This document shows positions 1-24,000 of a stretch of DNA of 24,000 nucleotides, one piece after another. The position numbers and the translations under genes are program-made. The DNA is taken from the NCBI GenBank assembly GCA_016649615.1, contig JAENXK010000015.1, positions 3,704 through 27,703 on the forward strand, in the 5' to 3' direction. The notes beneath the pieces were generated by a model. It did not search any database. It saw only the letters and a program-made list of their open reading frames with translations, and was not told the origin of the DNA. This DNA is from Thermoleophilia bacterium. Its GTDB lineage: Bacteria; Actinomycetota; Thermoleophilia; Solirubrobacterales; 70-9. Each line of letters starts with the position of its first letter. The stretch's first letter is position 1.

Positions 1-1
1 G

Positions 2-1114
2 CTGTCGGGCGAGGTGCCCCGGATCGCGGTCGTCGCGGGCCGCTGCTTTGCCGGAAATGCGGTGATTGCCGGCTGCGCCGACCTGATCGTGGCCACCGAG
101 AACAGCTCGATCGGAATGGGCGGCCCGGCGATGATCGAGGGTGGCGGCCTGGGCTCGGTCCACCCGGACGAAGTCGGGCCGATCGGCATGCAGACCGCAA
201 ACGGCGTGGTCGACGTCAGGGTCGCGGATGAGGCAGAGGCGGTCGAAGTGACCCGAAAGCTGCTCGCCTTTTTCCAGGGCGACACTCCCCCGGGCGAGTT
301 CGCCGACCAGCGTGAGCTTCGCGAGGTGATCCCCGAGCGGCGCCGGCGGGCCTATGACGTGAACGAGGTGATCGGACTCCTGGCCGACCGCGATTCGGTG
401 GTAAGCCTGCGTCCCGGGTTCGCCCCGGAGATGGTCACCGCGTTTGCCCGGATCGAGGGCAGGGCGATCGGCGTGATCGCCAACGACCCGATGCACATGG
501 CCGGCGCGATCACCAGCGGCGGCGGCGACAAGGCGGCCCGGTTCATGCAGCTGTGTGACGCATTCGGCCTTCCGATCCTCTCGCTGGTCGACACCCCGGG
601 CATGATGGTCGGCCCGGAGGCCGAGGCCACCGGCCTGGTCCGCCACTGCTCCCGCCTGCTGGTGACCGGAGCCGGGATCAGAGTTCCGTTCGTCGCGGTG
701 ATCCTGCGCCGGGGCTACGGCCTGGGCGCTCAGGCGATGGTCGCGGGCAGCCTGCTCGAGCCGCTGCTCACGGTCGCCTGGCCGGGCGCCGAACTGGGGC
801 CGATGGGGCTGGAGGGCGCGATCCGGCTGGGCTTCCGCAAGGAGCTGGAGAGAATCGAGGACGAGAACGAGCGCGAAGCCCGGGTCCGCGAGCTGACCGA
901 ACTCGCCCTCGACAACGCGAAGGCCCTCAACGTCGCCGCCCATTTCGAGATCGATGACGTGATCGACCCGGCTGAGACCAGGGCCGCGGTCGCTTCGACC
1001 CTTGCGGCGGCCACTGCCAACGGGACCTACGCCCCGCCCGGTCTGGCCACGGCCCCGGGAGACGGACCGGAGAACCGGGGCCTGCGATCCCGTGGCTTCG
1101 TCGACACCTGGTAA
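2..1114 (+). CDS. Acyl-CoA (propionyl-CoA-type) carboxylase carboxyltransferase beta subunit, 5'-truncated by the window edge
   Basis: The frame is open from base 2 (LSGE-VPRIAVVAGRCFAGNAV...), so the start lies outside the window. Carboxyltransferase-like blocks are present: GPAMIEGGGLG, GVIANDPMHMAGAITSGGGDKAARFMQLCDAFGLPILSLVDTPG and RRGYGLGAQAM. Stop is TAA at 1112-1114. Confidence 0.85.
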   Translation: MSGEVPRIAVVAGRCFAGNAVIAGCADLIVATENSSIGMGGPAMIEGGGLGSVHPDEVGPIGMQTANGVVDVRVADEAEAVEVTRKLLAFFQGDTPPGEFADQRELREVIPERRRRAYDVNEVIGLLADRDSVVSLRPGFAPEMVTAFARIEGRAIGVIANDPMHMAGAITSGGGDKAARFMQLCDAFGLPILSLVDTPGMMVGPEAEATGLVRHCSRLLVTGAGIRVPFVAVILRRGYGLGAQAMVAGSLLEPLLTVAWPGAELGPMGLEGAIRLGFRKELERIEDENEREARVRELTELALDNAKALNVAAHFEIDDVIDPAETRAAVASTLAAATANGTYAPPGLATAPGDGPENRGLRSRGFVDTW

Positions 1115-1121
1115 GAGCCAC

Positions 1122-1150
1122 GGGCAGACCGGGCATGGGCAGACCGGGCA
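1122..1150. repeat. Two tandem copies of GGGCAGACCGGGCA (period 15) in the intergenic spacer
   Basis: Read directly: 1122-1135 and 1137-1150 are identical 14-mers separated by one T. Confidence 0.9.
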
Positions 1151-1260
1151 CGGCGGACCCGGCTTCCGCAACCTGCTCAGCCGGCCCGAAGATGTTCGAC
1201 CGGGCCTGAAGCCGGAGCAAGCACACACTGTGCCGACCCCGTGGCTGTAAGACTGTACCG

Positions 1261-2154
1261 GTGCCTACCCATCAGACGATTGAACTTCATGGCCATCCAG
1301 TCACCTACCGCATGTTCGGGGAGGGGCCGCCGATCCTTCTGATCCACGGGATTACCTCAAGCTCCAGGACCTGGAAGCGGGTGATGCCACGACTGGCCGA
1401 AAAGCACACAGTGATCGCACCCGACCTGCTCGGTCATGGCCGCTCGGCCAAGCCCCAGGGTGACTACTCGCTCGGCGCCTACGCCAGCGGCGCCCGCGAT
1501 CTCCTTATCGCACTCGACATCCCCCGGGTGACGGTGGTCGGCCACTCGCTCGGTGGCGGCATCGCCATGCAGTTCGCCTACCAGTTCCCGGAGCGGGTCG
1601 GCCGCATGGTCCTGGTTGATTCAGGAGGGCTCGGCAGGGAAGTCAACCCGATCCTCAGGGCGGCCACTTTGCCTCTGGCCGAATATGTGCTGCCGATCCT
1701 TTTTACCCCGGCCCTCCACGACGCCGCGCTGAAGGTGAGAGGCGCGCTCAGCCGCATAGGGCTGAGCGGCGGCGCCGACGTTGAAGGCGTGTCCGAGGGC
1801 TTCGCTTCGCTGACCGAGGGAGGAGGACGACGCGCATTTCTCAACACGGTCCGCTCGGTGATCGATCCGACCGGCCAGAAGGTCAGCGCCCGCGACCGAC
1901 TCTACCTGACCGAGGAAGTGCCGTCGATGATCGTCTGGGGTGAAAACGACCGGATCATCCCGGTCGACCACGCCGAACAGGCCCACGATCTGATGCCGCG
2001 AAACCGGCTCGAGATATTCCCCGGGGCAGGTCACTTCCCGTTCAACGAAGATCCCGACCGGTTCATCAAGGTGCTCGAGGACTTCATCGAGACGACGGAG
2101 GCCAGCGAGTTCAGCGAGACCCACGTGCGTGAGTTGATCCGGGCAGCTGCTTGA
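1261..2154 (+). CDS. Alpha/beta-fold hydrolase
   Basis: 297 aa with a GTG start. Motifs: PPILLIHG (oxyanion HG), GHSLGG nucleophile elbow, and a late Asp (ENDRIIP) and His (GAGHFPF) in the usual order for the fold. Confidence 0.85.
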   Translation: MPTHQTIELHGHPVTYRMFGEGPPILLIHGITSSSRTWKRVMPRLAEKHTVIAPDLLGHGRSAKPQGDYSLGAYASGARDLLIALDIPRVTVVGHSLGGGIAMQFAYQFPERVGRMVLVDSGGLGREVNPILRAATLPLAEYVLPILFTPALHDAALKVRGALSRIGLSGGADVEGVSEGFASLTEGGGRRAFLNTVRSVIDPTGQKVSARDRLYLTEEVPSMIVWGENDRIIPVDHAEQAHDLMPRNRLEIFPGAGHFPFNEDPDRFIKVLEDFIETTEASEFSETHVRELIRAAA

Positions 2155-2657
2155 CCGGGAACGGTCAGCCGGACTCGGCCGGCCAGTCTGACCCGGCTGC
2201 AATCGCCGCGATCGTGGTCGATGCCCTCGAGGAGTACCAGCGGCTCTCCAAAGATGTGTACGAGGCCACCCCGGACGACCCCGAAGCGGTGGTCAAGGGC
2301 CTGGTCCGGCTTCACCTCCGATGGACCGCTGAAAACAGGGAGACGGCGATCCTGATCGCCAGGCATCGCAACGAGGTTGCCGCCGGCCCGGAGGCCGCGC
2401 GCCTCGCGGAAAGCAATAAGGAGATGTTCAAGGCGACCAGGGCCTGGATCGGCGAACAGGCCACAGCCGGGAGGATTCCGGCAACCTCGTTCAACCTGTT
2501 GCACGCGATCGTCTTCGCCCCGACCCAGGAGATTGCCAAGCTCTGGCTGACCGGCCGCCTTAAATCAAGTCTCGACGATCAGGCAGAAGGCCTGGCCGAC
2601 GCAGCCTGGGCCGGGGTCAGGGCCCTGCCGGACAAACAGGGATCCGCAGGGAAGTGA
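2151..2657 (+). CDS. TetR-family C-terminal (ligand/dimerisation) domain-like protein lacking the N-terminal HTH
   Basis: TTG start overlaps the hydrolase stop (TTGA at 2151-2154). The 168-aa helical sequence (...VKGLVRLHLRWTAENRETAILIARH...LLHAIVFAPTQEIAKLWLTG...) resembles TetR C-terminal domains. I cannot find a helix-turn-helix segment, and there is no room for one upstream. Confidence 0.5.
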   Translation: MTGNGQPDSAGQSDPAAIAAIVVDALEEYQRLSKDVYEATPDDPEAVVKGLVRLHLRWTAENRETAILIARHRNEVAAGPEAARLAESNKEMFKATRAWIGEQATAGRIPATSFNLLHAIVFAPTQEIAKLWLTGRLKSSLDDQAEGLADAAWAGVRALPDKQGSAGK

Positions 2658-2963
2658 GATCACCCGTACCGGGGGGTGCGGGAGCGGTGGTATGACCGGC
2701 GCGGCCGGGAGCGGTCCCTAGGCCGCCCGGTGGCGCGCGGCGAGGCCATCGGGATATTCCGAGTACGGGAGTCCGGAGAAACTCGGCAGACCGGCCCAGG
2801 CGGCCTGCTCCATCCCGGGTCCGTGCACCCGCCGCCTGATCTCGATCCGGTCGGGGCACCTTGCCGCATCACATCGGGCCCGTACCGGCAATGGTAGCCA
2901 CATTCTTACCGAGAGCGGGACCGATCCGAGTCCACCGGGGATGACAGCCGTCCGGGCGAGGGC

Positions 2964-3746
2964 CTAGACCGGCATCAGCCCGGGGCGCTTGGCGACCCGC
3001 CCGTCGCCGGAAGAGCGGCCGGTCAGACGCCTGCCGACCCACGGCACGAGATACGCACCGGCCCAGCGGAGATCGCTGCCGGTGCGAAGAACCGCCCCGG
3101 GCGGCTGCCTCGGCGGCAGGTCGTCAAACAACTCGGTCTCGTCGGCATCCGGGTCCAGCAGCGCGGCCATCCCGATAGCCATACGAAGGTGCCCGCCGGA
3201 ATTCAGGTGAAGCCGGTCGTCGCACCAGAGCCGGGGATCTGTGGCGGCGGCAATCGGTTCGATGTCGAGCAGCAGGCTGCCGTGCCGGGCGGCGATATCG
3301 CGCAGCCCCTGATTGAACGAAGTCATCGTGCCGCTGACCAGCCGGCCGATCGGGGTCATCCTGGTGGGATCCGGGAAGGTGATCGTCAACACGGTCGCCC
3401 CGCTCGATGCAAGCCCCTCCTGCATCCCGTCCATGCGCTGAAGGACCGCGTCAACGTCGCAACCGGGCCGGATAACGTCGTTGAGCCCGGCGATCAGGCT
3501 GACCAGGTCGGGTTCCATCGCCAAGGCCGGCTCGGACTGTTCGTCCTCAATCTCGGCGATGCGGCGGCCGCGCACCGCCAGGTTGGCGTAAAGCAGGTCT
3601 CCGCCGGACTGGTGCCTGGCCAGTCCCTCCGCGAAGCGGTCGGCCCAGCCGCGCTCGACGCCTCCCGGGCCGGTGGGGTCGCCGACCCCCTCGGTCTGGC
3701 TGTCCCCCATCGCCACGAATCGTCTGAAAACCGGCTGCTCTGCCAC
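2964..3746 (-). CDS. SGNH/GDSL-family hydrolase (lipase/esterase)
   Basis: Block I is FVAMGDSQTEGVGD, followed by GLND-type (IAGLNDV) and C-terminal D..H (DDRLHLN) blocks. The ORF track opens at 3884, but I prefer the GTG at 3746, just upstream of the GDS block. That choice leaves a 64-bp divergent spacer. The ATG at 3830 is an alternative. Confidence 0.75.
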   Translation of the reverse strand: MAEQPVFRRFVAMGDSQTEGVGDPTGPGGVERGWADRFAEGLARHQSGGDLLYANLAVRGRRIAEIEDEQSEPALAMEPDLVSLIAGLNDVIRPGCDVDAVLQRMDGMQEGLASSGATVLTITFPDPTRMTPIGRLVSGTMTSFNQGLRDIAARHGSLLLDIEPIAAATDPRLWCDDRLHLNSGGHLRMAIGMAALLDPDADETELFDDLPPRQPPGAVLRTGSDLRWAGAYLVPWVGRRLTGRSSGDGRVAKRPGLMPV

Positions 3747-3810
3747 CCGGGGACTGTATCGCCATGATAAGGGCGCCGGACCGGCGCAACGGGCATACCG
3801 CGCCAATAGA

Positions 3811-4743
3811 GTGGCTCGGGTGCCAGCCATCGAGACCACCCGACTGTCCAAGTGGTACGGCGTCCACCGCGGTATCGAAGACATCTCGCTTTCGGTCGAA
3901 AGCGGTGAGGTTTACGGCTTTCTCGGCCCCAACGGCGCCGGCAAGACGACCCTGATCCGGACCCTGCTCGACTTCCTTCACCCGACCGCCGGCAGCGCCA
4001 CCGTGCTGGGGCTCGACAGCCACCGCGACCGGATCGAGATCAGGCGGCGGATCGGCAACCTGGCCGGCGACTTTTCGTACGACCCGAAGCGAACAGGCCG
4101 CGAACTGCTCTCCCTGATCGCCAGGCTGCGGGGAGTCACGGACATGGCGTACGCGGAGACCCTGGCCGAGCGGTTCAATGCCGACCTGGACCGGCCCCTG
4201 GGACAGCTCTCCCGTGGCAACCGCCAGAAGATCGGGCTGCTCCAGGCGCTCTTTCACAAGCCCGACCTGCTGATCCTCGACGAGCCGACCGGCGGGCTCG
4301 ATCCCCTGATGCAGGAAGAATTCATGGTTGTCGTATCCGAACGGCGGGAGCGGGGCTGCACGGTCTTCATCTCCTCGCACGAACTCGATGAAGTGCAGCG
4401 AATGTGTGACCGGGCCGGAATCATCCGAGACGGCCGCCTGATCGCAGTCGAAGACATCGGTGAGCTGATGAAAAAGAGTGACCGCAGGGTGTCATTCAAG
4501 CTCGCGGACCCGGTGATCGATCCCGGCGAGTTCCGCGAACTCGAGGGCGTCGAAGACTTCACGGCCGACGGCCCCGAAGTCAGCTTCACTCACAGGGGGC
4601 GGATCGATCCCGTGATCAAGCGCCTGGCCCGCCACACGGTCCTGGAACTCGACCTCACCCACCCCAGTATCGAAGAGCTCTTCCTGGCCTATTACGTCGA
4701 CGACCCCGCCGGATCGGACGGCGACGGGGAAGTGCCCCGATGA
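3811..4743 (+). CDS. ABC transporter ATP-binding protein (ABC-2 exporter type)
   Basis: Walker A GPNGAGKTT, signature-like LSRGNRQK, Walker B LLILDEPT, H-loop SSHEL. The ORF track start (3673) would overlap the divergent hydrolase. GTG at 3811 or 3820 sits just before IETTRLSKWYG. A TAGAGT -10-like hexamer at 3806-3811 would fit a leaderless start at 3820. Confidence 0.85.
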   Translation: MARVPAIETTRLSKWYGVHRGIEDISLSVESGEVYGFLGPNGAGKTTLIRTLLDFLHPTAGSATVLGLDSHRDRIEIRRRIGNLAGDFSYDPKRTGRELLSLIARLRGVTDMAYAETLAERFNADLDRPLGQLSRGNRQKIGLLQALFHKPDLLILDEPTGGLDPLMQEEFMVVVSERRERGCTVFISSHELDEVQRMCDRAGIIRDGRLIAVEDIGELMKKSDRRVSFKLADPVIDPGEFRELEGVEDFTADGPEVSFTHRGRIDPVIKRLARHTVLELDLTHPSIEELFLAYYVDDPAGSDGDGEVPR

Positions 4744-5537
4744 CCCACGGCCCGAGAGTGCCGGTGCTGGTCCTTCAGGGCCTGGCCGACCGGAAGCGAT
4801 CGCTGCTCGTCTGGATTCTCTCGATCGGACTGCTCTGCGCCGCCATAGTGGCGACCTATCCTTCGATCGAAGGCACGCTGACGGATGTGATGGACAGTTA
4901 CCCGGACGCACTCAAGGAGGCGTTCGCGATCGAGTCACTGGACACTCCCGGCCAGTACCTCCACGCCGAGCTGCTGAGCCTGATCCTGCCTCTCGCGCTT
5001 TCCTGGTTTGCGATCCGCGCGATCGCCCGCGACCTCTCCGGATCCGCCGAGAAGTCCTACCTCGACGTGCTGCTTTCGGCGCCTGTATCGCGGCGGCAGG
5101 TTGTCGCTGCGAGCTTCATCAGTACGGCGATCGAGCTGACCGCGATCATGCTGGCCGCGGCTGCGATCACCAGGATCATGGCGATCGCCCTGGGGGTTGG
5201 TCTCTCGCTCGGGGACTCGGCTGCGGGAATGATCAACATGCTGCCCCTGGCGCTTTTTTTCGCCGGGATCGCGATCCTCGTCACCGGCTTCCGGGTCCAG
5301 TCCGCGATCGTCACGGGGCTGACCGCGGGCCTGCTGGTGCTGATGTACGTCGTCGACGTGATCGGCAGGCTCGCCCCCGATCTTGACCCGCTGCGCTACG
5401 CATCGGTCTTCCGGTACTACGGGATGGCGATCGAGGACGGCATCGACCCCGTCGCCTTCCTCGGGGTCACCGGCGTGGCGGTGCTGCTGTCAGCGATCGG
5501 GGCCCTGCTATTCGATCGCCGCGACCTTCCCGGCTGA
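4740..5537 (+). CDS. ABC-2 type transporter permease
   Basis: ATGA overlap with the ATPase gene. The 265-aa protein is hydrophobic with about six predicted helices, typical of a partner for a single-NBD ABC-2 exporter. Confidence 0.7.
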   Translation: MTHGPRVPVLVLQGLADRKRSLLVWILSIGLLCAAIVATYPSIEGTLTDVMDSYPDALKEAFAIESLDTPGQYLHAELLSLILPLALSWFAIRAIARDLSGSAEKSYLDVLLSAPVSRRQVVAASFISTAIELTAIMLAAAAITRIMAIALGVGLSLGDSAAGMINMLPLALFFAGIAILVTGFRVQSAIVTGLTAGLLVLMYVVDVIGRLAPDLDPLRYASVFRYYGMAIEDGIDPVAFLGVTGVAVLLSAIGALLFDRRDLPG

Positions 5538-5541
5538 GTGG

Positions 5542-5558
5542 TCCGCGGTCGCCGCGGA
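5542..5558. terminator. Short GC hairpin between convergent genes (possible bidirectional terminator)
   Basis: TCCGCGG-TCG-CCGCGGA is a perfect 7-bp stem with a 3-nt loop. It lies in the 28-nt gap between the stops at 5537 (+) and 5566 (-). There is no clear U-tract. Confidence 0.35.
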
Positions 5559-5565
5559 GCAGGGA

Positions 5566-5979
5566 TCACCCGCCGGATCCGGAGACGACCAGCTTGCCGG
5601 TCGGCTCGCGGTCACCGGGATTGCCACAGACGATGTCGTACGTGCCCGGATCGAGGTCGACCGTTACTTCGGAGCTGAGTCCGGGGACCAGGTTCTCGCG
5701 CTCGGCCAGCACGCTGTCCCCGTCCAGAATCTCGAACTCGTTATTGACCTCGCTGTCCTTGTTGTCAATGGCGAAGGTGGTCGAGCCCGATACCGTCTTG
5801 AGATCGGTCGGCGAACAGCCGCTGTCGGTAATCGTCACGGCAACACTCTCGGCCGCTGGGTCACTGTCGGAGTCGTCGGACCCACAGGCCGCCAGCACGA
5901 ACCCGGAGATGATCAGCGCCAGGGAAATCAGCAGGATCCGGGGCGGACCGGCCGGATCATTCAGATGGGAGAGGATCAT
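5566..5979 (-). CDS. Cupredoxin-like (EfeO N-terminal 'Cup' domain type) lipoprotein
   Basis: AAGGAG lies 6-7 nt upstream of the ATG. Signal peptide with lipobox LAAC-G. The core EFEILDGDSVLAERENLVPG...PGTYDIVCGNPG...GKLVV closely resembles my recollection of the E. coli EfeO cupredoxin domain (EWEIL...EERENIAPG...PGEYDMTCG...GKLIV). There is no M75 peptidase-like domain. Confidence 0.75.
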   Translation of the reverse strand: MILSHLNDPAGPPRILLISLALIISGFVLAACGSDDSDSDPAAESVAVTITDSGCSPTDLKTVSGSTTFAIDNKDSEVNNEFEILDGDSVLAERENLVPGLSSEVTVDLDPGTYDIVCGNPGDREPTGKLVVSGSGG

Positions 5980-6020
5980 TCAGTGCTCCTTTGATTTGCG
6001 GGTCGGCCTGACGGAATAGC

Positions 6021-6914
6021 TCAGGCGTCGGCGGCGCCATGGGAGGGTGCGGCTCCGGGGGCGGGCCCGGCACCGTGGGCGGCGTCCCGCCGCCCGGCGA
6101 GCCTGGTCAGGCGCCAGTCTTCGGGCCAGAGCACATATGCCAGCATCGGCACCAGGTAGAGCAGGTAGACGAAAGTCTGAGCCTGAGTCATGCTTCGCTG
6201 CAGGCCGAGCATGCCGGTCAGAAGGGCCGAGGTCCAGGTGCCGGGCACGACCAGCCAGGAAAGGTCGACCGACTGTTCCTGGAAGCTGGTCACCAGGCCG
6301 GCCTCCCAGGCACTGTGTGCCACGTTCGCCAGCAGCCCCGCAGCGAGGAATACGAGGACAACCGAGGTCAGTCTGAAAAAGCGGGCCAGATTGAGGCGGA
6401 TGCCGCCGCGGTAGATCCCGTAACCGATCGCGACGGCAGCGATGATGCCGAGCAGAGCTCCGACTCCGGCGACGAACGGGTCACTGGCTCCCTGGAAGAC
6501 CGCCAGAAGAAAGACCGAGGTCTCGATGCCCTCGCGCAACACGGCAAAGAAGGCCATTGCGACCAGGGCCCAGGCGGAACCCGCGGCCAGGGCCGAACTT
6601 GCGCTGCCTTCGAGCGAAGTCTTCATCTCGCGCGCGTGGCGGCACATCCAAAAGATCATGAAGGTGACGATGCCGACTGCACCGATCCCGATCGCGGCCT
6701 CCAGCATCTCCTGTTGACGCTGGGGCAACTCCTGGCTGAGTGCCTGCAGGCCGAGCCCGACAGCCAGGCAGATCATCACCGCCAGACCGACCCCGGCCCA
6801 GACGTACCGCATGGTCTCCCGCCTTCCCTCCTGCATCAGGAACGCCGCGACGATGCCGACGATCAGCGAAGCCTCGACGCCTTCGCGAAGACCGATAATG
6901 AAAGTTGGCAACAA
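6021..6914 (-). CDS. efeU: FTR1/EfeU-family high-affinity iron permease
   Basis: Two REXXE motifs (LREGVEASL and LREGIETSV) in a 7-TM-like hydrophobic protein. TTG start with AAGGAG 6 nt upstream (+ strand ctcctt at 6921-6926). Confidence 0.9.
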   Translation of the reverse strand: MLPTFIIGLREGVEASLIVGIVAAFLMQEGRRETMRYVWAGVGLAVMICLAVGLGLQALSQELPQRQQEMLEAAIGIGAVGIVTFMIFWMCRHAREMKTSLEGSASSALAAGSAWALVAMAFFAVLREGIETSVFLLAVFQGASDPFVAGVGALLGIIAAVAIGYGIYRGGIRLNLARFFRLTSVVLVFLAAGLLANVAHSAWEAGLVTSFQEQSVDLSWLVVPGTWTSALLTGMLGLQRSMTQAQTFVYLLYLVPMLAYVLWPEDWRLTRLAGRRDAAHGAGPAPGAAPSHGAADA

Positions 6915-6970
6915 CGAAAACTCCTTGATCGAATCCGGACACGCGACCGGCCTGGGACATCTCCGAGAGA

Positions 6971-6999
6971 TTTATACAGGATTACTTCGGCTCACCTAA
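6971..6999 (-). promoter_or_regulatory. Candidate promoter (TG-TATAAA) with an overlapping DtxR/IdeR-like iron box upstream of the FTR1 operon
   Basis: The minus strand reads TTAGGTGAGCCGAAGTAAT-CC-TG-TATAAA. The 19-mer (6981-6999) matches the DtxR consensus TTAGGTTAGCCTAACCTAA at 13/19 by hand count (left half 9/10, right half weak). It lies in the only AT-richer patch of the 180-nt spacer. Confidence 0.3.
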
Positions 7000-7094
7000 T
7001 ACTGGCGACGCAACGGCGACTGCCTCAAACGGCGGCCGGCTGCTTCTCCCGGGCCGGATATTCGATCAGATCGGCGGGGCCGACCCTGCCGGTG

Positions 7095-7742
7095 TCACTC
7101 TACCTCGACCAGACATCCCGCTTCAAAGGGATCTTTCGGCTCGAACCGGACCAGCTCGGAATCGGGATCCAGCCTGTCGAGCAGACCGGCAGTGATACCG
7201 CGGTGGAGGCCGCAGACCAGGTCCTGGTTGCGGGCGGCCGCCTCGCGGTATGGGCAGTTGCCCAGCGAACAGCTGAATCCCCCGCCCTCATCCTGCTCGA
7301 GTTCCGGCCGGAAGCCGAGCGCGGCCATCACCTCGCGAAAGGCGGCGGCCGAATCCTCCTTTTTCGGCGGGGCCAGTTCCTGACCGATCTTGCGTCCCAT
7401 CTGCTCGACTTGGCCCAGGTTCTCTGAGCCGGCCGGGAAGACCCTGATCAGCCAGTCGGCGAGATCGGCGTAAGCGGTGGGACGATCGCCGCCCGGATTG
7501 GCACCCGCGGCGACCGACCAGCGGTCACCGGGGCGGCCCGTTCCTCCCCGCTGCTTGCGGCGGTCGATCAGGCCGGCTTCACTCAGTTGTTCGAGGTGCC
7601 GACGGACGCCGTTGGGGTGAAGTCCGAACTCTGTCGCAATCTCTTCGGTCCCGGTGGGCTCCCTGCGCTCCGCCAGCAACGCGAAAATCCGGGCCCTGGT
7701 CGGCTGCTTCAGTACGTCGGGTTCTGAATCGGGCAGGTCCAC
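7095..7742 (-). CDS. ArsR/SufR-like (COG2345-type) winged-helix transcriptional regulator with a Cys-rich C-terminal sensor domain
   Basis: GTG start. N-terminal wHTH (TRARIFALLAERREPTGTEEIATEFGLHPNGVRRHLEQLSEAGLI). C-terminal C-x4-C-x13-C...C pattern (FSCSLGNCPYREAAARNQDLVCGLH...EAGC). Confidence 0.7.
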   Translation of the reverse strand: MDLPDSEPDVLKQPTRARIFALLAERREPTGTEEIATEFGLHPNGVRRHLEQLSEAGLIDRRKQRGGTGRPGDRWSVAAGANPGGDRPTAYADLADWLIRVFPAGSENLGQVEQMGRKIGQELAPPKKEDSAAAFREVMAALGFRPELEQDEGGGFSCSLGNCPYREAAARNQDLVCGLHRGITAGLLDRLDPDSELVRFEPKDPFEAGCLVEVE

Positions 7743-7749
7743 GGCACAA

Positions 7750-7775
7750 GTTTCGCACAGGCGGATTGTGGAAAC
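7750..7775. promoter_or_regulatory. Imperfect inverted repeat just upstream of the regulator gene (possible auto-operator)
   Basis: GTTTCGCACA-N7-TGTGGAAAC. The arms are complementary except for one extra G in the left arm. The repeat lies 7 nt from the GTG start at 7742. Confidence 0.3.
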
Positions 7776-7817
7776 CAGATCCGGTCTGACGGTGAGTGCT
7801 CGCCGGCCGCTTCCGCC

Positions 7818-8300
7818 TCAGTGCCGGGAGGAGCGCCCGGCGAGCAGGTCCAGCGCGTGGGGAATGGCCCCGGCGATCGCTTCACCGGCTTCGACCACGG
7901 CTTTCGGGCTGCCCGGAAAATTGATGATCAAAGTCGTGCCACGGGTTCCGGCGACCGCACGGGAGAGCATCCAGTGCGGCGTGTGCCCGCGCGAGGCGCA
8001 CCGCATCGCCTCGGCGATTCCGGGCGCTTCGCGATCGATCACGGCCCGAGTCGCTTCGGGGGTGAGGTCATCGGTGGAGAACCCGGTGCCACCCGTCGTC
8101 AGCACGAGATCGCACCCGGCCTCATCGCACCAGTACCGCAGCCGCTCTTCGATCAGGCCCCGATCGTCCGGGACCAATTCCCTTCCGGTGACCTCGGCAC
8201 CGAGCCCTCTCGCAAATTCGGCCAGGCAGGCACCGCTTTCGTCCTCACCATCCCCCGTCGACCTGGAACTGCTGACGGTGATGACGGCCGCGTGCGCCAT
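7818..8300 (-). CDS. moaB: MogA/MoaB-family molybdenum cofactor biosynthesis protein
   Basis: 160 aa with the MoCF_biosynth-domain signature LVLTTGGTGFSTDDLTPEA, plus FPGSPKA. Confidence 0.85.
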   Translation of the reverse strand: MAHAAVITVSSSRSTGDGEDESGACLAEFARGLGAEVTGRELVPDDRGLIEERLRYWCDEAGCDLVLTTGGTGFSTDDLTPEATRAVIDREAPGIAEAMRCASRGHTPHWMLSRAVAGTRGTTLIINFPGSPKAVVEAGEAIAGAIPHALDLLAGRSSRH

Positions 8301-8303
8301 CGG

Positions 8304-8804
8304 TCAGGCGCCCTCGTGATCAGCCAGCCGCCAGTCGCTCCGGCCGCCCCGCTTTTCCAGCAGGACGACCTCGTCGATCCGCACCCCGCGCTCAACCCCC
8401 TTGACCATGTCGTAGACCGTCAGAGCCGCCACCGCACAAGCCGCCATCGCCTCCATCTCGACCCCGGTGCGGGAGACGGTGCGGGCCTCGCCGATCAGCT
8501 CGACCAGGCCGCCCTCCACGTCGACCCGGGCCGTGACATCGGCAAAGGTGAGCGGAATGGGATGAGCCAGCGGAATCAGATTTCCGGTCTGCTTGGCCGC
8601 CTGGATCCCGGCCAGCCGGGCCACGCCCAGAACCTCTCCCTTCGGTCCGCCGCCTGTCTCGACGGCGGCAGCCGTTTCCGGCGACATCGTCAGCCTGGCC
8701 CGCGCCCGGGCGACCCGCTCGCTCTCCGGTTTCTCACCGACGTCGACCATGCGGGCCCGCCCTTTCCCGTCGAGGTGGGTCAGCCGAACCGGATCACTGC
8801 TCAT
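8304..8804 (-). CDS. moaC: Cyclic pyranopterin monophosphate synthase MoaC
   Basis: LTHLDGKGRARMVDVGEKP...KGEVLGVARLAGIQAAKQTGNLIPLAHPIPL...GVEMEAMAA matches the MoaC pattern. I chose the ATG at 8804, which forms an ATGA overlap with the upstream gene's stop. The 203-aa ORF-track version adds an Arg-rich, unconserved-looking N-terminus. Confidence 0.9.
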   Translation of the reverse strand: MSSDPVRLTHLDGKGRARMVDVGEKPESERVARARARLTMSPETAAAVETGGGPKGEVLGVARLAGIQAAKQTGNLIPLAHPIPLTFADVTARVDVEGGLVELIGEARTVSRTGVEMEAMAACAVAALTVYDMVKGVERGVRIDEVVLLEKRGGRSDWRLADHEGA

Positions 8805-9544
8805 GTCGGGACGCGGTTTACGCCTGGAGTCGGGCCGCAAGCGGAATCCGGCTCGTCGAGTCCCCCAACCGGCGACGAGGCACTCTCCAGCGGAGCCGGC
8901 GTACCTTCGACCCATTCAGGGGGACCTCCCGCCGGAATCTCGCGTTTCCAGACCGGGGCTTCGGCCTTTATCCGGTCGATCGCCTCGCGGGCGCCGGCAA
9001 ACGCCTCTTCACGGTGCGGCGCGGATGCGGCGACGATCACCCCGGGCTCGCCGAGGGGGACCGCTCCGATCCGGTGTTCCGCCGCAGCCCCCTCCAATTG
9101 ATGCCGGCTGACGCACTCGGAAAGGATCGCGGTCATCTTCTGCTCGGCCATCTCGGCGTAGGCCTCATAGTCGAGACGACTGACCTCGCGGGTCACGCCC
9201 TGGAAAGTCACTATCGCTCCGGCCCGCGGGCCGGCGACCTCCGCGGTCACTGTTTCAAGCGAGAGCGGCCGCTCGGTGACCACTGCGTGGGGAGCCGACC
9301 CGCCACTGATCGGAGGTACCAGGGCGAGTTCGTCCCCGGGGTTGAGTTCCATCTCGGGAGCTGCGTAGATCCGGTTCACCGCTAGTCGTACCGGAAGGCG
9401 TTCAAACAGGTCACCGAGCCCCGCACAGCGGGCGACCTCGGCCATGGCGTCGGAGGCGGTGGCCCCGTCGGCCAGATCGATTTCGATCGAATCGGCACCG
9501 GCCCGCTCCCTGAGCGTGGCGAACAGTCTTACCCGATGGTTCAT
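8801..9544 (-). CDS. moaX: Fused molybdopterin synthase, MoaD (sulfur carrier) plus MoaE (catalytic), MoaX-like
   Basis: From the ATG at 9544: an 82-aa MoaD-like part, MNHRVRLFATLRE...ELALVPPISGG, ending in Gly-Gly (codons 9299-9304). It continues directly into a MoaE-like part (IVTFQGVTRE...YEAYAEMAEQ...GEPGVIVAASAPHREEAF...IKAEAPVWKRE). ATGs at 9553 and 9562 are alternative starts. Confidence 0.85.
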   Translation of the reverse strand: MNHRVRLFATLRERAGADSIEIDLADGATASDAMAEVARCAGLGDLFERLPVRLAVNRIYAAPEMELNPGDELALVPPISGGSAPHAVVTERPLSLETVTAEVAGPRAGAIVTFQGVTREVSRLDYEAYAEMAEQKMTAILSECVSRHQLEGAAAEHRIGAVPLGEPGVIVAASAPHREEAFAGAREAIDRIKAEAPVWKREIPAGGPPEWVEGTPAPLESASSPVGGLDEPDSACGPTPGVNRVPT

Positions 9545-9554
9545 CTGACCCATG

Positions 9555-10781
9555 CTAACCATGCCCGATCAGTTCCACCTCGACCGTCTCGCCGGCCTCG
9601 ATGGTTCCCTCCCCCGGAGGCACCAGGACGAGGCCATCGGCTCCGAGCATCGAGGTCAGGATGTGGGAGCCCTGGGCGCCGGTCGGCTCGGCCGTCCAGC
9701 CCCCTTCGCCCGGCTCGATCCGGCACCGGACCGCTTCGGTCCGACCGGGCGTCTGGGCGCGGTCCGCCGCCAGGCGCGCCCGGATTCTCCGGCGGTCGGG
9801 CAGACCGCCACCGAGGGCGGTCAGCGCCGGACGTGCCAGCAGCAGAAAGGTGACCATCGCAGAGACCGGATTGCCCGGAAGCCCGAATGCCAGAGTCTCC
9901 CCGCGCCGGCCGAACCAGGTCGGCTTGCCGGGCTTCAGGGCGATCCGCCAGAACCGCTGCTCGAAACCGAGGTCGATCAGCGCTCCCTTGACGTGATCGT
10001 GTTCACCGACCGAAACCCCACCGCAGACCACGACGAGATCGGCCGCGACCGCCGCCCCGATCGCTTCCCGGGTCGCGGCCGGTTCGTCCCGGACGATCTC
10101 GTTGAGGACGACCTCTGCCCCGGACTCCCGGACCAGTCCGGATATCGAGAACGAATTGGAGTTGCGCACCGCCCCGGGCCGCATCGGATCACCCGGACCG
10201 ATCAGCTCGTCACCGCTACTCAGGACCGCGACCCGGGGACGGCGATAGCAGGACACGCTTCCAGCGCCGACCGAGGCCAACACCCCCTGTTCCGCCGGGC
10301 CGATCACTGTTCCGGAAGAGATCACCTCCGAACCGGGCGCGACATCCTCGCCGGGCCGCCTGATGTGCAGTCCGGGCGGCGGGTCGACCCCGATCCCGAC
10401 CCGGCCTTTTTCCCGAACGGCGTCTTCGAGCGGTACCACCGAATCGGCCCCTTCCGGAATGACCGCCCCGGTCGAAATCGTCATCGCCTGCCCGGGGTCC
10501 AGACCGGCCTCGGATGGATGGCCGGCCCGGGACTCGCCGGCCAGTTCAAGCCAGACCGGTCTCTCCCCGCGAGCGCCGGTAGTGTCGGCGGAGCGGACCG
10601 CGAAGCCGTCCATCGCCGAGTTGTCGAAGGCCGGAACCGGATCGGTGCTCCTCACCGGGCCCGCAACCCTTCTCCCGAGGGAGCGGGCGAGCTCAACGGC
10701 CTCCGATTCGAGTGGAGTGATCGGGTCGAGTACCGCGGCGCGTGCCGCTTCGAGTTCGATCAGCGCTTGGGGGGCCACCAT
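9555..10781 (-). CDS. moeA: Molybdopterin molybdenumtransferase MoeA
   Basis: MoeA blocks are present: NSAMDGFAVR, VCGGVSVGEHD, LPGNPVSAMVTF. I chose the ATG at 10781 (GAAGGTG just upstream). The 20 codons of the longer ORF (to 10841) have only about 50% GC3, which looks non-coding in this genome. Confidence 0.9.
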   Translation of the reverse strand: MVAPQALIELEAARAAVLDPITPLESEAVELARSLGRRVAGPVRSTDPVPAFDNSAMDGFAVRSADTTGARGERPVWLELAGESRAGHPSEAGLDPGQAMTISTGAVIPEGADSVVPLEDAVREKGRVGIGVDPPPGLHIRRPGEDVAPGSEVISSGTVIGPAEQGVLASVGAGSVSCYRRPRVAVLSSGDELIGPGDPMRPGAVRNSNSFSISGLVRESGAEVVLNEIVRDEPAATREAIGAAVAADLVVVCGGVSVGEHDHVKGALIDLGFEQRFWRIALKPGKPTWFGRRGETLAFGLPGNPVSAMVTFLLLARPALTALGGGLPDRRRIRARLAADRAQTPGRTEAVRCRIEPGEGGWTAEPTGAQGSHILTSMLGADGLVLVPPGEGTIEAGETVEVELIGHG

Positions 10782-10827
10782 TTCACCTTCGCCGGGAGGA
10801 TAGAGAGAAGGTGCCAGACTGGCCCCG

Positions 10828-11442
10828 GTGAGAGCCCGCAAGAACCGGAACGAGCAGCGTGCCCGCGAAGCGATCGTCGCCGTCCTGGCCGGAGGACGGG
10901 CCAGTCGGCTGGGTGGCGCAAAGGCGACGGCCGAGCTGGCCGGCCGGCCGCTGATCGAGTATCCGCTGAGCGCGGCGGATCAGGCCGGGCTCGCCACGAT
11001 CGTGGTCGCCAAGGCCGACTCCCCGCTCCCCCCGATCGATCGCGAAATCGTGATCGAGCCCGATCTTCCCCGTCACCCACTAGCCGGAGTTGTCGCCGCC
11101 CTCGAAGTCGGCAGGGACCGCCCCGTCCTGGTGCTCGGATGCGACTTGCCGCTGATCGGCCCGGAACTGCTCCGGTGGCTCGCCGGCCAGTCCGGACCGG
11201 TGGTCGTACCGCTGGCCGAAGGCCACCTTCAGCCGCTTGCCGCCCTCTATCGCCCCGAGATCCTGCCGGCCCTCCGGGCCGGGCTCGAAGCCGCGGTTTC
11301 GCTGAAGGACCTGGTCGTTTCGCTCGATCCGCGGATCGTCGGCGAAGAGGAGCTGGCGCCCTTCGGCGACCCGGCCGAGATGTTCGCCAACGTCAATACG
11401 CCGGAAGACCTCCGGCGGGTGACCGCCCTGCTCGGCGGGTGA
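10828..11442 (+). CDS. mobA: Molybdenum cofactor guanylyltransferase MobA
   Basis: IVAVLAGGRASRLGGAKA nucleotide-binding loop and a later LGCDLPLI block. GTG start. It is divergent from moeA with only a ~46-nt spacer. This is the only + strand gene between 7095 and the window end. Confidence 0.8.
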   Translation: MRARKNRNEQRAREAIVAVLAGGRASRLGGAKATAELAGRPLIEYPLSAADQAGLATIVVAKADSPLPPIDREIVIEPDLPRHPLAGVVAALEVGRDRPVLVLGCDLPLIGPELLRWLAGQSGPVVVPLAEGHLQPLAALYRPEILPALRAGLEAAVSLKDLVVSLDPRIVGEEELAPFGDPAEMFANVNTPEDLRRVTALLGG

Positions 11443-11455
11443 CCGCCGGTCGGGT

Positions 11456-11662
11456 CTACTCGACGCCCCTGGCAACCGGGATCCACTCCGCCACGGGCAG
11501 GTCGGTCTGCCCGGCCATCCAGCAGGCGACCGGTGCCGCCGTCCTCTCGGAGGCGTGAGCGGCGACTCCGGCCAGCTCGAGGATCGCCTCGACCTGCTCC
11601 GGGGTCGGGGGCTGCACGCCGGTCAGCTCGGAAAATTTCTCGATCCACTCGTCACGGGTCAC
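11456..11662 (-). CDS. Small conserved hypothetical protein, DUF6457-like
   Basis: 68 aa with a GTG start, preceded by AAGGAGG at 5-nt spacing (+ strand cctcctt at 11668-11674). Very high GC3. The sequence (DEWIEKFSELTGV...VEAILELAGVAAHASERTAAPVACWMAG) matches my recollection of the small actinobacterial family usually found beside mobA. This is recollection, not a verified hit. Confidence 0.6.
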   Translation of the reverse strand: MTRDEWIEKFSELTGVQPPTPEQVEAILELAGVAAHASERTAAPVACWMAGQTDLPVAEWIPVARGVE

Positions 11663-11704
11663 AAATGCCTCCTTGGTTCGTCGGCGGATAACGGGACGTT
11701 CTGA

Positions 11705-12838
11705 TCATGACTGCTCAGAGTTGTGAGGGCCACGGGCGATCAACCTGGTCGCCGTCGCTTTCCAGGCGGCGGTCAAATCCATTCCGGGGCAGATTCCCAT
11801 GGCTTCAGCCGACCGCGCCGTGATTTCGGCAGTCACCGGCTGCGGAATCACCAGGCCGACCCTGGCCCGGTTGCCGATCGGCGTGACTGATCTCACTTTC
11901 CCGGCGAGCCGGTTGAGGGCCGAATCCCGAGGCGTCTCCCCCGGCATCTCGAGCGAAATCTCCCACGGAAAGACACTGACCGCGACCCTGCCGCTCGCCC
12001 GGTCGACGCTTCGAAGCGTCCCCCCTCCATCGGCCGCGACAACGGTCAGGCCGCGTTCGGTTCCGGTGACCTCCCCTTCGATCACCGCCGCGCCGGTGAG
12101 GTCGGCCACGAAACGGGATTCGGGGCGGGCCGAGATGTCGGCCGGGCTCCCGGTCTGAACGATCTCGCCCCGGTCGAGCACGGCGATCCGGTCACCGAGC
12201 ACCGCCGCCTCGTCGAAGGAGTGGGTCACGATCACCGCCGGCCCGCCCGACTCCGACAGCGCCAGATCGAGCTGCTGCATCGAGTTCGCCCGGGTGGCCG
12301 GATCCAGGGCCGAGAGCGGTTCGTCAAACAACAGAATTCGAGGATCGGATGCCAGGGTCCGGGCCAGCGCCACGCGCTGCCGCTCCCCACCAGAAAGTGT
12401 CTCCGGAATCTCCCCGGCGAGTCCGTCCGCCCCGAACCTGGCGAGCAGTTCCACCGCGCGGCGGCGTCGGGCCGCTCGCGGCCGGGATCGCATTCCGTAA
12501 GCGACGTTTCGCCAGGATTTCATTCCCGGGAACAACGCGTAGTCCTGGAACAGGTAGCCGCAGCGCCGCCGCTCCGGAACCAGGTCGACTCCCTTCTCGG
12601 AATCGAAAAGCGGGTCCGGACCGAGCGTGATCCGCCCGCGGTCCGGGCGCCGCAGCCCGGCTATCAGTCTGAGCAGGGTCGTTTTGCCGGCACCGGACGG
12701 TCCGACGATCGCGAGCCGCTCGCCGGGCTCGACCCGGAACCCGGCGTCGAACGAGAAATCGCGCAGCCGGGACAGCACCGAAACCTCGAGCCGCCCGTCT
12801 GATTTCCGGTCGGAACCGGCCGGGGAGACGGTGCTCAC
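11705..12838 (-). CDS. modC: Molybdate ABC transporter ATP-binding protein ModC with C-terminal TOBE-like domain
   Basis: Walker A GPSGAGKTT, LSGGERQRVALAR, Walker B LLFDEPLSALD, plus a C-terminal beta-rich TOBE-like tail. 4-nt overlap with modB. Confidence 0.85.
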   Translation of the reverse strand: MSTVSPAGSDRKSDGRLEVSVLSRLRDFSFDAGFRVEPGERLAIVGPSGAGKTTLLRLIAGLRRPDRGRITLGPDPLFDSEKGVDLVPERRRCGYLFQDYALFPGMKSWRNVAYGMRSRPRAARRRRAVELLARFGADGLAGEIPETLSGGERQRVALARTLASDPRILLFDEPLSALDPATRANSMQQLDLALSESGGPAVIVTHSFDEAAVLGDRIAVLDRGEIVQTGSPADISARPESRFVADLTGAAVIEGEVTGTERGLTVVAADGGGTLRSVDRASGRVAVSVFPWEISLEMPGETPRDSALNRLAGKVRSVTPIGNRARVGLVIPQPVTAEITARSAEAMGICPGMDLTAAWKATATRLIARGPHNSEQS

Positions 12839-13644
12839 GAGCCCGCCCGATCGAGCCCGCGGTCGGCGCCGAAAAGCTTCACCGAGAGCAGGATCAGCGC
12901 CGCGACGGCGATAAGCACAGCCGAGATCGCCAGCGCGGCGGTGAAACCATCCGGGTCGGAGAACCGCGAGAAGATTGCCAGCGGTGCGGTCTGAGTCACT
13001 CCCTGGAGCGACCCGGCAAACATCAGGGTCGCTCCGAACTCGCCCAGAGCCCGGCCCCAGGCCAGGGCCAGGCCGGATGAAAGTCCGGGGCGCGCCCCGG
13101 GTACCGCCACCGAGACGAAAGTCCGAAACGGCCCGGCCCCGAGAGTGCGTGACGCCTCGAGCCGGCCGCGGTCGAGAGAGGCGAAAGCGGCGACCGCCTG
13201 ACGGAGGTAAAAGGGCGCAGCGACGAAGATGAGAGCGACGATCACGCCGGCGGTCTGCAGCACCAACTCGATCCCGGCATCACTGATCCAGACTCCGAAT
13301 ATCCCCTGCGGTCCGAAGGCGGCAAGAAGGGCGATGCCGGCGACTGCCGGGGGCATGACCAGAGGAAGCTCAATCAGGGTGAGGGCGAAAGAACGGCCGG
13401 GGAAATCCCTCCTGGCCAGGAAGTAGGCCGCCGGGGTGCCGACCACGATGATCACCAGCACCGCCACCACGGTGGTCCGGAGGCTGAGCCAGAGTGCGTC
13501 GAGTACAACCGGCTCACCCAGGGCGGCGATCAGCTGGGCCGGAGTAGTGTCGGCGAAGATCGCGACGGTCGGCAGGGTCAGGAAGAGCAGTGTCACGGCA
13601 AGCGCCAGGAAGGCGATCCGCCCGAACCAGGAGCCGAGGCTCAC
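12835..13644 (-). CDS. modB: Molybdate ABC transporter permease ModB
   Basis: Binding-protein-dependent permease with the EAA loop LEASRTLGAGPFRTFVSVAVPGARPG. Overlaps modA and modC by 4 nt each. Confidence 0.9.
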   Translation of the reverse strand: MSLGSWFGRIAFLALAVTLLFLTLPTVAIFADTTPAQLIAALGEPVVLDALWLSLRTTVVAVLVIIVVGTPAAYFLARRDFPGRSFALTLIELPLVMPPAVAGIALLAAFGPQGIFGVWISDAGIELVLQTAGVIVALIFVAAPFYLRQAVAAFASLDRGRLEASRTLGAGPFRTFVSVAVPGARPGLSSGLALAWGRALGEFGATLMFAGSLQGVTQTAPLAIFSRFSDPDGFTAALAISAVLIAVAALILLSVKLFGADRGLDRAGS

Positions 13645-14441
13645 CCGCCCGGCGGCAGAAACCCGGCCTGCCCCAGCCGCACCGCTCCCTCACCCCCTGT
13701 GAGGCCGTTCAGGTACCGGCGGGCGAGGTCCGGCTCGGGGGCCCCTCTGACCACCGCGCCCGCGTAGGCGATGCGAGGCTGAATTTTTCCCGGGATCGGG
13801 ATCGCCTCGAGGAGGCCCCCGACAGCGCGCACATCGGTCCGGTAGACGATCCCGGCGTCGGCGGCCCCCCGGACCAGTTTGGCGGTGATCGAACCAGCCT
13901 CCGGTTCGCGTGAAGCGGTGTTGGCGAGGATCTTTTCCCGCTCTTCCGGCGCGAGTTCGGCCAGCAGCCTGTCGGAATAGATGCCGACCGGGACGCTGGA
14001 GTCGCCGAGAATCACCGAGCGGTCCGGAGCGGTCAGATCGGCGAGGCCGTCGATCCCGCTACCGGCCGGTGCCGCGATCACGAGTCGGTTGGAGGCGAAA
14101 ACCCGCGGCCGCTCGAGCAGCCCTTCCCGGTGGAGCCGCCTCGGAAGCGCAGTATCGGCCGCGACATAAACGTCCGGTCTGGCTCCCTGCCGGATCTGGA
14201 CCGCCAGCAGGTCGGATCCGGCGAACGACTGGCGGACCTGCGTCGGCGGCAGCGTCCCGGCATAGTCGGCCAGCGCGGTCTGGAGCGAAGAGGCGGCCAG
14301 AACCGTGAGTCGCGGCCGGTCGTCCCCACCACCGGTCCCGCAGGCAGCGATCCCCATGCCGCCCAGGCCGACCAGCAGGGAGGCGAACAGAACCCGGATG
14401 ACCGGACCCGGGGATCTGTGAACCTTCCTGCGCCTAGTCAC
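13641..14441 (-). CDS. modA: Molybdate-binding lipoprotein ModA
   Basis: Signal peptide with lipobox IAAC-G. ModA-like blocks: LTVLAASSLQTAL, QSFAGSDLLAVQIRQGARPDVYVAAD. Confidence 0.85.
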   Translation of the reverse strand: MTRRRKVHRSPGPVIRVLFASLLVGLGGMGIAACGTGGGDDRPRLTVLAASSLQTALADYAGTLPPTQVRQSFAGSDLLAVQIRQGARPDVYVAADTALPRRLHREGLLERPRVFASNRLVIAAPAGSGIDGLADLTAPDRSVILGDSSVPVGIYSDRLLAELAPEEREKILANTASREPEAGSITAKLVRGAADAGIVYRTDVRAVGGLLEAIPIPGKIQPRIAYAGAVVRGAPEPDLARRYLNGLTGGEGAVRLGQAGFLPPGG

Positions 14442-14829
14442 CCGAATCGCCGCGGTCGATCATGACCGAGGTTGCCTTGACCATGGCGGTGGCCTTCACG
14501 CCCGGAGCCAGACCGAGTTCCTCTACCGAGTCCCGGGTGACCGCGGCGGTGATCAGATGCGGTCCCGCCTCGATCTCGACCAGGGCCATCACCCCGTCGG
14601 CCTCGACCGAGCGAACGACGCCCGCAAACCGGTTGCGGGCTGAAAATGTGTCACCGGTTTCGTGCCGGCCGGGGCTGCCCCGCAGGCGTTCGACCTCACT
14701 CACCGGGACCCGTCTCCGGTTTCGCTCATCGCGACCCGTCCTGATCTTGCCGGCCCGGTCCCAGCGCCGGACCGTGTCGGTGCTGACCCCCAGTTGCCGG
14801 GCGGCCTCGCCAATACTCAAATCGGTCAT
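14434..14829 (-). CDS. Molybdate-responsive regulator candidate: MerR/excisionase-type HTH fused to a TOBE (Mop) molybdate-binding domain
   Basis: The N-terminus LSIGEAARQLGVSTDTVRRWDRAGKI is an HTH_17-like motif. The C-terminus SARNRFAGVVRSVEADGVMALVEIEAG...ITAAVTRDSVEELGLAPGVKATAMVKATSVMI is a single TOBE/Mop fold pattern. It overlaps modA by 8 nt. Confidence 0.8.
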   Translation of the reverse strand: MTDLSIGEAARQLGVSTDTVRRWDRAGKIRTGRDERNRRRVPVSEVERLRGSPGRHETGDTFSARNRFAGVVRSVEADGVMALVEIEAGPHLITAAVTRDSVEELGLAPGVKATAMVKATSVMIDRGDSGD

Positions 14830-14850
14830 TGCCTAGGCACTATATAGGCA
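14830..14850. promoter_or_regulatory. Perfect palindromic operator candidate abutting the regulator start codon, with an embedded -10-like TATAGT
   Basis: TGCCTA-GGCACTATA-TAGGCA has 6-bp perfect arms and a 9-bp spacer. It contains the 8-bp palindrome CTATATAG (14840-14847) and CCTAGG. On the minus strand, TATAGT (14839-14844) lies 9 nt upstream of the ATG at 14829. That is consistent with a leaderless or near-leaderless transcript. Confidence 0.4.
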
Positions 14851-14855
14851 GAGCT

Positions 14856-14972
14856 ACCCAAGCGCGAGAGTCCGGCAGCGGCACGATCTCGATGAACCGG
14901 ACCTGATACCCGGCAGAGCGGGCGAAGTCGCAGAACCGCCCGACCTCCTCCGGCCGGACGTTCACCGGGACA
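14856..14972 (-). pseudogene. Relic fragment of a second moaA gene (internal ~39 codons only)
   Basis: Hand alignment: 14877-14951 versus 16249-16323 (inside the intact moaA) gives about 66/75 identical bases. The minus-strand translation ...VNVRPEEVGRFCDFARSAGYQVRFIEIVPLPDSRAWV... parallels MoaA ...VNAVAIRDFTEDEVGRFCEFARSTRYQVRFIEFMPLDGDRSWV..., with a 6-codon gap. There is no start, no radical-SAM Cys motif and no C-terminal domain. Confidence 0.6.
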
Positions 14973-14976
14973 TGGT

Positions 14977-15741
14977 CTAGCGCCCGCGCTCCATCAGATA
15001 CCGCTTGGCCACGGCTCGTGACTCCTCGTCAGCCAGCGCGGCCATCGTGATTTCCGCGTCGCGAAAGCTCTGGCGGGTCGAGTAGGCCTCCTCGACCGAA
15101 GCGTCGACCAGCTGCTTGGTCTGCCTGATCAGGAACCCCGGCTTCTCCGCCAATCTGGCGGCCAGGGCCTCCACCTCGGACTCGAGATCGTCGTCAGCCA
15201 CGACCTGGTTGAGGAAGCCGAGCGATAGTGCCTCGGCCGCCGTGAAGGGACGGCAAGTCAGGACGAGTTCCTTGGTCATCGCCGGTCCGAGCTCTCGCAC
15301 CAGCCGCGGGATCCCGCCCCAGGCGAGCGGGATACCCAGATCGACCTCGGGGATCGAGAACCGGGTCGAGGCGGCTGCCAGCCGCAGGTCGCAGGCTGCC
15401 GCGAGGACAAGCGCGCCACCGACACAGTGACCGTGGATCCTGGCGATGGTGAGCGCCGGGATCGCGCCCACCGCTTCGGCCATCTGTCTGCCGAGGTCGA
15501 TCGTCGACGATGAAGGATCCGCGGTCCCGGCCGCATCAAGGTCGAATCCGGCAGAGAATGCCCGGCCCTCCCCGCCGACGATCACTACTTTCAGGTCCGG
15601 GGTCTCGGCAAGCACGCCGGCGGCCGCGGTCAACTCCCGGAGCGCTGTCGGACTGAGCGCATTGAGGCGCTCGGGCCGGGTCAGAGTGATCCGGGCGAGG
15701 GGCGACGTGGCTTCCAGTTTGAGGGCAGTGAATTCGGTCAT
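14977..15741 (-). CDS. Enoyl-CoA hydratase/isomerase (crotonase superfamily) protein
   Basis: ARITLTRPERLNAL, VVIVGGEGRAFSAGFDL and HGHCVGGALVLAAACDLRLA are classic crotonase blocks. I prefer the ATG at 15741 (MTEFTALKLE...). The ORF track's 15801 start is an alternative. Confidence 0.8.
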   Translation of the reverse strand: MTEFTALKLEATSPLARITLTRPERLNALSPTALRELTAAAGVLAETPDLKVVIVGGEGRAFSAGFDLDAAGTADPSSSTIDLGRQMAEAVGAIPALTIARIHGHCVGGALVLAAACDLRLAAASTRFSIPEVDLGIPLAWGGIPRLVRELGPAMTKELVLTCRPFTAAEALSLGFLNQVVADDDLESEVEALAARLAEKPGFLIRQTKQLVDASVEEAYSTRQSFRDAEITMAALADEESRAVAKRYLMERGR

Positions 15742-15842
15742 CCGGAGGGTCTCAAGCGTACCGTCACACGATCGCCCCATCGCGGACAATCCGTCATCCA
15801 TCTGTTCTTCCCCGTATCGGCGGACACGGTGATGCTCCGGTC

Positions 15843-16838
15843 TCAGCCGCCGATCGCGCTCATCGTGCGGGGCGGCTGCTGGAAGCCGGGTTCGTTGACC
15901 CGGTGCTTCAGCTCTTTTCGCCAGACAGCTTCCCGGATGATCCCGTCGATCTCGGCGTCATCGGCCCCGCTCCTCAGCGGCTCCCGCAGATCGGTCTCGC
16001 TCATCGAGAACAGGCAGGTTCGCAGCTTGCCTTCGGCGGTCAGCCGGATCCGGTTGCAGTCGGAGCAGAACGGTTCGGAGACCGGGTTGATGAAGCCGAT
16101 CTCTCCTCTCCCGTCGGTGAACCGGAAGACCCTGGCGGTGGCCGAGGGCTCGCGCGGGAGTTCCTCGATCGGGTGGATCGCGGCAACCATCTTCCGCAGC
16201 TGTTCACCGGCCAGCACAGATTCCGGAACCCACGAGCGGTCCCCGTCGAGCGGCATGAACTCGATGAACCGGACCTGGTACCGCGTCGAGCGGGCGAACT
16301 CGCAGAACCGCCCGACCTCGTCCTCGGTGAAGTCCCGAATCGCAACCGCGTTGACCTTTATCGGGTCGACTTCAGGGTGGGCGGCGAGCGCCTCCAGTCC
16401 GTCGAGAACCCGGGGCAGGGCATCGCGCCGGGTCATCTGGAAGAAGCGGTCACGCTGGAGTGAGTCGATCGAAACGTTGACCCGCTGGATTCCGGCCGAA
16501 ACCAGCGCCGCGGCATCACGCCCGAGCAGGTAGCCGTTGGTGGTCAGCGACAGATCACTGATTCCCTCGACGGCCGCCAGCATCCCGAGCAGGTCCGGAA
16601 ACTGCTTCCTGACCAGCGGCTCGCCTCCTGTCAGGCGGAGGTCTTCGATCCCCATCCCGGCGAAGATCGATACCAGTCGCGTGATCTCCTCGAAGGTGAG
16701 GATCTCCTCCCGATCCAGCCAGTCCAGGCCTTCCGCGGGCATGCAGTACTGGCAGCGGAAGTTGCAGCGATCAGTGACCGAGACCCGCAGGTCGCTGATG
16801 CGCCTTCCGTGGCCGTCGTGGAGTTGTCGGTCAGCCAC
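15843..16838 (-). CDS. moaA: GTP 3',8-cyclase MoaA (radical SAM)
   Basis: LRVSVTDRCNFRCQYCMP (CxxxCxxC), a GGEPL block, and the C-terminal auxiliary-cluster motif CSDCNRIRLTAEGKLRTCLF. The GTG start shares one base with the sulfatase stop (TAGTG). Confidence 0.95.
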   Translation of the reverse strand: MADRQLHDGHGRRISDLRVSVTDRCNFRCQYCMPAEGLDWLDREEILTFEEITRLVSIFAGMGIEDLRLTGGEPLVRKQFPDLLGMLAAVEGISDLSLTTNGYLLGRDAAALVSAGIQRVNVSIDSLQRDRFFQMTRRDALPRVLDGLEALAAHPEVDPIKVNAVAIRDFTEDEVGRFCEFARSTRYQVRFIEFMPLDGDRSWVPESVLAGEQLRKMVAAIHPIEELPREPSATARVFRFTDGRGEIGFINPVSEPFCSDCNRIRLTAEGKLRTCLFSMSETDLREPLRSGADDAEIDGIIREAVWRKELKHRVNEPGFQQPPRTMSAIGG

Positions 16839-18502
16839 TACCTTGCGCCAGCTTCTTCCAGAGCCGTCCGCGTCCGCTCCAGGAGGTCCTGGTACCCGGA
16901 ATCGATGACCTCTCCCGAATCCCGGTCAACCAGGTTGCGGATCTGATCCGGATCCGCCTTCATGTCGTACAACTCGTACTCCGGGTCCTTCCCGCCGGAC
17001 TCGTCCAGGTACACCGCGTACATCGCCTCCGGCGACCTCACCGCCCGGATCTGGTTCGGCCGGGCGACCACGTCCCTGTAGGCGGTGCCGGACTGGTGGT
17101 CGTCAAACGTGAAGTAGGAGAATTCCTGGACCGACCGGGCCGGCTCCGGGTGTTCACTCACCGCCGACCAGGCGAGCCCTGACGAGGCCAGCCGGTTCCG
17201 GTCGGGCTTCGATTCAGCGGCCAGCACCGGCGTCAGATCCCGGCCCCTCACCCCGTCGCCCGATGTGTCGACCCCAGCGATCGATGCGAGGGTCGGCAGG
17301 ATGTCGCAGAGCGAAGCCGGAGCCTCACTGGCCGCCGGCTCGGAGAACAGGATCGGGTTCGAGATCACCAGTGGCACGTTGATCGTCTCGTCGTAGGCGT
17401 TGAACATCTTCTGTCTGAGCCCGCCGTGCGACATGCCCATCTCGCCATGGTCGGAAGTCCTGACAATCACCGTCTTCGAGCGGAGCGACTCATCGTCTTC
17501 CGGGTCACCTAGCGCGGCCAGGATCCGGCCGACCTTTTCGTCGACGAGGCGCTGCAGGTGGGCGTAGAAGCGGCAGTAGTCGAGCTTCTCCTCGTCGCCG
17601 TTCAACCCCCCGAGAAAGGCGGCCTGGCCGAGCTTAATCGTCGCCTGCACCCGTGGCTTGGAGGCAAGGTTTTCGCCAGCTGACTCCGGCAGATCGATCT
17701 CGCCCAGATCCGCCCATTCGGAGCGGTCGTAGCCGCCCTGTTCAAAAGTGGACGGGTACCCGAGTACGTCATGCGGGTTGACCAGTGAGAAAATCAGGGC
17801 CCAGGGCTCGGGCGGGGGATCGGCCAGGAAGCGCTCGGCCTGGCGGGTGAAGTCCTCGTCAAAGCCCTGCCTGCTTCTTCCGGCCCCGCTGCCGCCCCCG
17901 AAATGAGATGCCTCAATGTTCTCGCCGGCATCGGGAGGCTCCCAGTCGTGCAGCCCGTAGCTGTCGGCCAGGTGATCGGTGTCACCCGGGCCCCAGTCGC
18001 CGTCCACCGGCTGACTGAGATGCCATTTGCCTTTCAGCACCGTGCGGTATCCGGCCCGTTTCAGGACCGTGGCGATGTTGGGCGTGGCCGGATCGAGGTC
18101 GCGTTCCTCGTCGCCGCCGTCCGGGCGGCGTACCGCGCCTTTTGCCACCGTGCCGAAAGCGTCGGCCGCCGACAGTTCCCCGTTTCTCACCGCGGCGAAC
18201 GCGCCCCGGACGCTCCAGTGGGCATGCCGCGGGTTTGCCTTCGCACCCCCCTGGGTCAGGGTCAATTTGACGCCGTGCTCGTCCGGCCAGCGACCGGTCA
18301 GAAGCGACGCCCGGCTCGGCGAGCACATACAGCTTGCGGCGCAGGTCTCGGTGAAGGTGACCCCGGTCCGGCTGATCTCGGCATCGGCCGGAGTCAGCTT
18401 CTCGAGCCACTCGGGATCGTCCGGCCAGTGCTGCGGCCGGCGCTGCTGGTCGGTGATGATCAGGAGAAGGTTCGGTGGAACTTCGCCGCCGCCATTGCTC
18501 AC
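16838..18502 (-). CDS. Cys-type sulfatase family protein (formylglycine-dependent), apparently cytoplasmic
   Basis: LLLIITDQQR and the sulfatase signature CMCSPSRASLLTGRWP (C-x-P-x-R). Downstream blocks: KGKWHL, TSDHGEMG. I see no signal-peptide-like hydrophobic N-terminus. Confidence 0.85.
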   Translation of the reverse strand: MSNGGGEVPPNLLLIITDQQRRPQHWPDDPEWLEKLTPADAEISRTGVTFTETCAASCMCSPSRASLLTGRWPDEHGVKLTLTQGGAKANPRHAHWSVRGAFAAVRNGELSAADAFGTVAKGAVRRPDGGDEERDLDPATPNIATVLKRAGYRTVLKGKWHLSQPVDGDWGPGDTDHLADSYGLHDWEPPDAGENIEASHFGGGSGAGRSRQGFDEDFTRQAERFLADPPPEPWALIFSLVNPHDVLGYPSTFEQGGYDRSEWADLGEIDLPESAGENLASKPRVQATIKLGQAAFLGGLNGDEEKLDYCRFYAHLQRLVDEKVGRILAALGDPEDDESLRSKTVIVRTSDHGEMGMSHGGLRQKMFNAYDETINVPLVISNPILFSEPAASEAPASLCDILPTLASIAGVDTSGDGVRGRDLTPVLAAESKPDRNRLASSGLAWSAVSEHPEPARSVQEFSYFTFDDHQSGTAYRDVVARPNQIRAVRSPEAMYAVYLDESGGKDPEYELYDMKADPDQIRNLVDRDSGEVIDSGYQDLLERTRTALEEAGAR

Positions 18503-19704
18503 GGTCGACCGTCCGCCTCGCCGCGGTCGACTGCCGCGATCACTGCGCGTCCGACCTCGATAGCCCGGCCCAGGGACCGGTCACTGATCCGGTCGGCCGT
18601 ATCGGTCGGAGCGTGGTAGTCGGGGATGCTCTCCGCCTGAACGCCCAGGGTGGCCGCGCGCCCGCCACGCACCAGGACCGGGGTCGAGTCATAGGGCAGG
18701 CCCGAACCGAGCGCAATCGGACTTAGTCCGAGATCGGGTCGCTCTCGTTCGATTCTCCTCATCACTTCCAGTATCCCGGAATCGGCCGGCCAGCTCTGCA
18801 TAGCGTTGCCTTCGCGCTCGAGGTAACGGAGCGGGGCGTCTCCGCCGACCCCGTCGAAGTTCAGAAACAGCCAGCCGGAGGTCTTGGTCGTGCGCAGGAA
18901 CGATCGCATCCCGAGCACGCCCGACTCCTCGCTGCCGGTGACCAGCAGAACCAGACGGGTCCCCTTCAGCGGTTCCACGGCGACCTCCGAAGCCAGTACG
19001 CCGGAGACCGCCGCGCCGGAAGCGTTGTCGTTGGCGCCGGGCACGTCTTCCCCGCGAATTTCCCTTTCGAGCATCAGGGCGGCTCCCAGCCCGCAGAGCA
19101 GGCGGGCCGCCCCGACCAGACCCCGGCCTGCCCGGTGTCGGCCGAGAACCGGGTCGAGCGCCTGAATGCCCAGTGCCGCCCCGACCAGGCCGGAGAGCCT
19201 GCCGAGATAAGGAGTCACCGAGGGGTGAAACATCAGCCCGCTACGCGAACTGTCGAGATGGGACACAAGACAGAGCGTCCGCACGACCTCTCCCTTCGGC
19301 TCGATCGTGGCCACCAGGTTGCGGCTCTCCCCGTGACAGGTCAGGCGGGATTCGCCAATTCGGCCGAAGCGGCCCTCGTCGAATCCGGCCGCCAGCGCGG
19401 CCAGCGAAAGCCCGGTGCCGAGGCGCGGGGAGAGCCGCCCGACCAGGCCGGCTGACGCAGCGGCGGCCAGAACCGGTCCGTAAAGCGAACCGAACGAAGC
19501 GCGGGACCTGAACCCGGTCAGATCCACCCCTGCCAGCCCGGATTCGAGCAGCCGTTCCCGCAGCGCCTCGGCTCCTTCCCGCTCGGCGTCCGAGCAGGGA
19601 CGCCGGGGGCCGACCCCGGAGGCCAGCATCGTCGTCCACTCGCGGGCCCTGGCCACGGCGCCGGGTCCCGAAGCGGGACCGGGCCCGCGAGAAGCCGGCT
19701 TCAC
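18499..19704 (-). CDS. M28-family metallopeptidase (aminopeptidase-like)
   Basis: The M28 metal-ligand blocks occur in order: SHLDSS, GANDNASGAAV, GSEESG, DYHAPTD. GTGA overlaps at both ends. Confidence 0.75.
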   Translation of the reverse strand: MKPASRGPGPASGPGAVARAREWTTMLASGVGPRRPCSDAEREGAEALRERLLESGLAGVDLTGFRSRASFGSLYGPVLAAAASAGLVGRLSPRLGTGLSLAALAAGFDEGRFGRIGESRLTCHGESRNLVATIEPKGEVVRTLCLVSHLDSSRSGLMFHPSVTPYLGRLSGLVGAALGIQALDPVLGRHRAGRGLVGAARLLCGLGAALMLEREIRGEDVPGANDNASGAAVSGVLASEVAVEPLKGTRLVLLVTGSEESGVLGMRSFLRTTKTSGWLFLNFDGVGGDAPLRYLEREGNAMQSWPADSGILEVMRRIERERPDLGLSPIALGSGLPYDSTPVLVRGGRAATLGVQAESIPDYHAPTDTADRISDRSLGRAIEVGRAVIAAVDRGEADGRP

Positions 19705-19964
19705 GGCTCCTTGTTCATTCTCGAGACGACCCGCTCGGCAACATCCGGCGGAGGCGGCTCCCGCAGGCCGCCGAGCCCCGAGACTGTACGCCGCAGCGCC
19801 GCCAGCAGCTTGCGGCAGCTCGAGCAGTCATGCAGGTGCCGGCGAGCCCGCTCCGTCTCTTCGGGAGGCAGTTCACCGTCAAGGTGCTCGGATAGATGCG
19901 CCCTGGTCCAGCGGTGCTCGCGCATGAACCAGGGCATCGTGACCATCTTCTTCAGAGGATTCAC
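19701..19964 (-). CDS. Small soluble zinc-binding anti-sigma factor (ZAS, zf-HC2 type)
   Basis: H-x3-C-x2-C motif (HLHDCSSC) preceded by SEHLDGELPPEE. 87 aa with no hydrophobic segment. GTGA overlap with the sigma gene. Internal ATGs at codons 7, 10 and 14 are possible alternative starts. Confidence 0.7.
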   Translation of the reverse strand: MNPLKKMVTMPWFMREHRWTRAHLSEHLDGELPPEETERARRHLHDCSSCRKLLAALRRTVSGLGGLREPPPPDVAERVVSRMNKEP

Positions 19965-20620
19965 TCCTCCCCCTTTCCGGTCAGGCCGGCGATCGACTTT
20001 CGGACCCGCAACCGGGCCCGGTGAAGGCGGCTCTTGAAGGCCGGCTCACCGAGTTCCATCACGGCCGCCGCTTCGGCGGTGCTCAAACCTTCTATGTCAC
20101 GCAGGACAAGAGGCAACCTGAGATCGGGTGGCAGGTCGAGGACGGCCTGTTTCAGGGCGCGCCGGAGCTCGGCCTGCTCGGCCTTGACTCCGGGGGCCTG
20201 CGAGCTGTCGGAGATTTCGAAGCCCGAATCGGCGTTAATCGAACGGGCGGTCCGCTCGCGATGACGGCCGACCTGTTCGGCCCTGCGGCGGGACTCGTTG
20301 ACCCCGATCCGGTAAAGCCATGTGAAGAATTTCGCATCGCCCTTGAAGCGATCGATCGACCGCCAGGCCCGGATAAAGGCCTCCTGAACAACCTCCTCAG
20401 TTTCTTCACCGCGCCCGAGCAGACGCGCGACCACGCTGTAGAGGCTGTCGGCATGGCGTCGAACCAGTGCCTCGAAGGCCGCTTCGTCGCCCGCCTGGGC
20501 CCTTTTGACCAGCCCCGCGTCCGGATCTTCCTTCACCGGCCGGAGGCTAACAGCAGCCCGGCCCGCGCCCGGCATAGCGAGGGATTCAAATCCCGGAACC
20601 GGCAATGCCAACCCGGTCAT
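19961..20620 (-). CDS. ECF-type RNA polymerase sigma-70 family factor
   Basis: Region 2 (AFEALVRRHADSLYSVVARLLG...EEVVQEAFIRAWRSIDRF) and region 4 (LPPDLRLPLVLRDIEGLSTAEAAAVMELGEPAFKSRLHRARLRVR). The ATG forms an ATGA overlap with the upstream gene's stop. Confidence 0.85.
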   Translation of the reverse strand: MTGLALPVPGFESLAMPGAGRAAVSLRPVKEDPDAGLVKRAQAGDEAAFEALVRRHADSLYSVVARLLGRGEETEEVVQEAFIRAWRSIDRFKGDAKFFTWLYRIGVNESRRRAEQVGRHRERTARSINADSGFEISDSSQAPGVKAEQAELRRALKQAVLDLPPDLRLPLVLRDIEGLSTAEAAAVMELGEPAFKSRLHRARLRVRKSIAGLTGKGEE

Positions 20621-21261
20621 GGCCGCCCTCCGGCCGGTTGCTCCGGCCCCGCCACCCGGGCATCGGATTCCGTCGGATCCCGGACCTCCGGTCGCCCGCC
20701 ACCAACTGTCTGCGGCCGGCCGCGCAGGCGGCGTTCAACCAGCGGTACCACGACAACGAGCGCGGCGACCGCCGCGATCGAGACGAAGAAGCCGGGCGAG
20801 CCGGGGTTGCCGAGCGAGCTGCCGAGCGCCACGAAAGCGATCGTGCCGGGCACGATGCCGATCACCGTCGCGCTCGTGTAGTCGCGAGGGTGTACCCCGG
20901 AAACGCCGAACGCGTAGTTGGTCAGGTTGAACGGGGCGACCGGGACCAGCCTGACCACCAGCACGGCGAGGAATCCGGATCCCGTAAGCCGTTCGTCGAA
21001 ACGGGCCAATCGCTTCCCCAGTCGCCGCTTGACCCGCTCCCGCCCGGCCCGGCGGGCAATCGCAAAGGCGGCGATCGCCCCCAGGGATGCCCCGGCCAGA
21101 ACCAGGATCGTTCCCCAGAACGGACCGAAAAGAGCTCCCCCGGCAATCGTGGCGACCGAGCCCGGCACCAGACCGACCGTCAGCAGGGCATAAGCCATGA
21201 CAAAGGCGATCGGCCCGAGCACACCTGCGGCCAACACGATCTCTTCGAGCTCGGCGGTCAC
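20617..21261 (-). CDS. TVP38/TMEM64 (DedA superfamily, SNARE-associated PF09335-like) membrane protein
   Basis: LVPGSVATIAGGALFGPFWGTILVLAGASLGAIAAFAIARRAGR and RLVPVAPFNLTNYAFGVSGV are typical of the family. I chose the GTG at 21261 (GTGA overlap with the upstream stop). The 362-aa ORF-track version runs through the neighbouring gene in another frame and is Arg/Pro-rich. Confidence 0.75.
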   Translation of the reverse strand: MTAELEEIVLAAGVLGPIAFVMAYALLTVGLVPGSVATIAGGALFGPFWGTILVLAGASLGAIAAFAIARRAGRERVKRRLGKRLARFDERLTGSGFLAVLVVRLVPVAPFNLTNYAFGVSGVHPRDYTSATVIGIVPGTIAFVALGSSLGNPGSPGFFVSIAAVAALVVVVPLVERRLRGRPQTVGGGRPEVRDPTESDARVAGPEQPAGGRP

Positions 21262-21857
21262 CGGAGCTCCCTGACCGCGAGGGCAACCCGCTGGACCACG
21301 GTTACCGCAACCATCGCGCCGAAAACCCAGGCGATCACGGCCGCCCGCGCCGGCCAGAAGCAGAATGCGGAGTAGGCGACAATTGTCTCGGTGCCTTCGG
21401 TCAATCCACCGGTGAAGCGCAGAGAGCGTTCGTCGCCGTGGTCGAGTCCCCGTTTCTCGACCAGGGCACTGAAGGAGAGCAGGGCGACATTGTTGAGCAG
21501 GTAGACAGCGAGCAGAAAGACGCAGGCGACCCGGGCATCCGGGACGGCTATCGCCACCCCGCAGACGAATCCGCCGTAGACCACGAAGTCGGCAAGGAAG
21601 TCCATGAAGCCGCCTAGATCCGAAGCCGTCTCCTGTCGGCGGGCCAGGACTCCGTCGAGCCCGTCGAGAGCCCGGTTTCCCAGCAACGCTGCGAGCGCGA
21701 TCCACCAGGCCCCGAAGGCCGCCGCCACACAGGCACCGAGACCGACCACCAGGCCGAGCGCGGTCACCATGGCGGGCGAAACCCCGGCCCGGTCAGCCGA
21801 ACGGGCGGCCACGTCGAACGCCGGCGCCAGCCTGGGTCTCAGGGCTGCGTCAAGCAC
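21258..21857 (-). CDS. CDP-alcohol phosphatidyltransferase family protein
   Basis: The signature D-G-x2-A-R-x8-G-x3-D-x3-D is present as DGLDGVLARRQETASDLGGFMDFLADF. 199 aa with multiple TM helices. The GTG start overlaps the radical SAM gene's stop by 8 nt. Confidence 0.85.
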   Translation of the reverse strand: MLDAALRPRLAPAFDVAARSADRAGVSPAMVTALGLVVGLGACVAAAFGAWWIALAALLGNRALDGLDGVLARRQETASDLGGFMDFLADFVVYGGFVCGVAIAVPDARVACVFLLAVYLLNNVALLSFSALVEKRGLDHGDERSLRFTGGLTEGTETIVAYSAFCFWPARAAVIAWVFGAMVAVTVVQRVALAVRELR

Positions 21858-23328
21858 GCGTCACCTTGCCGGCCGGATCGCGAGTCCCGGACCCTTCCGT
21901 GGCTACCGGGCGATCGCCGGCCTCGGCATCGCTCCCCGATTCGTGAAGCGGAAGCAGCCGGGCCAGGGCCAGGTTCTCGGCCGGGTCGAGCACCGCGTGC
22001 TGGACGCAGGCCGGAACCATCCGGTCATCTTCGGGGTGAGACATCCCGTAGGCGCAACCCTGCAGTCTTTCCTGAGCAGCCCGTATCTCGGGCTCATCGC
22101 TGATCTCGCCGCGTTCGAGTCCGTCCCAGGCCGGTTTCACGACCGAGGCATCCATGAAGTTGTGCATGACCACGGTCACCGCCGTCGGACGGCGGTGAAT
22201 GATCCGGACCGGCCCGCCCATGCGGCCGGCCAGCCGGAAGGCGAAAGGAACCGCCGCGAACAGCGCGCGAGGCTCCCGGGCGAGGGCACGCAGGAGCCGG
22301 GTGAACAGGAGCGGCTTCGATGAGGCGAAATCCATCCCTCCTGCCGCGGCCATGAACAAGTCTCGCATACGGATGTCACGCGGGTCATCCTGATCGAAAA
22401 GTGTCCAGTAGCGGTCCCCGGAAAACCCGCCGTGGGCGGTGCGGTTGCAGCGGGGGTCCCCCCACTGCATGGCCCGGTAGTGGAGACGGGCGCCCACGCC
22501 CCGCTCGATCCGCTCCCAGATCTCGTCGTCGGTCTGGACCCTGAACCTGTCCTTCCACCGACTCGGATTGCCGACGTGCGCGGCCGGCTGGAAGCTGAAC
22601 ATGCGAAAACCCATGCCCCGGCAGTCGCGGATCAGCGCCGGGATCTGCTCGACGTTGCGGGGCGTGACCGTCATGTTGTGGGCCAGGTAGCTGGTAACAC
22701 CGTGCTCGCGTTCGAGCCGGGCGAACAACTCGCAGAACCGGCGTCGGTAAGGATTCAGCTCGGCCTCTGACCGGGCCCGCTTGATGCCTCGCCGCCCATG
22801 CATGGTCGTGTCGAAGTGCCCGGCGAAACTGAGGTGGGAAAACCGGGGCCGCCCGGTCTCCGGGTCAAGCGCCAGGGTTTCCAGATACTCGTAGTCGAAG
22901 TCGCCGTGGGTCATCGACATCGGCTTGCGGTCGTGTTCGATCATCTGCCGGAGCGCTCCGGCATGCGCCTCGGGGCCGAGCAGCGTGACCTCACCGCCGA
23001 TCAGCTGGGCGTGAACCCCCGGGCCCCGGATCTCGCGGGCATTCTTCATCTGCGAGCCGATCTCCCGGGCGGTGTGATCACCGTCGGTCCGAACGCGGTT
23101 CGAATCGCGTGAGTGATAGCAGGGGGTACAGGCGAGGTCGCAGCGCGGAAATACCCCGTGAGTGCCCTCGCAGCCGGTCGACCGCCGGCCGAGCATCTGA
23201 CTCGGGCCACGAATCGCCTCGGGCAGTTGTGCCCACCGCCGCTCTAGGGCGGCCTCCAGCTCCGGAGGCTCGGGCCGGGTCTTCTGCTCGAGCGCGCGCA
23301 GCCTCCTGATCGCATCGGCGACCCTCAT
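21850..23328 (-). CDS. Radical SAM enzyme of unassigned subfamily
   Basis: 492 aa. CDLACTPC (CxxxCxxC, residues 63-70, nt 23119-23142) is preceded by GCEGTHGVFPR, then a GGEVTLL SAM-binding-like block. AGGAG lies ~8 nt upstream of the ATG. I see no B12-binding motif and no SPASM/twitch Cys cluster, only scattered Cys in the C-terminal half (e.g. QGCAYG...VPACVQH). Confidence 0.8.
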   Translation of the reverse strand: MRVADAIRRLRALEQKTRPEPPELEAALERRWAQLPEAIRGPSQMLGRRSTGCEGTHGVFPRCDLACTPCYHSRDSNRVRTDGDHTAREIGSQMKNAREIRGPGVHAQLIGGEVTLLGPEAHAGALRQMIEHDRKPMSMTHGDFDYEYLETLALDPETGRPRFSHLSFAGHFDTTMHGRRGIKRARSEAELNPYRRRFCELFARLEREHGVTSYLAHNMTVTPRNVEQIPALIRDCRGMGFRMFSFQPAAHVGNPSRWKDRFRVQTDDEIWERIERGVGARLHYRAMQWGDPRCNRTAHGGFSGDRYWTLFDQDDPRDIRMRDLFMAAAGGMDFASSKPLLFTRLLRALAREPRALFAAVPFAFRLAGRMGGPVRIIHRRPTAVTVVMHNFMDASVVKPAWDGLERGEISDEPEIRAAQERLQGCAYGMSHPEDDRMVPACVQHAVLDPAENLALARLLPLHESGSDAEAGDRPVATEGSGTRDPAGKVTRA

Positions 23329-23374
23329 CTACCCACTCCTGCCGCGTTCATCCGGCTGCCCCGGCCGCTCTCAT

Positions 23375-23429
23375 GCTGATTTCGACCCGACGGGCCGCAA
23401 CTCGGTTCTTCGGCCGGCGCCAAATCAGC
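23375..23429. promoter_or_regulatory. 8-bp perfect inverted repeat bracketing the leader/terminator region upstream of the radical SAM gene
   Basis: GCTGATTT (23375-23382) and AAATCAGC (23422-23429) are exact reverse complements 39 nt apart. The right arm overlaps the stop codon of the upstream ABC permease. An inner GGCCG...CGGCC pair is also present. Confidence 0.25.
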
Positions 23430-24000
23430 CTGTCCTTCCGGCGCGAACCGCCAGACCGAGGGCCAGCAATGCCGGAGCCAGGAAGAGCAGCGAGAGCGAA
23501 GCGGCCACCTGGGGATCACTGCCGACGTACGGCAGCAGGACGACCGGCAGCGTGGGGCGGCCGGCGGCGATCGCGAGCGAACTCCCGTATTGCGCCCAGG
23601 AGACGAGGAAGGCCAGCAGGGCGGCCGCGGCCAGGGTCGGCCTCACGTTCGGCAGAGTGACATGAAGCAGGCGCTCGACCGGCCCCACGCCGAGCGAGCG
23701 ACTCATCTCCTCGAGCCCGCGAAGCCGGGGTCCGAATCCGGCGGAGAGAACAAGGATCGCGTACGGCAGGACGAAGACCAGGTGGACCAGGACCAGGCCG
23801 GCCAGCGAATCGATCAGCCCCAGTCGGACGAACCACTCGGTCAGGCCGACTCCGGTGGCGAGGGGCGGCACCAGCAGCGGTGCGGCCAGGATGAGAATGA
23901 CCGGAGCCGGGTGGCGCAGGCGACGCTCGCCGAGGACCCGGGCCGCCGGCCAGGCGGTCACCAGCGCCAGCAGCGTAGTCAGAAGTGCTACCTCGATCGA
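23425..24000 (-). CDS. ABC transporter permease (binding-protein-dependent inner-membrane component), 5'-truncated by the window edge
   Basis: EAA-loop pattern LEEMSRSLGVGPVERLLHVTLPNVRP. The frame stays open upstream of the listed GTG to base 24000 (SIEVALLTTLLALV...), so the gene continues beyond the window. Confidence 0.8.
   Translation of the reverse strand, partial: SIEVALLTTLLALVTAWPAARVLGERRLRHPAPVILILAAPLLVPPLATGVGLTEWFVRLGLIDSLAGLVLVHLVFVLPYAILVLSAGFGPRLRGLEEMSRSLGVGPVERLLHVTLPNVRPTLAAAALLAFLVSWAQYGSSLAIAAGRPTLPVVLLPYVGSDPQVAASLSLLFLAPALLALGLAVRAGRTG

Follow-up and report, generated by a model that had tools for sequence, protein, structure and literature searches.

Extra copies of moaA are known from Mycobacterium tuberculosis, where moaA1, moaA2 and moaA3 occur as full-length genes or pseudogenes in duplicated or acquired moa clusters. 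In Escherichia coli, ModE, which joins a helix-turn-helix (HTH) DNA-binding domain (ModE_N, LysR-like) to two Mop/TOBE domains, represses modABC in response to molybdate. Bacterial genomes also hold remnants of genes at the junctions of rearrangements. Here we describe a fragment of moaA (the relic) upstream of the mod operon in a 24,000-nt stretch of DNA of a Thermoleophilia bacterium, referred to as the window. Like the mycobacterial paralogues, the relic is an extra moaA-derived sequence in an actinobacterial genome; unlike them, it covers about 43 codons, has no second copy at this locus in relatives and groups with the local gene. It resembles the junction remnants in its homology to a nearby functional gene, in having neither start codon nor catalytic domains, in its indels and changes at invariant residues, and in being confined to the lineage in which the neighbouring gene was inserted. 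It comes without a mobile element, integrase or target-site duplication, and it may have arisen as filler DNA, by a template switch, or by duplication plus deletion. As a gene remnant the relic is ordinary: it adds one more case to a known type of genomic scar and is not a new mechanism. Its surroundings recall the ModE system in that an HTH plus TOBE gene stands first in the mod operon and a conserved palindrome overlaps the promoter; they differ from it in that the regulator is of the MerR/excisionase type, has a single TOBE domain and is predicted to be made from a leaderless transcript. The relic is not part of the conserved mod promoter element.

All the genes relevant to the relic lie on the minus strand (Table 1). 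Among the window ORFs scanned, none carries a transposase or integrase Pfam domain, and no inverted or direct repeats bracket positions 14851-15842 apart from the moaA match itself, so that the insert bears neither of these marks of an insertion carried by a mobile element. On the plus strand, a 668-aa ORF (9552-11558) without a Pfam match lies opposite to moeA and in another frame of mobA, and is almost certainly a spurious high-GC ORF.

Table 1. Features of the molybdenum island around the moaA relic (positions in the window).
Feature	Position	Strand	Remarks
M28 peptidase	18499-19704	-	
Sulfatase	16838-18502	-	
moaA, intact resident	15843-16838	-	Radical_SAM + Mob_synth_C; orthologous and syntenic with sister moaA
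Matching core in intact moaA	16249-16323	-	codons 172-197, EVGRFCEFARSTRYQVRFIEFMPL
Spacer, moaA stop to crotonase start	15742-15842	-	101 nt, no homologue found
Crotonase / enoyl-CoA hydratase (ECH_1)	14977-15741	-	254 aa from ATG 15741; ORF reaches 15801
moaA relic	14855-14971	-	MoaA codons ~162-204; core 14877-14951 well kept, 5' 20 nt weakly alignable
Conserved element, putative promoter/operator, TGCCTATATAGTGCCTAGGCA	14830-14850	-	21 nt; -10-like TATAGT + 10-bp palindrome TGCCTAGGCA
MerR-type HTH + TOBE (molybdate-binding) regulator gene	14434-14829	-	first gene of the mod operon
modA	13641-14441	-	
modB	12835-13644	-	
modC	11705-12838	-	
DUF6457, mobA (+ strand), moeA, moaD-moaE, moaC, mog/moaB-like	downstream of modC		

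The core of the relic and its counterpart in the resident moaA agree at 66 of 75 nt (88%), without gaps and as a direct repeat. An earlier reading of the DNA from its letters alone (the sequence-only reading) had reached this count by hand, with the same orientation as moaA, and both a repeat search and blastn within the window reproduced it. With the 147-nt spacer 14830-14976 as the query and the window as the target, blastn gave an E-value of 8e-23 for the core, the extent of which was upheld together with its identity; the remaining window matches to the spacer are 12-30 nt long, with E-values of at least 0.1. When MoaA was compared with the window by tblastn, just moaA and the relic were found, the latter with the 22/32 identical residues that had been noticed before (E 3.6e-10). 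The minus-strand translation of the spacer is HVPVNVRPEEVGRFCDFARSAGYQVRFIEIVPLPDSRAWVALPI followed by a stop; as that reading had also seen, the frame ends at the TAG of 14840-14842 within the palindromic element, where the stop is incidental. Towards the 3' side, the homology reaches ~14855 (...TGGGT) by way of a compensated +1/-1 indel pair, and towards the 5' side it is weaker and extends to ~14971 with in-frame deletions. The claim of similarity on both flanks is thereby confirmed; the single 18-nt gap proposed with it is one of two possible alignments of the 5' part, which can equally be drawn with a 3-nt and a 9-nt gap. The whole relic measures about 115 nt, and it agrees with moaA without interruption over 18-20 nt at most.

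A search with the spacer against 86 related loci (~1 Mb) gave 41 blastn matches at E<1e-3, each of them on the relic itself or within a moaA gene, which argues against both chance similarity and a dispersed repeat. The latter, a REP- or MITE-like element, was an objection that the sequence-only reading had raised against itself, and the search disposes of it: there are two copies in the window, and the ~1 Mb of related loci matches inside moaA only. More than 10 contigs, assembled independently and drawn from several samples, carry the identical 147-nt spacer, which is therefore not an assembly artefact or a chimera.

A functional moaA, encoding GTP 3',8-cyclase, was defined as an ORF of ~330 aa with an N-terminal radical-SAM CxxxCxxC cluster and a C-terminal Mob_synth_C domain. 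The relic has no start codon and neither cluster, and its frame ends in the operator. It departs from the consensus at 4 of the 18 amino-acid columns conserved at 90% or more; 32 orthologues average 0.25 such departures, and none of them has more than 2. The substitutions F194I and M195V fall within the invariant RFIEFMPL motif, the conserved N163 and F170 are missing, and there are in-frame deletions in addition to the frameshift pair (+1/-1). Changes at invariant residues, together with indels, indicate that the relic evolves without constraint at the protein level, and the earlier view of a dead moaA fragment stands on these features and on homology combined with truncation. Gene remnants are recognised by co-linear homology, relaxed constraint and absence from the orthologous position in close relatives, all of which are found here.

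By its regulator, the DNA belongs to an uncultured member of the Solirubrobacterales. The comparison with relatives was based on 80 genome loci retrieved with the regulator as the query. In the closest three (L007, L008 and L013), the regulator is 95, 92 and 90% identical, respectively, and moaA shares 84-86% nucleotide identity with the resident gene. L007 and L008 have the order sulfatase-moaA-regulator-modA of the window minus the insert; in L013, moaA and the sulfatase gene upstream of it are ~1.4 kb further apart. The distance from the moaA stop to the operator is 67 nt in L007, 78 nt in L008 and 37 nt in L013, versus 992 nt in the window, where it is made up of the 101-nt spacer, the crotonase gene and the relic. 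Neither crotonase nor relic is present at the orthologous position in these three loci, which have 37-78 nt of unrelated spacer instead. In eight more distant loci, a same-strand moaA lies immediately upstream of the regulator, again without crotonase and relic. The arrangement in sisters and distant loci indicates that the adjacency of moaA and operator is ancestral, and the crotonase gene and the relic are therefore a lineage-specific insertion. The proposed link between the relic and the insertion of the crotonase gene gains support from this pattern, since both are missing together in the three sisters and in the eight more distant loci.

Of the two arrangements that the sequence-only reading had envisaged in relatives, moaA directly adjacent to the mod operon is the one observed, and no intact second moaA occupies the orthologous position. 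In none of the 80 loci does a second moaA lie between moaA and the regulator, and wherever moaA adjoins the regulator it is a single copy. The carriers of the relic form one population, with contigs that are 98.7-99.98% identical and a relic that is the same in all; strains differing by up to 1.3% elsewhere show zero polymorphism in the relic, where only ~2 differences would be expected. In JGI metagenomes, a scan for an operator preceded at 25-55 nt by the moaA core gave 0 matches, as did one for the operator plus the start of the regulator, so that they added neither carriers nor empty sites. Intermediate forms documenting the event, such as a longer relic, were not found among the sequences searched.

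The start of the crotonase gene was set by alignment with its orthologues. Crotonases at least 90% identical come only from the window's own population. The next orthologues are 76-88% identical and occur in nine other loci, in a context foreign to the molybdenum island: in 6 of the 9, a convergent gene for an FMO-like monooxygenase lies downstream of the crotonase gene, and an alpha/beta hydrolase or FAD reductase is often found upstream. All nine are devoid of moaA-like DNA, which indicates that the crotonase gene did not bring the relic along from its usual neighbourhood. No GC anomaly was seen across the crotonase gene, and the 101-nt spacer between moaA and crotonase returned only self matches in BLAST comparisons with all loci and the window. 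The last ~25 nt of this spacer resemble the leaderless-promoter motif upstream of the crotonase orthologues. In most of those examined (L087-L092), the motif CTGCGGTAGCGTCC stands 7-8 nt before a GTG start and looks like a leaderless promoter. The window counterpart (GGTACGCT, at ~15755-15765) is degraded and lies 15 nt before the ATG; with its motif degraded and displaced in this way, the inserted crotonase gene may depend on read-through from moaA.

The source of the relic is less easily read from its distances. Over the 75-nt core, it shares 66 positions with the resident moaA, 65 with L013, 63 with L007 and 62 with L008. Since the resident gene itself agrees with these three at 64-67 of the 75 positions, the 88% identity of the relic represents similarity at the level of orthologues and not recent copying. 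When all 123 nt that can be aligned are counted, the relic matches the resident gene and L007 at 88/123 each, compared with 102-108/123 between real orthologues and the resident moaA, and a column bootstrap did not separate the resident gene from L007 as its nearest neighbour. The distances thus do not single out the resident moaA over the sister genes, and it is a candidate template. The codons GGG176, CGG177, CGG190 and GTx204 are common to the relic and the moaA genes of the window, L007, L008 and L013, unlike most other lineages; such clade-specific markers place the source in the local moaA lineage and not in a distant paralogue. GGG186 of the relic is intermediate between GAC of the clade and CGG of the resident gene, and codon 202, the one site in conflict, is GCT (Ala), as in more distant lineages, its own clade having Ser or Arg. 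The resident moaA contains no mosaic block relative to L007, L008 and L013. A word-indexed search of proteins with the 44-aa peptide of the relic gave no candidates, which says nothing about the source since three shared 5-mers were required, and an exhaustive search of cluster representatives gave 4 matches, the best with 68-69% identity, and no closer donor MoaA.

The sequence-only reading had left the choice between a former moaA paralogue and a partial duplication. Given that relatives have no second copy here and that the relic shares synonymous codons with the local clade, the first option loses ground and the relic is better read as a copy of part of the local gene. The divergence is uneven along the relic, with 12% in the core and much more in the flanks, which fits a source under moaA-like selection, or misaligned flanks, better than it fits uniform neutral decay. 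On a rough estimate, with a neutral rate ~3x the constrained one, the distances would be compatible with a copy made after the split from L007 and L008.

Taken together, we think it probable that the relic is a non-functional moaA fragment that was copied locally, as filler, when the crotonase cassette was inserted, and that has been drifting since. The starting layout would have been sulfatase-moaA, followed within less than 80 nt by the operator, the regulator and modABC. A single rearrangement in the window lineage, accounting for both crotonase and relic, would then have put ~1 kb into the short spacer between moaA and the operator. The insert would have consisted of a crotonase cassette from a monooxygenase-linked locus elsewhere, in the same or another genome, which may have brought ~25 nt of its own, now degraded leaderless-promoter motif, and of a short copy of the interior of moaA, for which the resident gene may have been the template. 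At the right-hand junction, illegitimate recombination or end-joining repair would have added the moaA piece, probably as filler or templated DNA. This junction would have ended 4 nt from the 21-nt promoter/operator, which selection would have kept intact, and afterwards the fragment would have drifted without constraint, serving as spacer DNA alone.

The relic might instead be what remains of a foreign or paralogous moaA, either a second copy or one transferred together with the crotonase gene, which would have diverged while still functional and lost most of its length only later. The steep contrast between 12% divergence in a universally conserved core and far higher values in the flanks would suit such a gene, and even the distant L062 has 66/75 identity to the resident moaA in the core. 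Ala-202 (GCT) also points to distant lineages, L061 and L078 reach 86/123 and nearly equal the sister clade, and a natural MoaA with STGYQ...DRAW exists (P0241). This origin is nevertheless unlikely, given that the related loci have no second moaA at the position of the relic, that the nine contexts of crotonase orthologues contain no moaA-like DNA, that the relic has four codon states specific to the local moaA lineage, and that the closest database MoaA is ~69% identical to it at the protein level.

A more elaborate scenario, in which a double-strand break between moaA and the mod operon was mended as a patchwork, with the crotonase cassette and a ~115-nt copy from the moaA 1.4 kb away captured together as two unrelated fragments, or in which the core was kept by gene conversion or a role in cis, appears quite unlikely; if true, the capture of multiple fragments or of templated filler would be of a kind rarely documented in bacterial genomes. 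Homology-facilitated illegitimate recombination is a very unlikely route. Incoming DNA with moaA and crotonase would have recombined within the resident moaA at its left end and illegitimately near codon 162 at its right end, and what is now the relic would be the 3' half of the original moaA, shortened later by a deletion. The shared orientation and the position of the relic beside the original operator would both be explained, as would the apparently ancestral GTG165 and GTC167, which the relic keeps and which have since changed in the resident gene. However, this route requires a second deletion that took out codons 205-331 together with the old spacer and stopped precisely at the operator, the 3' part of the resident moaA has no donor-like block, and moaA next to crotonase was absent among the sampled orthologues.

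The 21-nt element that the relic approaches is intact in the window and abuts the ATG of the regulator gene, as expected for a leaderless transcript. It follows the consensus TGCCTAT-N4/5-TGC-N-TAGGCA, with a -10-like TAnnnT and the perfect palindrome TGCCTAGGCA, and occurs just upstream of the regulator start in 62 of the 80 Solirubrobacterales/Thermoleophilia loci, directly abutting it in most. In this order of bacteria, the element probably provides the mod operon with its leaderless promoter and its molybdate-responsive auto-operator; a search of the literature gave no description of it and nothing specific on HTH-TOBE regulators in Actinobacteria. On the upstream side of the operator the sister genomes share no conserved DNA, so nothing suggests that the relic contributes to mod promoter function. 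The sequence-only reading had the relic serve as the upstream region of the operon, which holds for its place just upstream of the promoter and fails for a role in it. Rfam searches of the relic region gave no match at the gathering threshold or at E<=1, its RNA fold is no better than that of shuffled controls (z-score 0.28), and neither a terminator nor a canonical promoter was found at the relic, so that it matches neither a Moco riboswitch nor another described RNA.

That the fragment was kept for a function, be it in cis at the mod promoter, as an RNA element of the transcript spanning moaA and crotonase, or as the partner of moaA in gene conversion, is accordingly hard to credit. The better preservation of the core than of the flanks would agree with it, as would the absence of relic differences among strains up to 1.3% apart, where the expectation is only ~2. 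Against this, the operator is the same in the sisters, where the DNA upstream of it is unrelated and not conserved, the Rfam, fold, terminator and promoter results are all negative, the exact runs with moaA do not exceed 18-20 nt, and the relic, being in the same sense as moaA, cannot pair with moaA mRNA. Inert spacer upstream of an intact, presumably leaderless mod promoter is the best reading. Chance similarity of GC-rich coding-like segments or an assembly chimera, for which the high GC content of the window speaks and nothing else, is refuted by the E-value of 8e-23 in the window, by a match that is in frame and co-linear with MoaA, by the restriction of matches to moaA in 1 Mb of related DNA and by identical junctions in more than 10 independent contigs.

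The relic marks the crotonase gene as a recent, lineage-specific intruder in an otherwise conserved molybdenum island, and it places the site of insertion no more than a few bases from the conserved, putatively leaderless promoter/operator, which is useful for dating and delimiting the insertion. Of molybdenum biology itself it tells little. For annotation it serves as a warning: no second moaA or small ORF is to be called at its position.

Two contigs deserve a separate mention. In L093 (Logan SRR13106737), the N-terminal two thirds of the regulator P0251 resemble the window and its C-terminus resembles L008; the contig has 21 mismatches to the window, probably clustered toward the L008-like end of the regulator, and it is either a natural recombinant of co-occurring populations or a chimeric assembly. 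L092 (ERZ27271186) carries an 81%-identical crotonase gene beside an FMO-like gene and comes from the same sample as the window-type contig L003. If this crotonase gene shares a genome with the window, the one in the molybdenum island would be a diverged second copy and not a relocated single gene.

Follow-up and report, generated by a model that had tools for sequence, protein, structure and literature searches.

The window that we analysed, a 24,000-nucleotide stretch of DNA, contains a block of eight genes on the minus strand (15843-23328), the identities of which are backed by Pfam and NCBIfam profiles. The block begins with a radical SAM protein of 492 aa (21850-23328), which carries a CxxxCxxC motif (C63/C67/C70) and matches Pfam Radical_SAM weakly. 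It is followed by a 199-aa CDP-alcohol phosphatidyltransferase (CDP-OH; 21258-21857; Pfam PF01066, with the motif DGxxARx8Gx3Dx3D), whose nearest named families, the archaetidylinositol-P, PIP, and DIPP synthases, all fall below cut-off, and by a 214-aa DedA/VTT-domain membrane protein (20617-21261; Pfam VTT_dom, 98.6 bits). The 219-aa ECF sigma factor (19961-20620) matches Sigma70_r2, r4_2, and Sigma70_ECF, with TIGR02937 above cut-off and none of the named NCBIfam equivalogs so. Adjoining it is a soluble, 87-aa ZAS anti-sigma factor with no transmembrane segment (19701-19964; zf-HC2), which has an HxxxCxxC motif (HLHDCSSC) and scores 26.8 bits against the NCBIfam RsrA model (cut-off 62.5). 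The last three genes encode an M28-family metallopeptidase of 401 aa (18499-19704; Pfam PF04389), a Cys-type sulfatase of 554 aa with a CSPSR motif, in which no signal peptide was seen (16838-18502; Pfam Sulfatase), and the GTP 3',8-cyclase MoaA (15843-16838; TIGR02666, 368.6 bits against a cut-off of 284). MoaA carries the GG tail and both of its Cys motifs, and the identical protein of 331 aa appears in the NCBI annotation. Upstream of the block, beyond a 96-nt spacer (23329-23424), lies an ABC-transporter permease gene, of which the ORF listing covers the 3' part (23425-23961, minus strand; Pfam BPD_transp_1). The permease stands at the same position in five related loci (L097, L098, L100, L001, and L002), and in relatives it is the last of an SBP-ATPase-permease-permease set.

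The radical SAM family is uncharacterised, all of its 2527 homologues being unnamed. The best fold match in the PDB to its AF2 model (pLDDT 75) was the archaeal tetraether lipid synthase GDGT-MAS/Tes (7TOL; PMC8941075), with an E-value of 3e-10 over 471 columns and a TM-score of 0.48, the next match being at 6e-4. The match runs over the whole length, and both proteins occur in a lipid-gene context; in contrast, identity is 12%, and the protein of the block has only four further invariant Cys. The NCBIfam Tes model did not match it, and a profile search of it against GDGT-MAS gave an E-value of 0.34. For this gene and the CDP-OH and DedA genes, the "lipid module" of the initial annotation is a fair label.

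The seven junctions of the block are all stop/start overlaps (-8, -4, -4, -4, -4, -4, and -1 nt). The radical SAM and CDP-OH genes share 8 nt; GTGA overlaps join CDP-OH to DedA, sigma to anti-sigma, anti-sigma to M28, and M28 to sulfatase, an ATGA joins DedA to sigma, and base 16838 is common to the TAG of the sulfatase gene and the GTG of moaA. All of these positions, as first annotated, were exact on the ORF coordinates, and the non-coding spacer upstream was likewise real. GTG is the main start codon in the block, and most of the overlapping starts follow an SD-like sequence that lies at the 3' end of the preceding gene. The starts of the sulfatase and moaA are forced, with the next in-frame start falling within the catalytic domain. 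The five remaining starts occupy the same position in the orthologous loci L098, L100, L001, and L002, where the codon alternates between ATG, GTG, and TTG; that of the anti-sigma gene, for example, is an ATG in L100. The overlaps are themselves conserved. That of 8 nt recurs in L098, L002, and L001, the CDP-OH/DedA overlap is kept in four relatives, DedA/sigma is conserved as ATGA or GTGA, and M28/sulfatase overlaps by 4 nt without exception in L098, L100, L107, and L108. The least stable junction is sulfatase/moaA, at -1, 0, or +63 nt across relatives.

It had been suggested that reassignment of the starts could remove the overlaps, which would then be an artefact of taking the first possible start codon in GC-rich DNA, with the true starts lying downstream and real gaps between the genes. 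Spuriously long reading frames are indeed common here (that of DedA stays open for 148 extra codons), and Prodigal, run on the near-identical L097, places the M28 start at an internal ATG, leaving a 72-nt gap, and that of moaA at codon 33. However, the next in-frame start of moaA lies after its CxxxCxxC cluster motif, which the Prodigal call loses, and NCBI has the full 331 aa; the internal ATG of M28 (19629) truncates a conserved N-terminal segment, the alignment of which favours 19704; and the sulfatase has no other start ahead of its domain. Together with the SD-like pairing and the positional conservation of the starts, these points leave the artefact with hardly any credibility. The overlaps are real and maintained in evolution, and translational coupling across them is therefore plausible.

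How unusual such a chain is was judged against 1.5 Mb of related Solirubrobacterales DNA, in which 37% of 791 co-directional junctions overlap, 23% by exactly 4 nt, as computed with a home-made gene caller and with the same most-upstream-start rule that the initial annotation had used. Seven consecutive overlaps (0.37^7) have a frequency of ~1e-3 per junction, which implies at least one such run per genome, even before allowing for operon clustering; runs of up to six were seen in the related DNA, with a crude caller for which a short gene ends a run. By this estimate, an eight-gene chain would be no more than genome-scale chance. The block is the longest overlap run within a longer co-directional array (>16 kb, roughly 20 kb), in which about 13 of 20 same-strand pairs overlap; overlaps continue on both sides, and elsewhere in the array include mop/modA (-8), modA/modB (-4), modB/modC (-4), moeA/moaDE (-8), and moaDE/moaC (-4). 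A stop/start overlap is the usual way in which adjoining genes abut in this high-GC soil actinobacterium (Solirubrobacterales, Thermoleophilia, ~68% GC). In most groups, co-directional overlapping pairs make up ~15% of gene pairs, and 4 nt is the commonest length (PMC6728339). The overlaps of the block resemble these in size (-4, -1, and -8), in being co-directional and in the SD-like sequences at most junctions, but differ in their mostly GTG starts and the long run of seven junctions, at which coupling is putative. The generalisation that such pairs often encode subunits of a complex (PMC10666635) does not suit the unrelated enzymes of the block.

Which genes travel together was read from synteny, a check proposed at the outset, and the boundaries of three modules emerged: A ([radical SAM]–CDP-OH–DedA–ECF sigma–ZAS anti-sigma), B (M28-sulfatase), and C (moaA). 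The full chain occurs only in the window's species (the window and L097) and one close relative (L098/L099). L100 has the whole order minus the radical SAM gene, which is thus a dispensable member of module A. In L001 and L002, module A stands alone and ends after the anti-sigma gene. L107 has the order Pyr_redox_2-M28-sulfatase-moaA without the sigma module, and a new ATGA junction where that cassette is absent. In L108, M28-sulfatase is a free-standing pair with a 176-nt upstream spacer, and an MFS gene lies between the sulfatase and moaA, while L109 has module C alone (narGHJI-narK-moaA). These arrangements contradict the earlier view of one unit linking all of the functions. Further afield, M28 homologues (~55% identity) are free-standing and adjoin dnaE2/imuB, sulfatase homologues (59-68% identity) have other neighbours, and the neighbourhoods of distant homologues of both are wholly different. 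The adjacency of B and C is kept in five genus-level genomes, which could mean a functional link rather than inheritance.

Nor is moaA separated from the rest of the moa genes, as had been claimed: it is the first gene of a molybdenum cluster that spans 9 kb of the window, and it likewise comes first in each of the seven moaA-bearing relatives examined (L097-L100 and L107-L109). The rest of the cluster, including moeA, moaD/E, moaC, moaB, mobA, and modABC 1-8 kb downstream of moaA, is on the same strand except for mobA. After an enoyl-CoA hydratase-family gene (ech), it comprises an HTH+Mop-domain regulator (14434-14829), modA (13641-14441), modB (12835-13644), modC (11705-12838; below the NCBIfam cut-off, with a TOBE domain present), DUF6457 (11456-11662), mobA-like (10828-11442, plus strand), moeA (9555-10841), a moaD/E fusion (8801-9562), moaC, as the longest ORF (8304-8915), and moaB/mog-like (7818-8300), all assigned by Pfam, with NCBIfam used in addition for the regulator and mod genes. 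TIGR00638, TIGR01256, and TIGR02141 score above cut-off in the regulator-modABC segment (11705-14829), and the order of the Moco genes at 7818-11662 is shared with L097, L107, L108, and L109. Just ahead of the regulator are two abutting perfect palindromes, CTATATAG and TGCCTAGGCA (14830-14847, minus strand), within which a TATAGT is situated 9 nt ahead of the mop ATG. They are invariant in the window, L100, L107, and L108, where the flanks diverge, and there is no SD pairing before the mop start. They are likely to be the mop-modABC promoter/operator, which would give a leaderless mRNA.

The 96-nt spacer ahead of module A contains a candidate ECF-type promoter, GAACC-N15-GGGTC (23384-23408, minus strand), which occurs once in the window, against a chance expectation of 0.25, and also reads as GAAC-N18-GTC, sigR/sigH-like. 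Both boxes are kept, with a variable spacer sequence, in L098, L100, L001, and L002, although the window, L098, and L100 are too closely related to serve as independent evidence of conservation. The motif stands ahead of CDP-OH in L100, and 9 nt ahead of the radical SAM ATG in L001 and L002, where a pyridine-nucleotide disulfide oxidoreductase gene has the same motif upstream. In L078, L068, L071, and L037, sigma homologues have a GAATC variant immediately ahead of them; because the motif was widened (C/T, N15-16) after some sites had been seen, its enrichment statistic is partly circular. No such motif is conserved inside the block.

The place of the candidate promoter ahead of module A could explain why the sigma gene seems "buried". 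The sigma/anti-sigma pair does lie behind CDP-OH and DedA, stably so in five genomes, and DedA or CDP-OH occurs near sigma homologues in a rearranged order in L066 and L073. The actinobacterial thiol-stress systems SigR-RsrA and SigH-RshA use the promoter GGAAT-N18-GTT. Like them, module A has a small soluble ZAS anti-sigma adjoining its sigma and a candidate promoter of the form GAAC-N18-GTC; unlike them, its first zinc ligand is apparently His, not the redox-active Cys. The arrangement, which had been thought unusual, has a precedent in ylaABCD of B. subtilis, in which sigma-YlaC is the third gene and its RsrA-like anti-sigma YlaD the fourth (PMC4105308). There too, an ECF sigma and an HxxxCxxC-type anti-sigma come behind other operon genes; in contrast, the upstream genes here are radical SAM, CDP-OH, and DedA, the anti-sigma is short and apparently soluble, and more genes follow the pair. 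A DedA-family transporter of B. subtilis, UptA/YngC, has been shown experimentally to be under the ECF envelope-stress factor sigma-M (bioRxiv 10.1101/2022.02.03.479048). That tie runs through a promoter of the regulon at another locus, whereas here it would follow from physical linkage in one array.

We conclude that the chain is probably a recent, roughly genus-level fusion, within a long co-directional array, of three independently evolving modules, rather than one functional unit. Module A is a membrane/lipid module bearing its own regulator. Freed from its zinc-binding anti-sigma, the sigma factor would transcribe module A from 23384-23408 and thereby autoregulate its own gene, from a site ahead of the target genes. 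Ribosomes may reinitiate at the -4 and -8 junctions, and M28, sulfatase, and moaA would be carried by read-through on a putative single transcript. New ATGA/GTGA junctions presumably arise easily, when a GC-rich upstream frame that has lost its stop extends to the TGA in the next start, and loss of spacers would have removed the upstream regions of M28, sulfatase, and moaA.

The reading closest to the initial annotation is instead that of one functionally integrated stress operon with coupled translation, its ECF sigma serving to co-regulate lipid remodelling, the peptidase and sulfatase, and the opening step of Moco synthesis. The unbroken chain, the lack inside it of terminator-like sites beyond chance, the near-complete order in L100, its completeness in the window's species and L098/L099, and the single ECF-type motif at the 5' end would all fit. 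We nevertheless consider this improbable, since the modules are found apart at similar evolutionary distance, moaA belongs to the adjoining molybdenum cluster, the sulfatase/moaA junction varies and even admits an MFS gene, and the ECF motif is missing from the M28 spacer of L108 and from the spacers ahead of moaA in L100 and L107. Somewhat better placed, though still doubtful, is the possibility of several transcription units, with promoters within coding DNA (for example, the 3'-terminal parts of the anti-sigma and sulfatase genes) driving M28-sulfatase and moaA, and the overlaps reflecting translation or compaction. Modules B and C do have upstream regions of their own in relatives, including the TATnGT-containing element CTGACTAT(T/G)GTGACGGTyGATG ahead of moaA in L100 and L107, and mop-modABC keeps its conserved promoter-like element. 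That moaA element is missing from the window and L098, however; a sigma-70 scan found no promoter-like sites in the block, which excludes little given how weakly actinobacterial promoters are defined, and conserved non-coding signals were not identified in the coding 3' ends.

The molybdenum cluster resembles other actinobacterial Moco/molybdate clusters (modABC, moeA, moaDE, moaC, mobA) in that moaA leads and the order is that of L107, L108, and L109. It differs in that the sulfatase stop abuts the moaA start, and in what follows moaA. The enoyl-CoA hydratase-family gene (14977-15801, minus strand; Pfam ECH_1) is absent from L098, L100, L107, L108, and L109, and is a lineage-specific insertion, present only in the window's species. 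Between it and mop is a relic of a second moaA copy (14855-14951, minus strand; aa ~173-204 by tblastn), with 88% identity over 75 nt in blastn (14877-14951 to moaA nt 516-590) and 69% over 32 aa in tblastn (14855-14950), which points to local rearrangement.

The initial annotation had described eight minus-strand genes (window 15843-23328), running from a radical SAM (rSAM) gene to moaA, as one unit chained by overlapping stop and start codons. All seven junctions (one overlap of 8 nt, five of 4 nt, and one of 1 nt) were found exactly where it had placed them, and the 96-nt non-coding spacer that it noted upstream of rSAM (23329-23424) is present. The rSAM gene (21850-23328) is followed by those for a CDP-alcohol phosphatidyltransferase (CDP-OH; 21258-21857), which shares 8 nt with rSAM, a DedA/VTT protein (20617-21261; GTGA junction with the gene upstream), an ECF sigma factor (19961-20620; ATGA), a zf-HC2 anti-sigma factor (19701-19964; GTGA), an M28 peptidase (18499-19704; GTGA), a sulfatase (16838-18502; GTGA), and finally moaA (15843-16838), whose GTG start shares base 16838 with the TAG stop of the sulfatase gene. 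The GC content of the window is ~65-70%.

Pfam and NCBIfam together backed all eight identities. The sigma factor matched Sigma70_r2, r4_2, and Sigma70_ECF, indicating regions 2 and 4 only (TIGR02937, 95.7 bits vs. a cut-off of 42.9), and the adjoining anti-sigma factor scored 40 bits against zf-HC2 (cut-off 22.2), with HLHDCSSC as its HxxxCxxC zinc motif. Against the RsrA family model TIGR03988 it scored 26.8 bits (cut-off 62.5), which is below the threshold for a SigR-RsrA assignment. The CDP-alcohol phosphatidyltransferase was recognized by PF01066 (46.3 bits vs. a cut-off of 22) and carries the DGxxARx8Gx3Dx3D motif as DGVLARRQETASDLGGFMDFLAD; every specific NCBIfam equivalog fell under its cut-off. 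The sulfatase is of type I (formylglycine; PF00884, 114 bits), with CSPSR as its C/S-x-P-x-R motif, and matched no named NCBIfam equivalog at its cut-off. MoaA is the GTP 3′,8-cyclase equivalog (TIGR02666, 368.6 bits vs. a cut-off of 284), and the Fe-S cysteine motifs (N-terminal CNFRCQYC, C-terminal CSDCNx..C) and the C-terminal ...AIGG can all be read in its sequence. Given that moaA adjoins a sulfatase gene, we considered that it might encode a sulfatase-maturing rSAM enzyme, but this was ruled out by the equivalog score, the Mob_synth_C domain, the GG tail, and its place at the head of a Moco cluster.

Overlaps of this kind could be produced by misassigned start codons. Several observations indicate that the overlapping starts are genuine. 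For the sulfatase and moaA, there is no alternative start ahead of the catalytic motifs, so that the starts are forced. At the other five junctions, the start codon is kept at the same overlapping position in orthologous loci of relatives (L098/L099, 86-95% amino acid identity; L100, 74-90%; L001/L002, 45-74%), while the codon itself varies between ATG, GTG, and TTG, which is the pattern expected from selection on a real start. In Prodigal-type calls on L097, a near-identical contig deposited as ENA ERZ27271183 k141_4446567, M28 (8064-9194, 376 aa) begins at an internal ATG, which removes a conserved N-terminal segment (alignment A2), and moaA (10951-11850, 299 aa) begins at codon 33, which deletes the CxxxCxxC motif; the identical MoaA is annotated by NCBI at 331 aa. 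Automated gene callers thus mis-start genes at such overlapping GTG joints, the loss of the MoaA Fe-S motif by Prodigal being an example. SD-like pairing lies ahead of most of the overlapping starts, and translational coupling at the junctions is plausible.

The claim that moaA is detached from the other moa genes was mistaken, as the gene heads a ~9-kb molybdenum cluster inside the window. The cluster genes 3′ of moaA all share its strand, except mobA. They comprise an enoyl-CoA hydratase gene (ech; 14977-15801), a gene for an HTH+Mop-domain regulator (mop; 14434-14829), modA, modB, and modC (11705-14441), a DUF6457 gene between modC and the oppositely oriented mobA, moeA (9555-10841), a moaD/moaE fusion (8801-9562), and moaC, which lies between the fusion and a moaB/mog-like gene (7818-8300). 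A moaA-led gene order is likewise found in L107, L108, and L109. Immediately before the mop start are two abutting perfect palindromes, CTATATAG and TGCCTAGGCA (14830-14847, minus strand), with TATAGT 9 nt upstream of the ATG. The pair is invariant in four genomes in which the flanks have diverged (the window; L100, 13968-13988; L107, 11004-11024; L108, 11037-11057), and is probably the promoter/operator of mop-modABC, from which a leaderless mRNA would be made. Its TATAT core is reminiscent of ModE operators. In L098 (11246-11731), mop is called as a TOBE-only protein of 86 aa behind a 225-nt gap, with the operator-like element still there, and the HTH half may be disrupted. Beyond the Moco cluster, and in its orientation (5566-7742, minus strand), are genes for a cupredoxin-like protein, an FTR1 iron permease, and an ArsR-type HTH regulator; the remainder of the window encodes a GDSL lipase, a pair of ABC-2 exporter proteins, and a carboxyltransferase.

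To put the chain in context, we took 1.5 Mb of related Solirubrobacterales DNA, called its genes by codon bias with a home-made caller, and applied the start rule of the initial annotation. Overlaps were found at 37% of the 791 co-directional junctions, and 23% were of exactly 4 nt. The longest runs reached six consecutive overlaps, which is an underestimate, since the caller misses the 87-aa anti-sigma gene and other short genes, thereby breaking runs. At this rate, seven overlaps in succession have a frequency of 0.37^7, or ~1e-3 per junction, and with a few thousand junctions per genome one or more such runs are expected, even under independence. In published surveys, co-directional overlaps account for ~15% of gene pairs across most groups of prokaryotes, 4 nt being the commonest length (PMC6728339). 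Overlaps also continue beyond the block (mop/modA, -8; modA/modB, -4; modB/modC, -4; moeA/moaDE, -8; moaDE/moaC, -4), so that overlaps occur at about 13 of the 20 same-strand junctions of the array. In GC-rich Actinomycetota, chains of 4-nt overlaps are commonplace; given this background and the chaining outside the block, the eight-gene chain is real and long, yet no anomaly.

We then compared gene order in relatives. The rSAM query retrieved 80 Thermoleophilia/Solirubrobacterales loci at 57-72% identity. In L001 and L002 (rSAM, 70-72%), an ABC permease gene precedes rSAM-CDP-OH-DedA-sigma-anti-sigma, with overlaps as in the window; after the anti-sigma gene, an opposite-strand gene follows in L002, and the L001 sequence ends ~300 nt on. 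The entire block occurs in L097 (99-100%) and, without ech, in L098 (M28, 86%), while L099 (M28, 86%) is cut at its 5′ end and shows the block from DedA onwards. L100 (M28, 78%) is without rSAM and has a 63-nt gap ahead of moaA. L107 (M28, 79%) has Pyr_redox_2-M28-sulfatase-moaA without the sigma module; L108 (M28, 77%) has a free-standing M28-sulfatase pair after a 176-nt spacer, followed by an MFS gene and then moaA; and in L109 (moaA, 80%) the order is narGHJI-narK-moaA. More distant M28 homologues (~55% identity) stand alone beside dnaE2/imuB, and sulfatase homologues (59-68%) are flanked by genes for an uncharacterized secreted protein and a Na+/H+ exchanger. A metagenome scan with the sulfatase gave 16 loci, none with M28 or moaA adjoining, which counts as a negative result only.

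The comparison thus resolves the block into three modules that travel separately: module A ([rSAM]-CDP-OH-DedA-sigma-anti-sigma), module B (M28-sulfatase), and module C (moaA with the molybdenum cluster). The chain of overlaps on which the proposal of a single unit was built is real, but the unit itself is divided by synteny. Within module B, the M28/sulfatase overlap is always 4 nt; the sulfatase/moaA joint varies most (-1, 0, or +63 nt, or with an MFS gene in between). We favour the view that the block is a compact array grown by accretion, in which the loss of spacers within one genus-level lineage joined a membrane module under ECF control, the peptidase and sulfatase genes, and the head of a molybdenum cluster.

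Traces of such rearrangement are visible in the sequences themselves. L107 (5536-8213) and L100 (2396-11182) are collinear on both sides of a cassette that is present in L100 and absent from L107. The cassette comprises eight genes (SBP, ABC ATPase, two permeases, CDP-OH, DedA, sigma, and anti-sigma) between Pyr_redox_2 and M28; in L107, which has no cassette, Pyr_redox_2 takes its TGA stop from M28's own ATGA, and a new 4-nt overlap results. Where a spacer exists before moaA, the element CTGACTAT(T/G)GTGACGGTyGATG lies directly ahead of the gene (L100, 12844-12906; L107, ~9930-9940) and is a candidate leaderless moaA promoter; it is missing from the window and L098, where the sulfatase stop abuts moaA. 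Furthermore, ech is confined to the window's species, and the ech-mop spacer (14855-14951, minus strand) holds a ~100-nt relic of a second moaA copy (88% nucleotide identity to the resident moaA over 75 nt; residues ~173-204 by tblastn), which marks a past rearrangement accompanying the arrival of ech. Taken with the comparison of L100, L107, and L108 with the window, the relic makes this locus a clear example of the growth of operon-like arrays, in which spacers are lost and ATGA/GTGA joints re-form. The odd functional mixture arises from recent gene-order change and not from a new regulatory design.

The eight-gene chain as originally posed therefore matters little, and the part worth attention is the rSAM/CDP-OH/DedA/ECF module: the locus points to a conserved ECF sigma module around an uncharacterized rSAM protein, a CDP-alcohol transferase, and DedA, with a testable promoter motif. 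GAAYC-N15-GGGTC has a single match in the window (23384-23408, minus strand; chance expectation, 0.25 per window), within the 96-nt spacer. Both boxes are kept, and the spacer sequence has diverged, in L098, L100, L001, and L002, the motif preceding CDP-OH in L100. In L001 and L002 it ends 9 nt ahead of the rSAM ATG, a spacing suggestive of a leaderless mRNA. Sigma homologues (40-53% identity) in L078, L068, L071, and L037 have a GAATC variant immediately upstream. In the form GAAYC-N15/16-GGGTC, the motif is conserved ahead of both the operon and the sigma homologues. Its GAAC-N18-GTC layout resembles that of actinobacterial SigR/SigH-type ECF promoters. Further copies of GAAYC-N15-GGGTC (L001, 4684 and 13602; L002, 2456 and 14329, minus strand) precede a Pyr_redox_2 gene of the disulfide-reductase type and follow closely on the anti-sigma gene, hinting at a small regulon of thiol/redox character.

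No conserved copy of the motif was found inside the block, in the M28 spacer of L108, or in the moaA spacers. We also weighed a GAAC-N17-GTC at 17057, within the sulfatase gene, as an internal promoter for moaA, but rejected it for its incorrect spacing and its lack of conservation in L098 and L100. Terminator-like sites were not above chance (8 found vs. 7.6 expected), the sigma-70 promoter scan gave no consensus site, and Rfam gave no match, to a Moco riboswitch or otherwise, in the window, L098, or L100. Co-transcription of the block from the candidate ECF-type promoter is plausible. The simplest reading would be that the sigma factor autoregulates from such a promoter placed ahead of its own target genes, which would account for the "buried" sigma/anti-sigma pair. 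Its mid-operon position, flagged as unusual, is indeed uncommon, but has a precedent in ylaABCD of B. subtilis, where the sigma factor and an RsrA-like anti-sigma factor occupy the third and fourth positions (PMC4105308). ECF control of a DedA protein is likewise documented for sigma-M and uptA/yngC (bioRxiv 10.1101/2022.02.03.479048). The recurrence of DedA and CDP-OH genes, in other orders, near sigma homologues in L066 and L073 supports a functional link within module A.

Calling this a lipid module is reasonable for module A, but membership of the rSAM protein in the archaeal tetraether lipid synthase (GDGT-MAS/Tes) family failed by sequence. The protein (492 aa, with invariant extra cysteines C53, C294, C425, and C441) is a member of a family that numbers at least 2527 proteins, mainly from Thermoleophilia and named only "radical SAM domain protein" or "hypothetical", and has no sequence relative in the PDB and no NCBIfam assignment. 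Tes membership by sequence is defined by NCBIfam NF045702, or by BLAST E<1e-50 as in PMC8941075, and the protein does not qualify: NF045702 gave no match at E≤0.01, phmmer found nothing, and a profile search against GDGT-MAS gave E 0.34. However, when its AlphaFold2 model (pLDDT 75, pTM 0.79) was searched with Foldseek, GDGT-MAS (PDB 7TOL) was by far the best among solved structures (E 3e-10 over 471 columns; next, E 6e-4), although the TM-score was only 0.48 and the identity 12%. One might imagine stress-inducible remodelling of membrane lipids in aerobic soil Thermoleophilia, with an ECF sigma factor held by a soluble zinc anti-sigma factor turning on a distant GDGT-MAS/Tes-like rSAM enzyme, an inositol-phosphate-type CDP-alcohol transferase, and a DedA flippase-like protein; we regard this as improbable. 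If true, the product of the rSAM family in this widespread soil group would be a lipid so far undescribed, either C-C-modified or membrane-spanning. A literature search on rSAM and CDP-alcohol transferases in Thermoleophilia returned nothing relevant. The usual context of the family, in most Solirubrobacterales loci (L004, 3697-9608, and ~50 others), is a Metallophos_2+Radical_SAM fusion (546 aa) and a GT2 protein (225 aa) followed by rSAM, with a flavin/NAD oxidoreductase (409 aa) and a second CDP-alcohol phosphatidyltransferase (271 aa) encoded divergently, an arrangement that resembles a biosynthetic cluster, not described before, for a lipid or head group.

What the first reader, a model, noticed from the sequence alone, without database searches (positions are those of the whole stretch)
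20617..23328. Radical SAM + CDP-alcohol phosphatidyltransferase + TVP38/DedA: candidate undescribed membrane-lipid modification module
Seen in sequence: three consecutive minus-strand genes joined by overlapping stop/start codons (8 nt, then GTGA). They are (i) a 492-aa radical SAM protein, (ii) a 199-aa CDP-alcohol phosphatidyltransferase with the full DGxxARx8Gx3Dx3D signature, and (iii) a TVP38/TMEM64 DedA-superfamily membrane protein. The radical SAM protein has about 60 residues plus an extra Cys (GCEGTHG) ahead of its CDLACTPC cluster motif, and no visible B12 or SPASM domain. Established knowledge: CDP-alcohol transferases build phospholipid head groups. DedA/TVP38 proteins are implicated in lipid or lipid-carrier translocation. 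Radical SAM enzymes perform otherwise inaccessible lipid-tail chemistry (archaeal tetraether synthase Tes/GDGT-MAS, bacterial membrane-spanning lipid synthase, hopanoid HpnH). Inference: the trio could make, modify and flip an unusual phospholipid. I cannot place the radical SAM protein in any characterised subfamily from sequence alone, so this is the most likely home of new biology in the window.
Basis: partly seen in the sequence, partly recalled or inferred. Interest (0 to 1): 0.8.

Follow-up and report, generated by a model that had tools for sequence, protein, structure and literature searches.

The report
Tes-like radical SAM phospholipid operon
A soil actinobacterium carries a stress-controlled operon that pairs a stripped-down relative of the archaeal enzyme that fuses lipid tails with a phospholipid head-group transferase and a lipid-flippase-type protein; no enzyme of this family has been characterised, and it may remodel membrane lipids.

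Summary
Three minus-strand genes are joined by overlapping stop and start codons: a 492-aa radical SAM protein, a 199-aa CDP-alcohol phosphatidyltransferase and a 214-aa VTT/DedA protein.

The radical SAM protein can be placed. It belongs to a large uncharacterised family found in Thermoleophilia and, more distantly, in Gemmatimonadota, Alphaproteobacteria and Planctomycetota. Its only full-length solved relative is the archaeal tetraether synthase Tes/GDGT-MAS (profile E=1.5e-19; best Foldseek match). It keeps the radical SAM core and three cysteines that align with cysteines in Tes's C-terminal cluster domain. It lacks Tes's rubredoxin and N-terminal cluster domains. A histidine sits where Tes has its labile methionine ligand.

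Exact adjacency of the three genes holds only in the closest relatives. Even so, a CDP-alcohol transferase of one of two subfamilies lies within 6 kb of the radical SAM gene in 39 of 81 loci. A shared ECF-type promoter motif also precedes the radical SAM, transferase and VTT genes in differently arranged genomes.

Best reading: a stress-induced module that modifies phospholipid tails by radical chemistry. The chemistry itself is untested. It is a new variant of a known kind, of moderate to high interest.

The parts
23384..23408 (-). ECF-type promoter-like motif GAACCG-N14-GGGTC, 56 nt upstream of the radical SAM start codon (motif 3' end 23384 to ATG at 23328)
   Evidence: These are the only conserved blocks in the intergenic alignment with L001 and L002. 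The same motif lies just before the radical SAM start in L004 and L052, and before sigma, VTT, DsbD and AhpC genes in other loci. The total count is not above shuffles (20 vs 15.9), so only its position is significant.
23348..23374 (-). Short upstream ORF (MRAAGAAG*) at the place where L001 and L002 have the radical SAM start codon
   Evidence: Read. Its function, if any, is unknown.
21850..23328 (-). Tes-like radical SAM protein, 492 aa. CX3CX2C at C63/C67/C70. Family-invariant C53, C294, C425, C441 and H389. No transmembrane segment.
21258..21857 (-). CDP-alcohol phosphatidyltransferase ('type A'), 199 aa, complete catalytic signature at residues 65-90, several hydrophobic segments
   Evidence: Pfam 46.3 bits. 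Best NCBIfam hits are archaetidylinositol-phosphate synthase (49.7 bits) and PIP synthase (33 bits), both far below cutoff. Conserved at 65-93% identity across many Actinomycetota contigs.
20617..21261 (-). VTT/DedA-superfamily (TVP38-type) membrane protein, 214 aa
   Evidence: Pfam VTT_dom 98.6 bits. Hydrophobic segments. A type A transferase + VTT pair also occurs in L061, L073 and L166.
19961..20620 (-). ECF sigma factor, 219 aa, start overlaps the VTT stop (ATGA)
   Evidence: Sigma70_r2, Sigma70_r4_2 and Sigma70_ECF. A sigma/anti-sigma pair also lies next to the radical SAM gene in L001-L004 and L047 and in L167.
19701..19964 (-). Soluble zinc-binding anti-sigma factor, 87 aa, HLHDCSSC (HxxxCxxC) at residue 43, no transmembrane segment
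   Evidence: zf-HC2 40 bits. Weak hit to anti-sigma-R RsrA..
16838..19704 (-). Downstream co-oriented, overlapping genes: M28 peptidase (18499-19704) and a formylglycine-type sulfatase (16838-18502). Probably co-transcribed, but not part of the conserved set.
   Evidence: Present in the nearest relative L168 but absent after the anti-sigma gene in L002, the only other locus that extends far enough to test.
23425..24000 (-). Permease of an ABC importer directly upstream (runs off the window). This importer is a recurrent neighbour of the type A transferase.
   Evidence: BPD_transp_1. Same transporter in L168, L165 and L166.

Best explanation
The three genes, together with the ECF sigma/anti-sigma pair that follows them, most likely form one stress-inducible operon for remodelling a membrane phospholipid.

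Shown: the radical SAM protein is a remote, reduced homolog of the archaeal tetraether synthase Tes/GDGT-MAS. It keeps the radical SAM core and three cysteines (C294, C425, C441) that align with cysteines in Tes's C-terminal cluster domain. H389 sits where Tes has its labile Met439 ligand. The Tes rubredoxin and N-terminal cluster domains are absent.

Inferred mechanism, by analogy with Tes: the enzyme cleaves SAM reductively and abstracts a hydrogen from an unactivated carbon of a lipid alkyl chain. It parks the resulting radical on the auxiliary cluster, then forms a new bond at that carbon. This could be a C-C tail coupling giving a macrocyclic or membrane-spanning lipid, or another C-X bond.

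Inferred partner roles: the adjacent CDP-alcohol transferase, whose nearest named relatives use inositol phosphate, makes the head-group-defined phospholipid that is the substrate or partner. The VTT/DedA protein redistributes the lipid across the membrane.

Inferred regulation: transcription starts at an ECF-type promoter read by the operon's own sigma factor. The sigma factor is held by a soluble zinc-binding (HxxxCxxC) anti-sigma factor, so thiol-oxidative or envelope stress probably induces the operon.
For: Homology to Tes:
- A family profile hits GDGT-MAS 7TOL at E=1.5e-19, covering profile positions 52-439 of 453 and chain residues 110-503 of 526. The next PDB hit is 2.8e-4 and covers the core only.
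- Foldseek ranks 7TOL/7TOM first with both models: E=5.6e-8, then E=1e-11 with TM 0.50 over 464 columns using the pLDDT 85.5 model. Other radical SAM enzymes score 9e-6 or worse, and most align over only about 205-285 columns (the core); a few longer alignments have rmsd above 12.
- Distant family members hit the NCBIfam Tes model at 1e-11 to 1e-18.
- Tes C338/C455/C470 align with the family-invariant C294/C425/C441, and Tes Met439 aligns with the invariant H389 (Met439 role from PMC9433317).

Lipid context:
- A CDP-alcohol transferase lies within 6 kb in 39 of 81 loci. Type A occurs in 7 and type B in 33; type B scores 25.3 bits in Pfam, above the cutoff of 22. For a single-copy gene, chance would give about 0.2 loci.
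- In L167 one operon reads radical SAM, type B transferase, redoxin, type A transferase.
- VTT/DedA and MMPL transporters recur nearby.

Regulation:
- The GAACCG-N14-GGGTC motif lies just upstream of the radical SAM start in the window, L001, L002, L004 and L052. A looser form (GAACCG-N14-AGGTC) does so in L167. The motif also precedes sigma, VTT, DsbD and AhpC-transferase genes.
- Translational coupling runs through to the sigma factor gene.
- No sigma-70-like promoter was found in the scanned interval 15500-24000, and terminator-like hairpins were no more frequent than in shuffled sequence (6 vs 4.2 +/- 2.6), none of them in an intergenic gap of the chain.
Against: - No lipid or enzymatic data exist for any family member.
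- Identity to Tes is only about 13-14%. Two of Tes's four metal centres are missing. The window protein itself does not reach the NCBIfam Tes model.
- Strict three-gene adjacency is limited to the nearest relatives.
- The type A transferase is widely conserved and occurs without the radical SAM gene (L165, L166). It may simply be the lineage's housekeeping inositol-phospholipid synthase.
- Other family members sit with genes NCBI names 'arsenosugar biosynthesis' glycosyltransferases, with nucleoside hydrolases and with DUF547. This fits a small-molecule or sugar pathway equally well.
- Overall, the promoter motif is not more frequent than in shuffled sequence.
- Which Tes cysteines bind the C-terminal cluster could not be confirmed from the paper text.
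Confidence: 0.5

Rival explanations
1. The adjacency is a lineage-specific accident. The Tes-like enzyme belongs to a different pathway that makes a glycosylated or 5'-deoxyribosyl-type metabolite or glycolipid, together with the TIGR04283 glycosyltransferase, a second radical SAM enzyme and an FAD oxidoreductase. The transferase, VTT protein and sigma/anti-sigma pair form a separate housekeeping or envelope-stress unit, next to which the radical SAM gene was inserted.
For: - In the 80 related loci, the GT2 is near the radical SAM gene in 58, the metallophosphoesterase-radical SAM fusion in 48 and the FAD oxidoreductase in 37. The window-type transferase is near it in only 6 of the 80 (7 of 81 counting the window).
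- In L083, TIGR04282 and TIGR04283 proteins (both above cutoff) and a SPASM radical SAM protein flank it. In L084 a nucleoside hydrolase follows it.
- The type A transferase occurs with the same ABC importer and sigma/anti-sigma pair but without the radical SAM gene in L165. This suggests an ancestral arrangement into which the radical SAM gene was inserted.
Against: - The window's protein falls in a subclade with no GT2 context at all. Its recurring neighbours there are the type A transferase, VTT, sigma/anti-sigma, a MerA-like reductase, DUF3179 and DsbD.
- The transferase + VTT pair reappears near the radical SAM gene at other positions: L061 is 2.5 kb downstream and L073 is 2 kb upstream.
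- Even the GT2-type cluster carries its own CDP-alcohol transferase, in 33 loci.
- The shared promoter motif links the genes in L167.
Confidence: 0.25
2. The enzyme performs sulfur or thiol chemistry rather than tail coupling. Tes forms a transient bond between substrate carbon and a cluster sulfide; this reduced relative could stop at that stage and release a thiolated lipid or other C-S product. Alternatively, it could serve an unidentified low-molecular-weight-thiol system of Thermoleophilia as part of a thiol-oxidative-stress regulon.
For: - Thiol-redox neighbours recur: MerA/mycothione-reductase-like disulfide reductase in 33 loci; AhpC/redoxin, DsbD and thioredoxin-like genes.
- One relative, P0202, carries an N-terminal thioredoxin-like VPGUxxT domain fused to the radical SAM domain.
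- The anti-sigma factor is a soluble HxxxCxxC type with a weak RsrA hit.
- A sulfur-containing lipid adduct was seen with Tes when SAM was limiting (PMC9433317; PMC13459092).
Against: - All of this rests on gene context. No sulfur-donor gene (cysteine desulfurase) was seen next to the radical SAM gene.
- Redox partners could simply supply electrons to an oxygen-sensitive enzyme in an aerobe.
- The auxiliary-site residues are conserved like a stable cluster site.
Confidence: 0.1
3. The radical SAM protein is a peptide (RiPP) or cofactor maturase, and the membrane-protein genes next to it are irrelevant.
For: Foldseek also lists SuiB, SkfB, anSME, PqqE and MoaA at E of about 1e-4 to 1e-5. A weak NCBIfam hit to TrsS covers only the cluster-binding motif.
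Against: - Most of those matches cover about 205-285 columns (the shared core); the few longer ones are poorly superposed (rmsd above 12).
- No SPASM or twitch Pfam hit and no B12 domain.
- No conserved small precursor ORF appeared among the recurrent neighbour clusters, although the ORF survey only kept ORFs of 90 aa or more.
- Full-length homology is to Tes alone.
Confidence: 0.05

Closest known systems
Tetraether synthase Tes / GDGT-MAS (M. jannaschii MJ0619, PDB 7TOL/7TOM; NCBIfam NF045702)
   Same: - Radical SAM core followed by a C-terminal domain; the two proteins align end to end.
- Three C-terminal cysteines at aligned positions.
- A helical insertion before the last strands.
- Soluble, with no membrane segment.
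- Encoded near CDP-alcohol transferases, the enzyme class that makes Tes's head-group-bearing substrates.
   Different: - About 13-14% identity, far below the NCBIfam cutoff.
- Lacks the rubredoxin-like domain (C9/C12/C33/H36) and the N-terminal [4Fe-4S] domain (C73/C77/C80). They are replaced by about 50 helical residues with a single invariant cysteine, C53.
- An invariant histidine sits where Tes has the labile Met439.
- The host is an aerobic bacterium with ester-linked fatty-acyl lipids.
- The product is unknown.
Bacterial Tes homologs proposed for brGDGT synthesis (Acidobacteria and others; PMC8941075)
   Same: Bacterial radical SAM proteins related to Tes and suspected to couple lipid tails.
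   Different: Those were found by BLAST at E<1e-50 and 20-42% identity to Tes, so they are true close homologs. This family is far more distant and would not pass those thresholds. It also has a different domain content and a different taxonomic range.
[quoted passage not shown]
   Same: Radical SAM enzymes that form C-C bonds between lipid tails. Bacterial gms genes cluster with tes or mss (PMC11214058). This resembles the pairing here of a Tes-like gene with a second radical SAM gene in most Solirubrobacterales loci.
   Different: Homology searches found no Tes homolog in the Mss-producing species, so Mss is taken not to be one (PMC13159169), and it has been found only in anaerobes. Gms belongs to the SPASM/twitch group. 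Neither family matches this protein.
TrsS radical SAM (seleno)protein (NCBIfam NF045646)
   Same: Distant family members score about as well against TrsS as against Tes.
   Different: TrsS has no known function (PMC13188914). The window protein scores 19 bits against a cutoff of 490.
PIP synthase / archaetidylinositol-phosphate synthase (CDP-alcohol phosphatidyltransferase family)
   Same: Complete catalytic signature, about 200 aa, multi-pass membrane protein. These are the best-scoring named models.
   Different: Scores of 33-50 bits against cutoffs of 170-180, so orthology is not established. The alcohol substrate is unknown.
DedA/VTT proteins (bacterial DedA lipid-carrier recycling proteins; eukaryotic TMEM41B/VMP1 scramblases)
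   Same: VTT domain. The lipid or lipid-carrier translocation role is taken from established knowledge of the family.
   Different: No ortholog-level match: zero NCBIfam hits. VTT genes in these genomes often pair with a MerA-like reductase rather than with the radical SAM gene.

Membership tests
Radical SAM superfamily (PF04055) | CX3CX2C motif in a partial TIM barrel | tested here: met
   C63-x3-C67-x2-C70. Core fold matches many radical SAM structures. The Pfam score for the window protein is 22.7 bits, below the 29.5 gathering score, but many close relatives carry a precomputed PF04055 hit.
Tes / GDGT-MAS (NF045702) | Whole-protein score at or above the curated cutoff (450 bits) | tested here: not met
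   The window protein does not hit the model at E<=0.01. Distant relatives score 33-67 bits.
Tes / GDGT-MAS | [quoted passage not shown] | tested here: met
   hmmsearch of family profile A2 against PDB: 7TOL at E=1.5e-19, profile 52-439 of 453, chain 110-503 of 526. Foldseek alignments of 464-472 columns.
Tes / GDGT-MAS | C-terminal [4Fe-4S] ligated by three Cys plus the labile Met439 | tested here: inconclusive
   Family-invariant C294/C425/C441 align with Tes C338/C455/C470, but the Met439 position holds the invariant H389. The identity of the Tes Cys ligands was not found in the paper text. Cluster binding is untested.
Tes / GDGT-MAS | N-terminal rubredoxin-like iron site (C9, C12, C33, H36) and N-terminal [4Fe-4S] (C73, C77, C80, His) | tested here: not met
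   Only one cysteine (C53) precedes the radical SAM motif. The alignment to Tes starts at chain residue 110 (ligands from PMC9433317).
Tes / GDGT-MAS | Couples terminal carbons of two lipid tails | not testable with these tools
   Needs lipidomics or an enzyme assay.
SPASM/twitch radical SAM (Gms, anSME, RiPP maturases) | SPASM or twitch cysteine-rich C-terminal domain | tested here: not met
   No PF13186 hit. Most matches to these structures cover about 205-285 columns, i.e. the shared core.
B12-binding radical SAM (GrsA/B, Gmm, HpnP/R) | N-terminal cobalamin-binding domain | tested here: not met
   No B12-binding Pfam hit. The N-terminus is two helices in the model.
TrsS (NF045646) | Score at or above the 490-bit cutoff | tested here: not met
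   19.1 bits, residues 53-116 only.
CDP-alcohol phosphatidyltransferase (PF01066) | D-x2-DG-x2-AR-x8-G-x3-D-x3-D signature, and Pfam score above 22 bits | tested here: met
   Signature at residues 65-90. 46.3 bits.
PIP synthase / AIP synthase equivalogs (NF045883, NF040950) | Score at or above the curated cutoffs (170 and 180 bits) | tested here: not met
   33.3 and 49.7 bits.
VTT / DedA superfamily (PF09335) | VTT domain above the gathering score, in a multi-pass membrane protein | tested here: met
   98.6 bits against a cutoff of 33.9. Several hydrophobic segments.
ECF sigma factor with zinc-binding (ZAS) anti-sigma factor | Sigma regions 2 and 4 only; anti-sigma factor with an HxxxCxxC zinc motif | tested here: met
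   Sigma70_r2, Sigma70_r4_2 and Sigma70_ECF; zf-HC2 40 bits. HLHDCSSC at residue 43.

The most novel reading that the evidence does not exclude
This reduced Tes-like family could be the missing tail-coupling enzyme of aerobic soil bacteria. In this reading, Thermoleophilia switch it on through an ECF sigma / zinc anti-sigma stress circuit. The enzyme then covalently links the tails of an inositol-phosphate-type phospholipid, giving macrocyclic or membrane-spanning lipids (iso-diabolic-acid or brGDGT-like).

Known Mss enzymes are confined to anaerobes, and close Tes homologs were found in only 3 of 14 iso-diabolic-acid-producing Acidobacteria (PMC13159169). Such a family would therefore offer a new genetic marker for the sources of bacterial tetraether-type biomarkers.
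Probability: 0.12. Interest if true: 0.9.

Novelty: new variant of a known kind. Interest (0 to 1): 0.62.

Why it matters
Tes is so far the only structurally understood enzyme that joins two unactivated lipid tail carbons. A family that keeps only the radical SAM core and one auxiliary site would mark out the minimal machinery for that chemistry, or reveal a new outcome of it. The family has more than 2,500 sequence clusters and occurs in at least 359 species-level genomes.

Thermoleophilia are among the commonest soil Actinomycetota, and almost nothing is known about how they adapt their membranes. Which bacteria make the membrane-spanning lipids used as palaeoclimate proxies, and with which enzymes, is still an open question.

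The finding also gives a compact test object. The three biosynthetic genes are translationally coupled, so they can be co-expressed as one unit, and the operon carries its own sigma/anti-sigma switch.

Tried and rejected
- A phmmer search of the window protein alone against PDB found nothing. Only a profile that included 28-34%-identical relatives reached Tes.
- An exact-sequence look-up of the window protein found no source contig.
- The first AF2 model, built from 27 close homologs, was mediocre (pLDDT 68). A more diverse 56-sequence alignment raised it to 85.5.
- Rfam found no RNA family in the window, and no sigma-70 promoter was seen in the scanned interval 15500-24000.
- Arsenic link: the NCBI names 'arsenosugar biosynthesis glycosyltransferase' (TIGR04282/TIGR04283) led me to consider an arsenolipid pathway. 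No ArsM was seen in the loci whose genes were listed or scanned; the only ArsM-model hits were weak (about 30 bits against a 400-bit cutoff) for a UbiE-like methyltransferase in L167. The literature searched describes only ArsS/ArsM, with no Tes-like partner. I kept this only as part of a rival explanation.
- DUF547 and TrsS have no functional literature.
- No paper links Thermoleophilia to diabolic acids or brGDGTs.
- RiPP/cofactor maturase reading: rejected, because only the core matches.
- Anaerobic sulfatase-maturase reading, prompted by the downstream sulfatase: rejected. The sulfatase is not conserved with the module, and the fold match to anSME covers the core only.
- The L167 branch in the NJ tree came from a wrong reading frame and should be ignored. 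Its homology rests on the BLASTP alignment.

Full report

Yes. ORF listing gives three consecutive minus-strand genes: 21850-23328 (492 aa), 21258-21857 (199 aa) and 20617-21261 (214 aa from the GTG start). Reading the junctions directly shows an 8-nt overlap (GTGCTTGA) and then a 4-nt overlap (GTGA).

Pfam confirms two of the three assignments: CDP-OH_P_transf at 46.3 bits and VTT_dom at 98.6 bits. Radical_SAM scores only 22.7 bits, below its gathering score. The transferase carries the complete D-x2-DG-x2-AR-x8-G-x3-D-x3-D signature at residues 65-90. The radical SAM protein has C53 (GCEGTHG), C63/C67/C70 (CDLACTPC) and no B12 or SPASM hit.

The VTT stop overlaps the start (ATGA) of an ECF sigma factor gene. 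That gene is followed, again with overlapping or abutting codons, by an 87-aa soluble zf-HC2 anti-sigma factor, an M28 peptidase, a sulfatase and MoaA. No sigma-70-like promoter was found in 15500-24000, and terminator-like hairpins were at the level of shuffled sequence, none in an intergenic gap of the chain.

**2. Organism and family size**

Homologs of the radical SAM protein come overwhelmingly from Solirubrobacterales and other Thermoleophilia (Actinomycetota). There are 2,527 clusters at E<=1e-3, all unnamed or labelled just 'radical SAM protein'. Relatives occur in 359 species-level genomes.

A search of 1.84 billion representative proteins found 678 clusters, many of them gene fragments. 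These include full-length relatives at 28-34% identity. A further search traced these to Gemmatimonadota, Alphaproteobacteria, Planctomycetota and Binatia.

**3. Placing the radical SAM protein**

The window protein alone matches nothing in PDB and no NCBIfam model except a 19-bit hit to TrsS over the cluster motif.

The more distant family members, however, hit the NCBIfam models for tetraether synthase Tes and for TrsS at 1e-11 to 1e-18, far below the cutoffs. A profile of 29 family members then hits GDGT-MAS (7TOL) at E=1.5e-19, over profile positions 52-439 of 453 and chain residues 110-503 of 526. The next PDB hit, SkfB, is at 2.8e-4 and covers the core only.

Two AlphaFold models (pLDDT 68, then 85.5 with a more diverse alignment) both give GDGT-MAS as the top Foldseek match, over about 465 columns (E=5.6e-8; then E=1e-11 with TM 0.50). 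Every other radical SAM structure scores E of 9e-6 or worse, and most align over only about 205-285 columns; the few longer alignments have rmsd above 12.

Comparing conserved residues:
- Across the whole family the invariant cysteines are C53, C63/C67/C70, C294, C425 and C441.
- In the profile alignment, C294, C425 and C441 fall on Tes C338, C455 and C470.
- The family-invariant H389 falls on Met439, the labile fourth ligand of Tes's C-terminal [4Fe-4S] cluster (Met439 role from PMC9433317 and PMC13459092).
- Tes's rubredoxin-like site (C9/C12/C33/H36) and N-terminal cluster (C73/C77/C80) have no counterpart. The first 50 residues here are two helices.

The protein is therefore a remote, reduced member of the Tes lineage, and not a Tes ortholog. 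It is also neither of the other lipid-coupling enzymes. Homology searches found no Tes homolog in the species that carry Mss (PMC13159169), and Gms is a SPASM/twitch enzyme (PMC11214058). TrsS has no known function (PMC13188914).

**4. Is the gene neighbourhood conserved?**

The exact three-gene arrangement is found only in the nearest relatives. L168 (88% identity) has the whole order: ABC importer, radical SAM, transferase, VTT, sigma, anti-sigma, M28, sulfatase, MoaA. L001 and L002 (about 70% identity) keep it through the anti-sigma gene.

Across the 80 related genomic loci, the commonest neighbours differ from those in the window:

| Neighbour | Loci |
|---|---|
| TIGR04283-type GT2 glycosyltransferase (198.7 bits, cutoff 182) | 58 |
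| Metallophosphoesterase-radical SAM fusion (Rv1681-family-like) | 48 |
| 389-aa FAD oxidoreductase | 37 |
| MerA-like pyridine-nucleotide disulfide reductase | 33 |
| Second CDP-alcohol transferase subfamily, 'type B' (Pfam 25.3 bits, cutoff 22) | 33 |
| MMPL transporter | 6 |

Counting both transferase subfamilies, a CDP-alcohol transferase lies within 6 kb of the radical SAM gene in 39 of 81 loci. A single-copy gene would be expected there by chance in about 0.2 loci.

The window-type ('type A') transferase, usually with VTT, also turns up near the radical SAM gene in other orders: 2.5 kb downstream in L061, 2 kb upstream in L073, and 1.5 kb downstream in L003.

A neighbour-joining tree puts the window protein in a subclade with L001, L003, L004, L027, L045, L051, L061, L063, L073 and L080. 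This subclade has no GT2 context at all. Its neighbours are the type A transferase, VTT, ECF sigma/anti-sigma, the MerA-like reductase, DUF3179 and DsbD. One MAG carries both context types as paralogs (L007 and L052).

In the distant subfamily the constant partner is DUF547: 63 of 83 loci, against none of the 81 Solirubrobacterales-set loci. Nucleoside hydrolases (13 loci), ArsS-like radical SAM proteins (7 loci) and TIGR04282/TIGR04283 proteins also appear there.

**5. Regulation**

The intergenic region upstream of the radical SAM gene aligns with L001 and L002 only at GAACCG-N14-GGGTC and at a following CATGA. The motif as a whole is no more frequent than in shuffled sequence (20 vs 15.9 hits). 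Its position, however, is striking. It lies within 90 nt upstream of the radical SAM start in the window, L001, L002, L004 and L052. Chance would put it there in about 8e-4 of loci. It also lies upstream of the local sigma factor gene in L004 and L047.

In L167, an Actinomycetota MAG whose radical SAM protein is 54% identical, a slightly looser form of the motif (GAACCG-N14-AGGTC) precedes the radical SAM gene. The strict or near-strict motif also precedes an AhpC/redoxin gene followed by the type A transferase, the VTT gene and a DsbD gene. The sigma/anti-sigma pair is transcribed divergently. In that locus the radical SAM gene is followed directly by a type B transferase.

So the radical SAM, transferase and VTT genes seem to share one ECF regulon even where they are not adjacent. 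The anti-sigma factor is soluble and carries HLHDCSSC, with a weak RsrA hit. This points to a thiol- or redox-type signal. That step is inferred.

**6. The transferase and VTT genes on their own**

The type A transferase is conserved at 65-93% identity in many Actinomycetota contigs. Its best named models all use inositol phosphate (AIP synthase 49.7 bits, PIP synthase 33 bits, a DIPP synthase 29.5 bits), and all scores are well below cutoff.

The gene also occurs without the radical SAM gene. In L165 it sits next to the same ABC importer and a sigma/anti-sigma pair. In L166 it is followed by VTT, DUF3179, a UbiE-like methyltransferase and a disulfide reductase. It could therefore be the lineage's ordinary inositol-phospholipid synthase. 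VTT genes in these genomes often pair with the MerA-like reductase.

**7. Most likely mechanism**

Shown:
- Operon structure and family memberships.
- Remote, full-length homology to Tes.
- Conserved candidate ligands for one auxiliary cluster.
- Enrichment of CDP-alcohol transferases near the radical SAM gene.
- A shared promoter motif.

Inferred:
- The enzyme abstracts hydrogen from an unactivated lipid-tail carbon. It uses the C-terminal cluster to hold the radical, as Tes does, and forms a new bond there.
- The transferase supplies the phospholipid that carries the required head group. Tes itself acts on head-group-bearing lipids (PMC9433317).
- The VTT protein redistributes the lipid across the membrane.
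- The sigma/anti-sigma pair makes the system stress-inducible.

I put about 0.5 on 'lipid-tail radical modification module', and much less on any particular product.

**8. Rivals**

- (a) A glyco- or nucleoside-type pathway with accidental adjacency (0.25).
- (b) Sulfur or thiol chemistry within a redox regulon (0.10).
- (c) A peptide or cofactor maturase (0.05).

Evidence for and against each is given in the Rival explanations section.

**9. Novelty and verdict**

No paper in the searched library describes this family. It is best called a new variant of a known kind: a Tes-like enzyme with a reduced cofactor set, a histidine in place of the labile methionine, bacterial aerobic hosts and new partner genes.

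The lipid direction and the functional link are strengthened. The claim that the protein cannot be placed, and the picture of a fixed three-gene module, both need correcting. Interest is 0.62.

Noticed in passing
window 23348-23374 (-): A nine-codon upstream ORF (eight sense codons plus stop; ATGAGAGCGGCCGGGGCAGCCGGATGA, MRAAGAAG*) starts where L001 and L002 have the radical SAM start codon, 9 nt after the GGGTC element. In those relatives the transcript may be leaderless. In the window the real start has moved 43 nt further downstream and has a GGAG ribosome-binding site.
   Followed up: partly
L007 and L052 (both from MAG Co_metawrap_516, JBBQLH01): One genome carries two paralogs of the Tes-like gene. 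One is in the GT2 / metallophosphoesterase-radical SAM context. The other is next to a type B transferase, the ECF-type motif, a type A transferase and the ABC permease. This suggests two functional subtypes.
   Followed up: partly
L082-L164 (distant subfamily; e.g. L083 8397-9173, L084 9247-10020): DUF547, a domain with no known function, is adjacent to the Tes-like gene in 63 of 83 loci from other phyla and in none of the 81 Solirubrobacterales-set loci. This is a near-obligate two-gene pair that nobody appears to have described.
   Followed up: partly
L083 3014-5453 (-) and L084 8427-9245: In an alphaproteobacterial MAG the Tes-like gene sits beside TIGR04282 and TIGR04283 proteins (both above cutoff; NCBI names them 'arsenosugar biosynthesis glycosyltransferases'), a SPASM radical SAM protein and an APH-type kinase. 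In a planctomycete MAG a nucleoside hydrolase lies between it and DUF547. No arsenite methyltransferase appeared among the genes listed or scanned in these loci.
   Followed up: partly
P0202 (597 aa): One relative has an N-terminal thioredoxin-like VPGUxxT (seleno)protein domain fused to the Tes-like radical SAM domain (NF041383, 71 bits, residues 40-131). This is another link between the family and thiol or selenol redox chemistry.
   Followed up: no
L081 5374-7071 (also in 48 of 80 loci): A fusion of a calcineurin-like metallophosphoesterase (Metallophos_2) with a radical SAM domain close to the M. tuberculosis Rv1681 ('MoeX') family (268 bits, cutoff 380). It is uncharacterised and is the commonest second radical SAM partner of the Tes-like gene.
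   Followed up: no
window 7818-16838: A molybdenum cofactor and molybdate block on the minus strand, with MobA on the plus strand. It holds a probable MoCF_biosynth/MoaB-type gene (not scanned), MoaC, MoeA, MobA-like, DUF6457, ModC/ModB/ModA, a MerR+TOBE regulator, an enoyl-CoA hydratase and MoaA. MoaA directly follows the sulfatase in the same gene chain. Rfam reported no Moco riboswitch.
   Followed up: partly
window 16838-18502 (-): The sulfatase has the C-x-P-x-R formylglycine signature (MCSPSRASLLTGR) and its start overlaps the M28 peptidase stop. It is conserved with the operon only in the nearest relative (L168).
   Followed up: partly
L166 6001-10691; L167 6001-8886; L045 7404-11423: A recurring set travels with either the type A transferase or the Tes-like gene: DUF3179, a UbiE-like methyltransferase, a MerA-like disulfide reductase, DsbD and AhpC/redoxin. 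This looks like an envelope thiol-redox regulon in these Actinomycetota.
   Followed up: partly
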